From the NCBI GenBank assembly GCA_963741215.1, contig CAVUHQ010000011.1, positions 49,935-113,934 of the forward strand: a stretch of DNA of 64,000 nt. The letters are read 5' to 3'. A model generated the notes under the pieces. The model made no database searches. It was not told where the DNA came from and was given only the letters and a program-made list of their open reading frames with translations. Below are positions 1 to 64,000 of the stretch, piece by piece. Positions within the stretch are counted from its first letter, which is position 1, and the number at the start of each line of letters is the position of its first letter. The DNA is from an uncultured beta proteobacterium. GTDB lineage: Bacteria > Pseudomonadota > Gammaproteobacteria > Burkholderiales > SHXO01. The translations under genes and the position numbers were made by a program.

Positions 1-2311
1 CCGCAGCTCCAGCAGCGCACCGACCCGGGCGAGCAGCTCGCGTGCCGAAAACGGCTTGATGACATAGTCGTCGGCACCCGCATCGAGTCCCTCGATCCGC
101 GCCTCCTCGCCCGCGCGCGCGGATAGCAACAGGACCGGCACGCTGCGCAGCGTCTCGTCAGCGCGAATCGCCGCCAGCAGCCCGAAGCCATCCAGGCGCG
201 GCATCATGACGTCGCTGAGAATGAGGTCGGGACGTGCGCGCCGCGCAGCGGCGAGCGCCTTCTCGCCATCGGTCACGGTCTCGACTGCGTAGTAGGGGGA
301 CAGCAGATCGCGCACATAGCCACGCACATCGGCGTTGTCGTCGGCCAGCACGATCCTCGAGCCGAACGTCGCGGCGAAGCGTCGATCGCGTCCGGGCAGA
401 GGATTCTCGGCCATGGCGGGAAAGGTCAGAAGGCGCGTTGTCGCCTGAATTTTGCAGCCAGCGCAGCGCCTCGTGGACGAACGTGCGGGCTCCGATCGCC
501 GTCGAGGAGAGCACCCGCGGCGCTAGCACGCGGTCGGAAGGCAGAGTGGGCCGCGCCGAACGGAACGCGACACGCGAAAGGTGGTTCCTTCCCCGAGCAC
601 GCTCGCCGCTTCGATCGTCGCGCCGTGCAGCTTGACGAGCTCCTGCACCAGCGCGAGGCCGATCCCGGAGCCTTCATGCGTACGCCCGTGAGTTACCTCG
701 ACACGGTGGAAACGTTCGAACAGGCGCGGCAGCTCTTGCTCGGGAACGCCCACGCCGGTGTCTGTCACTTCAAGCACCGCGCGGTCATCGTTTCGGCGCA
801 ATCGAACCGTGACCGCTCCGGCCAACGTGAACTTGAACGCGTTCGAGAGAAGATTCAGCACGATCTTTTCCCACATCTCCCGATCGACGTAGACGAGTCT
901 CTCCAAGCTCGTCAGCAGTCCACGATGTAACGTAAGGCCTGCCTTCTCCATCGCCGAGCGGAAGGTGCTCGCGAGATCGCGCGTCAGCGCCGCCAGGTCG
1001 GTCTCCTCGTACGAGGCCTGGACCCGTCCCGCTTCGATGCGAGAGAAGTCCAGCAGCGAATTGACGAGCTTGTGCAGTCGCGCGGCATTGCGCTCCACGA
1101 GCTGCAGCCGTTCGCGCGCTTCCTGCGGAAGACGAGCATCCATGATCGCTTCTTCCAGCGGTCCGAGCATGAGCGTCAACGGTGTGCGGAACTCATGGCT
1201 GACGTTCGAGAAGAATGCGGTCTTGGCCCGGTCCAGCTCGGAAAGGACCTCGGCACGCTGACGCTCGGCCTCATAGGCCTGCGCCTCGGCGATGGCCGAG
1301 CCGGTCTGATTCGCAACGAGATCCAGGAACGAACGATAAGCGTCGTCGAGTGCGCGACGCGGACTGACGCCGGCGATCAGAAATCCGTGGAGCCCCTGCT
1401 TCGTGTGCCTTTCAAAGGAAGCACGAGCGCCTGCTTGACAGGATCGGGCCAGGGCTCCGCAGCGGATGTCCAGGCCCGCGGCCGTGCAGATCGTCGTAGC
1501 TCTTGCGCCGTCTCGCTCTCGAGAAGTTCGCGTAGGTGCCACGGCGAGGTCGCATCGTTCAGCGCGAGCAGTTCCGGGCAGCGCGAACTCCGGCAATTCA
1601 CGACGTGCGCGCGGCACGGCGCGCCTGCTGTGCGCCGGGTTCGATCAAGTAAAGTGCGGCAAACGGCGTGTCGAAGGGATAGAGCGCCAGAACCTCGCAA
1701 GCGCGAGGCAGCTTTGCTGTCTACGCCGTCTACCCCTCCTCCCGCGAGCCGCCAAGTCTCGCAGAACGCGCAGCCGTCTTTCGCCGATTACGCGCTCGGT
1801 GACTTCGGTGACGACGCAAAGCATGCCGGCAATGCGGCTCTGGTCGTCATAGACCGGACTGTAGGAAAAGGTGTGATAGGTCTCTTCGAGGAAACCGCTG
1901 CGTTCGAGGAACAGGAGCAGCCCCTCATCCCAGGTCGCTTGACCAAGCTCCAGGACTCGAGCGATTCGGGGTTCGAGTTCCGGCCAGATCTCCTCCCACA
2001 CCTTGTCGGAGCGCGCACCGAGCACCCAATCGCGCTTGATGCCCACGGTCGGCAGATAGGCATCGTTGCAGAAGAAGGTGAGCTCAGCGCCCCAGAGCAT
2101 CCACATCGCGTAGCGCGAATCGAGCATCACCCGCACGATCGTCTTGAGCGACTGCGGCCACTGCGCCGGCGAGCCAAGGGGCGTTGCGGTCCAATCGAGT
2201 GCCCGCATGCGCGCGCCCATCTCGCCGCCACCGGCCAGGAAAGTCGAGGTGCCCGGTACGAGGTGTCGCAGCTGGGGGCGAGGCGATATGACTCCCGTTG
2301 CTCGAAGGCAT
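1..2311 (-). CDS. Hybrid sensor histidine kinase (PAS/GAF-HisKA-HATPase-REC), frameshifted, runs off left edge
   Basis: ORF pieces 1645-2220 (LDWTATPLG..WPQSL..FCNDAY) and 523-1617 (H-box FFSNVSHEFRTPL, N-box NLLSNAFKFT, G-box GSGIGLALV). Receiver motifs ADDNAD and SDVMMPRLDG lie in 1-350. Confidence 0.9.
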
Positions 2312-2347
2312 GTCCGCCTCGTACCCCCTTAGCTCATCCAATCGCAT

Positions 2348-3011
2348 TCATACCGCTGACCCTAGCAGAAATGGCGGGTGAAGAAAGTCAGCAGCCGTCT
2401 CGACTGCCTGTCGGCAACGTCCTACATTGCGGCGTGACAAGCACGCGAGAACACTCGCGCGGAGCGCTCCCGAGCGGGACTTTCTCAGCTCGTTTTGGGC
2501 GGGAATCACCAGCGGCCCGCAGTTCTCATCCGTGACGAAAAAAGCGAGCAATTGCGCGGGGTGCACGGGGTCGGCGTTTTCTGCAAAAAGGTGCAAGGCA
2601 CGCGGTGGTTCAAACCACGTCTGGCCGGTTGCGTAGTCGGCGGCAGGACTTCCCGCCATTTGTGATCGAATCGTGCCTTGGAGGACTACGGCCGTCACCG
2701 ATCCCGGATGGCGATGGGCGGTTGAGTAAGCGAGTGGTGGGAAAGTCAACGATCGCCGTGGTCACCGATTTTCCGGGGACATCCGGGAGAGGTTCGCAGG
2801 ATAGCTGCCTGACGGTCGTTGCGGGTCGGCTGCCAGATCCAGGCGGCGCTGCGGCGGTCGCGAACATGGGCCGCCCCACGGCGGTGCAAACGTCGGTGAT
2901 CCACCGCACTGCAGACGGCGGTGCAGGCAGCATGAGAGTCAACCAGCCGGCGGTGATGGCCAGTGCTGCTAGGGTGACGCTGGTGCGGCCAGCAATCGGC
3001 AGGTGATTCAT
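2348..3011 (-). CDS. Cupin domain protein, frameshifted
   Basis: PLPDVPGKSVT..VDFPP..HRHPGSV..VLQG..WFEPP..H cupin motifs across ORFs 2610-3182 and 2348-2749. 3' end uncertain. Confidence 0.75.
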
Positions 3012-3751
3012 CGGTGAAGGCGGCGCGGTAAGCGCAATCCGGCATTCCACCCCAGCTCCCGTTGGGCTTTCGCACTGCTTACATCGGGGTTGTCGTCGGT
3101 GATGTTGAAGATCCCCCTGGCGATCGTTGAACAGCCAGCAAGGCTGCCCAGGCAGCGGCCTCCACATGGACGGGGATAGCACCTGCAGGCTCGGGCGTGG
3201 AGGTGCCCGGCCCGTAGATCCGCCCGTACCTCAACACGGTTCCGACCAGCGCGGGCGTGCCCAGCGTCAACTGCTCCAATGCTGCGACACCGTGCACGGT
3301 GATGCTGCGAATGCCCTCCGCAGCGAGGTCGAGCGGATGGTCTTCGGTGTAGGGCTTGAGGCCTGGCGCGTAGGCCCAGGCGATGCTCTGCGCGATCAAC
3401 CGGCCGCAGCCCGCCGCGAGAGCCGCTGCCACCAGATTGCGTGTGCCGTCGCTGCGCACACGCGCATTCCGGACCACCCGCTTCGGCCATTTGTTTCGGA
3501 TCAAGGCTTGGCGGCAGATCGGAGAGCTGGTGAATCACACTCGAAGGCGAGATGCGCACCAAGGCTGATGTCAGTGCTGCCGAGTCGAACGCGTCGACGA
3601 TGACCGGCGTCACTCCCTTTGCCTCCAGGACCTTGGCGCGTTCCGCCCGTCGCGTGCTGCCGTACACGACATAGCCCGCGTCGATCAACAACGGCATCAG
3701 CGCGGTGCCGATGGCGCCGGTCGCCCCGGCCAGAAATAGCTTCTCACTCAC
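3008..3751 (-). CDS. NAD-dependent epimerase/dehydratase family protein, frameshifted
   Basis: LAGATGAIG Rossmann motif, then AQSIAWAY and LRYGRIYGPG in the shifted frame. Confidence 0.85.
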   Translation of the reverse strand: MSEKLFLAGATGAIGTALMPLLIDAGYVVYGSTRRAERAKVLEAKGVTPVIVDAFDSAALTSALVRISPSSVIHQLSDLPPSLDPKQMAEAGGPECACAQRRHTQSGGSGSRGGLRPVDRAEHRLGLRARPQALHRRPSARPRCGGHSQHHRARCRSIGAVDAGHARAGRNRVEVRADLRAGHLHARACRCYPRPCGGRCLGSLAGCSTIARGIFNITDDNPDVSSAKAQRELGWNAGLRLPRRLHR

Positions 3752-3907
3752 TACGCTCTCTCCCGCCGACCACCACAGCAGTGGTCGTATGGACGATAGC
3801 TTTGAGGGTAGACATGAATTCTGCGCAATTGGTTGCGAGAAATGATCGCTCTTACAGGAAGCGATGTGTCCACCGTCGGCAGACCCACGGGTAACAAGAA
3901 CCTGGAA

Positions 3908-4802
3908 TCAGGTCCTCCTTCGCGCGCCGAAATACACACCAGCCGCCGCCAGGCCGAAGCCAAGAATCGCAATCGGGCCGAGCGTTTCGTGGAACGCCGC
4001 AAAGCCCATGGCGGCGGTGATCGGCGGCACCAGATAGAAAAGGGTCGCAACGCGGCTAGCCTCCCCTTGTCGGAGCAGGAAATAGAGCAAGCTGACGGCA
4101 GCGATGGAGTTGACCAGCGCCAACCACGCCGACGACACGATGAGCGCCTCGCTCCATTCGACCTGCAATCCTTCGAATCGCAGCGCGGGCACGAAAAGGG
4201 CAACGCCGGCGACCACGAACTGGACCAGATTGCCCGTGCGCAGATCGATAGCACCGCAGAACCTCTTCTGATAAAGCGTGCCTGCAACGAAGGCAGCCAG
4301 AGCCAGGAAGGTCACCGCGTAGCCTTCCCAGCCGCCGCTGGCGAACGATATCTTGTTCAGAGACGACGAGCGCGACACCGAGCAGGCCTATCGTCAATCC
4401 AGCCCATCGTCCAGCGCCAATCCGTTCGCCGAGCAGAGGGCCCGCGGCGAGCGCGGTGAACAGCGGTGTCAAGCCGGAGATCAGCGCGGACACCCCGGCG
4501 CTCACGCCGTCGCTGAGGCCGATATATAAGGCCGCCAACGTCAGGCCATTTACCAGCAAACCGGCTACTGCCAGGTGACCGTAGTCGGCCCACCTGCGCG
4601 GCCAAGGCGCGCCGGTCAGCAACGCGATCAGCAGCATGACCAACGCGGCTGCCGAAAACCTGATCTCGAGCATCGTCAGCGGGCCGGTGAATTCGAGGCC
4701 GATCTTGCCGGCGATCCACGCAGAGCTCCACAAGACGATGAACAAGCCGCCCAGTACCTGTGGACCGAATAGCGGCGGCCGTGTCACTGCAAACGTGTTC
4801 AT
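3908..4802 (-). CDS. EamA/DMT family transporter, frameshifted
   Basis: LFIVLWSSAWIAGK..GPLTMLEIRF, plus many TM segments ending LFYLVPPITA..FHETLG. Confidence 0.88.
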
Positions 4803-4957
4803 AGGAGTTCCCAATCGATGCGTGGCCGCGGTGCTAAACTTTGGCCACGGCAGCGCGCTCATATATGGCGTTCATGTGTGCGATCGGTGGTCATTTTCGG
4901 TTGGGACAGCGCTGCCATTCAAACGATCTTTTGGCATGAGGTGCATGAGCAATCCAC

Positions 4958-5944
4958 ATGCAGCGCAAGCGTCGCATCTTGCCGACATTGGACTTCTTGA
5001 AAGGCTTCGAGGCCGCCGCGCGTCATTTGAGCTTTACCAAGGCGGCGAGTGAGCTCTTCGTCACGCAGTCGGCTGTAAGCCGTCAGATCCAGTCGCTCGA
5101 GGAGCAGCTGGGCGTCTCGCTGTTTCAGCGCCGACCCAAAGATCTGGTGCTGACGGAGGCGGGCGAGACGCTCTACCGCGCGGCGTCGGAGATCCTGCGT
5201 CAGGTCCGTGAGGCGATCGAGCGCCTCGATGCGGGCAGCCGGCCCGAGGCGCTGACGGTCACTTGCACGGTCGCGTTCGCTTCCTTGTGGCTGATCCCGC
5301 GCTTGTCTGCATTCCGGCAGGAGCGGCCGGGGGCGGATGTGCGCATCGCCGCCGACAACAGCCTGCTCGACCTGGAGCGTCAGCGCATGGACGTGGCCAT
5401 TCGTTTTTGCCAACCGAAGCTGGCCCCGGATCACGCGACCCGGCTGTTTGGAGAGGAGATCTTTCCGGTGTGCGCGCCCGCGCTCCTGCGCGATCGCGCC
5501 AGGCCTTTGAAGCGGCCGGAGGATCTCAGGCACCACGTGCTGCTGCACCTGGAGGAGCCCGGCGGGCTCCAGCCCTGGGTCAACTGGATCACGTGGCTCG
5601 AACCCCTGCTCGCCCTCGAGGTCGACACAGCGGGGTGCAGTGCGTTTCAATCAGTACGATCAGATGATTCAGGCAGCGGTCGATGGCCAGGGCGTCGCGC
5701 TCGGACGCTCGCCCTTGATACGGCGCTTGATCAAGCAGGGCAAGCTCGTCGCACCCTTCGATCGAAAGACCGTCTCACCGCGCGCCTACTATGTGTTCAC
5801 ATCGCGCGACGCCGCGGAGCGGCAGGAGGTCAGCGACTTCGTAGGCATGGCTGCTGCGCGAAGCCAAACGCGACGAGCAGACCAGCGGCCGTTGAAGTCT
5901 TCTTCCTTGGCCGACGGCAATCGCGCCTGTGGCTTACACGCTGA
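4958..5944 (+). CDS. LysR-family regulator, GcvA-like, frameshift near 3' end
   Basis: FEAAARHLSFTKAASELFVTQSAVSRQIQSLE HTH and C-terminal QAAVDGQGVALGR. Divergent from the DMT gene. Confidence 0.92.
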   Translation: MQRKRRILPTLDFLKGFEAAARHLSFTKAASELFVTQSAVSRQIQSLEEQLGVSLFQRRPKDLVLTEAGETLYRAASEILRQVREAIERLDAGSRPEALTVTCTVAFASLWLIPRLSAFRQERPGADVRIAADNSLLDLERQRMDVAIRFCQPKLAPDHATRLFGEEIFPVCAPALLRDRARPLKRPEDLRHHVLLHLEEPGGLQPWVNWITWLEPLLALEVDTAGCSAFQSVRSDDSGSGRWPGRRARTLALDTALDQAGQARRTLRSKDRLTARLLCVHIARRRGAAGGQRLRRHGCCAKPNATSRPAAVEVFFLGRRQSRLWLTR

Positions 5945-6033
5945 AGCATGCCGGTCTGCCAGGTCGACCGCATAGATCCGCGGACATCGTCGATTCAGCG
6001 CACGGGCTCGCGTTCGAGTTGCACCCGGCGGGA

Positions 6034-6057
6034 ATCCAACCCGTGATCCGGTCCGTA
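6034..6057 (+). promoter_or_regulatory. Putative ECF sigma promoter ATCCA-N15-CGTA
   Basis: ATCC at 6034-6037 and CGTA at 6054-6057, 22 nt before the hupE ATG. Same motif at 8387 and 18060. Confidence 0.6.
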
Positions 6058-6079
6058 CATGCAGGCGGGAGGAACGCCG

Positions 6080-7210
6080 ATGACACTCGGGCCCGCACGC
6101 GTTCTCTGTGCTCTGCTTGCCGCTTCCTTGCTGTCGCTCGCTGCCGCCGCTCATGCGCACAAGCCGAGTGACAGCTACCTGACGCTGCGGGTCGCCGGCA
6201 CTGAGATCAACGGCCAGTGGGATATCGCGCTGCGCGACCTGGACCTCGCGCTCGGGCTGGACACTGATCAGGACGGCGCCATCACCTGGGGCGAGGTGCG
6301 GCAGCGTCACGCCGACATCGCGGCCTACGCGTTGTCCCGATTGTCCCTGGCCGTCGATGGCGACGCCTGTCCTGCCACGGCAACCGCGCATCTGATCGAT
6401 CGTCACAGCGATGGCGCCTACGCCGTGTTGCGCTTCACGGCGCGCTGCGCGCATGCGCCGGCTACGCTGGAAGCCACCTACCGGCTGTTGTTCGATCTCG
6501 ATCCTCAGCACCGCGGCCTGCTGCAAGCTCGATTACGGCGGCCAGGTGCGCACCGCGATCTTTGCTGTCGAATCTCCGACCCAGAACCTGGTTCTCGCCG
6601 CGCCGAACCGGCTGCGGCAGTTCGTCGAATACCTTCAGCACGGCATGCGGCACATCTGGCTCGGCTTCGATCACGTCCTGTTCCTGCTGTCGCTGCTGCT
6701 GCCCGCGGTACTGGTGCGCAACGGCATGGCCTGGCAGCCGGCGGCAGGGCTGAAGCCAGCGCTGTGGGACGTGCTCAAGGTGGTCACGGCATTCACGCTG
6801 GCCCATTCCATCACGCTGACGCTGGCCGCGCTGAATGTGATCGCGCTGCCGTCGCGTCTGGTGGAGTCGGCGATCGCAGTCTCGGTTGTGCTGGCGGCAC
6901 TCAACAACATCTATCCGGTCGTGAGCGAGCGGCGTTGGGTGCTGGCCTTCGTGTTCGGCTTGATCCACGGGTTCGGCTTCGCCAGCGTGCTGGCCGATCT
7001 CGGCCTCCCGCGCGGCACTCTGCTGAGCGCGCTGGTGGCTTTCAACCTGGGCGTGGAGGCGGGGCAGATCACCATCGTTGCACTGCTGCTGCCGCTCGCC
7101 TGGTGGCTGCGAAGGAGCTGGGTGTACCGCCGCCTTACTCTGTATGGCGGCTCCGCCGTCGTGGCGATGCTCGCTCTCGCGTGGTTGATCGAGCGCGCGC
7201 TTCGATCTGA
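6080..7210 (+). CDS. HupE/UreJ family membrane protein with extended periplasmic N-terminus, frameshifted
   Basis: Signal peptide followed by AHKPSDSYL; HIWLGFDHVLFL, AFTLAHSITL and FGLIHGFGFA..FNLGVEAGQ motifs. Confidence 0.88.
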   Translation: MTLGPARVLCALLAASLLSLAAAAHAHKPSDSYLTLRVAGTEINGQWDIALRDLDLALGLDTDQDGAITWGEVRQRHADIAAYALSRLSLAVDGDACPATATAHLIDRHSDGAYAVLRFTARCAHAPATLEATYRLLFDLDPQHRGLLQARLRRPGAHRDLCCRISDPEPGSRRAEPAAAVRRIPSARHAAHLARLRSRPVPAVAAAARGTGAQRHGLAAGGRAEASAVGRAQGGHGIHAGPFHHADAGRAECDRAAVASGGVGDRSLGCAGGTQQHLSGRERAALGAGLRVRLDPRVRLRQRAGRSRPPARHSAERAGGFQPGRGGGADHHRCTAAAARLVAAKELGVPPPYSVWRLRRRGDARSRVVDRARASI

Positions 7211-7215
7211 GGCTC

Positions 7216-8380
7216 ATGTCGTGAGCGCGCCGACTCCTGTTGCTTTGCCTCGGCTTGGTGCTCGCCGCGCCAGCCGGGGCAGCGCCCTTCGTGCCCACCG
7301 AGGACGCGCAGGTGCTGGAGCGGCTTCCATTCCGCCCAAACGACCCCGCCGTGCGGGAATTGCAACTGCTGCACGCGCAACTCGTTCAGCAACCCGGAAA
7401 TCAGACGCTGGCGGTTGCCGTCGCGCGGCGTTACATCGAACTCGGTCGCGTCACCGGCGATCCGCGCTATGCCGGCTACGCGCAGGCCGCGCTGGCCCCG
7501 TGGTGGAGCCTGGTCGAACCACCGCGTGACGTGCTGCTGCTGCGCGCGACTCTGCGTCAACGCGTGCACCAGTTCGACGCTGCGCTCGGCGATCTGGCGC
7601 GGGCGCTTGCTCGCAACCCACGCGACGTGCAGGCGCGGCTCACTCGGGCCACGGTATTGCAGGTGCGCGGCGAGTTCGAGGCGGCGAGACAGGACTGCGA
7701 GGCGCTACAAGGTACGGCGCAGGAAGTGATCGCTGTCGCGTGCCTTACCAGCGTGAATGCTAGCAGCGGCCGGCTGCACGAAAGCTACCAGGCGTTGCAG
7801 GAAACGCTCGCGCGTTATCCGGGGGCCGACCCTGGCATTCAGAGCTGGCTGTGGACCGGACTTGCGCGAGATGGCCGCGCGAGCCGGGCTCGCGCAGGAC
7901 GCCGAGCGGCACTTCAAATCGGCACTCGCGGCGGACCCGGCCGATCAGTATCTGCTGGCGGCTTACGCCGACTTCCTGCTCGACCGCGGCCGCGCCCGCG
8001 AGGCCGCTGCACTCGTACAAGCTCATACGCGGGCAGACGGCCTGTTGCTGCGCTATGCGTTGGCGCTGAAGGCGCAGGGTTCGGTCCAGGCGTCGCAGGC
8101 GGTCGAGGAGTTGCGTGCGCGCTTCGACGCGAGCCGGATGCGTGGCGACCGGGTGCATCTGCGTGAGGAGGCGCGCTTCGCGTTGCATCTCGATGCGGAC
8201 CCGCAACGTGCGCTCGAACTCGCGAAGGACAACTGGGCGGTGCAGAAGGAGCCTGCCGATGCGCGGATCCTGCTCGAGGCGGCGCTCGCCGCGAAGGACA
8301 GCGCCGCGGTGCGCGCCTTGCAAGTGTGGCTCGCCCAGTCGCGCCTGGAGGATGTGCAGTTAACGCGCTTGCTCGGCTAG
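7216..8380 (+). CDS. Exported tetratricopeptide-repeat protein, frameshifted
   Basis: Signal-like N-terminus (AAPFVP) and helical TPR-like repeats in ORFs 7240-8166 and 7757-8380. Confidence 0.75.
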
Positions 8381-8386
8381 CGCCGA

Positions 8387-8410
8387 ATCCAGATGCATGA
8401 CACAGCCGTA
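8387..8410 (+). promoter_or_regulatory. Putative ECF sigma promoter ATCCA-N15-CGTA
   Basis: ATCC at 8387-8390 and CGTA at 8407-8410, in the spacer upstream of the DUF4331 gene. Confidence 0.6.
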
Positions 8411-8549
8411 TAGGCAAGCAGACGGCGTCGAATAGAACAAGCCGCGCATCGGAGCACCGTGGCTGCGCGAGCACGCGTGTGACTCAGGATCAAACCGCAC
8501 GACGGCACAGATTGCCGTCGATCACGAAACAGACTTGGTGGAGGGAAAC

Positions 8550-10050
8550 ATGAGACGCATCATCAGACCACTTTTCGCGGTGCTTGCCGCAATCTTTCTG
8601 TCATGGGGCATCACAGCGATGGCGGCAAGCCACCGGGAGGCCCCGCAGATCGCCAACGATCCGACCGCCGACTTGACCAACGTCTACTTCTTCCGCAGCT
8701 GGGAGGACCCGACTAAGGTGATTCTCATCATGAACGTCATTCCGGCGCAGGAGCCCAGCGGCGGACCGAACTATTTCAACTTCGGCGACGACGTGCGCTA
8801 CAGCTTTCACCTCGACACGCACGGGGACGGCGACGCCGACGACATCACCTACGAGATCCACTTCAAGACCGAGTTGCGCGGCGGGCTGAAGAGCCTGAAG
8901 CTGCCGCTGTCGTATGTCGCGATTCCGCCGATCACGGCGCTCGACGGTGCCGGTTCGGACGGGCTGATTCTGCGCCAGAGCTACACCGTGACCGAAATCC
9001 GCCACGGCAAGCGCACCAACGTGGGCGAAGGGCCGATGTTCGCAGTCCCGTCCAACGTCGGCCCGCTGACCATGCCGGACTACGAAGGGCTCGCCCAGCA
9101 AGGAATCTACAAGCTCTCCAACGGCGGCCGCGTATTCGCCGGACAGCGCGACGAGACCTTCTATATCGACCTCGGCGGCGTGTTCGACACGGTGAACCTG
9201 CGCCGCACGCCGTTTCCACTGCTGACAGATGCCGAAGACGCCAACGATTCCGCCAATCCGTTCGGCGATCGATCACTTCTCCGGCTTCAACATCAGCACG
9301 ATCGCGCTCGAGATCCCGATCTCGCACATCACGCATAACCGGAAGAAGGTGATCGGCCTGTACGCGTCCACCGCCCGGCAGCAGTACACGATCCAGACGC
9401 CGAGCGGCCAGCCGCAGGGCTCCGGACCGTGGGTGCAGGTGTCGCGCATGGCCAATCCGCTGGTGAACGAGCTGATCATCGGCACCGGGCAGAAGGACCT
9501 GTGGAACGCCACCGAGCCGGAGTCCGAGGCTGCGTTCCTCGACTTCTACCTCAATTCGCGACTCGCCGTTGCGCTGAACCTGCGGTTCGGTCTGCCGGCG
9601 CTGAATCTGGGCATCCCGGAGACGGGGCGCACCGACCTGGTCAACGCGCTGCTGAAGTATCCGAGCGAGCCGCAGACGGGCAACTGCACGCGCAAGAGCC
9701 CGTGCGCCGAGTTGCTGCGGTTGAACTTGGGCGTCGATCCGGTTCAGCCCCAGCAGCAGAAGCGGCTGTCGGTGCTGGCGGGCGACAACGCTGGCTGGCC
9801 CAATGGCCGCCGGCCCAACGACGACGTGACCGATATCGCTCTGCGCGTCGTGGCCGGTGTGCTGATCGGGCCGAAGCCGCCCGCGAGCGCTGCGCTCAAG
9901 CTTGGCGATGGCGTCAACTTCAACATCGGTGCCGAGGGCAGCAACGTCACGGCCAACGGGATCTACACCAAGTTCCCGTTCCTGCCGACGCCGCACGACG
10001 GTCGCAATCGTGTCCACATGGATTGCGCGCAGAGCCTCACGCCCTGCTGA
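8550..10050 (+). CDS. DUF4331 domain secreted protein, frameshifted
   Basis: Signal peptide then ASHREAPQIANDPTAD; VFAGQRDETF, QVSRMANPLVNE and GWPNGRRPNDDVTDIAL motifs. Confidence 0.88.
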
Positions 10051-10188
10051 TGGCCGGAGCGGCGAACGTTGCCACGCTCCCTTTTCCGCTCGCGCGCGAG
10101 AGGTTGAGAGCTAATAGGCTAGGGTTGAGCGACGGTCTGATGCCCTCGTGCAGTGCGTAGCAAGCGAGGTATGGAACATTCCGGAAGA

Positions 10189-10287
10189 CCGTTCGTGTTG
10201 AGCGTAGCGAAGCGGAGTCGAAACATCGTGCAGATGCCTGCACGCTTCGACTCCGCAGCTTCCGCTGCTACGCTCAGCGCGAACGGG
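10189..10287. repeat. Inverted pair of REP-like palindromic elements (CCGTTCGYGYTGAGCGT...GAGTCGAA)
   Basis: Copy 10189-10225 (+) and copy 10243-10287 (-) between convergent genes. Third copy at 14112. Confidence 0.8.
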
Positions 10288-10314
10288 GTTTTTGCATCAC
10301 GCCCCGGCAAGAGG

Positions 10315-10710
10315 TCAGAGCGTCGGCCGGCCTTCGTGCGCGTAGCTGCGCTCGCGCACGCTCTGGCATTGGATGCAGCGCCTCGCCGTGGGATGCGCGC
10401 TCAGCCGCCCGGAGGCGATATCGCCTCCGCAATCGATGCAGATGCCCAGCGTTCCGGCGCGGGCCCGCGCCTGCGCTGCCTCGATGTCGCGCAACTCCTG
10501 CACGTGGCGATGGATCTGGGCGGCGCCCAGATCGGCAAGCATGTCGGCCACGGACTCGTCGCCCGTATCCATGACGCCGCCGGCCATGTTGAGATAGCTT
10601 TCGTTGCCCGACTGCACCAGCATGGCGCGTGCCTCCGCCAGCAAGGTGCGCTGGCGTTCGGCCAGCAATTGCGTAAGGTGGGCAAGCTCTTTCTTGCTTA
10701 GCGCGGCCAT
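10315..10710 (-). CDS. TraR/DksA family C4 zinc-finger protein
   Basis: Coiled-coil tip DTGDES, then CIDCGGDI..RL.AHPTARRCIQC. Confidence 0.88.
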   Translation of the reverse strand: MAALSKKELAHLTQLLAERQRTLLAEARAMLVQSGNESYLNMAGGVMDTGDESVADMLADLGAAQIHRHVQELRDIEAAQARARAGTLGICIDCGGDIASGRLSAHPTARRCIQCQSVRERSYAHEGRPTL

Positions 10711-10852
10711 CTCGACTTCCTTCTGGGAACGTCCGACGGGGTCGGCCATCGTCTGGGCCGGCCAACCACGCGATTAGTGTAAACCCAGCAGGCACGCTTC
10801 GATAGCGGACTTTCCGCGAGCCGTGCGGAGCAAGCTGCGGGAATGCTGGTCC

Positions 10853-11209
10853 CTAGTGATGCTCGCAACCAGGGCAGCGCGCCGCGCTGGGATGAGACCG
10901 CAGCCAGGGCAGGTCGATAGCCACACCGCAGATCTCGCATACGCCGTAGGTTCCCTGCTCGATCCGCCGCCTGGCGCTCAGAATGTGGCGCAGCTCGGCA
11001 ATCTGGTAGTCGAATGTGGGCGAGCCCAGGTCAACCAGCATCGCTGCAGCCGAGCGTTCGCCGAGTGCGGCTACCTGAGTCGCGATCGCGCGGTACTGCT
11101 CGTGCTCGGAGTGCTCGAGCTGGTCCCGAACCTGGTGGATGAGCGAGTGGTACTGCTCCGTCAGCAGGCGGTCGAACTGGGGGAGTTGCCCTGGATTCAG
11201 CCCTGCCAT
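10853..11209 (-). CDS. Second TraR/DksA family C4 zinc-finger protein, divergent
   Basis: GTYGVCEICGVAI..L.SHPSAARCPGC. Colinear with its neighbour but lacks the DxxD tip. Confidence 0.8.
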   Translation of the reverse strand: MAGLNPGQLPQFDRLLTEQYHSLIHQVRDQLEHSEHEQYRAIATQVAALGERSAAAMLVDLGSPTFDYQIAELRHILSARRRIEQGTYGVCEICGVAIDLPWLRSHPSAARCPGCEHH

Positions 11210-12086
11210 TCTGTGCTCCTCGAATGGTTGCAGTCTGAACATGCGTCCGCGCGGCCGGCTCTGGCCGCCGAGACCCTCCCCCATGCCGACGAATACCGCC
11301 AAAGGTTTTTTGTGGCTGTGCCGTTTAATCATAGTTCATCGACCGGCCGGAATCTGTGATTCAGGCGGCAGACCCGATCCTGGCGCGATAGTCGCTTTCG
11401 CTATTCGCGATTCGCGAATAGAATGCGGGCCAACCGCGCAAGTCATGGGGTTTGCCGTGGGGGGTTGCCCTTGAGCCTCAAGCCGCAGGATATCTGCATC
11501 CTGCTCAAGATCGTCGCACTGGACCGTGCTCCCTGGTCTTACAGCCAGTTAGCCTACGAACTGGGGATGTCGCCCTCGGAGGTCCATGCCGGAGTCAAGC
11601 GCGCGACGGAGGCGTCGCTAATGCGACTGGAGGAGGGCTGGGGCAGTCCGGACCCGGGCGCGCTCGAGGAGTTGCTGGTGCACGGCGTGAAGTACGTGTT
11701 CACCCCGATCCACGGCGGGCTGACCCGCGGGATGCCCACCTCCTACGCGGCGCCCCCGCTGAGCCGCGTCCTGACCCGAGCGGATGAGGCGCCGCCGGTG
11801 TGGCCGGACGAAGAAGGCGAGGTGCGCGGCTACGAGTTCTCGCCGTTGTACAAATCGGTGCCGTTCGCCGCGCGGCGTGACCCGAGGCTGTACGAGCTGC
11901 TGGCGCTGGTCGATGCGATCCGGGGCGGCGCGATGCCGGAGCGCGAGGCCGCGATCCGCGAGTTGAGGGTGCGGCTTGACAAGGAATCGTCCGACAGCGC
12001 GGTGCCGATCGCTGCGCAGCAAAGAGATGTGAGTGCGCGCGCAGCCGGATCGAGGGTAGCGGCAAGCAAAATCAAACGAGGTAGCA

Positions 12087-14076
<1,990 letters not shown>

Positions 14077-14111
14077 TGAGGGACGAGGGGCTAGGGGCTG
14101 GTGAGCTAAAG

Positions 14112-14156
14112 CCCGTTCGCGCTGAGCGTCGTGGCGAAAGCCGCAGAGTCGAAGCG
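14112..14156 (+). repeat. REP-like element, same family as 10189-10287
   Basis: CCCGTTCGCGCTGAGCGT...GAGTCGAAGCG matches the reverse complement of 10243-10287 at both ends. Confidence 0.8.
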
Positions 14157-14228
14157 CTCGACACGAACGATTCGCACTCCGCCTTCAAGCCTGAGCTCTT
14201 CACGCGTAACTCCGCCGGAGGCGGGACC

Positions 14229-16697
14229 ATGGAAGGCAAGAAAGGCAAAGACGACAACACCGGTGATCTCTTCGGCGATACGGCGAGCGATGTCGCGGTC
14301 GTCGAGCAGGAGAGCAAGCCTGTAGCGAAAGCGCCGGCAAAGAGCGAAACGAGCGGTGGCGGCGGCAATCTCCCGCCGCACTTTGCGCCGATGAGCGGCG
14401 AATACGGCGATGCGTTGCCGATCGGGCGCTACGCCTCGACGCAATACCTGCAATACGCCATCGCCACGGTGAAGGACCGTGCGCTGCCGCGTGTGGGCGA
14501 CGGACAGAAGCCGGTGCAGGGCCGCATCCTCTACTCCATGTGGGATACCGGCACGCGCGCGGGCACCAAGCGCACCAAGTCCGCGGCGGTGGTCGGGGAG
14601 GTGCTCGGGAAGCTGCATCCGCACGGCGACCAGTCGGTGTACGACGCTCTGGTGCGGTTGGCGCAGGACTTCACCATGCGCTACCCCCTGATCGATGGTG
14701 AAGGCAACTTCGGCTCGCGCGATGGCGACGAAGCCGCGGCCTACCGCTACACGGAAGCGCGGCTGACCCGATTCGCCGAGGTCCTGCTGTCGGAGATCGA
14801 GATGGGCACCGTGGACTTCGTGCCCAACTACGACGGTACGCGCCAGGAGCCGGTGGTGTTGCCGGCACGGCTGCCGGTGGTGCTGCTCAACGGCGCGTCG
14901 GGGATTGCGGTGGGCATGGCCACCGAGGTCCCGAGCCATAACCTCAATGAAGTGGCCAACGCCGCGATCGCGATGATCCGCGACCCGGAGCTCACCGTCG
15001 CCGGCCTGATGCGGCACATCAAGGGTCCGGATTTCCCGGGCGGCGGGCAGATCATCACGCCGCGCGCGGAGTTGAAGGACGCGTACACCAGTGGCCGCGG
15101 ATCGGTACGCGTGCGCGCCCGCTGGACGATCGAGCGCCTGGCGCGCGGCCAGTGGCAGGTGGTGGTGCACGAGCTGCCGCCCGGAACCTCGACCAAGAAG
15201 GTGCTCGAGGAGATCGACGCGATCACCAACCCGCAGCCCAAGGCGGGCAAGAAGTCGCTGACACCCGAGCAGACGCGCGAGAAGCAGCTGATGCTGTCGA
15301 TGCTGGACAAGGCGCGTGACGAGAGCGACCGTCAGCACCCGGTACGGCTGGTGTTCGAGCCGAAGACATCGAAGATCGACGAGACCGAGTTCGTGAATCT
15401 GCTGCTGGCCAAGACCAGCCTGGAAACCAATGCGCCCATCAACCTGGTGATGGTCGGGTTGGACGGGCGTCCGACCGGCAAGAATCTGCGCGACATCGTC
15501 TCGGAGTGGGTGCAGTTCCGCTTCACCACCGTGACTCGGCGCACGCGGCACAAACTGGCGCAGGTCCTGGACCGCATCCACGTGCTCGAAGGACGCATGA
15601 TCGTCCTGCTGAACGTGGACAAGGTGATCAAGATCATCCGCAACGCGGACGATCCGAAGGCCGACCTGATCAAGGCCTTCAAGCTGTCCGAGCGCCAGGC
15701 CGAGGATATTCTCGAGATGCGCCTGCGCATGCTGGCCAAGCTCGAGCACATCAAGATCGAGCAGGAGCTGGACGACAAGCGCAAGGAGCAGAAAGGCCTC
15801 GAGAAAATCCTCGGCAGCCGCAAGGCGCTGGAGGACCTGGTGGTCGGCGAGATCGAGGACGACGTCAAGACCTTCGGTGACAAGCGCCGCACCAAGATCG
15901 AAGAGGCGGAGAAGGCCGAAGTCGAGACGCCGGTGATCGACGAGCCCGTGACCGTGATCTTCTCGCGCAAGGGCTGGGTGAGAGCGCGGCAAGGCTGGGG
16001 TGTGGACCCGACCACGCTGTCCTTCAAGGAAGGCGACGAGCTGCTGACCATGCTGCAGGTCCGCACCGTGGATCCCGTGATCTTCCTCGACTCCAAGGGC
16101 CGTGCGTACACGGTGAATGCAGGCGAGTTGCCGCCGGCGCGCGGCGACGGTGCGCCGGCCTCGTCGCTGGTTGAAGTGCAAGAAGGCGCGCTCGTCATGT
16201 ACGTAGTCGGCGGCAAACCCGAGACCAGCGTAGTCGTGGCCTCGACCGGCGGCTACGGCTTCTTGAGCAAGATCGCCGACATGATGTCCAACCGGCGTGC
16301 GGGCCGCGAGTTCATGACCATCGAGGAGGGCGAGACGCCCGTGCCGCCGTTTATCTACGAGGACGCAGCGGGCAACTACATCGCCGCCATCTCAGAGCAG
16401 GGCCGCATGCTGCTGTTCCAGGTTTCGGAAATGAAACAGATGACCAAGGGCCGCGGCGTGATCGTAATGGGGCTGGAGAAGGAAGAGAAGCTGGTAGCGG
16501 TCGCGATCTCCGATCAGCCCGGGCTGTCGGTGCTCGGTATCAGCCGCGGCAAGGAGAAGGAGGTCACGATCAAGGGCAAGGACCTCGGCCACTACGCAGG
16601 GCATCGCGCGCGCATGGGACGCGTGCTGCCGGACAAGCTCAAGCCGTCGGCGTTGAAGGTGTTACCAAAGCCGGCAGAGCCCGGTTCGGAAAGCTGA
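14229..16697 (+). CDS. parC: DNA topoisomerase IV subunit A
   Basis: DRALP..DGQKPVQ.RILY, HPHGD, DGEGNFGS, catalytic RYTEARL, NGASGIAVGMAT, and a degenerate beta-pinwheel CTD without a GyrA box. Confidence 0.95.
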   Translation: MEGKKGKDDNTGDLFGDTASDVAVVEQESKPVAKAPAKSETSGGGGNLPPHFAPMSGEYGDALPIGRYASTQYLQYAIATVKDRALPRVGDGQKPVQGRILYSMWDTGTRAGTKRTKSAAVVGEVLGKLHPHGDQSVYDALVRLAQDFTMRYPLIDGEGNFGSRDGDEAAAYRYTEARLTRFAEVLLSEIEMGTVDFVPNYDGTRQEPVVLPARLPVVLLNGASGIAVGMATEVPSHNLNEVANAAIAMIRDPELTVAGLMRHIKGPDFPGGGQIITPRAELKDAYTSGRGSVRVRARWTIERLARGQWQVVVHELPPGTSTKKVLEEIDAITNPQPKAGKKSLTPEQTREKQLMLSMLDKARDESDRQHPVRLVFEPKTSKIDETEFVNLLLAKTSLETNAPINLVMVGLDGRPTGKNLRDIVSEWVQFRFTTVTRRTRHKLAQVLDRIHVLEGRMIVLLNVDKVIKIIRNADDPKADLIKAFKLSERQAEDILEMRLRMLAKLEHIKIEQELDDKRKEQKGLEKILGSRKALEDLVVGEIEDDVKTFGDKRRTKIEEAEKAEVETPVIDEPVTVIFSRKGWVRARQGWGVDPTTLSFKEGDELLTMLQVRTVDPVIFLDSKGRAYTVNAGELPPARGDGAPASSLVEVQEGALVMYVVGGKPETSVVVASTGGYGFLSKIADMMSNRRAGREFMTIEEGETPVPPFIYEDAAGNYIAAISEQGRMLLFQVSEMKQMTKGRGVIVMGLEKEEKLVAVAISDQPGLSVLGISRGKEKEVTIKGKDLGHYAGHRARMGRVLPDKLKPSALKVLPKPAEPGSES

Positions 16698-16713
16698 GTG
16701 GGAGCCTGCCGGC

Positions 16714-17589
16714 TCACTCCGCCGTCACGCTTACATCGACCGACATCCCGAGAAAATCGCCTGGCGCACCAGTGTAGGTGCCAGTGAGCGGCACGGCTTG
16801 GGACGGGTCGCGCGCGACGGCTACCCGGATCAGATTCTTTCCCCCGACCAGGCCATTGGTCGGGTCGAACTCGACCCAGCCGGCGCCGGGCAGGTAGATC
16901 TGCACCCAGGCGTGGGTCGCTCCGCCGCCAACGAGCCCGCCGCCTCCACCGACCAGGTGCTCGTCGTAGAGGTAACCGGACACGAAACGGGCGGCAAAGC
17001 CCAGGCTGCGTGCCGCTTCCATCATGAACAGTGCGAAATCGCGGCAACTCCCCGCGCGGGTCTCCAGCGTTCTCACCGGGTCCTGGGTCCCCATCTCGTC
17101 TCGTCGCGCGTAGGCGAATTGGAACTGAATCGATCGGGTCATCGCAATCAGAATGTCGAGCGTGTCCAGGCTGCGATCGCCCTCGACGAACCAGCGTGCC
17201 CAGGTGTCGATCTTGCGCCCGGAATCCGCGTAGCCGCGCTCGACGGTGCGGCTGAGATCAGGCATCTCCTCGGCCGAGTAGCTGAATGGATAGCGTTGCG
17301 CATACGGCTCCAGCACCAGCGCGCGCTCGGGGGCCGGGAACTGCTCGGCCCGGAAAGTCGAATCGAACACCAGCTCCGTCGCAGCCTGGTCGAAGGTGGC
17401 GATCGCAATCGAGTTGCCGAACACGTCGTGCAGCCAGCGCACCTGCGCCCCCGGCAGTATGCGCAGCGCGGTGTCGAGCAAGCGCAGATCGTGGCTGTCG
17501 CGCGGACGAAACATCAGCCGATGCTCGCCGAACGCGACCGGCCGCGCGTAGCGATAGGCCGTCTTGTGTTGCACCGTGAGGATCGGCAT
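16714..17589 (-). CDS. Transglutaminase-like family protein (Bact_transglu_N plus core)
   Basis: LTVQHKTAYRY..LMFRPRD N-domain; Cys-His-Asp triad in GSCRDFA, ATHAWVQIY and EFDPTN. Confidence 0.92.
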   Translation of the reverse strand: MPILTVQHKTAYRYARPVAFGEHRLMFRPRDSHDLRLLDTALRILPGAQVRWLHDVFGNSIAIATFDQAATELVFDSTFRAEQFPAPERALVLEPYAQRYPFSYSAEEMPDLSRTVERGYADSGRKIDTWARWFVEGDRSLDTLDILIAMTRSIQFQFAYARRDEMGTQDPVRTLETRAGSCRDFALFMMEAARSLGFAARFVSGYLYDEHLVGGGGGLVGGGATHAWVQIYLPGAGWVEFDPTNGLVGGKNLIRVAVARDPSQAVPLTGTYTGAPGDFLGMSVDVSVTAE

Positions 17590-17660
17590 GGCGGGATTCC
17601 TGGTCCACGAGGATGGGCGCGGAGCGGTGCTCTCCGCGCCCATCTTCTGCTTCTGCGCGC

Positions 17661-17936
17661 TCAGCTCTTCTCGACTACGCCACCCTTGGCTTTGCAGGTC
17701 TTCTCGTCCAGCGGCACCCAGCCCTGGCCCTTGCAGCCGTTCTGGCCCTTGCAGCTGTTCTTGGCGCCCGCGCACTCGCTCTTGCCCTTGCACGAGTTCA
17801 CGCCAGAACAATGAATCTTGGCTTCGTCGGCCGCGCTGACAGGCGCGACAGTCTGAGTGATGAACAGGCCCGCCGCAGCGGCGGCAATAGCGACTCCCGA
17901 CAGCGTAGTAACGGTGGTTCTCTTGCTGCGATCCAT
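17661..17936 (-). CDS. Secreted Cys-rich peptide, BufA2 (bufferin precursor)-like
   Basis: AGGAG RBS, signal peptide, and a six-Cys core CSGVNSCKGKSEC...NSCKGQNGCKGQGW...CKAKGG. Confidence 0.8.
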   Translation of the reverse strand: MDRSKRTTVTTLSGVAIAAAAAGLFITQTVAPVSAADEAKIHCSGVNSCKGKSECAGAKNSCKGQNGCKGQGWVPLDEKTCKAKGGVVEKS

Positions 17937-18014
17937 GCTGGTCTCCTGTACGACGACTGCTTTACCGCGCCGTGTCCTCGCGTCGTCGATGCAGCCACGG
18001 CGGCCGGGGCTGCG

Positions 18015-18060
18015 ATCCAACCCCGATGCCACAGTGTACGTCGAGACGCGCTTGGTGGAT
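18015..18060. promoter_or_regulatory. Overlapping pair of opposite-strand ECF-type promoters
   Basis: Minus strand ATCCA-N15-CGTA (18060->18037) points toward the peptide gene. Plus strand ATCCA-N15-TGTA (18015-18038) points toward the amidohydrolase. Confidence 0.55.
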
Positions 18061-18181
18061 GCGGCGCAAGCGTAGCCGGGCGACGACGATCCTTACGCCG
18101 CGGCGACGCTCCAGCTCTGCGTGAACTCCATTTGGTGCGAATTGTCAGCCGACGGTATATTGGCGTGAAGGAGGAAGCCCA

Positions 18182-19675
18182 ATGCGATTGCTTTCGGACC
18201 AGGAGCGCAACGAACTGTTGCCGGCAGAGCTCGCCGCTCTCGATTCGCCTATTCCCACGCAGATCGTTTCCAGCGACGAGTTCGTGCCCATTGCACAGAC
18301 GCCCGCACAGCGCGAGGTCGAGGCCCGGCTGAAAACGCTGGCCGACGAACTGGCGCATCGGCAGGGGATGACCCGTCGGCAGTTCTTCCGGACCGCCGCC
18401 GGCATGGCTACCGCCTTCGTCGCCATGAACGATGTGTACGGTCCGCTGTTCCGCGTGAGCCGGGCGGAGGCCGCTACGCCGGAGCTGGCCGATGAGCGCG
18501 CCAACCAGCTGGGCGGGCAGTTCGTGTTCGACGGGCACACCCACTTCCTGCGCGAGGACACGCAGATCCAGACCTTCGTGCGCATGCGTGAGGCGGTGGG
18601 CAAGGCGGGCTGGAACCCCGAGCTGGTTGGCAAGCCGCAGACCATCGAGGACCTCAAGTTCGACAACTACATGAAGGAGATCTTCTTCGACAGCGACACC
18701 AAAATCGCCATCATCAGCAGCGCGCCTTCCGACATTCCCGCCGACTGGTTCCTGACCAATCCGATGACTGCCAAGGCACGCGCGCGGGTGAACGATCTGC
18801 TCGGCGCGCGGCGCATGCTGAGCCACGCCATCTTCACGCCCGGTCAGCCGGGCTGGCTCGAAGAGGTGGAGCGTGCCATCGCCGAGGACGAGCCCGACTC
18901 GCTGAAGGGCTACACCATCGGCGACAACACCCACAAAGATCTCAGCCGCTATCCGTGGCGCATGGACGACGAGAAGCTGGTCTATCCGTTCTATGAGAAA
19001 GCGTGGAAGGCGGGCATCAACAACATCTGCGTGCACAAGGGATTGTTCCCGCCGTCGGTCGAGAAGCAGTATCCCCATCTGCGCGCTTTCTGCGACGTGC
19101 GCGACGTGGGCCAGGCAGCCAAGGACTGGCCGATGCTGAACTTCATCATCTACCACGCCGCCTACCGCTTTCCCGGCGGCGGCACGCCCGAGGAGGCGCT
19201 GGCTCAGTTCGAACAGACCGGACGCGTCGACTGGGTGAGCGATCTGGCCGAGATCCCGGAGAAGTACGAAGTCACCAACGTTTACGGAGACCTTGGGCAG
19301 GTCTTCGCCACCACCACCGTGGCCCAGCCGCGGCTGGCCGCCGCCATCCTCGGCACCCTGGTGAAAGGTCTCGGTGCGAAGAACGTAGTATGGGGCTCGG
19401 ATGCCGTGTGGACCGGTGCGCCGCAGTGGCAGATCGAGGGATTGCGGCGGCTCGAGATTCCCGACGACATGCAACAGAAGCACGGGTTCGCGCCGCTCGG
19501 CTCGGCCACCGGACCGGTGAAGAGCGCCATCTTCGGTGAGAATTCCGCGCGCCTGTACGACATCGAGCCGACGACGTACGCGAGCGGCGGCGACCGCCTG
19601 GCGGAACTGAGGCAGGCTTATGTCAATGGCGGCGGCGTCCGCAGCAACCTGCGCTATGGTTACGTGACGCGTTGA
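18182..19675 (+). CDS. Amidohydrolase family (Amidohydro_2-like) protein
   Basis: FDGHTH metal motif, ICVHKG, IIYHAA and VWGSDAVW..PQWQIE; internal RRQFF motif. Confidence 0.88.
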   Translation: MRLLSDQERNELLPAELAALDSPIPTQIVSSDEFVPIAQTPAQREVEARLKTLADELAHRQGMTRRQFFRTAAGMATAFVAMNDVYGPLFRVSRAEAATPELADERANQLGGQFVFDGHTHFLREDTQIQTFVRMREAVGKAGWNPELVGKPQTIEDLKFDNYMKEIFFDSDTKIAIISSAPSDIPADWFLTNPMTAKARARVNDLLGARRMLSHAIFTPGQPGWLEEVERAIAEDEPDSLKGYTIGDNTHKDLSRYPWRMDDEKLVYPFYEKAWKAGINNICVHKGLFPPSVEKQYPHLRAFCDVRDVGQAAKDWPMLNFIIYHAAYRFPGGGTPEEALAQFEQTGRVDWVSDLAEIPEKYEVTNVYGDLGQVFATTTVAQPRLAAAILGTLVKGLGAKNVVWGSDAVWTGAPQWQIEGLRRLEIPDDMQQKHGFAPLGSATGPVKSAIFGENSARLYDIEPTTYASGGDRLAELRQAYVNGGGVRSNLRYGYVTR

Positions 19676-19857
19676 CGTAGGCTGAAAGGTTGGGAAGCTG
19701 TTGACGTAGTGCCCGGAATGGGCACATGGGCCCATATTGGTCTTGGCGAGCCACAGAAATCACGTGGTTATGCCATCGGTCTACCTCCTGTTGTCTTTTC
19801 CCCGAATCAAGGCGAAGGTCTTCGCATCAATTGGTTGTGCGCTGAAGGAGCAACCCG

Positions 19858-20061
19858 ATGCGGATCCCAGTATGCGTGGTTGAGTTGAAGGATGCGGCTC
19901 GTGGGAAGTCAGCCGCCGAGGTTGGGTTGTTGGTCGAGCAGTACTTCGCAGCTCAACTCTTCTCAATCGAGAAGGAAGAGTGGTTGAAGATGAACGGCAG
20001 CGAAAGACTCGCTTTTGTGTCTCGTCTAATGGAGGTAGCAAATGGCAAACGTAAACGGTAG
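19858..20061 (+). CDS. Small hypothetical protein
   Basis: AAGGAG RBS before the ATG; overlaps the next ORF; lower GC. Confidence 0.45.
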   Translation: MRIPVCVVELKDAARGKSAAEVGLLVEQYFAAQLFSIEKEEWLKMNGSERLAFVSRLMEVANGKRKR

Positions 20062-20323
20062 TCGCAAGAAACCCACTCGAAAGAAATCCACCAGGAAGGC
20101 GCCGGCAAAGGAGCCAGTAGCCAAGAAGACAGCAGCACCGAAACCCACCGAGAAGCCGCCGTCGAAAATGGACATCTGCCGCCAGATCATGCGGGAGATG
20201 GCTAGAGCGGCCAATGTTCCGCGAAAGGATATCGTCGAACTGTTTATGAAGTCAGCCGGTCTGTCGAAGGTCGCGAGCAATACCTACTACCAGCTGATCA
20301 AAGGGGAACAGGGGACCAAGTGA
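20042..20323 (+). CDS. Small basic protein with Lys/Ala/Pro-rich N-tail and HTH-like C-terminus
   Basis: GGAGG RBS; RKKPTRKKSTRKAPAK tail; RKDIVELFMKSAGLSKVASNTYYQLIK. Confidence 0.65.
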   Translation: MANVNGSRKKPTRKKSTRKAPAKEPVAKKTAAPKPTEKPPSKMDICRQIMREMARAANVPRKDIVELFMKSAGLSKVASNTYYQLIKGEQGTK

Positions 20324-20333
20324 CTGGGGGCCG

Positions 20334-20360
20334 GAGAGCCCGTTTTGGAATCAGGGCTCT
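20334..20360 (+). terminator. Hairpin after the basic-protein gene
   Basis: GAGAGCCC-N11-GGGCTCTC inverted repeat. No clear U-tract. Confidence 0.4.
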
Positions 20361-20559
20361 CCTGCTTGCATTCATCCCCTATCCACCATAAGGGTGCGCA
20401 CCATCAACGGGAGACCGCCGCACCTTTTTCTTGTAAGGTCCCGGTTCTGCCCGGCTTGGGCCCATAACCTTCCGGGAGCCCCGATCTTCCGCTGTCGGAC
20501 CCAAAACGGACACATCCTCACAGCGAGGCCTCGGCTTCGATTGAAGCAAGCCGACTTTT

Positions 20560-21561
20560 CTATCTCACCTTGACGACGACCTTCCCTTTTGCACGTCCTT
20601 TTTCGACATAGGCCAGAGCCTCGTTGGTCGATTCGAATGGAAAGACTCGATCCACAACTGGGCGTATGACCCCAGATTCTATGAGAGAAGTGATCTCGCG
20701 TAACTGGTCTCCGTTTGCTTTCATGAAAAGAAATGAATAGCTCACGCGATGACGTTTTGCTTTCTTCCTGATTCGATAACTCAACAGGCGTATGACCTGT
20801 CTCAAGATCCAGGACGCTCCAATGTCTTTCGCAAAAGCGGGATCAGGTGGACCGGAGATCGAGATGAGCCTTCCACCAGGCTTCAGCACTTGGAGTGATT
20901 TTTCGAGCACCTCTCCCCCGAGACTATTCAAAACTATATCGTAGCCCCGCAGGATTGTTGCGAAATCGTTCTTGCTGTAATCGATGACGATATCCGCACC
21001 GAGGGCTTTTACCCAATCGAGATTCGCCGTACTCGTTGTCGTCGCTACGACCGCCCCGACGTGCTTCGCCAGCTGGATTGCAAATGTTCCGACTCCGCCG
21101 GAGCCTGCGTGGATGAGGACTTTTTGTCCCTTCTTCAAGTTCGCTCTTTCGATCAACACTTGCCAGGCGGTCAAGCCCACCAGAGGAATGGAAGCCGCTT
21201 CTTCCATGGTGAGTCCTTTGGGCTTGATCGCCACGGCATCTTCATTCATAGAAATGAATTCCGCGAAACTACCGATTCGATCTTTATCTGGCCGCGCATA
21301 GACCTCGTCATCCGGCTTGAATCGCCGCACTCGCGATCCGACGCGAACTACGACGCCGGCCACATCATTGCCGAGAATAAGTGGTAAGCGATACGGCAAA
21401 ATTAATTTGAACTCGCCGTTTCTGATTTTGGAATCCAGGACGTTTACGCCAGCGGCGTGGACCTGGACCAATACGTCATCCTCGCGCACCTCCGGTTCCG
21501 GCATGTTGCCAGCCCGTAGAGCATCGGTGCTTCCATAACGATCGAGTATGAATGCCCTCAT
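20560..21561 (-). CDS. NADP-dependent oxidoreductase (MDR, quinone reductase-like)
   Basis: LPLILGNDVAG, VLIHAGSGGVGTFAIQLAK and GRAKGKVV. Visibly AT-richer than the flanks. Confidence 0.92.
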   Translation of the reverse strand: MRAFILDRYGSTDALRAGNMPEPEVREDDVLVQVHAAGVNVLDSKIRNGEFKLILPYRLPLILGNDVAGVVVRVGSRVRRFKPDDEVYARPDKDRIGSFAEFISMNEDAVAIKPKGLTMEEAASIPLVGLTAWQVLIERANLKKGQKVLIHAGSGGVGTFAIQLAKHVGAVVATTTSTANLDWVKALGADIVIDYSKNDFATILRGYDIVLNSLGGEVLEKSLQVLKPGGRLISISGPPDPAFAKDIGASWILRQVIRLLSYRIRKKAKRHRVSYSFLFMKANGDQLREITSLIESGVIRPVVDRVFPFESTNEALAYVEKGRAKGKVVVKVR

Positions 21562-21581
21562 AATACTTTTGTGGCTTACTC

Positions 21582-22425
21582 TCAAGACGTTGCGAGAAAG
21601 TATTCGACCTGCGCCGCGACCTCGATGGGGTGCTGTTGGTGAGGCGCATGACCCGCGAGCGGATACACGGCTACCTGCGCATCCGCAAGTTCTCGATAGA
21701 GCAACCAGGTGTTCTTCAGCGGAAAGAAGGGGTCCCTGTCGCCCGAAATGATGAGAAACGGGTGCTTCAATTGCTTCAGGCGCGAGTAGTGGTCAGTCTG
21801 TCCACCCATGAACCCAGAGACCGATTCCACCATCGCGGCGATGACCGGCGGCCCAACGACGGGTTCGCGATCCTTGCGCAGGGCCCAGCGGTCAATATAG
21901 GCCTGCGTCTCTCGCTCGCGGCCCTCGGCGAAGAACAGATAACGGACGTTCTTCGAAGGCGTACGTTTCCTTCAAGGCTATGCCAAACACAAGGTCGGTC
22001 GGAGGCGCCGTCTCGGGGTTCCCTGCGGGGCCTGAGCCGATTGCGATCACCTTGCGGATGAGTTTGGGTTCCTGCATTGAAATGGTCTGACAGACAAAGC
22101 CGCCCATCGAGAACCCCAGGACATCGATCTGCTCGTGGCCGAGTTTGCGAGCGAAGGATGCGGCATTGCGCCCCTTCTCGTCGAAGTCCTTGGCCGGGGT
22201 GCCAGTGGAGGAGCCGACCGCGGCGTCGCTGAACAGGATGACGTGACGTGTCTTGGCGAGTTCGTCGACGAATGCAGGATCCCAATCGTCCAGCGTGCCA
22301 CGGAAGCGGTGCAGAAACACCACTGGCGTGGGATCCGCCAAATTGGTTGGTCGTAGCTCGCGGTACGCGTAGCTCACGTCACCCACCTTCAAGTGCTTGG
22401 TCTCCACATTTGTCGCGTTAGTCAT
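21582..22425 (-). CDS. Alpha/beta hydrolase, frameshifted
   Basis: FLHRFRGTLDDWDP, nucleophile GFSMGG, GDRD, and AGHAPHQQHP. Confidence 0.85.
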
Positions 22426-22464
22426 GGTGTCTCCTTCGTCGTTGATTGAGTTGCGAATGGGCCG

Positions 22465-23067
22465 TCATCGGATTGGCGGTGCGGCAGTGGCGGAGGACAC
22501 GCGGTCAGTTTTGCTGGGAGTGCCAAAGGCAGCTGCCTTGGTGTCGCGCTCCCACAGCTCAACGTAATCGGCGATCTTTCCGTCTCTCACGGTAATGCGC
22601 GCGAGGTAGCGCGACTCATACGTATGCTGAGTCGCAGGCACGTAAGCCTTCGCTATGTATGCAACGAAGAAAATGTCCGGATACAGCGTCTGGAACAACC
22701 TCAGGTCGCTGAACATCCAGTTGCTCGCTGTCACGGGGAATTTGCGCAACGCGTGCCCGATTGCCTCGCGACCTTCGATTCGGCGGTACGCATCGTCGGC
22801 ATACGGATACTCGAACACCGCATCCTCAGTTACAAACTCCAACGCGTAACCACTGCGGTCTTCAGCCGACCAAAGCCCAAGATATGCAGCCATGAGCGCG
22901 TTGACCTCGTCTTGCTGCTGTTGGGTCGCGATGCCCGCGGTCTCGGCATCGGCCGGCGGGGTGTAAGGTCTTGGAAGAGATTGCGCTTGAACGCTGACGG
23001 AAGTACTCACGGCGATTGCTACGGCCAGCGAGATGGCCTTGGTACGAATCGAGTTCAGTTTGTTCAT
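22465..23067 (-). CDS. Exported SnoaL/NTF2-like (PhzA/B-like) protein
   Basis: Signal peptide; TEDAVFEYPY..IEGREAI..YESRY..VRDGKIADYVELW. Confidence 0.75.
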   Translation of the reverse strand: MNKLNSIRTKAISLAVAIAVSTSVSVQAQSLPRPYTPPADAETAGIATQQQQDEVNALMAAYLGLWSAEDRSGYALEFVTEDAVFEYPYADDAYRRIEGREAIGHALRKFPVTASNWMFSDLRLFQTLYPDIFFVAYIAKAYVPATQHTYESRYLARITVRDGKIADYVELWERDTKAAAFGTPSKTDRVSSATAAPPIR

Positions 23068-23278
23068 GTGAAGCCTCCTATATTGGAACGATGAGTCTGT
23101 GCAAGAAAATCACCCCTTCAGAATGGCGAACGCAACGTCCACGACAGCGTGCAGCTCTGCCAGCGTGACCAATTGCGTCGTGCAGGCGAGGAGCCCGTTC
23201 AGATCCATATCCGCAGTAGCGAAGGCCTGAGGTGAAGCCACAGCCGACGGTAGCTCGTTCATCTGCCAGGTCACCTCG

Positions 23279-23980
23279 CTACCAGGTCTCGCCGAACGGG
23301 CGCAGCTCGACGTTGAACGACCAGGCGCAGCGGTCCTGGTGTGCCACGTGCCAGATCTCATCGGCAATGGCGGCGGGCTGGATGAAGAAGTCGTTCGGCT
23401 TGTCCTTGTAGCGCTCGCGCGCCCAGGCCACGTCGATGACGGCATCGATCACCAGGTAGGCGACGTGGATGCCCTTGGGTCCCAGGTCTCGCGCGATGGC
23501 CTCGGCGAGAATGCGCTGCGCCGCCTTCGTCGGCGCGAAGCCGGCAAAGCCCGCACGGCCGCGTAGTGCAGAGGTGTTGCCCGTCACCATGATGGCGCCC
23601 TTGCCGGCGTCGATCATGGCTGGCGCGAAGCGCCGGGCCAGATACAGCAGGCCCATGGTGTTGACCTGAAAATTGCGGTTCAGTACCTGTGGATCGATGT
23701 CCAGGAATGAGCCGAACGCGCCGCCGACGGCGTTGTGGATCAGGACCGACGGCGCGCCCAGGTCGCGTTCGATTGCATCGGCGGCGGCTTCCACCTGACT
23801 CGGGTCCGACACGTCGCAAGGGTAAGGACGGGAGCCGGGCAGCGCCTGCGACAGGTCGCCCAGCCGCTTTGCGTTGCGCGCCAACAGCGCGACCCGGTAG
23901 CCGCCGTTGGCAAAGCGCCGGGCGAGCGCCGTGCCGGTGCCAGGTCCGACACCGGTGATTATGCAAATAGGCTGGGCCAT
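23279..23980 (-). CDS. Short-chain dehydrogenase/reductase
   Basis: ITGVGPGTG, HNAVGG and LGPKGIHVAY. Confidence 0.9.
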   Translation of the reverse strand: MAQPICIITGVGPGTGTALARRFANGGYRVALLARNAKRLGDLSQALPGSRPYPCDVSDPSQVEAAADAIERDLGAPSVLIHNAVGGAFGSFLDIDPQVLNRNFQVNTMGLLYLARRFAPAMIDAGKGAIMVTGNTSALRGRAGFAGFAPTKAAQRILAEAIARDLGPKGIHVAYLVIDAVIDVAWARERYKDKPNDFFIQPAAIADEIWHVAHQDRCAWSFNVELRPFGETW

Positions 23981-23990
23981 CGACTCCTCC

Positions 23991-24590
23991 TCAGGTTGCC
24001 GCATTCGCGGCTTCGATCACAAAGTCAAGCCGGTCGTTGCCGAAGAACATCTGATCGTGGACGAAGAAGGTGGGCGAGCCGAACACGCCGCGCTCGGCTG
24101 CCTCGGAGGTCTGCCGGTCAAGCCGCGCGACGTACTCCCCGCCGAGGGCCTGTCGGAGTAGCGAGGAGCCGTCGAAGCCGGCTTGGCCGAGAAGGCCCGC
24201 AAACACGGTTGAGTCGGCAAGGTTCTGCTCTCCCGCCCAGACGGCGCGGTACACGGTATCGACATAGTCGGCGCCGCGCCCCTGGTCGATCGCCACAAGA
24301 GCACCGCGACCCAAGGCGGCATAGTCGAAGCTGCGCAGGTTCGGATTGCGCTGGAACGGCACCTTGTAGCGCGCGGCCCAGCGGCCGATGTCCGCGCTCG
24401 CGTACTTGCCCTTGTTCCTGCACTCGATCGTGGTCGGCCGGTTGCCCACGATCTTCATCAGCTCGAGAAGACGAAACGGCCGGTAAACGATCTGCGCGCC
24501 AGTGGCTGCGGTGACGGCCGGCAGCCGTGTGGCCGCGAGATAGCTGTAGGGACTCGCAAAGTCGAAATAGAGCTCTATTTGATTCGCCAT
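23991..24590 (-). CDS. 2-hydroxychromene-2-carboxylate isomerase / kappa-GST (DsbA-like) family protein
   Basis: YFDFASPYSYLA and GVFGSPTFFV..FFGNDRL. Confidence 0.9.
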   Translation of the reverse strand: MANQIELYFDFASPYSYLAATRLPAVTAATGAQIVYRPFRLLELMKIVGNRPTTIECRNKGKYASADIGRWAARYKVPFQRNPNLRSFDYAALGRGALVAIDQGRGADYVDTVYRAVWAGEQNLADSTVFAGLLGQAGFDGSSLLRQALGGEYVARLDRQTSEAAERGVFGSPTFFVHDQMFFGNDRLDFVIEAANAAT

Positions 24591-24683
24591 GCTCCCTCTA
24601 CGCCAGGTGGATAAGTGTTGGAAACGCCGCGCAGGCTCTAAATTTCCGTGATGACCGGTGCCTCGCAGGCAGTGGCTCGGATG

Positions 24684-25664
24684 TCAGTCAGCGGCGAGGA
24701 AGCGGGCGGCCGCTTCGGCAAACTCCTCTGGAAACTGAAAATGTGCGCCATGCCCCGAATCCGGGAACAGAATGAGGCGGGCGTCGGGAAGGTTCTGCTG
24801 AAGGATGAACGAATTCACCGTAGGGACCATGATATCGTCATGTCCGTTCACCACCAGAGTCCGGTGCGGGATGTTCTTCAGATAGGCGTAGCGCTCGCCG
24901 GTCACTTGCCCCCATGCCTTCAGCGCGGCCAGTTGGGCAGCGGCAACCTGCGGCGATGCGGGAGGTTCCCGATCCACCTGACGTGCGGTGATGCGAGCAA
25001 GCCACGCCTTGCCCGCGGCCTGGCTCGTGGCGGTGGGTGAGAAGAACAGCGCCAGCCCCCGTTCGGCCGGCGTGCTGTTCGGCCGACTCATGATCTCCTG
25101 GACCTGGGGTGAGAACGCCGCCATGCCTTCGCCACCCGACGGACCGGTGCCTACGAGAATGAGTCGCCTGACTACGTCGGGGGCATCCAGGGCGATCTGC
25201 TGAGCGACCATTCCTCCGATCGAGAACCCGAAGATATCCACTTGCTTGGCACCTAGAGCACGGATGAAGACGATGATGTCGCGCCCCATGCCCTGCATCG
25301 AGTCCGGTGTCTCTCCACTCGAGCGGCCCACGCCCCTATAGTCCACGAGCACCACGGGACGGTCTTGGGCGAGCCGGTTGGTGTGGATGGGATCCCAGTT
25401 GTCCATTCTGCCTGTGAAGTGCTGAAGGCAGACCACTGGCGTCGCACCCTCTTTCCCGAATCGACGATAGGCGAGTCGGGCATCGCCGACCTCTCGAAAT
25501 TGGGTTGGCGCGGAGTCATGCAGATTGGCTTGCGACATGGTCTCTGATTGGGCGAGGGCTTCGCGATCGGCGAGCAGAACGACTGCGGCGCCCAACAGGA
25601 CTGCGGTGCCGCTGTTGCGGAGAAACAGACGCCGGCTGGGAACAACGAGGCTGGCTTGGCTCAT
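24684..25664 (-). CDS. Alpha/beta hydrolase with Tat-like signal
   Basis: SRRLFL signal; LQHFTGRMDNWDP, GFSIGG and DSGHGAHFQ. Confidence 0.88.
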   Translation of the reverse strand: MSQASLVVPSRRLFLRNSGTAVLLGAAVVLLADREALAQSETMSQANLHDSAPTQFREVGDARLAYRRFGKEGATPVVCLQHFTGRMDNWDPIHTNRLAQDRPVVLVDYRGVGRSSGETPDSMQGMGRDIIVFIRALGAKQVDIFGFSIGGMVAQQIALDAPDVVRRLILVGTGPSGGEGMAAFSPQVQEIMSRPNSTPAERGLALFFSPTATSQAAGKAWLARITARQVDREPPASPQVAAAQLAALKAWGQVTGERYAYLKNIPHRTLVVNGHDDIMVPTVNSFILQQNLPDARLILFPDSGHGAHFQFPEEFAEAAARFLAAD

Positions 25665-25752
25665 GATTTCCCTCCAAGGGAGTTGCGCTTCAACGGGATT
25701 GAATTAATTGCGCCATGGTTTGGTTTCGTTGAGTCGAACGGTTGCAACGGCA

Positions 25753-26739
25753 CTACGCGTTGACGTCGACGACGGTGCGGCCCCGGACTTTCCCTTCGAA
25801 CATGCGGCCTACCACAGCGGGCACCTCTGCGAGGCGGACCACCTGTGTCGTGCGGGCGAGCTTGCCCAGGTCCAGATCACGCGCCAGACGCGACCAGGCC
25901 TCGATACGGGCCTCCTGCGGGGCATTCACCGAGTCGATACCGGCGAGGGTGACGTTGCGCAGGATGAAGGGCAGGACCGACCCAGGAAGATCCAGGCCCT
26001 GAGCCAGGCCGCAGGCCGTGACGACGCCGCGATACTGCGTCTGCGCCAGCACGTTCGCCAGCGTATGACTGCCAACGGAGTCCACCGCGCCAGCCCATCT
26101 TTCGCTCGCGATCGGCGCTCCCGGCTCCGAAAGCGTCCGGCGGTCGATGATCTCCGCCGCACCGAGGCTGCGCAGATAATCGCCTTCCTCGAGACGTCCG
26201 GTCGAGGCGACGACGCGATAGCCGAGATCCGACAGGATCGCGACCGCGATGGAGCCGACGCCACCATTGGCGCCGGTGACGAGGATGTCACCACGCTGCG
26301 GTGTGAGGCCGCCATGTTCCAGCGCCAGCACCGACAGCATCGCCGTGTAACCCGCCGTGCCGATGGCCATCGCGTCCTTCGTCGAAAAGGGCGCCGGGAT
26401 CTTGACCAGCCACTCGCCTTTCACCCGTGCCTTCTGCGCATATCCGCCATGATGGGTCTGGCTCAGCCCCCAGCTGTTGGCGACAACGCGGTCCCCGACG
26501 GCGATGCTGGGATACGAGGACGCCACAACCGTGCCGGCCAGATCGATGCCCGGGATCAAGGGGAATTGACGAATCACGTCCACGCGCCCGGTAATGGCCA
26601 TCGCATCCTTGTAGTTCACAGTCGAGTAGTCGACCGCGATGGTGACGTCTCCGGGCATGAGATCTTGCTCATTCATTTCGACCACGCGGGTCGAAATCGC
26701 TTCACCTGGCTTTGTTGCAAGCAGTGCCTTGAATGTCAT
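25753..26739 (-). CDS. acuI: AcuI/YhdH-family MDR oxidoreductase (acryloyl-CoA reductase-like)
   Basis: YSTVNYKDA, PGIDLAG, AIGTAGYTAML, ACGLAQG and PFILRNVTLAGIDSV. Confidence 0.85.
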   Translation of the reverse strand: MTFKALLATKPGEAISTRVVEMNEQDLMPGDVTIAVDYSTVNYKDAMAITGRVDVIRQFPLIPGIDLAGTVVASSYPSIAVGDRVVANSWGLSQTHHGGYAQKARVKGEWLVKIPAPFSTKDAMAIGTAGYTAMLSVLALEHGGLTPQRGDILVTGANGGVGSIAVAILSDLGYRVVASTGRLEEGDYLRSLGAAEIIDRRTLSEPGAPIASERWAGAVDSVGSHTLANVLAQTQYRGVVTACGLAQGLDLPGSVLPFILRNVTLAGIDSVNAPQEARIEAWSRLARDLDLGKLARTTQVVRLAEVPAVVGRMFEGKVRGRTVVDVNA

Positions 26740-26757
26740 TGGATTCTCCTGGATCGA

Positions 26758-27612
26758 CTACTTGGCTAAGACCGGGGTGCGAGGCAGCGACGCCCTCGGC
26801 GCGTCGAGCCGCAGGTCCTTTCGAATCCCGGCGTCCACCAGGCCAGCGGGCGCAAATCTGCGAAGCAATCGCAGGCGGTTCGCGAGCCCACCGGCCGTGT
26901 ATCGGAGCTTCGGGCGAGCCGCGCTGGCCGCTTTCAGCACGACGTCGGCCACGACGCCCGGCTCGTCGGCCGTTGCCATCACCTCCTTCACCATCTTGTC
27001 CAAGGCCGCACGAACCTCGCGATACTCATCGAGCTTCGAGTCGGGTTCCAGCAAGTTCGCGTCGAACTGCGTCTTCGTGTACGCGGGCTCGATGACCGAG
27101 ACCCGGATGCCCCTCGTGCGCAGCTCATGGTCGAGCGATTCCGAATAGCCTTCGATCGCGTGCTTGGTCGCGGCATAGAGCGCCCCGTACGGCATCGGCA
27201 GGAAACCCAGCACGGAGCCGATGTTGATGATGCGACCACCCCCTTGCTGTCGCATGTGGGGCACGACGGCGCGCGTCATCCGGACGATCCCGAAGAAGTT
27301 CGTATCGAAGATCGAGCGGGCCTGTTCGATCGAGCTCTCTTCCGCTCCGGCGGGGGCGACACCGAAGCCGGCGTTGTTCACGAGCAGGTCGATGCGGCCG
27401 TCCAACCGCATCACTTCGCTGACGGCGGCTTCGACTGATTCATCGCTGGTCACGTCGAGGGGCAGCATCTCGAACGATCGCTGGCCCGCTTGGGCTCCCC
27501 GTCTGCTGGTGCCGTAGACCTTGTAGCCAGCCGTCGCGAGCCGCTCCGCCGTGGCTTCGCCGATGCCTGACGAGGCGCCCGTAACGAGCGCGATGGATTT
27601 CTTGATCTTCAT
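26758..27612 (-). CDS. SDR oxidoreductase
   Basis: VTGASSGIG, NNAG and YAATK. Confidence 0.92.
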   Translation of the reverse strand: MKIKKSIALVTGASSGIGEATAERLATAGYKVYGTSRRGAQAGQRSFEMLPLDVTSDESVEAAVSEVMRLDGRIDLLVNNAGFGVAPAGAEESSIEQARSIFDTNFFGIVRMTRAVVPHMRQQGGGRIINIGSVLGFLPMPYGALYAATKHAIEGYSESLDHELRTRGIRVSVIEPAYTKTQFDANLLEPDSKLDEYREVRAALDKMVKEVMATADEPGVVADVVLKAASAARPKLRYTAGGLANRLRLLRRFAPAGLVDAGIRKDLRLDAPRASLPRTPVLAK

Positions 27613-27702
27613 GGGAGTGCCTTCTGGTTGGGTGGTTACGAATTCGGTTGCAACGACAACGAGCAGGGAACCGCCTGATGTGGGTGCTCATTCGTCGTTC
27701 TG

Positions 27703-27720
27703 ATATGATGATCATCATAT
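27703..27720. promoter_or_regulatory. TetR operator candidate, perfect 18-bp palindrome
   Basis: ATATGATGATCATCATAT upstream of the SDR gene. Identical copy at 28344. Confidence 0.8.
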
Positions 27721-27761
27721 TTAAGCTCGAATAAAAGCTGGTCGGATGCGTGCAGGTGCAC

Positions 27762-28345
27762 TCAGGTGCCAGCGGGGACGAGGTGTTTCAGCGCCGCCTT
27801 GCGCAGCGCGTCGGAAAGCTTGGGGTCGTCGACAGCGCGCGCCAGCAGCAAAGTGCCGACCATCGTGGCGACGGTAACGAGCGCACGCTCGTGCGCGCCC
27901 GATTGCCCCCAGTCGGGCGACTGGCGGGCAACGAGATCGATCATCTCCTTGATGCGGCGCGTGGCGGCGCGTCGCACCTCAGGCGCTTGGCGCGGCATCT
28001 CCGAGCCCAGGGCGGCAATCGGACAGCCCGTCTCCGCGCCTTCGACGTGCGCCTTCGAGAGGTAGGCGCGCAGCAGCGACTGCAACGCCTGCTCCGGCGG
28101 CGCCGCGGCGGCAATGCGCGGTCGACGCGGCGACGGTCTCGGCGCCGGCGCGGTCCGCCGCCTCGGCAAGCATCGCCTCGCGCGAAGGGAAGTGGGCGTA
28201 GAAGCCGCCGTGCGTCAGGCCGGCCTCCTTCATGATGTCGGCGACGCCGGTGCCGTTATAGCCACTGCGCCGGATGGCGCGCGCGGCCACTTCGACGATG
28301 CGTTCGTGGGTGGCTTCCTTGCGATCTGCTGGCGGCTCTTTTCAT
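27762..28345 (-). CDS. TetR/AcrR family regulator, frameshifted
   Basis: GYNGTGVADIMKEAGLTHGGFYAHF HTH and GCPIAALGSE C-domain. Confidence 0.9.
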
Positions 28346-28361
28346 ATGATGATCATCATAT
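28344..28361. promoter_or_regulatory. TetR operator candidate overlapping the tetR start codon
   Basis: ATATGATGATCATCATAT, identical to 27703-27720. Confidence 0.8.
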
Positions 28362-28482
28362 ATCATGATCGGGCGAAGTGTCAAGCCGGCATTTCCCGCC
28401 AACTGTGGGAAACCTTGGGTTGCTATCTCAGGCGGTACGTTTTGCAGGAACGCCAACGTCCGCTGTTGGGCAGATCACTAAC

Positions 28483-28645
28483 ATGCCACTGGTCAAACAC
28501 CTGAATTCCAAGCACTGGTACATGGCGTTCATGGTCGATGGGAAGCGCTATTTCCGCAGCACTAAGACCGCGAACAAAGCGCTGGCAAGGAAGCTCGAAG
28601 ATGCCGAGCGCAACAAGATCGTGGAGAAGAACCGCCTAGGTCTGG
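28483..28645 (+). pseudogene. Truncated phage-type integrase N-terminus (arm-binding domain)
   Basis: MPLVK..SKHWYMAFMVDGKRYFRSTKTANKALARKLE resembles tyrosine-integrase N-termini. No catalytic domain follows. Confidence 0.6.
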
Positions 28646-28800
28646 TGTCGGTCCCAAACCAGACGTACACGATTTCAGAAAACGGACATTCAGTTGAGCG
28701 CATGGAATCGCCTCGGGAGCGAGCCGAACGACCAACGATGATGAACCGCACCCTGCGGACAGGCAGGGTCGTTCGCGGGGCGGCCGTTGGCGCTTCTTGG

Positions 28801-29172
28801 CTAAAGTCGAAACCAAGGCATCGTGAGATAAACGCACGCGATCATCGCGAGCTAACGGAATCACCCACAAGCCAACCCTGACCAGAATCCGTGCGCGTCC
28901 ACCGCTCGGGAAAACACGGCGCCAAGCAGGCCGAACACGAGCGCTCCGAGCGCGGCCGATGGCGGTCCAGCCGTACCAGTACATCGCGGGTGCAAGGAAC
29001 CCCATCGCGGGGTCGACGACATCCCGCGAGTGGTGCGTGCCTAAGAGGACGACGCCTGCGAGGGATAGACGGTGAACAGCGCGAGATCCAGCTTGAGCGC
29101 GACCACGTAGAGGACAGCGAAAGCAGTCCCGTAAGCGAATGCAAACCTGCGGAATGCATGCGAAGACGTCAT
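28801..29172 (-). CDS. Small membrane protein, frameshifted
   Basis: MTSSHAFRRFAFAYG..PAMYWYGW..MPWFRL with hydrophobic segments. Start overlaps the upstream stop (ATGA). Confidence 0.6.
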
Positions 29173-29646
29173 GAGCCGAATCCCATGATGTTGTTCACCA
29201 CGTGGCCCGTGAGAAAGCCCCACCACACGATGAAAGCCAGGATCCCGGTCAAGGCGGCGCGCATTCGGTAGGGTTCTTCGGTGCGCGGTCGTCGCCAGCA
29301 CACCCAGTACGCCGGCAGCAGCGCGGCGCCGATGGAAATGAAGTGCTCCTTGATGTCGAAGAAGCCGAGGGCCTGCCAGTGACCAGCCCGCTCCAGCGAC
29401 GGTCTGATGTCGACGCGAAAGTACAAATACACGATCCCGCCCAGCAACGCGGCGATCACATACAGAATGACTACGGCGTTGGCGAACGAGGCGGGCGGCA
29501 CGCGCCGGAAGCGACCGAAGAACGAGCCGGACCGCCCCCGGCGCCCACGTGGCCAATGTTTGGTGGGTGAGCGCGCCCAGCAGAGCGACCGCGACCAACC
29601 CGTGAACGATCAGGAGAATGGTCGCCACCATCACTCTCCGTCCATG
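29169..29646 (-). CDS. Membrane protein, frameshifted
   Basis: LLIVHGLVAVALLGALTHQ..FFDIKEHF..GHVVNNIMGFGS, four TM segments with His residues. Confidence 0.65.
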
Positions 29647-29659
29647 CCGTCCGCGCTTC

Positions 29660-30965
29660 TCACTTGAACAGCTCCACAGTCGCGAACGGCTCGGCCGACC
29701 CCGGCCGGAAGCGATTGAGGGTGAACTTGGTCTTCTGGCCCGGTTTCACGTCCACCAGCACGTAGTTGTACTCCTCCTGGGGCGGCTGCCCCTTCCAGTA
29801 GAGGTCCGGCGGATAGTCTGCCGGGAGCTTGATGCTCGTGCGCCCGGGGAGAATCGGATCTTGCTCCGCGCCACCACCGCCCAGCATCAGGTACTTCACG
29901 CCGTCCACGTCGAACATCTCGGTGGTATGGACGTGCCCGTTGAACACGACCACCTCCATGTCCTTGGCGTAGGCTGCAATCACCTTGTGCGGATTGTCTC
30001 GGCGGGGATAGGGCCCAAGCCCGAGCGGGCGAACACCGGGTAATGGAAGGTGATGAAGGCCTTCTTGATGCCCTTGGCCTTGGCCTCGTCCATCCACTGC
30101 TGCATCTGCTTCATCTGCTCCGCATACTTCGGCCGATCGGCGTCCCACAGCGAGGGCGAGCGGTAGTCGTACTTGCCGCTCCACAGATAGATGAAGCGAA
30201 CGCCTTTGAAGTCGAATTTGTAGATGAGATTGTCCGGCGTGACGCCGAGCTTCTTCAGATACGGGCACGGCGTTCAGCACGCCCTCGATCTTGGGATCGC
30301 CCCACACCTCGTGATTGCCCACGCTCAGGAGACCAGCGGCCGTCCAGCCCCGCCGCCCGCATCTCGGCGTCCGCTGGCGGCAGTTGCTTCAGCATGGTGT
30401 CGTTCACGCGCTTCCAGTACGGGCTGTCGTCGATCGTGTGGCCCTGATTCCCCCACCAGACGACGTCGCCGCTGTTGACGACGAATCGGGCGCGCCCGGA
30501 CTGCACGTCCTTCACGATCTCGCGCGCCACCCAGTCGCCGCCGTTCAACCGGAACATCGTCCGGTGCACGCCGGGCAGCAGTTTCACGTCCTCGACCGAG
30601 GCCTCGGTGACCCAGCCCTTGTCCACCGTCAGCGTCATGACTTCGGTCTTAGTCATGAACGGCATGATGACCCGGATCAGCTCCTTGGTGGCCGGATCGA
30701 AGATCATCTTCACATCCTTCGCCACCACCTCTTCCGCGACCTTCTCCGGCAGGACCAGGCCGAACATCTCGACGAATAGCTTGGTCAGTTCCGGTTTGCC
30801 GTCCTTCTGCGGCAGATACATCATCGGCCGCGAGTCGCCGTAGGCGACGAAGGAAAATCCGGCGTGCCTTTGCCGGCTCTCTTGTCGGCGGCGGCGTCTG
30901 CGCACCGGCACCGGCAGTACGGCGATGGTTGCAGCGAGTACGGCGACTGACATCGCATTGTCATG
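29660..30965 (-). CDS. Calcineurin-like metallophosphoesterase, frameshifted
   Basis: YGDSR, NSGDVV, GNHE and FNGHVH motifs. Start approximate. Confidence 0.85.
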
Positions 30966-31080
30966 ATGATGCTCCTTCTTGTCCGAATGACTACGAATGT
31001 GATGAGTCGCCAGTACGTCGTGGTCCTCCTCATAACGGAGCTGGCATTCGGTCGATCGCCCCGTCGCCCCTGTGCGAGAT

Positions 31081-31107
31081 AAAAGCGGGCGTCCTTGAGC
31101 CGCCCGC
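31081..31107 (-). terminator. Rho-independent terminator candidate after the sulfatase
   Basis: GCGGGCG..CGCCCGC stem followed by TTTT on the minus strand. Confidence 0.55.
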
Positions 31108-31122
31108 CTGGTGGCAGTTCGA

Positions 31123-32823
<1,701 letters not shown>

Positions 32824-33248
32824 TTGACGGTCTCCTTCCATTGAACGGACAAGCCATGTAGGCCGCCCACTGCGGGGCAACCCATGACAACCCCTCGAGC
32901 GACCGCGGCTGCTGTCGCAACGCTGAGACTTCGCTCCCCTCGCTATCTATGGGCCACCGGCTTGTAACCCGGCCCTTTCGTCTTTATGGCAGTCGCGACT
33001 GCGCCGCGTCGGGGCGGTGACGAAGTGCTCTTGATACTCCAGTCCGCAGCGTAGGCCGCGAATGTGACAGCCGGGTTGCAGGGAAGCGCTGAAGATAACA
33101 GCGTGTCTTCGCGTGCTTGTCCCGCGATAGTCGAGATGGTCGTGCACGCGTCGTACACCGTCGTGTACCGACGGGAACTATGAAACCAATGCTCACGCGA
33201 AGCTATCGCTGCTCGTTCAATAGAACCTTGAGCTAACATTCGGAGCCC

Positions 33249-33617
33249 TTATCCCTGCCGTCCGCAAAGTTTGCGCACGGCGTTCTTGAGCCGCCTGGCG
33301 CTGAACGGGCGCTCGATGAAATCCGCCGCTCCGGCGCGCATGATCTCGACAGCGACGGGCACGTCCACGTCCGCGCCTATGGCGATCACGGGCAGGGCGA
33401 TGCCGGCCCGCCCGAGCTCTGCGATCAGATCCACGATTCCCATGTCAGGCAGCACGACGGCGCTGACCAATACCGCCGGGGTGCGCAATGGGCGGGACCT
33501 GAGGAATGTCTCTGCGCTGCCGAATGGCAGCACGGTCTCCGCATCGGAGGCCAGCACCCTCGAGATGCGCTGCTGCTCGGTTGGATCCGGGTCGATGACG
33601 TAGACAGTGATCCCCAC
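33249..33617 (-). CDS. Single-domain response regulator-like protein (degenerate REC)
   Basis: VYVIDPD..LPDMG..LPVI..AGAADFIERPF. Canonical phosphoacceptor Asp and Lys appear replaced. Confidence 0.7.
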   Translation of the reverse strand: MGITVYVIDPDPTEQQRISRVLASDAETVLPFGSAETFLRSRPLRTPAVLVSAVVLPDMGIVDLIAELGRAGIALPVIAIGADVDVPVAVEIMRAGAADFIERPFSARRLKNAVRKLCGRQG

Positions 33618-33673
33618 GTTTGGCTCCCACGGTAGGATGACGCCAAACGATCACCAGCGCATATCCGGGCAAC

Positions 33674-33688
33674 TACGGAGTACCCGTA
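33674..33688. promoter_or_regulatory. Candidate response-regulator box TACGG-N5-CCGTA
   Basis: Inverted repeat in the spacer between the FixJ-like gene and the REC gene. Confidence 0.4.
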
Positions 33689-33723
33689 CGTACCCGAACC
33701 AAATACTGTGAGGGAATGTATCG

Positions 33724-34329
33724 CTATCCGCGCTGCTCTGGCAGCGCGCGGATCAGCTCCGCGATGGAGGCCACCCCCAACTTGTCGAAAATGCGGCTGC
33801 GATGCTGCTCGACAGTCCGGTGGCTGATGTTCAGCTCTTTGGCGATGAGCTTGTTCGATAGCCCCTTCACAACGAGATGAAGGACTTCGCGCTCGCGGTC
33901 GGTGAGAGCATCCAGGGCGGCGCTGACCTTTGCCTGCGCCCCCGCGCTTCCTCGGGTGGCCGCGTCCTTCGCCAGCGCCTCGTTGATGCTGTCCAGCAAT
34001 TGCTGCTCGCGATAAGGTTTCTGCACGAAGGTCACCGCACCGGCCTTCATCGTCTCGACCGCCGTAGCGACATCGCCATGGGCGCTGATGAAAACAATTG
34101 GAATCCGGGCGCGCCTCTCGCGGAGTATCGCCTGCAGGATAATTCCGCTCATGTGCGCCATCCGAACGTCGAGGACGAGACAGCCCGGCAATCTGTCGTC
34201 GAAGGCGTCTAGAAAGGCCTGCGCCGAGGCATAGGTCTTGGCTGCGAGGCCCACCGATCGCGCGAGCTCCTTGATCGAGTCGCGTACTGCCTCGTCGTCA
34301 TCCACGATGAACACCGTTGGCTCGGTCAT
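33724..34329 (-). CDS. FixJ/LuxR-family response regulator
   Basis: VFIVDDD..LDVRM..SAHGD..QKP and LTDREREVL..SNKLIAKELNISHRTVE. Confidence 0.93.
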   Translation of the reverse strand: MTEPTVFIVDDDEAVRDSIKELARSVGLAAKTYASAQAFLDAFDDRLPGCLVLDVRMAHMSGIILQAILRERRARIPIVFISAHGDVATAVETMKAGAVTFVQKPYREQQLLDSINEALAKDAATRGSAGAQAKVSAALDALTDREREVLHLVVKGLSNKLIAKELNISHRTVEQHRSRIFDKLGVASIAELIRALPEQRG

Positions 34330-37300
34330 GCGGCCACTCCGACGTCTGCTGCCGGAAGGGTGAACTGGAATACCGCGCCACCATCTGGGCTTGGGCCAAA
34401 CGACAGCGCTCCGCCGTGCGCCACCACAATCGCGCGACAGATCGCGAGTCCCATTCCGAGCCCGGAGTCTTTGGTCGAGTAGAACGGCTCGAAGATGCGC
34501 TCTGCTTCCTCCGGCGGAATGCCGGGGCCGTTATCGACCACGCGCACGACCAAATCGCTTTGCCCGGAGTGCCGAACATCGAGCCTTAGGTATGGGCGGC
34601 CAACACCAGCGTCCTCCATTGCCTCCAAGGCGTTGCGCGCCAGGTTCAGCACGACTTGCTGGATCTGGATTTCGTCCGCCAGGACAGGAGGCAGGCCAGG
34701 GGCGACCACGACCTCGACATGGGGGTCCGCCCACCGGCCCTCTATCGCCACCAGCTTCATCGTTTCGGAGACCAGTCGACCGAGGTCCAGCTCGGCCGTC
34801 TGCGGTTCATGCTTCTTCAGCATGGAACGCAGGCGTTGGAGAACGTCGCCCGCGCGCGCGGCTTGTCGCGCGATCTTGTCCAGCAACTCATCCACCGTCT
34901 TCGTGTCGATCGCGCCGCTGGACGTCAACCAGCGGCGAGCAGCCAACGCGTAATTCTCAATGGCCACCAGCGGCTGATTGATCTCATGCGCGATCGAGGT
35001 GGACATCTCGCCGACGGTGTGCACTCGCACCAGATGCGCGAGGCGCTCCCGGTACTGACCCGCTTCGACTCGCGCTTCCTGCAGGCGCTTCGACGCGCGC
35101 GCGCGCGCCAGCATGGCAGCGAACATCTCGCCGAGCAGGCGCATCCGTGGCAAGAGATCTTCGGGCCAACTCCGCACCAGGTCCATTGCGGCGAGCGAAA
35201 GCGCGCCGGAGGTGGCGCCCTCCACCATCACGGGGACGAGCAGCAGGGAGCGCACTCCCCGCCGATCCAACGTTTGCTCATCGATACGGGCTTCCTCTGG
35301 CAGTTTTTTGGAGCAGGTGAAACTGACCGTGTTGCCTAGAAGCAGCCGATCGAGCATCCATGGAAGCTCGGTTCTGCCCAAGAACTGTGGCGTCGACTCT
35401 GCCGCTTCGGGAGGCCAGCCGTACTCCAACTCCAGGCGATCCGATTCGACACTGAGCCGCCACAGCGCGACCGGCTCGACATGAAGTGACTCGCCGATCG
35501 CCCGGAGCGCTCGTCGAGCGGCCTCAGCCGGATCGCCCAATGGCTCTCTGAGAAGCGAAGCCGACAGATCGGCGACCAACCGCTCGAAACGAAGTGCCCG
35601 CTCGACGTCTTCCGTCGCTCGCTTGCGAGCCATTGCATTCCCGAAGATGCTAGCCAAGCTCTGCACACGGTCGCGATCGGTTTGGGACCATGCACGCTCG
35701 TGCCGAACACAGCTGACACTCAGTGAACTGGCCAACTTCCCGCTTACTTGCAATGGCCATGCGATGAAGGACTTGATCCCGAGCCGCTGCCAGAACACTT
35801 TGTCGACGCTGGCTTCGGGCGGTAGCTCACTCATTCGATCGACGACGGCGGGAAGAGCTGCCTCCATTCGGGCATGCGCCCAAGGAAGCACGTCCGCTGG
35901 AACGGAAGTTGGTACCGGTGCCACGCCGTCGACCGCCCAGGAATGCGTGAAGCGCACAACTCCCGCGTCAGGCAAGAATTCAGTGAGCGTGGCACGTTCG
36001 ACCCCGAGCGTTTCGACTATCTGTCGTAGCGCCGCATCGATGTACTCGTCGATATGCACAGGGGCGAGGTTGATGAATCCGTTCGAGAGCTCCGCCACCA
36101 GTCGCTCGAAGGCGAGCGCCTCGCCGATTGCCATGCGGTGCCGTTGCGCATCGAGCTCTGCAACCTTGCGCTCAGTGATGTCGTGTGCACAGCCGATGTA
36201 TCCGACAAAGGTCCCGTCCGGCGCGATGCGCGGCACCCCGTTGTCCAGGATCCAGCGGTATTCGCCATCGTGCCTGCGCAAGCGGTACTCCATCGTAAAC
36301 GCGCGCCGCGCGTCGAAGGCGTCGACCTGGGTTGCGCTGCATCGCGCAAGGTCCTCCGGATGGATTCCCTCGGACCAGCCGTTGCCGAGTTCCTTGTCCA
36401 ATGTGCGCCCGGTGAAGTCGAGCCAGGTCTTGTTGAAAAAGCTCCAGAGCTTGTCCTGTCCCGACATCCAAACGAGCACCGGCGCCGTGTCGGCCATGGA
36501 GCGAAACCGTGCCTCGCTCTCGCGAAGGACGTTGGTCCTTTCCCGCCGTTCGGCAATGAGTGCGGCAAGGAACATCAACGGGAGGGATAGCATGATCAGG
36601 AACAGCTGGAGCGGGAACACGTTCCCTTCCGGAACGCTCGTGCCAAAAGGCCCGCGTCCCTAAGAGGACACCGGAGATCGCCAGGAACGCGACAGCCAGG
36701 AGCCCCGTATTGGCTCCGACCGGGCCGAATCGCACCGCTGCCCAGAGGAGAAACGGCAGAGGTAGATAGACCAGCACCGGGATGCTGCCTTCGGCGGCGG
36801 TCGACCCATGGAAGACGACGAGACTGATTGCGATCAATCCGCAGGCGAGCAGGCCCGCTTCGAGAAAACGCGCGAACGAGACGCCTCTAGGAGCGGCGCG
36901 GGCGGCAGAGATCCAGGTGAGGATCGCCGGCGCCAACACAAGGAATGCAAGGGCCTCGGACATGCACCATGCCCGCCAGTAGAACCAGTAGCTCTCGCCC
37001 GCGCCCGCCAGGGCGGCGACGAACGCAGAAGTCGCGGGAGCAAGCACGACGGCGGCGGCGATGTAGAGAACGAGGCCACGCAGGCTATCGAATGCACGCA
37101 AGCCTCCGGCTAACCAGCGCACGCCAACCGCCGCGATGAGGACCTTGATGATGTCGGCAAGGTTGTACAGCACATCGGAGGCGAGGAAGCCGAACCGCGC
37201 CACGTCGATCGCATACGTCGAATAGCCAGCGAGGAGGTACACCCACCAGTGCCGGATGGGGGACGCCACCAGAATGGAGACCAGGATGGCGCTGGTGGGC

Positions 37301-37458
37301 CATAGGGCAGAGATGTCGTGCGGCGGGAACTTGAATGCGTGCCCCACCTGGATGCTCAGGTGGCAGACGACGCCGACGAGCAGGGCCTTCAGCGCCAGGT
37401 GGACCGCAGGCGGTGCGCGCTGGCTGACTTCCCCCAGTGCTGCGTACAGTTGATTCAT
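34326..37458 (-). CDS. MASE1-PAS-GAF-GAF sensor histidine kinase (FixL-like core), frameshift near 36650
   Basis: MASE1-type TM region (LWPTSAIL..LPFLLWAAVRFG), PAS EYRLRRHDGEYRW, H-box IAHEINQPL and GLGMGLAI. Confidence 0.9.
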
Positions 37459-37543
37459 GACCGCCCTACCGCGTCATGCTTCGAATCGAGGATCAGGTCA
37501 CGCTCGCTGGAACGTGCCTAAACTATATGAGATCGCGCAGGAA

Positions 37544-37660
37544 TCAGGCGAGTGCCGGGGTCCCGGATCGCACACAGGGCGGGCTGCCCGGCAGCTGCGG
37601 CGGGATCATGCCTGTGCGTAGTGGATGCATGCCGGTGAAGAAGGCATTGCGCCCGGCGGT
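37544..37660 (-). pseudogene. Isolated arylsulfatase active-site fragment
   Basis: TAGRNAFFTGMHPLRTGMIPPQLPGSP, with no flanking sulfatase sequence. Confidence 0.6.
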
Positions 37661-37721
37661 GGTCATTCTGGTCGGCGCACGGCAACCCGGGGAGTGCCCG
37701 GCTTGCCGCACGCGCGCCGGA

Positions 37722-38045
37722 TTATTGGTTGTCGGAGCGACCCGCGCCTTGAGGCGTCGGGCTCGTAACCGCGCCGCCGGGGGCGGCGGTGCCAGTGGGA
37801 TTGCCACGTCCAGCGGCGTTGCCGCCGGCTGTGACGCCTCCAGTGCCGCTGGATTGCGGGGCACCCCGTCCCGACTGGTCCGCGGGGGCCGACTGCTGCA
37901 CCGTGGGCGGCTGGGATTTCTGCTTCTTTTTCTTCTTAGCCGGCTTCTGCGTCTGGGTGTCCGGGGTAGCTGGGTCGGCAGCGTAAGCTGAGAACGTGAC
38001 AGCCGCGAACAGCGCGGCCAAGAGAGCGGGAAGTAGTCTGCGCAT
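37722..38045 (-). CDS. Small secreted low-complexity protein
   Basis: AGGAG RBS, signal peptide ending AYA, poly-Lys then G/A/P/T-rich tail. Confidence 0.6.
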   Translation of the reverse strand: MRRLLPALLAALFAAVTFSAYAADPATPDTQTQKPAKKKKKQKSQPPTVQQSAPADQSGRGAPQSSGTGGVTAGGNAAGRGNPTGTAAPGGAVTSPTPQGAGRSDNQ

Positions 38046-38330
38046 GGATGTCTCCTGATTTGTTTAGGGAACCGGCCGATGGGTACGCGCTGTATACGCG
38101 CTGTAATAGCCGTGAAACATTGCCATCCAGTTCCGTTTCACAATCTTATTCTTTTCAGGCTTTCAATGCATTGGGACCAAGGTCCCCTGTCCACTGATGA
38201 ATGTGCTCGCGATGAACACGATGCATGTTTCCGAAGCGATGCAGGTGAGCGCCGAGTTCATGCGCCTGTGCCCAGCGTGCGCCGCCTCCATGTGCGAGCG
38301 GTTGGCTTGATTGCGCAGATCGCACGAAGC

Positions 38331-39633
38331 TTATGGTTCGCGTAGTCTCTGCCGCACCAGGGCGATATGCAGCCGCAACGCATACAACAGAGGCCTGAAA
38401 GATACCGGGAGCCTGAAGCGGCTGGCGCGCTCTTCCAGCCGATCCAGCCGTGCGGTCAGATCGGCCGCGCTCTTCTGCGCGTCGCGCGAGAGCATTTGGT
38501 CCTCGAGTAGCTTGAGCTCGTTGTAGAGCGTGAAGACCCGGCGCCGCATGACCCAGCTGTATGCGGCGGGGATGGACTCGCAACAGCGGGTACAAGACGG
38601 CAAGGACTGGAATCAGCAGCACCAGCAGTTGCTGCGCGAGCACCGCCAACCAGAAAGGTAGATGGCGTTGGAGGAACGGCGGCCCCGCCTTGTAGAAACG
38701 ATGGGCTTCACTGCTGAGCGGCAGGTCGATCGACTCGGCGGCCGGAAACTGTCCGGCCTTGCGGAATATTCCCGGTCCGGAGTGAATCGCCGTGGCCGCT
38801 TCGAGAAGGAGGTACTGGATCGCCGGGTGCAAATCCTTGCGCACCACCAGGCTGGCCTTGGGTGCGAGCAGGACCACGTCGGTCGGAGGCCGGTTGTTGA
38901 CCATGTCGCCCACGCCTGCGGGCAGCACCACCTTGCTCAGGAACGGGTACAGGGCAACAAAGGCGTCGGCCCTCGGTACGCCGACTAGATCGATGTCCTG
39001 CGCGGAGAGCAGCTTCCGCACCACGGGCGATTCCCACGCCGCCAGCAGCGCCATGGCGTCGATCTCCCCGTGCACCAGCTTCTCGGCTGCTACCTGCGCG
39101 GTGAGCGGAAGCAGCTTCGCATTCTGATCGATGATCCCTACGCGCGCGAGGAACTCAACCGACAGCGCGTGTGTTCCGCTGCCTTCCGGTCCGACCGATA
39201 TGCGCATGCCTTGCAGGCTTTCGTGCCTCAGGGCGCGATGCGTTGCGTGGATGAAGAACCAGAGCGGTTCGTAGAACAGCGTGCCGAGAGACGCGAGTTC
39301 GGGCGACTGCTGTTGGTTGGTGATGCCGCTCGGGATGATCCCGACGCTGATGCCCGACTTCGGGTCGCTTAGGTGCGCGACGTTCTCCACCGCGCCGACC
39401 GACGGCACTAACCGAACCTCGATGCCGTAGCGGGCGAGGATCTGCTGATAGCGCTTCCCGAGTTCGGCGGAGATACTGCCTTCGGGGTCTGTAGCCATCG
39501 CGATCGTGCGCGGGGGCGTCGGGTCGAACAGAACGAAGGCCACCCATACCGCGGCGACGGTGAGTACGACCACCGCGATCAACGCCACTACGAGGTATCG
39601 CCGATAAGTCTGCGCGTGGTCTCGAGCGTCCAT
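38331..39633 (-). CDS. TAXI-family TRAP solute-binding protein with membrane anchors, frameshifted
   Basis: PTPPRTIAMAT..GAVEN..LFYEPLWFF..GPEGSGT..FLQRHLPFWLA. Confidence 0.85.
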
Positions 39634-39781
39634 GACCCTATTCTACTGCCGACCTACTCCTCTCGGCACTATGCGAGAACCATAGGCCGCGTCAGCAGCC
39701 GCAGCAGGACAATCTTTCGAGGCTATCAATTCAGATCAGAATGCGCAATGATGGCGGGGCTGCACCCGGGAGGATCCAACC

Positions 39782-40180
39782 ATGTACGCAAAAATTACTT
39801 CTGCTCTCGTCGCCATGCTGCTAGTCGGATGTGCTGGCAAGGAGCCCAGTCCCACCGCAAAGGAAGTCCCATTGACGAAAGAAGAGCTGGTCGCAAACCA
39901 CACGCACACGATCCTCACGTATACCTTGAGCGACGGTGGTTCTGGTCAGAACGTCTTCGACTCGGACGGCGGAGTGAGAGGCACGTATAACGGGAAAAAT
40001 GGGCCGGAGACAGACTCGGGGCGCTATGCGTGGGAAAAAGGCAACATCGACTGCATCTTCTGGAACAGTGGGGGAAAGAGTTGCTGGGCTGAGTACAAGG
40101 TGGGAGAAAACAAGTACGTGGCCCACGAGCAAGGCGGCAAGAACCGCACTGCGGAGTATTCGGTGCAGCCTGTCCGGTAA
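39782..40180 (+). CDS. Small lipoprotein, DUF995-like
   Basis: GGAGG RBS, lipobox LVGC, and DSGRYAW..CIFW..C. Confidence 0.65.
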   Translation: MYAKITSALVAMLLVGCAGKEPSPTAKEVPLTKEELVANHTHTILTYTLSDGGSGQNVFDSDGGVRGTYNGKNGPETDSGRYAWEKGNIDCIFWNSGGKSCWAEYKVGENKYVAHEQGGKNRTAEYSVQPVR

Positions 40181-40185
40181 TCCGC

Positions 40186-43092
40186 TTACAGCGTTGGAAC
40201 CGACACTGGCCGCGGAGGTGCCACAAGGACCAGGCGCTCGATGGGTTCGGGCATGGCGACGCCGTATCCCTGAGCGAGATCCACGCCGATGTCGCGCAGC
40301 ATGGCCAGGGTGCCTTCGTTCTCGACGAACTCGGCGATGGTGAGCTTGCCCATTACGTGGCCGATATCATTGATCGCCTCGACCATGGCACAGTCGATCG
40401 GGTCGTTCAACATGTTCTTCACGAAACCACCGTCGATCTTGAGAAAGTCCACCGACAGATGCTTGAGATACGCGAAGGAGGACATGCCGGCGCCGAAATC
40501 GTCCAGCGAGAACCGGCATCCGAGCGCCCGCAATTGTTGAATGAAATGGATTGCCTTTTGGCGATTCGCGATGACCGCTGTCTCGGTTATTTCGAAACAG
40601 ATGCTGGTGTGGGGGATGCCGGACTGGCTGAACTGTTCGCGCACGAAATCGAGAAATCGCTCATCGGACAGGGAGTCCCCGGACAGGTTGATCGCATAGG
40701 TGTCGATCGAATTTGCGCTTCTCTGCTGACGCAGCTCGGCTACTGTGGAGAACGCGGTTCGGACAACCCAGCGATCGATCGCCGGCATCAGGTTATAACG
40801 CTCCGCGGCCGGGATGAAGTTTCCCGGGGCAATCAGCTCGCCGCGCTCGTCGACCATGCGGATCAGCAACTCGACGTGGGGATTCATGCCGGAACCTGGC
40901 TGGAGTGGGACAATCCTCTGTCCATAGAGACAGAATCGATCTTCCTCGAGCGCCTTGTGGATGCGGCCCACCCATTCCATCTCCCCGTGCCGCAGGGTCA
41001 GGTCGCTATCTTCCGGATGGTAGAGCTGTACGCGGTTGCGACCTTTTTCCTTCGCGATGTAGCAGGCAGCGTCCGCCGCGCTCATGACCTCTGCCAGCGT
41101 AAACGCTCCATCCACGATGGTCACCACACCGATGCTCACACCGATAGAGAACGAGCGGTGTTGCCAGGTAAACGAAAACTCGGCCACCGCTAGGCGCAGA
41201 TCTTCGGCAAGCCGGGCACCATGTTCCGGATTGCAGTTTTCCAGCAGGACGCCGAACTCGTCTCCGCCTAGACGAGCCAGCGTGTCCCCCGCCCGCAGGC
41301 GCTGCTGCAGGATGGCGCTGGTCTGGCGCATCAATTCGTCGCCCGCGGCATGACCACAAGTGTCGTTGACTACCTTGAACTGGTCCAGATCGAGATACAT
41401 GACCGCGTGATGGCGCTGGTGCTCGGCGGCACTGGTCAGCGCCCGGATCAACCGGGCTTCAAACTCTCGCCGGTTGATGAGCCCGGTCAGCGCATCGTGG
41501 CTCGCCTGATAAGAGAGCTTGGCGGCGTACTGGCGCTCACGGCTCACATCACGGAACACGAGCACGACACCGACAATCTGCCCGCCGCGATCGCGAATCG
41601 GAGCTACGGTCTCGTCTACCGGGATCTCACTGCCGTCGCGCTGCACTAACTGGTTCATGGTTCCCAGCTCGACGGTACACCCTTCACTGAGCACGATCTC
41701 GATTGGATCGGGCGTCGGTTGGCGAGTGTGCTCGTTGATCAGCTTGATGAAGGAACGCGACGGCAGGCCCTGGATCTCGGCAATCTTCCAGCCGATCAAG
41801 GCCTCGGCGGCGGGATTGACATACTCGACCAATCCATTGGTGTCGGTGGTGATCACCGCATCCCCGATGGACTGCAGTGTCACCTGCGCCCGTTCTTTTT
41901 CGGCAAAGAGCTCGGCCTCTGCCGCCTTGCGATCGGTGACGTCGGTGATCGACCCCGCCATTCGCACGGCCTGTCCGGAAGCATCCCGAACCGAACGTCC
42001 TCTGGCCCGGAACCACCGGTACTCGCCCGAGCGAGCCTTGAGGCGATGCTCCACGTCGTAGGGTCTATCTTCCCGCAAGTGGGCCTTCATCGCGGCCACC
42101 GTGGCCATCAGATCCTCCGGATGCAATCGGGAAACGAAGGCGGAACGCGTGTTCTCCAGATGATCGGCGGGATAGCCCAGGAGTTCGTTGAACCGAGAGG
42201 AGTAGTAAGTTTCGTCGGTCTGTACGTTCCAGTCCCAAATGCCGTCATTGCTGCCGGTGACGGCAAGGTTGAAGCGCTCCTCGCTGCGCCTCAGCGCATT
42301 CTCGAACGCTTCGCTGTGCTTCAGCATGCGCCGCGAGAGCAGGATGCCCAGCGGAACCAGCGTTACCGCGAGTGCTACCGTCGCGATCACCAACAGCAGC
42401 TTGGTCTTGCGCGTGGCTTCCCCCAGTGACGAAGAAAACGTGTCCTCCTCCGGGGTAAGCCTCGCATCGACGGCGTAGATGCGCTCGAGAGTCGCATACA
42501 ACCTGTCGGGATCCGTGTCGCCGGCGGAGATCCGCTCGTGCAACTCATCGGCCACTTTGATGAATTCGTCGATCGAGCGGTCGCCATCGGCCCACAGCGT
42601 AATCGAGCGGTCGATGTAGCTCACGTTCCTGAACCGCCGGAACAGCATGATCATCCCCGGGATGTCGTCGGGGTGATTGCGGCCTTCGAGGAACCCCCGA
42701 TAGGCCACCGCGTAGTCGGGGTCGGGCTTCTCCAGTTCGAGGCGCGCCTTGCGATCGCCCAGCGGCACCGCCAGCGCTGCACGGAAGTTCTGGTAGTCGG
42801 CTTCGGAGCGGGTATGCGCATAGCGCATGAGATGGGACAGCGACTGCTTCTGCGCCTTGGACCACAGGCTCTCACCCTCGACGAAAGCCCTGCCGGCGGA
42901 CAGAATCTCGATGCTCTGCGTCGCCAGAACGACGAGCAAGACCACGATGGCGAGAAACGGCCAGATGAGCAGGAACAGACGTTTGCTCGGGGCCAGCCCT
43001 ATGAAGAGGGAACCCAGCCGCATGCGGGGACGACCCGATTCCGCCGGGGCGGACGGGCGTTTCTGCCTCATAGTGGACGTGTAACTGAACAA
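40186..43092 (-). CDS. Membrane PAS-PAS-GGDEF-EAL c-di-GMP enzyme
   Basis: Two TM segments, two PAS domains, HDALTGL..RLGGDEF, ELLIR, and LDDFGAGMSS..LKIDG. Confidence 0.95.
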   Translation of the reverse strand: MFSYTSTMRQKRPSAPAESGRPRMRLGSLFIGLAPSKRLFLLIWPFLAIVVLLVVLATQSIEILSAGRAFVEGESLWSKAQKQSLSHLMRYAHTRSEADYQNFRAALAVPLGDRKARLELEKPDPDYAVAYRGFLEGRNHPDDIPGMIMLFRRFRNVSYIDRSITLWADGDRSIDEFIKVADELHERISAGDTDPDRLYATLERIYAVDARLTPEEDTFSSSLGEATRKTKLLLVIATVALAVTLVPLGILLSRRMLKHSEAFENALRRSEERFNLAVTGSNDGIWDWNVQTDETYYSSRFNELLGYPADHLENTRSAFVSRLHPEDLMATVAAMKAHLREDRPYDVEHRLKARSGEYRWFRARGRSVRDASGQAVRMAGSITDVTDRKAAEAELFAEKERAQVTLQSIGDAVITTDTNGLVEYVNPAAEALIGWKIAEIQGLPSRSFIKLINEHTRQPTPDPIEIVLSEGCTVELGTMNQLVQRDGSEIPVDETVAPIRDRGGQIVGVVLVFRDVSRERQYAAKLSYQASHDALTGLINRREFEARLIRALTSAAEHQRHHAVMYLDLDQFKVVNDTCGHAAGDELMRQTSAILQQRLRAGDTLARLGGDEFGVLLENCNPEHGARLAEDLRLAVAEFSFTWQHRSFSIGVSIGVVTIVDGAFTLAEVMSAADAACYIAKEKGRNRVQLYHPEDSDLTLRHGEMEWVGRIHKALEEDRFCLYGQRIVPLQPGSGMNPHVELLIRMVDERGELIAPGNFIPAAERYNLMPAIDRWVVRTAFSTVAELRQQRSANSIDTYAINLSGDSLSDERFLDFVREQFSQSGIPHTSICFEITETAVIANRQKAIHFIQQLRALGCRFSLDDFGAGMSSFAYLKHLSVDFLKIDGGFVKNMLNDPIDCAMVEAINDIGHVMGKLTIAEFVENEGTLAMLRDIGVDLAQGYGVAMPEPIERLVLVAPPRPVSVPTL

Positions 43093-43516
43093 GGTGGATT
43101 CCCGCGCTATCCTCTGTCCAAGCCAAAAGCGCTTGGAATCTACAACTGCTCCAATGGTGCGGCGCGGCCTTACGCCTATGGCATCAGGCTCGGGCCTCGT
43201 CTACCCGGGCCAAACACCACGAACACCCATGCATCACATAGGGTCTTCACGACGGCGGATCCCCAGGTCCTCCGCCCCTACTATTACGGTTCTGTTTCAA
43301 ATCAATTGAGTGCACGGACCTGCTATTCGAAGGCCCCCGGTACACATCGGCGGAATGCTGCGCTGGTTTTTCCGCCTGACGGCTTGATTTGACGGTGAAA
43401 GTGCAAGTCCCATGCCAAACGCCAGTAGCGGGTTTGCCCCGCGAAAATCATCCGATCGAGGTGATCTTCCTCGATCGCGCGCGCAAGCGCTGCCTCAGCT
43501 CCCCTTCGAGGTCCTG

Positions 43517-43641
43517 GCCAACGCTTTCAGCGCCTGCCGGTCGAGCTTGCCGGTGCCGGTCTTGGGCAGCGTGTCCAGGTACTCGATCGTGCGCGGATAC
43601 TTGTAGGGCAGCAGGCGTTGCTTGACAAAGGTTTGCAATTC
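43517..43641. repeat. 125-bp direct repeat, copy of the CoA-ligase 3' end
   Basis: Matches 44620-44744 with 2 mismatches by manual comparison. Confidence 0.95.
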
Positions 43642-43844
43642 ACGCGGCCATCGGCACCAGCGCAAACCGATGGTCCGTGCCACGACCTGCGTCATGACCC
43701 GGGCAAGCTGGGCCGCCTAGGCGGGGTCCATTGCACGTGCTACTGGAACTGACCGGGGCGGGAGTGTGCAGCGATGGTGAGCAAGTACGCGCATCTCGCA
43801 ACCGACCACCTTACCGAGTAAGCGGCTCACCTAGCATGGTGGTG

Positions 43845-44210
43845 CTACGCCAACGGCAGGGAGCGGCGGCGGATGCCGTGATCTTCAACTGTAACCAGCG
43901 CACCGGCTTGCACGTCTTCTTCGATCAGTGGAAGAACGGTCTCTAGCACCGCATTGACATGCTCAACTCGCGCCGAGGCAAGTCGCAACGTGACAATCGA
44001 CGGTGCGCTCGCTCCGCTCAAGGCAACTAGCGCCGAGAACTCGAGATCCTGCGTCAGCACCGCACGCCCGCTCTCATTCGCGAAGGCGATCACCGATTCG
44101 TCAGACGAGGTAGGTGGAAGAACCTCACTGACTCGTACGGCGTCATGCCCCAACCCACGAAGAAAAGAAACGGTGCCTGGAGAGATGTGCATGTCCGCGA
44201 GGAGCTTCAC
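43845..44210 (-). CDS. DUF5615 PIN-like toxin
   Basis: MKLLADMHIS..GHDAV..SDE..RAVLTQDLEF. Confidence 0.85.
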   Translation of the reverse strand: MKLLADMHISPGTVSFLRGLGHDAVRVSEVLPPTSSDESVIAFANESGRAVLTQDLEFSALVALSGASAPSIVTLRLASARVEHVNAVLETVLPLIEEDVQAGALVTVEDHGIRRRSLPLA

Positions 44211-44425
44211 GCGATCGTGGACGTTCGTTCACTCGCCAGCCAGGCCCCATATTTAGCGGCCTGGAATACGTCGTCCTTCTCGAGTTCGGGATACAGGGTA
44301 ACGATCTCATCTGCGGTGTAGCCATCACCCACGAGCTTGAGGACAAAATCCACCGTGATGCGCATGCCTCGGATCGTAGGCCTTCCGCCGCATACCTCGG
44401 GATCGATCTTGATTCGGTCCAACAT
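44207..44425 (-). CDS. DUF433 antitoxin
   Basis: RIKIDPEVCGGRPTIRGMRITV..EIV..YPEL. 4-nt overlap with the toxin gene. Confidence 0.92.
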   Translation of the reverse strand: MLDRIKIDPEVCGGRPTIRGMRITVDFVLKLVGDGYTADEIVTLYPELEKDDVFQAAKYGAWLASERTSTIA

Positions 44426-44609
44426 GACGTTCCTCTTACAATCGACAGACGAAGTGAAGCGTACCATAGCCTAACCAGGACTAGTTCGGTCACCCGCCGC
44501 TTAAGCGATCATGTCCCGGCCAAGAGACTGGGACTTGATAGAGGTCGGCATTCATCTGCCTGAACTGCGCGATATCTGTCGCATTAGCCTGCCCGCTTGC
44601 ATTGTTCTG

Positions 44610-47423
44610 TCAAGGTTTTGCCAACGCTTTCAGCGCCTGCCGGTCGATCTTGCCGGTGCCGGTCTTGGGCAGCGTGTCCAGGTACTCGATCGCGCGCGGA
44701 TACTTGTAGGGCAGCAGGCGTTGCTTGACAAAGGTTTGCAATTCGCGTGTGGTCTCCGGGCCCGGAGTGTGACCAGGTCGTAGCGCTACCCAGGCGCGTA
44801 CGCTCATCAGACGGTTGGCATCCTCGACCGCCGAGCACCGCGCACTCGAGGATCGCTGGATGCTCGGCCAGGCAGCGCTCGATCTCGAGCGGATGCACCC
44901 ACTGCCCGCTCACCTTGACCAGATCGTCGGCACGGCCCTCGAAGTAGTAGAAGCCGTCCTCGTCTTCGTGGAAGCGGTCGCCGGTCCAGATCCAGCCCTC
45001 GCGCATCGTCTCCCGCGTCTTGTCGGGCCGGTTCCAGTACAGCGGGCGCCGAAGAGTCGCCCGCGCACCCACATCACGCCGGACTCGCCGCGCTGCACCG
45101 GATTGCCGTCGATGTCCGTCAGCTTGATCTCGTAGCCGGGAACACGCGCGCCGCTCGCGCCGGGCTTCTGCTGGTCGACGCGGTTGGAGAGATACATGTG
45201 CAGGACCTCGGTCGAGCCCAGCCCTTCCACGATGGAAAGCCCGTAGCGCCGCTGCCATTCGCGGAACATCTCGCTCGACAGCACCTCGGCTGCGGAGACG
45301 CACAGCCGCAGGCTGGACAGATCGCGACGCTCCGAGCCCGGATGCGCAAGCAGCGCGTTGTAGAGTGTCGGCAATCCGAACAGGATCGTCGGCCGATGAC
45401 GCTCGATCGCGGCTAAGCACCGCTTCGGGGTCCGGCCGGCCCGGATGCAGCACCGCGCTGCGCGCCGACCGAAAACGGAAACGTGAGCGAGTTGCCGAAG
45501 CCGTACGCAAAGAAAATCTTGGGCGGCGAGAACACGATGTCGTCCGCGCGAATGCCGAGCATGCGCCGGCCGTAGCTCTCGAACGTGTACGGCAGCATCG
45601 TGCTGGAGATGCACCACGCCCTTGGGACGCCCGGTCGAGCCCGAGCTGTACATCCAGAACGCCATCTGCGTCCCGGTGCGTGTCCGCGGGCTCCAAGTCG
45701 TCGGGCTGCGCGGCGAGCCACTGGTCCCATGCGTGCACACTGTATGGATGCGGCGCCAAGTCTGCGGCTCGGCCTCACCCGTCAGCACCACATGCCGCAG
45801 TCGGCTCGCGCGCGCAGTCTTCGTGCGCGAGCAGTGGCGCGAGCTCGGCGTCGGACGATCGCCACCTCGGCACCGCTGTCCTGCAAGATAGTAGGCAACC
45901 AGCTCGGGCGGCGACAGCGTATTAACCAGCACCGGCACGAAGCCGGCGCGCATCGCACCGAAGATCGCGGCGACATATTCGGGCGTGTCGTGCATCAGCA
46001 GCAACACGCGCTGGCCACGCGACAGGCCGAGCGCGATCAGCGCGTTGCCGACTCGCGATGCCGTGCTCGCACAGCGTCGCGGTAGCTGATGGCGCGCGCT
46101 CGCGCAATACAGCGCGATCTTTCGCCGCGGCCCGCCGCGAGATTGTCGAACAGGATGCTGCGACTGCGTTGTAGCGCTCCGGCACCTCGAATCCGATCTC
46201 GCGTGCACCCGGCGCATCGCGCGGTACCGGATCGGCTATGCGCCCTTCCCGCCTGGCCGGCCAGCGTCGATCGGCACCGCCGCTGCGCCTCCACCATCGC
46301 CATGAACTCGCGGCGCCGTCTCGCGCAGGCGCTCGTCGCTCATGCGGCCGCTGCGGGTCATGTAGTCGTAGGCGAGCTCCCACGGCTCCAGCTGCATCTT
46401 GTCCGCGAGGCGCTCGTACCAGAACGAGCTGTGGTTGGCCGCCGCCACCAGCTTGTCGACGATCGGGCGCCGCTCGCGCTCGAACAGCGACAGCGCTGCC
46501 GCTACGTCTCCGGCTTCGGCCAGCGCGCGGTCCAACGCGATCGCATCCTCGAACGCCAGCCGCGTGCCGGACCCGATGGAAAAGTGCCCGGTGCGCAGCG
46601 CGTCGCCGATCAGCACGGTGTTCTCGACCACCCAGTTGCGGGTGTAGATCAACGGGAAAGTTGCGCCAGATCGAGCGATTGGAGATCAGCGGCTGCCCGT
46701 CGAGGTCCGGCGCGAACACGCTCTCGCAGTAGGCGCGGCTTTCCTCGTCGCTCATGCGATCGAGCCCGGCCCGGTACCAGGTCGCCGCGTCGCATTCGAC
46801 GATGAAGGTGCTCATCGTCGGGCTGTAGCGATAGTGGTGCGCGACGAACGCGCCGTGCTCGTTCGCGCGGAAGGTGAGCGTCAGGCAATCGAACACCCGC
46901 CGCGTGCCGTACCAGGCGAACTTGTTGGTGAGATGGTCGATGCGCGGTCGGAAGCTCGTCGGCATGCAGTGCGCCGGACCAGCGAGTTGACGCCGTCGGC
47001 GCCGACGACCAGGTCGAAACCCGCAGAACGCTATCGAGCGACGCGAGCGGGCGGCCGAAGCTCGATCTGCGACGCCCTGCTCGCCCGCGCAGCTCCTGCA
47101 GCAGCTCGAGCAGCTTGCAGCCGCGCGATCGCGGAGAAGCCGTTGCCGTCGATCACGACCGCCTGGTCGCGGTGGACGATCTTCTGCACCGGCCAGGACT
47201 CCATCTGCGCAGCCAGCGCGCGGTAGACCTCCGGCTCGTCGCGTTCGAGGAAGCTGCAGCGCGCCCTGCAGAGAACACGACGCCGAAGCCAAACGTCGCT
47301 GCGCGCGGGTTCTGCTCGATGACGACGATCTCGTGCTCCGGCTGCCGCCGCTTGGTCAGGAAGGCGAACAGCAGCCCCGCCGGTCCCGCTCCGATCGACG
47401 CCGATGCGAAGTGGTCTAGGCAA
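44610..47423 (-). CDS. Probable fusion of FAD-dependent aryl-CoA monooxygenase-like domain and benzoate-CoA ligase family domain, many indels
   Basis: [23 protein letters not shown] and [18 protein letters not shown], followed by [31 protein letters not shown] and LPKTGTGK. No start codon seen for the ligase part. Confidence 0.7.
44620..44744. repeat. 125-bp direct repeat, second copy inside the ligase gene
   Basis: Matches 43517-43641. Confidence 0.95.
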
Positions 47424-47428
47424 TTGCT

Positions 47429-49016
47429 TCAGCCCCGGGCGCGCAGCTTGAAGCGCTGGATCTTGCCGGTCGCGGTCTTGGGCAATTCCGCGAGGAACTC
47501 GACCCAGCGCGGATACTTGAACGGCGCCAGCCGATCTTTCACGTGCTGCTTGAGCGCCTCGGCCAGAGCCGCGTCGGCTTCACCCCAGGCTTGGCCACCA
47601 CGTAGGCCTTGGGCTTGATGAGCTGCTGCTCGTCGGGCACGCCGATCACCGCGGCCTCCAGCACGTCCGGGTGCGTCACCAGCGCCGCCTCGACCTCGAA
47701 CGGCGAGACGTACATGCCGCTCACCTTGAGCATGTCGTCGGAACGTCCGCCATAGGTGTAGTACCCGTCCTGGTCGACGCTGTACTTGTCGCCGGCGCGG
47801 GTCCAGGGGCCGACGAAGGTCGCGAGGCTCCTGGCGCGGTTGTTCCAGTAGTGGATCGCGCTGGTGGGACCGTTGATCTGCAGTTCGCCCAGCTCGCCCG
47901 GCCCGACCTCTTTCCCGACCTCGTCGATCAGGCGAATCTGATAGCCCGGCACCGGCTTGCCGGTGGTGCCGTAGCGCACCTCGCCCGGCCGGTTGGAGAT
48001 GAAGATGTGCAGCATCTCGGTCGACCCGATGCCGTCGAGAATCTCCACGCCGAAGTGTTCAGTCCAGCGCCTGCCGATATCTGCCGGCAGCGCTTCGCCC
48101 GCGGAGGTGCACACCCGCAGCGCCACTTCATCGCGTCGCGGCAGCTCCGGGCTCGCGAGCATCGCGCCGAACAGCGTCGGCACGCCGTAGAAGATGGTGG
48201 GCCTGTGCTCCTTGAGGCGCTTGAACACGGCCGCGGGCGTCGGACGCTCGGCCATCAGCACCGCGGTCGCGCCGACCGCCATCGGAAACGTGAGCGCGTT
48301 GCCGAGCCCGTAGGCGAAGAACAGCTTGGCGGCCGAGAACACGACATCGCTCTCGCGAATACCCAGGATCGGGCGCGCATACAGCTCGGCGGTCTGGATC
48401 AGGCTGGAGTGGACGTGCACCGTGCCTTTCGGGCGTGCCGGTCGATCCGGACGAGTAGAGCCAGAAGCAGACGTCGTCGCTGGTGGTCGGTGCGGGCGAG
48501 AAAGTGGCAGCGGCCTGCGCCATCAACGCTTGCAGATGCAGGTGACCGTGCGCATTCTTGCCCGACACGATCACGTGCTCGAGCGAGCGCACCTCGCGCA
48601 GGATCGGTGCGAAGACCGGCAGCAGCGCCTCCGACACCACCAGCGCGCGTGCGCGGCTGTCCTCCAGCATGAACTTGTAATCCGCGGTGGTGAGAAGCGT
48701 GTTGCCTGCGATCGGCACGATCCCGGCCTTGATCGCACCCAGGAACACGCTGGGGAAATCGATCGTGTCGAGATGGGCGACCATGATCGCGGCTTTCCAT
48801 CCCGAGCCCGACGCCAGTCAGCGCATTCGCCGCGCGATCGACGCGCTCCGCCAGCTCGCCGTAGGTGTAGCGTCCGGCGTCGTCGATGTACGCGATCTTG
48901 CCGGCGCGACCCGCAGCGAGGTTGCGCTCGATCAGGTCATATGCCGCGTTGTAGTCGCGCGGGATGTCGATGATGGGCGGACTGACGCTGTGGTCAGCGC
49001 TGCTCGAGCCCGGCAC
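47429..49016 (-). CDS. bclA: Benzoate-CoA ligase, frameshifted
   Basis: [58 protein letters not shown] and [15 protein letters not shown]. Adjacent to box genes. Confidence 0.88.
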
Positions 49017-49078
49017 GCCTTCTCCTCCGTTTCTTGTCCTGCGCCCTATTAGGATTGCGCAATTGACTAACATCTTTT

Positions 49079-49168
49079 CCCTCACCCCTAACCCCTCTCC
49101 CGGGGGGAGAGGGGAGTTGACAGCCCTCTCCCCCCGGGAGAGGGTGGCGCATCGCGCCGGGTGAGGGA
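49079..49168. repeat. REP-like composite palindrome (CCCTCACCC / CCCTCTCCC..GGGAGAGGG)
   Basis: Two CCCTCTCCC..GGGAGAGGG hairpins bracketed by CCCTCACCC and GGGTGAGGG. Confidence 0.8.
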
Positions 49169-49246
49169 GGCTTGCGGCTCGGCGTCAGCCACTTCCACGA
49201 GCGTCTGTAGGATTGCAGGACAACATATACCAGCGGCGCGCAGCCG

Positions 49247-49729
49247 TCACGCCGACGCTTCGGCGCCGATCTGCTCGCGGCAAAGCGCGACCCAGCCGTC
49301 GATCCACTCGGCGGCTACTTCCTCGGGCATGGTGCCCGCGCTGGCGTCGTGGAGCAGGATCTCGCCGATGCGCTTGGCTCCCAGCTCCGACAGGATGCGG
49401 TCGAAGCGCCGGCCGCCATTGCAGAAGGTCTCGGCGTAGGTGCGGTCGCCCAGCGCGATCACCCCATAGCGGACACCCGACAGATCCGGCCGCGCCGTCT
49501 GCAACGATTCGTACAGCATCTTGGCATTGTCGGGCACGTCGCCCTGGCCGTAGGTGGAGCTGCAGATGAGGAACAGACCACCGCCGTCGAATGCGGCGGC
49601 ATCCAGGCCATCCATCAGCCTGGCTTGCGCGCGCGTGTCTGCGTCGTCGATCCTCAGCTCGAGTTCCTGCGCCACGAGCTGGGCGGTGCCGGTCATGGTG
49701 CCGACGAGAATCGTGAGAGACAGCGGCAA
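49247..49729 (-). CDS. Flavodoxin (MioC-like)
   Basis: GTMTGTAQ FMN loop, STYGQGDVPDNA and ALGDRTY..FCNGG. Confidence 0.9.
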   Translation of the reverse strand: MPLSLTILVGTMTGTAQLVAQELELRIDDADTRAQARLMDGLDAAAFDGGGLFLICSSTYGQGDVPDNAKMLYESLQTARPDLSGVRYGVIALGDRTYAETFCNGGRRFDRILSELGAKRIGEILLHDASAGTMPEEVAAEWIDGWVALCREQIGAEASA

Positions 49730-49773
49730 GGTTTCGCTCCGTGTGAGATTACGCTTTGCGTTCCTGGACCGAA

Positions 49774-49817
49774 TGCATTATAGTGCGACTGCTAACCATT
49801 ACAAGCATTATATTACA
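49774..49817. promoter_or_regulatory. Candidate BoxR/BzdR operators
   Basis: TGCATTATAGTGCG (49774) and AGCATTATATTACA (49804), TGCA-N6-TGCA-like boxes in the divergent promoter. Confidence 0.55.
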
Positions 49818-50734
49818 TGGTCGTGAATGCAACCCTCAAGACCCGCGCACCCGCCCGGCGCCGAGCCGCAAAGGCGGAAGCGCCGGCCAACGGCGATCGC
49901 CCTTTCCTCCAGGAGTTGGGCGAGCGGGTGCGTGCCGCACGCGCCCGCAGCGGTTTGACGCGCAGGGGCCTGGCGCAGGAGTCGGGCGTGTCGGAGCGCT
50001 ATCTGGCTCAGCTCGAGGGCGGCCAGGGCAACATCTCGGTGCTCTTGCTCCAGAAAGTAGCCGGCGCGCTCAACCTGGCGCTGGGCGAGCTGCTGATCGA
50101 ACAGGACGAGCAGGCGGTCGAGCTGAAGCTGATCCAGCAGTTTCTCAAGCGCCTGCCTTCGCAACAGCTCCCCAAGGTGCGTGCCCAGCTCATGCGCGAC
50201 TTCGGCAACAGCCCTGCCGACCGGATGAAGCGGATCGCGCTCATCGGTTTGCGCGGCGCGGGGAAGTCAACGCTCGGCGCGCTGCTCGCGAAGCAGCTCG
50301 GCGTTCCGTTCATCGAGCTGGACCGCGAGATCGAGCGCGAGGCGGGGACCAGCTTGTCCGAGATTTTTTTGCTCTACGGTCAACAAGGCTACCGCCGCTA
50401 CGAACGGCGTTGCCTGGAAAAGGCGCTGCACGACCATGAGCGCTGCGTCATCGCCGCCGGCGGCAGCATCGTTTCCGAGCCGGGTACCTATGACCTGCTG
50501 CTGTCGACCTGTTTCACGGTCTGGCTCAAGGCAGCACCCGAAGAGCATATGGCGCGTGTCATTGCGCAGGGCGACACGCGGCCGATGGCGGGCAATGCCG
50601 AGGCGATGGATGACCTGCGCCGCATTCTCGATGGCCGCGCCGTGCTGTACGCGCAGGCCGACGCGATGGTGGACACGGCTGGACGCACGGTCGAACGAAG
50701 TCTGAAAGAGATCAAAAAGGCGCTGCGCGCCTGA
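49817..50734 (+). CDS. boxR: BzdR/BoxR-type regulator (XRE HTH plus shikimate-kinase-like domain)
   Basis: SGVSERYLAQLEGGQGNIS, LIGLRGAGKSTLG and EEHMARVIAQGD.RPM. Confidence 0.9.
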   Translation: MVVNATLKTRAPARRRAAKAEAPANGDRPFLQELGERVRAARARSGLTRRGLAQESGVSERYLAQLEGGQGNISVLLLQKVAGALNLALGELLIEQDEQAVELKLIQQFLKRLPSQQLPKVRAQLMRDFGNSPADRMKRIALIGLRGAGKSTLGALLAKQLGVPFIELDREIEREAGTSLSEIFLLYGQQGYRRYERRCLEKALHDHERCVIAAGGSIVSEPGTYDLLLSTCFTVWLKAAPEEHMARVIAQGDTRPMAGNAEAMDDLRRILDGRAVLYAQADAMVDTAGRTVERSLKEIKKALRA

Positions 50735-50746
50735 GGAGCAATTCGG

Positions 50747-52432
50747 ATGAGCGCTGTTCTGGAACAGGCAACACCGGAGCCACGAGTCCTGGTGACCTAC
50801 GACACCCACCCCGACCGCTACGTGCACTGGCGGATGGCCTTCGACGGCGCAGTGGCCACGCTGTCCATGGACGTGAACGAAGAGAAGGGCATCAAGCCGG
50901 GCTACCGGCTCAAGCTCAACTCCTACGATCTGGGCGTGGACATCGAGCTGTACGACGCCCTGCAGCGCATCCGCTTCGAGCATCCGGAAGTGAAGTGCGT
51001 GGTGCTCACCTCCGCCCGCGAGCGGATGTTCTGCTCGGGCGCCAACATCTACATGCTCGGACTCTCGAGCCACAGCTGGAAGGTGAACTTCTGCAAGTTC
51101 ACCAACGAGACCCGCAATGGCATCGAGGACTCGAGCCGGCATGAAGGGCTCAAGTTCCTGGCGGCGGTGAACGGGACGGTGGCGGGCGGCGGCTATGAGC
51201 TGGCGCTCGCCTGCGACGAGATCCTGATGATCGACGACCGCTCGTCCACGGTGAGCCTGCCCGAGGTGCCGCTGCTCGGCGTGCTGCCCGGCACCGGAGG
51301 CCTCACGCGCCTCACCGACAAACGCAAAGTGCGGCGCGATCTCGCGGACGTGTTCTGCAGCACCTCCGAGGGCGTGCGCGCGGATCGCGCCAGGCAGTGG
51401 AAGCTCGTCGACCACATCGCCAAGCCTCAGCAGTTCGCCCAGGCGGCAGCGGAGCGGGCCGCGGAACTGGCCCGGCACAGCAACCGCCCTGGCGCGGGCA
51501 CTGGCGTGGCGCTGCCGCCACTCGAGCGAACCGATCGACGCGGCGGGTTATCACTATCGCCACGTGGACGTCGCCATCGACCGCAGCGCGCGCACGGCGA
51601 CCATCACCGTAGCCTCCCCGCAAAACACGCAGCCGCAGACCCTCGAGCAGATCCACGCGGCGGGCGCGAGCTGGTGGCCGTTGGCCATGGCGCGCGAGCT
51701 GGACGATGCCATCCTCCTGTTGCGGACCAACGACCTCGAGATCGGTTTGTGGATCCTGAAGACACGCGGCGACATCGATGCCGTGCTGGCCGCCGATGCG
51801 ATGTTGAAACAGCATGCCGCTGACTGGTTCGTACGCGAGACCATCGGCATGCTGCGCCGTACTCTGGCGCGCCTGGACGTATCGTCTCGAACCCTGTTCG
51901 CCATCATCGACCAGGGATCGTGCTTCGCCGGCACCTTGCTGGAGCTGGCGCTGGCGGCCGATCGCAGCTACATGCTGTTGCTGCCCCAGCAAGAAAGCAG
52001 CGCTCCGGCGATAGCGCTGTCGGAGATGAACTTCGGTGACTACCCGATGGTGAATCATCGGACACGGATCGCTACACACTTCTGCGGTGAGCAGACACCG
52101 GTTTCGGCCGCGCACGCCATGATCGGGGACAAGCTCCACGCCGCCATCGCGGAGGAATTGGGTCTAGTTACATTCGCGCCCGACGACATCGACTGGGAGG
52201 ACGAAGTGCGCCTCGCCATCGAGGAGCGGGCGAGCCTGTCGCCGGACGCCCTCACTGGCATGGAGGCCAACCTGCGCTTCGCCGGTGCCGAGACCATGGA
52301 GACGCGTATCTTCGGCCGCCTGACAGCGTGGCAGAACTGGATTTTCAATCGACCCAACGCCGTTGGCGAACAAGGGGCCCTCAAAGTTTTCGGCACCGGC
52401 TCCAAGGCCAAGTTCAACTGGGAGCGAGTCTG

Positions 52433-52433
<1 letters not shown>
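50747..52433 (+). CDS. boxC: 2,3-epoxybenzoyl-CoA dihydrolase, frameshift near 51540
   Basis: LKLNSYDLGVDIEL, KVNFCKFTNETRN and ETRIFGRLTAWQNWIF. Confidence 0.95.
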
Positions 52434-53842
<1,409 letters not shown>

Positions 53843-53919
53843 GCGAGGCGGCCTTCGGGTCGGTGCGCAAAATACTCATGAGCGTTGGCATCGATAGACG
53901 CACGAACGAGGAGGGACGC

Positions 53920-54384
53920 ATGCCTGAAACAACTATCAGTCATCTCGAGCGCCGGAAGATCGAAGCTGGTGTCTTGATCCCGATGATCCAGGCCTTCCAG
54001 CGCGCGATCGGCAAGGAGCAGGCGAACGAGATCGCCCGTGCGGTCATCGTAGAGCTCGCGCGCAAGGACGGCGAGCGCTGGGCCGAGCACTTTGGCCGCG
54101 ACCTGGCCGCATTGGAAAAGGTATCCGGTGTCTGGGCGGGCGGCGGCGCCCTGGAAATCGAACCGTTGGCAAAGTCGGCCGAGGCGTTCGACTTCAATGT
54201 CACGCGGTGCAGGTATGCGGAGTTCTACAAGGATCTCGGACTCCCCGAACTGGGTCACCTGTTCCACTGCAGCCGCGACTTCGCCATGGCCGAAGGATTC
54301 AATACCGATATGACACTAGAGCGAACGCAAACCATCATGCAGGGGGCACATCATTGCGACTTCCGCTTCCGGGTCAAACCTTGA
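53920..54384 (+). CDS. L-2-amino-thiazoline-4-carboxylic acid hydrolase-like family protein
   Basis: FNVTRCRYAEFY..C.RDF..LERTQTIMQGAHHCDFRF. Confidence 0.85.
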   Translation: MPETTISHLERRKIEAGVLIPMIQAFQRAIGKEQANEIARAVIVELARKDGERWAEHFGRDLAALEKVSGVWAGGGALEIEPLAKSAEAFDFNVTRCRYAEFYKDLGLPELGHLFHCSRDFAMAEGFNTDMTLERTQTIMQGAHHCDFRFRVKP

Positions 54385-54429
54385 GATTACTCGAGCTTCA
54401 GCCTGAGCCAGGTTGCGTCGACCGGCTCT

Positions 54430-54622
54430 AACCACCCCGGCGCTTCGCGCCACCCCGCCTTGAAAAGGCGGGAGTAAAAGATTCCTCCCCTCCTGCCAGA
54501 GGAGGGGTGACCACGCAGTGGTCGGGGTGGTGGGAGCTGGCTGCAAACCACCCCGTCGCATTCGCGCCACCCCTCCTTCGGAAGGAGGGGAAGGGGTGCC
54601 CGCGAGCGGGCGGGGTGGTGGG
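54430..54622. repeat. Cluster of REP-like hairpins (ACCACCCCG..CGCCACCCC..CCT..AGG.GGG)
   Basis: Three or four related hairpin units in alternating orientation in the intergenic region. Confidence 0.75.
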
Positions 54623-54675
54623 AGCCTGCCCGGTGCTGCTACCATGTCTATCTTCGCAGACCCGAGGAGGACGAG

Positions 54676-54960
54676 ATGAACGCTGCTGAATTCGAGTTGG
54701 CGCTTCGTCAGGACGGATTCAACGAAATATTGACGCGCGAGCTGCCAGCGGGATTGGCTGTCGCGGAGCATGCGCATCCTTTCGACGTCCGCGCGCTTGT
54801 GCTCGCCGGTGAGATCACACTCACGGTCGACGGGCTCGGTCGCGCGTACCGTGAGGGTGACGTGTTCGTGATGCCCGCCGGTCGCCCGCACCAGGAGAAC
54901 GTCGGACCCTCTGGTGTCCACTACGTCGCCGGCCGGCGCGTCGCTGAGGGCCAGTCCTGA
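54676..54960 (+). CDS. Small cupin protein
   Basis: HAHPFDVRALVLAGEI..YREGDVF..GRPHQE. Confidence 0.8.
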   Translation: MNAAEFELALRQDGFNEILTRELPAGLAVAEHAHPFDVRALVLAGEITLTVDGLGRAYREGDVFVMPAGRPHQENVGPSGVHYVAGRRVAEGQS

Positions 54961-55062
54961 GCGCAGTCGCGGTGCCGGCGTCGCGCTCCTTCGTTCTTGC
55001 TCGGAGCGTGCCCGGCAACGATGGAGTGAACCTCTTCTGCCGAAGGCGTTCGAGTCGCTCTC

Positions 55063-55830
55063 ATGCCTTTTCCGTCCGCCAAGACCTGCCAGATCTGCTC
55101 GAAACCGCTCACGATGCACGAGCGGTTCGCGGGGAACATCTGCAGCGACTGGCGCTGCCGCTGGCGCAGCCTGGACGCGCAATTGGAGACGCATCGGAGC
55201 GAAACGGCGGCGGCCCTGGGCGAGAAATCGGCCGCATCATTCCCGATCACCGTTGTCCCGTTCCACACCCGCCCCACCGTGCCGGTTGCGGAAGAAGAGC
55301 GGCAGGAGCTGCTCGCCTTTCTGCAAGGACTCCTTCAGGAGATTTCTTCGCACGAGCATGTGGCGCCCGCCGCGCCCACAGACCCAGGCACGGAAGCGTC
55401 CGCCAACGCAGAAGCGCCCAACAATGTGGCCGGCTTACTCGGGAAAGTGTGCGGTGTCTGCGAAGGGTTCTGTTGCCATTACGGAGCGACGCGGCACGCC
55501 TTCCTGGATGAGGAGACCCTGGTGCGCTTCCTGGCGCAGCACCCGGATATGCCGTCCGCAGAGGTGGTCATGAGCTTCATCCAGCGAATTCCGGCGGAGC
55601 ATTACAAAGGCTCCTGCATCTATCACACCAAGACCGGTTGCAATCTCCCGCGCGACATGCGTGCTCGCATCTGCAATGCCTACGAATGCAAGGGGTTGAC
55701 GGAGACCCGTCAGCACGTTGCGAAAACCGGCGCCGCTCGGGTATTCGTCGTGGTCCGGCATGATAACCGGATCATGCATTCGGCATTCGTGGATGCATCC
55801 GGAACGCGGCGCAGCGTGGACGCAGGCTAG
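55063..55830 (+). CDS. Cys-rich hypothetical protein (CxxC, CxxCxxxCC)
   Basis: CQIC..CSDWRC, CGVCEGFCC and SCIY..GC.LP..R..ICNAYEC. Confidence 0.7.
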   Translation: MPFPSAKTCQICSKPLTMHERFAGNICSDWRCRWRSLDAQLETHRSETAAALGEKSAASFPITVVPFHTRPTVPVAEEERQELLAFLQGLLQEISSHEHVAPAAPTDPGTEASANAEAPNNVAGLLGKVCGVCEGFCCHYGATRHAFLDEETLVRFLAQHPDMPSAEVVMSFIQRIPAEHYKGSCIYHTKTGCNLPRDMRARICNAYECKGLTETRQHVAKTGAARVFVVVRHDNRIMHSAFVDASGTRRSVDAG

Positions 55831-55850
55831 GGCTGCCGCCCCGGGCTTGC

Positions 55851-57005
55851 TCAACTCTGGATTGCGGACGACCCCGAAAAGCACAGACTCGCGTGGAGCT
55901 CGCGGCTCCTCAATTGAGGATGCGCAACTGGCTTGGCGCGGCAGGCGGTTTTGCGCCGAGCTGGATGACCTCGAAGTCGTTGGCCGTCAGCGCGCGGAAG
56001 GCCGGGTTCAGCACGTCGTTGTTCCAGCGCGTGTCGTAAGTGCCGCTCACGTACAGATCCGATCCGTTGTCGGCAACGATCAGGCCGTATCGCTTCATCG
56101 CGCGGAAGATCTTCTGCACCTCCGGCGTAAATGCCGGAGATGTCGCGGCCGGCCTTCAGCCGCAGCCGCGCACCCATGGGCAGCGCACCGGTCGTCGAGC
56201 CGGCGCGATGTGACGCCGGATACACGTAGCCGTTCGTCGCCCGCACCGTCACGCGAAACGCGTGACCGATTTCGCCAGCCCCGAACACCTCGTCGTACCG
56301 CACGAGCCCCGGCAGAATCGCCAGCCCGGCGGCGTCGGCCGACGTCCAGCCGTCCGGACGCCGCCCGTTCGCGTTCAGGTCGAAGAACGCGCCGGAGCCG
56401 GCGTGCCACTGGCTGCCGTCGTAGAACACGTTGTAGAGCTCGTACAGATAGCGCCGATCGCGATCGACGATGAGCAGGTGGCGGTCGCTGCTGCTGCGCA
56501 GGTCGACGTTGCCCGGGTCGCCGCCCTCGATCCAGTGCGCCTGGGTGATCGCCTCGTCCGGAATCGGGTAGAAGGGAATGCTGTGATTCGTGGCGTGATC
56601 GACGCCGTCGCTCTGATCCGCGTACTGAAACTGGACGGTCCGCGGCGTCACCGTACTGTCGACGACGGCGTACGGAAAGCCGTATATCTGCACGCTGCCA
56701 GTCGCGACGTCACCGCCGAAGTCCGGGTGCAGCGTTTTCGCAGGTCCGATGAAATTGATGTAGCTGGCCGACGCGGGATCGACCGGCGCGGTCGAAATGT
56801 CGAGATTCCACCAGTTGTCGGGCGGAAAAATGGGCAGCGGGCCCGGGATGGGACCGCCTAGCATATTGGTCGCAGCCGCGACGCTGCCGAGCATGTTCGT
56901 CGCAGCGGCAACGCTGCCGAGCGCGGCGACCGATATCAGCACCGCGAGCAAACTCCGGCCGTGAGGGCGAGGCATCGCTCGAATGAAACGCGGGGCTTGA
57001 GCCAT
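55851..57005 (-). CDS. Conserved-looking secreted hypothetical protein, frameshifted
   Basis: Signal peptide; FPPDNWWN.DIS..DRHLLIVD..WTSADAAGLAILPGLVRYDE..PMGARLRLK..YGLIVADNGS. Confidence 0.7.
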   Translation of the reverse strand: MAQAPRFIRAMPRPHGRSLLAVLISVAALGSVAAATNMLGSVAAATNMLGGPIPGPLPIFPPDNWWNLDISTAPVDPASASYINFIGPAKTLHPDFGGDVATGSVQIYGFPYAVVDSTVTPRTVQFQYADQSDGVDHATNHSIPFYPIPDEAITQAHWIEGGDPGNVDLRSSSDRHLLIVDRDRRYLYELYNVFYDGSQWHAGSGAFFDLNANGRRPDGWTSADAAGLAILPGLVRYDEVFGAGEIGHAFRVTVRATNGYVYPASHRAGSTTGALPMGARLRLKAGRDISGIYAGGAEDLPRDEAIRPDRCRQRIGSVRERHLRHALEQRRAEPGLPRADGQRLRGHPARRKTACRAKPVAHPQLRSRELHASLCFSGSSAIQS

Positions 57006-57209
57006 GGCGACTCCTTGTCGGTATAGAAGAAGCACCCTCCCCTATGCGTCGATTGGGCAGCGTGTGAGCTGTAAGCGTCTCAATCACGCGAGTCTTGAGG
57101 AAATTTTGGGGTCTTTCGGGCTCCTTTCCCACCATCAAGGCACCTGCTTCGCGAACCTCACCGGACTAGTCGCGTTGCGCTGGGAGGTCTCGCCCTTCCG
57201 ATCGATGCG

Positions 57210-57720
57210 TGGTGCGCGGAGGCGACCCGCCCGAGATGCCACCAACCCCGCCAAAGGGCCGTTGTGCACGAAACCAGGATCGGAGCGTCCGATGAACAGC
57301 GCCCCAGGGTACCGCCGGCCATGGCCATCAGCGAGTTGACCGCCACCAGGCCGCTGATCTTGTCGATGGTCTGGGCCGACATGACGTTGAAGCCGAACCA
57401 GCCCACCGACAGAATCCATGCTCCGAGCGCAAGAAACGGAATGCTGCGAAGGCGGCTGCGCCTGAACGCCCCCGCCGCGGGATAGCGTCCGCGGCGAGCG
57501 CCGAGCAGCAGCACCGCCGCAAGTGCGATCCAGCCACCCATCGCGTGGACCACGACCGAGCCGGCGAAGTCGTGGAAGGGTGCGCCAAAGGATGAGGTGA
57601 ACCAGTCTTGAATGCCGTAGTTATTGTTCCAGGCGATGCCCTCGAAGAAGGATAGATGAGCCCACAGCAGGAAGCTGGCCGCGAGTTGCGAGTGAAGGCG
57701 CGCTCGGCGATGGTAACCCC
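57210..57720 (-). pseudogene. Internal fragment of an ammonium transporter (Amt)
   Basis: AERA..IYPFFEG..FHDFAGSVVVHAMGGW..GWFGFN..HNGPLAGLVA. Both termini are missing; boundaries approximate. Confidence 0.8.
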
Positions 57721-57730
57721 TTCCACACCG

Positions 57731-59280
57731 TCACTCCATCGTGAACAATACGGCCATTGTCTCGATGGCGTTCCAGAGGTTCCCCAGTCGAAGATTCTCG
57801 TTCTTGGAATGCTGGTTGTTGTCATAGTTGACAGTCGGAACCGTGATGGTGGGCGACCTCAGCTCTTCTTCGATAACGACTAGAGGCAGACTTCCACCCA
57901 TAGTAGGTTGCAGAACGAGCGGTGTTCGAGCTCGATCGAGGGCGGCAATCAATCTCTGAGCTACCGGGAGGTCCATCGGTGTGCGAGAGGCATCGTAGCC
58001 ACCCGGGTCCACCATGACTCGGGCAACTCTCTCATGGGACAGTAGAGTGGTCTCCCCGGGTTCGGCGGTGGTGACGAAGTAACCCTGGTTCTCGATGTGC
58101 CGGGTCAGCGCTGCGAGCGCTCGTTCACGAGTCACGCCTTTGACGAGACGAATATCGATGGAGGCGGTTGCGGTTGTGGGAATGACGTTGGCGGCTTGAG
58201 TGCCGGTGTGCCCGCTCGAGACGCCGCGTACATTGAGCGCCGGGAGGTTGATGAGCTCCGCGAGCCGCTTGCCGCCGCCTTCGGTTCGCGCGAGCGACAG
58301 GTTGCGCATCTGGTCGGCATCGTCGTTTGGAATGGCATCTATGGCCACGCGCTCGGCATCGGTGAGCGGCACGACCCCATCATAGAACCCAGGAATGAGA
58401 ATCCGCCCATCCCGATCCTTCATCGACGCCAGGAGTTGCGCAAGCATCATGGCGGGGTTCGGTGCCCAGTTCCCATAGTGGCCGCTGTGAAGCTCTCTGA
58501 TCGCACCGTACACGGTGATTTCGAGGGTTTGCGCACCACGAACCCCGAACACCACGGTTTGCCGCCCACTAGCGTGTTCAGGTCCATCGCAGATCACCCA
58601 GAGGTCACCGCGCAGGAGTTCGCGATTCGCCTTGAGATAGCGCGCCAGGTTGGGTGATCCGATCTCCTCCTCGCCGTCGAACACGAACTTGAGGTTTGCT
58701 CTCGGTCGGATACCCGCAGATTTCAGCGCGTCGAGCGCGGCCAACATCGCCATGATCGGAGCTTTGTCGTCTGCGGCTGCACGCGCGTAGAGCCGCCATT
58801 CCGGGTTGAACGGGTTTCCTCGATCCGGTAGCCGGACGACCTCGCCTCCTCTGTCAAGACGCCCCGAGCGCAGGGTCGTTCAAACGGCGGAGTGGCCCAT
58901 TCCTTGTCATCGACGGGCTGGCCGTCGTAGTGGCCGTAGAAAACGTAGGTCGAGGACGCGCCGGGAGTTGCGAGCTCCGCATAGACCAGCGGCGAGGCTT
59001 CCGGAACTTCCAGGAGTTTGGCGGTCATCCCGCGCTTCTTCAGCATCCCCAGCAGATGCTCCGCGTTGCGGCGTACGTTGGCTCTATCTCTCGAAACGTT
59101 CGGGATCCGCACGAACTCGATGTGCTCGTCCAGGATCGACCGTTCGTTCTCGACTCGCCAGCTATGTGCGGCGGCAACGGCCGCGTCTCCAATTGTGTCC
59201 GCGTGGGCGAGCGCACCGAAGGTGCACGCTGCAAACCGGATTGTGAAGGACGCGGAGGAATTCAGGCAGGTTCTGGGCAT
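57731..59280 (-). CDS. M20/M25/M40 metallopeptidase, frameshifted
   Basis: YGHYDGQP, AADDKAP, DGEEEIGS, LHSGHYGN and NQHSKNENL. Confidence 0.92.
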
Positions 59281-59404
59281 GAGGCGCTTCTCCCCGCGCA
59301 TTCAATTGGGAGTTCAGGTTCGGCGCGTTGTTGGGCCGCCGCATCGGAGTACGCTAGCGCGTCGGAGAGAGGGAAACAGTCCTTCATTCAGAAGGGATTC
59401 GCCG

Positions 59405-59959
59405 CTATCTCCTGAGTGGCTGTCCGTGCTCCACGTAGCTGAAACTGTCCCCTTCATATATCAGCAGCCGTTGGCCGCCATCGTGCTCCAAGACCAACTT
59501 GTCGCCATCGATTCTCATCTGACATGTACGCCGGCCTTCGAACCCTGCGCGCGTAGCGTTCTCGGCAGCGGCTCGCTCGGCCAAGGAAAGCACGCCACCC
59601 GTATCGGTAAACGCGAGGTAGCGATCGTACCCGTAGGTCCAGGTCGAATCGGTTAACGAGTAGGTACCATATCCGTAGAAGAACTTCCGCGTCTCGGGGC
59701 GACTCCAGCTCATCATGATCAGGATCATCCCGTCACGCTCGGATAGGCGCCCATCGATTTGAGGGGGACGTAACGGCTGACCATCCACAACCCATTCTTC
59801 GAGTCGCCAGCTTCCCTCCATCGCGGCTTTGGCACGCTCGACCCCAACGCTCTGCCCCCAAAACGACACGCCAGCGACTAGAGCGAGCATCACCGCCAAC
59901 AGCAGTCGGGCAGGTGAAGGGTATAGCAGAGATTTCAGACGTGGGCGACTACTCATGTA
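59405..59959 (-). CDS. Hypothetical exported beta-rich (lipocalin-like) protein
   Basis: Hydrophobic N-segment, then MEGSWRLEEW..YGTYSL. Start approximate. Confidence 0.5.
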   Translation of the reverse strand, partial: YMSSRPRLKSLLYPSPARLLLAVMLALVAGVSFWGQSVGVERAKAAMEGSWRLEEWVVDGQPLRPPQIDGRLSERDGMILIMMSWSRPETRKFFYGYGTYSLTDSTWTYGYDRYLAFTDTGGVLSLAERAAAENATRAGFEGRRTCQMRIDGDKLVLEHDGGQRLLIYEGDSFSYVEHGQPLRR

Positions 59960-60027
59960 TGCCTCCCGCGAGTAACGCGGAGCAAGAACTATGGAGCTTG
60001 ACATGCACCTTCGGCGCCGCAGCTAAG

Positions 60028-60348
60028 TTACGCCTCAATCTGCACGAGAGTTCGGGGCTGCAGGGTCGCAAGGACCTCCTGCAGTCTCGGTACGAGAGGC
60101 AGGAGAACCTGAAGCTCATTGGAACTCGCGCTCAATAGGACAACGGCGACGGGAAGTGTTGCGATGCTCTGTTGGTACGGAAGGTTCTTATCAACGGTGA
60201 TGAATGCATCGAACTGCGCCGCGGCAAGCGCCAGCAGGGCGCCGTTCTTCACCCCGCCCCATCCCATTTCCAACGCAGTCTTTACGATATGCCCAGGCAG
60301 AGAAAGACGCAGGCGGCGCGGTACAGATTCGTCAAGCAGCAGGTGCAT
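60028..60348 (-). CDS. DUF5615 PIN-like toxin
   Basis: MHLLLDESVPRRL..GWGGVKNGALL..FDAFITVDKNL.YQQ. Confidence 0.85.
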   Translation of the reverse strand: MHLLLDESVPRRLRLSLPGHIVKTALEMGWGGVKNGALLALAAAQFDAFITVDKNLPYQQSIATLPVAVVLLSASSNELQVLLPLVPRLQEVLATLQPRTLVQIEA

Positions 60349-60550
60349 CCGTGAAGAGGCGTAGTTTCGCCGCTTCTAGCACCGCTACTGCGGCTTCACG
60401 CGAGACGGACGGGAAGTCCTCGAGGAAGTCCTCTAGCGAAGAGCTTCCTTCCAGGTAGTCGAACAAGTTCTGAACCGGTACACGCGTACCCCTAAAGCAC
60501 AGCGCCCCACTCATGATTTCCGGATCGCGACTGATGTAATCGGCTTCCAT
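60332..60550 (-). CDS. DUF433 antitoxin
   Basis: ISRDPEIMSGALCFRGTRVPV..LEDFLEDFPSV. Confidence 0.92.
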   Translation of the reverse strand: MEADYISRDPEIMSGALCFRGTRVPVQNLFDYLEGSSSLEDFLEDFPSVSREAAVAVLEAAKLRLFTDAPAA

Positions 60551-60666
60551 GACCACCTCCAATGGACCCAGTGTAACAGGCCGGCAACGTCATGGGGCAT
60601 AACATGGCGGGCGTAACCGGGCCACATACGGCGACGCAGTTTGTGGGTGAGCATCACTTAACCTAG

Positions 60667-60729
60667 TCATTTGATCACCTCATCCGCGCGCAGCAAGATC
60701 GACTCCGGAACCGTGATTCCGAGTGCCTT
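60667..60729 (-). pseudogene. C-terminal remnant of an ABC substrate-binding protein
   Basis: Translates as KALGITVPESILLRADEVIK-stop, homologous to the end of 62576-63583. Confidence 0.8.
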
Positions 60730-60746
60730 GCAACGCCGACGCCCTG

Positions 60747-60989
60747 CTAGGTCGATAGGTAGAGTGCGACCAAAGGGACCAGGTTGAGCAGGATGACCCC
60801 AATTTTGTAGATAGAGAGACCGGCGTAGTGTAGAGCGTCAAAGGTTTCAATCGAGAGCTTGAACCAGCGCGTATGCAGCCGATACATCCACTCGTGGGCA
60901 TAGACGAAGACCCCGAACCAGACGAGCAGCACTCCATAGTTGATGCCGACACACCAGAGAAGGACTCCTTTGATCTCATTCATAGCCAT
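60747..60989 (-). CDS. Small membrane protein, DUF6868-like
   Basis: LLWCVGINYGVLLVWF..HEWMYRLH.RWF..FDALHY..YKIGVILLNLVP. Confidence 0.75.
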   Translation of the reverse strand: MAMNEIKGVLLWCVGINYGVLLVWFGVFVYAHEWMYRLHTRWFKLSIETFDALHYAGLSIYKIGVILLNLVPLVALYLST

Positions 60990-61081
60990 GGCATTGTCCC
61001 ATTTGGCATCCGGTACACGGGTCTGTAGCAGACTTTAGTGCCCGGCGTGCCACGAGTTGCGACGGCGGGGGGCCGCAAAGC

Positions 61082-62402
61082 CTACGTCTTGTAGTAACGT
61101 CGCGCACGTTGTTCGGCGCGGGCGGCCGCGTCCTTGGGTGTTGATTGCCCCGACGCTGCCTCTGCGACCATTTGCGGAATGATGGCGTCGGCAACTACCG
61201 CCGCTGACGCGGTTCCGACTGTTCCCCGATACCCGTTGTACAGCGTCAGGCGTGGGCCATCACGGAACGGTGTGATCTTTGGGTCGCTGGTCCAGATCGG
61301 GTTCGATTCATATGCGCGCAGCGTCTGACACATGAAGCCAAGCGATGCTTGCTGCCAGGCCTCGTATTGTTCCCGCTCCAGCATGAAGCGCAAATAGTCG
61401 CGGGCCGCATTCGGATATTTCGTGTACTTGAAGGCGAAGGCGGTCAACACTCCATGCAGTTCGGTCGGATGACCCGCTGGACCAATCGGGAGGTGCGCAT
61501 GTTGGATATCGGTTGCTATCGCATTTAGCGCGGGATCGCTGGAGGTCTTCGCGACGTAGTAGATAGAAATGGGGTTCCAGGTAAGACTGATCTCTCCGGC
61601 CAAGAATGCCTTGTTGTTGCTGGGATCAAGCCACGAAAGCGTGCCTGGTACGAACGTCTCATACAGCGCCCGTCCGTATTCCAACGCCGCAACGGTTTCC
61701 TTCGAGTTGATTACTATCCGATTGTTCTCGTCGACCAAGCTGGCACCATGGCTCCAAAGCAGCCACGAGCACCATGTGATGTCTCCCAACGCGTTGCCAA
61801 GAGTGAGGCCGACAGGCGTGCCGCGCGCCTTTAGTGCCTGGCAAAGTTTGAGGAAACCCGGGAGATCGCGCGGAATTTCGCCGAAACCCGCCGCTTTGAC
61901 CCTGCTCTCCCGGTACACCACGCAGAAGGTTACGATGGCCATGCTGAGCGCGATCCAGCGACCATCGTTCACGCAATAGCGCTGACAAACGTCATACCAG
62001 CCGCCGTACTTTTGTCCCAGATAGCCCGCCACATCGGTCAAGTCGACGCATTTATCGGGATACAGTCGCGGCATGTCGGGAGGGCCCATGATGATGTCGG
62101 GACCTGCTCCAACGCTGGCTGCCATCGCGCCTTTGGGCCGAATCTCTTCCCCATTCACGCTTTCGACTTGGACTGGAACGCCTGTTTGCTCGGTGAACTT
62201 GCGGGTGTTCGCAATCCATAAGTCCTCGTCGCCTTGAACAAAGCGCTTCCATCGAAGGACCTTGAGTCGAGCGCCTTCTCTAGAGGAGATCGGGGTTCGG
62301 CGGCCGCGGCAATCTCTTTGACGAAACGTCATTGCCCCCGTTGCCGTAAGGGCCGCTGCACCCGAGCGCTTTCAGAGCGTCACGTCTTACGATCTTGCGC
62401 AT
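61082..62402 (-). CDS. ABC transporter carbohydrate-type substrate-binding protein with Tat signal, frameshifted near 5' end
   Basis: MRKIVRRDALK signal; LRWKRFV, GAGPDI and WLDPSNNKAFLAGEIS. Confidence 0.85.
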
Positions 62403-62444
62403 TGGTCCCTCCTCGAGAGCGGTTCCTGTCTCCGCTGGTTTCGC

Positions 62445-62521
62445 GCCTAACCGCCTGCAATCACCGGGCGGCGACAGCAGCGAAGCCGGCTGTTGGTTCG
62501 GGTGCATTGCAAATGTTGGGC
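62445..62521 (-). mobile_element. Integron attC-like site, 77 bp
   Basis: Minus strand reads GCCCAAC (R'') ..TGCAATGCACCCG.. stem ..CCGGTGATTGCA.. GTTAGGC (R'). Confidence 0.7.
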
Positions 62522-62575
62522 GTCGGTTCTCATAGCACTATCCAACGTCCGAATCCGGCCACGGCAAGCGACCCA

Positions 62576-63583
62576 TCAACGAATCACCTCGTCGGCACGC
62601 TGCAGAATCGACGTGGGCATCGTAAGCCCGAGGGTATGGGCCGTTTTCAGATTGACGATGAGCACGTACTGAGTCGCTTGCTCGATGGGCAAGTCGGCTG
62701 GATTGGCTCCTCTGAGGATCTTGTCCACGTACTCTGCCGCGCGGCGAAACAAGACGGCTTGGTTGGGCCCATAGGCCATCAAGCCGCCCGCGTCCGCATA
62801 CTCCGGTAGGCCATACATGACCGGGAGGTGATCTTTCGCGGCCTGCGCTGCGACTCGCCGCTGGTAGTAGAACGTCAGGGGATCCGGGATCACAAGGGCT
62901 GCCTGTGCGGCTCTGCGGGCCTGCCCGAAGGCGGGTTCGAGGGCCTCTGGCGCGCGCACGTCGATGAACCGCAGCTTCAGGTTTCGCGCCGACGCCGCAG
63001 CCTCGAGCGGGCGGCGCACCAGCCCGAACAGCGGGGTGTCGGGATTGCCGATGACCGCGACGGTAAGAAGTCGGGGCACCGTTTCTTGCAGTAGCTCCAG
63101 CCACTTGCCGGGGATGCCTTCGGTCATCTGTAGAGACAGGCCGGTCAAATTACCGCCCGGATGCGCAAGGCTCGCCGCCACGCCGGTGCCGACCGGATCG
63201 CCCATCGACGCAACGACAATCGGGATTGTGGTGGTCGCGCTCTTGGCTGCGACCGCAGCGGGCGTGCTATAGGTGACGATCACGTCGACTTTGCGCTCGA
63301 CCATATCGGCCATCAGCGCGGGCAGACGTTCGATGTGGCCTTCCGCCCAACGTTCCTCGACGATAAGGTTGCGACCTCGGACCCAACCCAGTTCCGCAAG
63401 CCGCTCCCAGAATCCGGACAACCCGCGATTGGTGGTCGAGGGTGATTGGGAGTGGACGAAGCCCAATCGCACGACCTTCTGCGCGGGCTCGGCGGCGTGC
63501 GTGAGCGAGGATCCAAGCACGGCCGCCGCGGTGACCAGCGCGAGGAGGATCGAGGCCTTGTTGCGCAACCGACACTCGCGCAT
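62576..63583 (-). CDS. ABC substrate-binding protein (ABC_sub_bind type), no permease in view
   Basis: LAELGWV.GRNL.VEERWAEG, DPVGTG..SLAHPGGNLTG, YVDKILRGANPADLPIEQ and RADEVIR. Confidence 0.92.
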   Translation of the reverse strand: MRECRLRNKASILLALVTAAAVLGSSLTHAAEPAQKVVRLGFVHSQSPSTTNRGLSGFWERLAELGWVRGRNLIVEERWAEGHIERLPALMADMVERKVDVIVTYSTPAAVAAKSATTTIPIVVASMGDPVGTGVAASLAHPGGNLTGLSLQMTEGIPGKWLELLQETVPRLLTVAVIGNPDTPLFGLVRRPLEAAASARNLKLRFIDVRAPEALEPAFGQARRAAQAALVIPDPLTFYYQRRVAAQAAKDHLPVMYGLPEYADAGGLMAYGPNQAVLFRRAAEYVDKILRGANPADLPIEQATQYVLIVNLKTAHTLGLTMPTSILQRADEVIR

Positions 63584-63826
63584 GCGCGCCTCCGACGGTC
63601 GAGCGGTTTGCGAGATCAGGCGGTGAGACTATGGATCCCAAGCCGGCGGGGAGTCAAGGACCTGCGCTGTGCTTATGCTATTGGCGGTCGGAGAAAACGC
63701 AGTGTCTGCGACGGCTCGAGCCTGTCCAAAAATTCCGGATTTAGGACTACCGCAGGCGTTGTCGGCGCAGCGGCGCTTTCTCAGTTCCGGTGGAACTGGT
63801 TGGGCGCCGCTCTGCCGATAGAGCAC

Positions 63827-64000
63827 TATTTCACTCGTTCCCAGTAGTCGGTGAACACGCCCTCGAGGGTTGCCATCTCCTTGTCTCCGTCCCATACCAT
63901 GAATACCGGATCGATTGGATGCTGGTGGGACACCCGTTGGCCCTGCCTGGTTACCGGCACACGCTTCGTTTCCCCTCCCACCGCGTAGACTGGCAACTTG
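63827..64000 (-). CDS. 3' end of an unidentified CDS entering from the right edge
   Basis: ..IDPVFMVWDGDKEMATLEGVFTDYWERVK-stop. Confidence 0.35.

Follow-up and report, generated by a model that had tools for sequence, protein, structure and literature searches.

Three sites in a 64,000-nt window (the whole stretch of DNA analysed) from an uncultured member of the Burkholderiales are probably promoters read by one SigK/RpoT-type (ECF18) sigma factor, encoded on contig C22, and would belong to a single regulon. They precede the hupE-TPR genes, a DUF4331 gene and a stand-alone bufferin precursor gene, bufA2 (Table 1). An earlier note on this DNA had proposed that one ECF sigma factor encoded elsewhere co-drives these genes, and comparative evidence supports this core idea. 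The note also called the regulon undescribed, which holds for its content but not for its promoter: as the motif is the consensus predicted earlier for the sigma family, only the gene content is new. All genomes compared are MAGs (our own assembly being 71% complete), gene starts are our own ORF calls, and gene annotation relies on ORF lists and Pfam.

Table 1. Features of the predicted regulon and its surroundings (window positions, except for the contig C22 entry)
Feature	Position	Strand	Remarks
ECF18-type promoter (predicted), gGGAATCCA-N15-CGTAc	6034..6057	+	ends 22 nt before hupE ATG at 6080; matrix score 15.6
hupE	6080..7224	+	HupE_UreJ_2 family, Pfam PF13795, E 9.1e-51; 3' coordinate approximate
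TPR-repeat exported protein gene	7240..8380	+	directly 3' of hupE; Pfam TPR_19/TPR_16 on both ORFs
ECF18-type promoter (predicted), cCGAATCCA-N15-CGTAt	8387..8410	+	139 nt before DUF4331 ATG at 8550; matrix score 20.2
DUF4331 secreted protein gene	8550..10050	+	Pfam PF14224; frameshift near 9266 splits gene
Transglutaminase-like gene	16714..17589	-	downstream of bufA2; Pfam Bact_transglu_N + Transglut_core
bufA2	17661..17936	-	stand-alone BufA2 bufferin precursor; signal peptide, 6 Cys
One-mismatch copy, gcGATCCA-N15-TGTA	18016..18039	+	faces amidohydrolase gene; matrix score -0.9
ECF18-type promoter (predicted), cCGCATCCA-N15-CGTAc	18037..18060	-	100 nt before bufA2 ATG at 17936; matrix score 19.3
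Amidohydro_2-family gene	18182..19675	+	Pfam PF04909; adjoins bufA2 in 7 relatives' loci (tblastn)
Fourth exact match	29086..29109	+	antisense within minus-strand membrane-protein reading frame; matrix score 9.8
Weak variant, GGGAATCCA-N15-CGTC	43076..43099	-	before PAS-GGDEF-EAL gene (40186-43092; Pfam); matrix score 11.0
SigK-like ECF sigma gene	C22:52073-52600		RskA-type membrane anti-sigma gene directly 3'

Motif copies in the window and in the genome

The exact motif ATCCA-N15-CGTA occurs four times in the window, against 0.13 expected from 100 dinucleotide shuffles (the largest shuffled count was 2, and 0 of the 100 reached 4). Three copies had been listed before, near 6034 (+), 8387 (+) and 18060 (-); all were found again, and the intergenic placement and correct orientation ascribed to them proved true. 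The list had left out the fourth copy, which looks like a chance match given its antisense, intragenic position. Whether the weak variant before the PAS-GGDEF-EAL gene is a promoter of the same type is uncertain. An Rfam scan of the window gave 0 matches.

How frequent the motif is genome-wide, a point on which the earlier note had laid weight, depends on its definition. The bare 9-base pattern has 28 matches in 4.8 Mb, while spacers of 10-21 nt yield 8 to 30, so that the minimal form stands at background frequency over the whole genome. As this form is not enriched, significance rests on the extended motif, genomic context and conservation. The extended consensus is TG(A/C)ATCC(A/G)-N15-CGTAt: among 35 distinct BufA2 sites, T is found at -3 in 27, G at -2 in 32, A or C at -1 in all 35, and T after CGTA in 21, with a variable spacer. 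The extended matrix does exceed its control, with 12 matches scoring at least 18 in our genome versus 1 for the reversed matrix, although picking its sites by regular expression fixed its core columns in advance. A 15-nt spacer yields these 12 matches, and the other lengths from 12 to 18 nt yield 1 to 7. The top matches lie between genes and in the proper orientation for bufA2-MNIO, msrPQ, the ECF/RskA operon, a DUF1223 gene, DUF4331, a FecR/SPOR protein gene and bufA2. Outside the window, high-scoring sites thus precede bufA2-MNIO-DUF2063, msrPQ and the DUF1223 gene, and a site with one mismatch precedes msrA; no motif scoring at least 13 was found near the BufA1 cluster on contig C18 of this genome.

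Conservation in the genus

All three window units (hupE, DUF4331 and bufA2) have orthologues with the motif conserved in front of them, as the earlier note had asked of a true regulon. In the genus, the motif precedes 36 of 41 BufA2 genes, at a median distance of 105 nt from the start codon, and is missing before the other five. It is found upstream of msrP in 15 of 21 genomes (one with a core mismatch) and is missing in six. An orthologue of the C22-type sigma gene is present in 26 of 28 genomes of the genus. Genome G022, which is 100% complete, has neither the sigma gene nor a BufA2 match, nor the motif before msrP; it still shows 8 pattern matches against 2 for the reversed pattern, which makes this control too lenient as a background.

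These data bear on the possibility that the window cluster is a chance or compositional effect and the regulon over-read. The background frequency of the minimal motif, the matches in sigma-less G022 and the exact copy at 29086, non-functional by its position, all fit such an explanation. We nevertheless give it almost no credence, and it was already disfavoured: no shuffle equalled the window count, and conservation before the BufA2 genes and the hupE, DUF4331 and msrP orthologues is position-specific while spacers have diverged.

The hupE-TPR and DUF4331 loci

In 3 of 3 close orthologues, the motif precedes hupE. The corresponding position carries a canonical GCATCC(A/G)-N15-CGTAT in genomes G008 (L072:4795, score 19.5) and G009 (L097:452, score 21.8). 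The hupE site of our own genome, at 15.6 on the motif matrix, scores low. The predicted product, a HupE-type metal transporter, has a signal peptide followed by AHAHKPSDSY, and its reading frame is broken in the assembly, tblastn with the G008 orthologue giving 6161-6610 and 6525-7202 in different frames. The TPR gene consists of two ORFs (7240-8166 and 7757-8380) and is therefore frameshifted; its C-terminus and its place before DUF4331 are kept in G008, G009 and G004.

Among five clear DUF4331 orthologues, three are preceded by the motif (our genome, G008 with a score of 19.8 and G019 with 23.4). In G004 and G009, the DUF4331 gene lacks a proper motif and has only a degenerate GAATCAA-N18-CGTAT in front of it; at the G006 and G001 loci, which have only fragmentary DUF4331 matches, no motif site was found. 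In our genome, PF14224 positions 2-187 fall on ORF 8535-9338 and positions 195-421 on ORF 9229-10050, and tblastn recovers the gene as 8550-9266 and 9268-10047. An ESM Atlas query returned only DUF4331 clusters, and our literature search for DUF4331 found no paper.

The bufA2 locus

The Cys-rich peptide, previously described as bufferin-like, is indeed linked to the copper-binding bufferins, but the wording was too cautious: it is a true BufA2 member (NCBIfam NF050166, 92.3 bits for a cut-off of 60). Both boxes of its predicted promoter prove conserved when the locus is aligned with its syntenic counterparts in relatives. No MNIO (BufB) or DUF2063 (BufC) gene adjoins this bufA2 copy, which is flanked instead by the transglutaminase-like and amidohydrolase genes; the MNIO genes of this genome are on contig C18. 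Stand-alone bufferin precursors are described as common (PMC12452194).

The scan shows no terminator-like site between bufA2 and the transglutaminase-like gene, and the two are possibly co-transcribed. The bufferin peptide/transglutaminase unit proposed earlier does not extend to relatives, however: tblastn finds the transglutaminase gene in 0 of 40 of their BufA2 loci, where parC follows instead. On the other side, the one-mismatch TGTA copy exists, starting at 18016 rather than 18015, but its proposed role as a promoter of the amidohydrolase gene is not supported, in view of its negative matrix score and of the G before ATCC, which is seen in 0 of the 35 reference sites. Its GGATCG segment is kept in five relatives, but there it belongs to the hairpin region of the bufA2 leader. 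The predicted fold of this leader is unremarkable (z = -1.46). A sigma-70 consensus scan of positions 16500-18300 detected 0 sites. The amidohydrolase gene is a conserved neighbour of this bufA2 copy, and we have no evidence marking it as a regulon member.

Might the motif instead be an operator of a DNA-binding regulator, such as a LysR protein or a response regulator, and not a sigma site? A LysR gene (4958-5944) is found shortly before hupE, the bufA2/amidohydrolase intergenic region has ATCCA and TGGAT as an inverted pair, and at the hupE site ATCCA and ATCCG make a direct repeat. These repeats are not common to the sites, however. The motif is made of two short boxes held at a constant distance, with free sequence between them; it always points the same way with respect to the gene, is identical to a consensus published for a sigma family and also occurs upstream of the sigma operon itself. 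We thus regard an operator as very improbable and retain the interpretation of the sites as ECF promoters.

A candidate sigma/anti-sigma pair

The ECF/anti-sigma pair that the earlier note expected elsewhere has a good candidate on contig C22, outside the window and with the motif upstream. Its sigma factor (176 aa) contains only sigma-70 regions 2 and 4 (Pfam Sigma70_r2 and Sigma70_r4_2). Among solved structures, M. tuberculosis SigK comes closest to it (4NQW, E 3.7e-27), and the two sigma-4 cysteines of SigK align with those of the C22 protein. Against the NCBIfam SigK subfamily model, the score is below the cut-off (137 versus 226 bits). The ORF at position +1 (L004:2558-3340) matches PF10099 RskA_C (E 9.5e-17) and falls just under the cut-off of NCBIfam NF052375 (99.9 bits for 100). 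Family features and the promoter match lead us to predict that this sigma factor belongs to ECF18, next to ECF19. The SigK/RpoT-like affinity that the earlier note had named was right: the motif matches the ECF18 consensus and precedes a SigK-like ECF/RskA operon.

The operon's own site, cttGCATCCG-N15-CGTAt at C22:51764, is kept in four relatives; it falls within the 3' part of the preceding cob(I)alamin adenosyltransferase gene, and coding constraint therefore adds to its conservation. In these five genomes (ours, G013, G002, G021 and G005), some 200 to 260 nt separate the motif from the C22-type sigma gene downstream; the boxes are invariant and the spacer varies. Of 79 loci with a sigma orthologue in other species, 29 also have the motif and 50 do not. 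This arrangement suggests autoregulation.

The genome encodes a second SigK-like ECF sigma factor (contig C6) and another ECF sigma factor with a similar upstream box (C18:40341-40901). The anti-sigma factor of the C6 protein has a ChrR-type cupin domain. The sites could thus be real ECF promoters read by one of these two, or by several cross-talking sigma factors. The C6 sigma factor also scores best, below the cut-off, against the SigK subfamily model (131 bits), but no motif was seen upstream of it. The C18 gene has GAATCCG-N16-CGTC 64 nt before its start; we rejected it as the cognate sigma gene, as close orthologues (at least 61% identity) occur in only 3 of 27 other genomes of the genus whereas the motif is widespread. 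Motifs of ECF11, ECF18 and ECF26 may cross-talk, that of ECF11 being given as GTGATC / CGTATA (PMC13492112), but the G that its box requires before ATCC is absent from all 35 sites. Among the candidates, only the C22-type sigma gene has the exact motif upstream, and we consider control by a different or an additional sigma factor improbable compared with control by the C22 protein.

Comparison with known systems

The published ECF18 consensus is GCATCC / CGTAT (PMC13492112, Table 4), and the family is described with a predicted TGCATC.. / CGTA promoter, two conserved cysteines and RskA at +1 (PMC7826278 supplement). The same supplement lists DUF4331 as conserved at +2 of ECF18s13, and SelR at +2 of ECF18s11. 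Like the C22 protein, the ECF18 members RpoT of Pseudomonas putida, LitS of Burkholderia multivorans and RpoP of Cupriavidus metallidurans are proteobacterial and have two sigma-4 cysteines; as in the C22 pair, an RskA-like one-pass anti-sigma factor is encoded at +1 and the TGCATC.. / CGTA promoter is often autoregulatory. RpoP is tied to nickel and cobalt damage. Studied ECF18 targets (a solvent efflux pump, light-induced cfa and photolyase genes, hemT) differ from the set predicted here (PMC7826278, PMC13492112 and PMC6851896 for these comparisons), and the accounts of studied members at hand mention no bufferin, msrPQ or hupE target.

In content, the predicted regulon parallels that of Caulobacter SigF-NrsF (ECF16), which controls both bufferin clusters (buf1 and buf2) and yedY/msrP and is induced by copper and other metals (PMC3511200, PMC11626156), but it would use another sigma family. 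The SigF promoter, GTAACC-N16-CGAA, is unlike the motif found here (PMC3511200), and our set adds hupE-TPR, DUF4331 and DUF1223. NrsF/SigF-type control was rejected, as the motif differs and the six-helix NrsF (PF06532) was not found in the 71%-complete assembly. M. tuberculosis SigK-RskA (ECF19) shares the two cysteines and an RskA-type anti-sigma factor with the C22 pair; its regulon consists of exported envelope proteins (PMC7509140), but it is actinobacterial and its targets mpt70 and mpt83 are unrelated to those predicted here.

Proposed mechanism and implications

We infer from sequence that transcription starts at these sites, that the C22 sigma factor is the one used, and what kind of signal is involved. 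Release by the anti-sigma factor would free the C22 protein, which with RNA polymerase would bind TG(A/C)ATCC(A/G) at -35 and CGTAt at -10, the boxes lying 16 nt apart from ATCC to CGTA, and transcription would start a few bases 3' of CGTA. Predicted targets in the window are hupE-TPR, DUF4331 and the stand-alone bufA2 (perhaps together with the transglutaminase-like gene); elsewhere in the genome they would include bufA2-MNIO-DUF2063, msrPQ, the DUF1223 gene and the sigma/anti-sigma operon itself, with the exported msrA as a probable further target.

These genes suggest that the regulon responds to periplasmic stress by copper or another metal, to oxidant stress, or to both. As a tentative extension, which we hold to be possible rather than probable, the ECF18/RskA pair may have taken over the role of Caulobacter SigF-NrsF in these uncultured Burkholderiales: it would sense periplasmic Cu/Ni or oxidant (possibly photo-oxidative) damage and induce bufferins and methionine-sulfoxide repair. 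HupE_UreJ_2-TPR, DUF4331 and DUF1223 would then be unrecognised working parts of an envelope metal/oxidant defence, and DUF4331 a core ECF18 target across Proteobacteria.

Buf2-type bufferin clusters are described as lacking sigma genes (PMC12452194), and their regulation has been described for Caulobacter only; the present data offer a concrete candidate regulator and promoter in another lineage. Although the organism is uncultured, the promoters are compact and well defined, and thus testable in a heterologous host. ECF18, a widespread and poorly understood family, would gain a coherent predicted regulon, and DUF4331 a first functional context, predicted to be metal or oxidant stress of the envelope.

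Motif copies in the window

The window contains four exact copies of ATCCA-N15-CGTA, a candidate ECF sigma promoter, where 0.13 are expected by chance, and four copies occurred in none of 100 dinucleotide shuffles. Three of them had been proposed, in an earlier note, to link hupE-TPR, DUF4331 and a bufferin-like peptide/transglutaminase unit, and ORF calls, Pfam and NCBIfam confirm these three as exact, intergenic and facing genes (see table). The bufferin gene, bufA2, encodes a 91-aa peptide that matches the BufA2 model NF050166 at 92.3 bits (cut-off 60). The one-mismatch copy facing the amidohydrolase gene, also put forward as a promoter of this type, is unsupported in view of its negative matrix score.

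Several other features were observed in the window. A GGTATATT box, conserved between the source genome and five relatives, is found some 20 nt ahead of the amidohydrolase gene's start. It may act as an ordinary -10 element for this gene, and was not called in a simple sigma-70 scan. Upstream of a PAS-PAS-GGDEF-EAL gene stands GGGAATCCA-N15-CGTC, whose -35 box is shared with the hupE promoter site and whose -10 is CGTC. Two adjoining DksA/TraR-type zinc-finger genes are located between DUF4331 and parE.

As read in the source assembly, hupE, the TPR gene and DUF4331, at window 6080-10050, are each frameshifted. Because many other genes of the assembly read that way too, sequencing error is likely for these three, and the overall picture suggests assembly indel errors rather than pseudogenes. 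Further genes that read as frameshifted or fused occur in the window (see table) and in fetched regions L007 and L003 of contig C18, among them an anti-sigma gene and an ECF gene on C18; parE-parC is read as a single 1536-aa ORF, and a TetR gene lacks its N-terminal domain.

Promoter-like sites and other features in the window and in contigs (C) of the source genome; L, fetched regions
Feature	Location	Strand	Context	Matrix score
Exact copy	window 6034	+	22 nt before HupE_UreJ_2 gene, then TPR gene	15.6
Exact copy	window 8387	+	139 nt before DUF4331 gene	20.2
Exact copy	window 18060	-	100 nt before bufA2	19.3
Exact copy	window 29086	+	antisense within minus-strand reading frame	9.8
One-mismatch copy	window 18016-18039	+	facing amidohydrolase gene	-0.9
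CGTC variant	window		before PAS-GGDEF-EAL gene	11.0
Exact copy	C18:150516		before second bufA2, then MNIO and DUF2063 genes	25.1
Exact copy	C35:320741		before msrP-msrQ	24.7
Matrix site	C22		ECF sigma operon	22.1
Matrix site			DUF1223 gene	21.5
Exact copy	C29:24437		before FecR/SPOR protein gene	20.1
Matrix site			TetR-HlyD unit	18.9
Matrix site			exported PMSR (msrA), one -35 mismatch	18.0
GGTATATT box	window 18150-18165	+	before amidohydrolase gene	
Inverted repeat	window 17990-18030	-	bufA2 5' leader	
PAS-PAS-GGDEF-EAL gene	window 40186-43099 (upstream site included)	-		
DksA/TraR-type genes	window 10315-10749 and 10853-11332	-		
Frameshifted or fused genes	window 12087-16697, 27762-28169			
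SigK-like ECF gene	C22:52073-52600			
Adenosyltransferase gene	C22 (L004:1349-1912)		site at about 1825-1850	
Further ECF sigma	C18:40251-41800 (L007)			
Second MNIO cluster	C18:129600-132600 (L002:4607-7585)			

Genome-wide distribution

The source assembly (4.8 Mb, 64% G+C, 71% complete), of which the window is contig C11:49935-113934, carries 28 copies of the minimal motif, and spacers of 10 to 21 nt yield 8 to 30. The minimal motif is thus unremarkable by itself; what counts is the location of its copies. With the matrix, 12 sites score at least 18 genome-wide, against one for the reversed matrix, and the 15-nt spacer gives these 12 sites where spacers of 12 to 18 nt give 1 to 7. Pattern matches outnumber those of a reversed-pattern control both in relatives (63 vs 11) and in the source genome (13 vs 2), but this control is too generous as a background, because a relative without the C22-type sigma (G022) still shows 8 matches vs 2.

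Conservation among relatives

All relatives, identified by sequence, are uncultured Burkholderiales or Betaproteobacteria MAGs. The BufA2 family is present in 21 of the 28 genus genomes, above cut-off in 20 of these. Among 41 distinct BufA2 ORFs from 40 fetched regions, 36 have ATCC(A/G)-N15-CGTA within 300 nt upstream, at a median of 105 nt from the start codon (as chosen in the analysis). The consensus of 35 distinct sites is cTG(A/C)ATCC(A/G)-N15-CGTAt with a variable spacer sequence; its core columns were preset by site picking, of which the flanks and the 36/41 rate are independent. In other families of the order (one unpublished genome, G052, included), only 7 of 29 BufA2 ORFs are preceded by a site scoring at least 12, five of them with the exact core, and the link between motif and BufA2 is therefore not universal.

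The transglutaminase-like partner proposed for the bufferin gene is absent in every one of the 40 loci of relatives, in which bufA2 is followed by parC; MNIO follows bufA2 in 14 of the 40, and the amidohydrolase gene is a conserved neighbour of the window bufA2 copy in seven loci. The bufA2 5' leader contains an inverted repeat, CCGGGG..GGATCGC..CCCCGG, conserved in syntenic regions L011-L015; the fold of the entire leader is not unusual (z = -1.46). The second MNIO cluster on C18 has an unusual order (64-aa ORF, MNIO, DUF2063, DUF2282 (BufA1), DoxX), and no ECF18-type site was found near it in the source genome; in relative G013, by contrast, the motif accompanies the canonical BufA1-MNIO-DUF2063 cluster (L057:2315).

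For hupE, the canonical site directly precedes both close orthologues (70-71% identity; 19.5 in G008, 21.8 in G009), hence 3/3 with the source genome for close orthologues only, and is absent before the two distant HupE-like genes examined (G013, G011). The DUF4331 site is present in G008 (19.8) and G019 (23.4); G004 and G009 show only GAATCAA-N18-CGTAT, and in G006 and G001, where the DUF4331 matches are fragmentary, the fetched stretch shows no site. Upstream of msrP, 11 of 17 fetched regions have the site (with a core mismatch in G021), those without it being G015, G017, G006, G018, G022 and G019; judged by coordinates, it is also present in G002, G042 and G005, for an overall 15/21 including the source genome. 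The motif is thus missing before several orthologues, which counts against a regulon.

A candidate sigma factor

We tabulated every pattern match and every Sigma70_r2 match for five relatives, four of which (G013, G002, G021, G005) have one ECF gene with the motif some 240 to 270 nt ahead of its region 2. This gene is the orthologue of the C22 ECF gene, which is directly followed by an RskA_C anti-sigma gene. In the source genome, the alignment places cttGCATCCG-N15-CGTAt upstream, both boxes being invariant and the spacer variable, inside the 3' end of the cob(I)alamin adenosyltransferase gene that precedes the sigma gene. The closest solved relative of the C22 sigma is M. tuberculosis SigK (4NQW, E 3.7e-27), with which both sigma-4 cysteines align. 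Orthologues occur in 26 of the 28 genus genomes, and the motif is found upstream in 29 of 79 orthologue loci of other species. A second SigK-like ECF, encoded on contig C6, counts against the C22 sigma as the driver of these sites.

The adenosyltransferase gene is PduO-type, and the predicted promoter inside it is kept in four relatives. LitS, an ECF18 member, is reportedly light-controlled, and the LitR proteins that partner with LitS sigmas use adenosyl-B12. The further ECF sigma on C18 is encoded together with a zinc-finger anti-sigma; GAATCCG-N16-CGTC lies upstream of it, and it faces genes for a Tat-exported metallophosphoesterase and a cupredoxin. It may define a small regulon of its own whose -35 box is similar.

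Comparison with published systems and predicted regulon

Published consensus boxes are GCATCC and CGTAT for ECF18 (RpoP), and GTGATC and CGTATA for ECF11 (PMC13492112, Table 4). According to the supplement of PMC7826278, ECF18 sigmas belong to Proteobacteria and have two conserved cysteines in sigma-4, an RskA-like anti-sigma encoded at +1 and a predicted promoter TGCATCTT / CGTA; conserved neighbours include DUF4331 (+2, ECF18s13) and SelR (+2, ECF18s11), and the members studied are RpoT, LitS (Burkholderia), RpoP (Cupriavidus) and a sigma from Rhodobacter. For Caulobacter, buf1, buf2 and yedY are described under SigF-NrsF via GTAACC-N16-CGAA (PMC3511200; PMC11626156), and sigma genes are reportedly absent from Buf2 clusters (PMC12452194). 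Our literature search found no report tying ECF18 or RskA to bufferins, and none mentioning DUF4331.

The three intergenic window sites are best read as predicted promoters of ECF18 type, driven by the C22 sigma/RskA pair, which would also regulate itself. The predicted targets would comprise bufferins that chelate copper, methionine-sulfoxide reductases both periplasmic and exported, a DUF1223 protein resembling thioredoxin, a metal transporter of the HupE type and DUF4331. Such a set suggests metal and/or oxidant stress at the envelope, with hypochlorite, light, or damage by copper, nickel or cobalt as conceivable signals.
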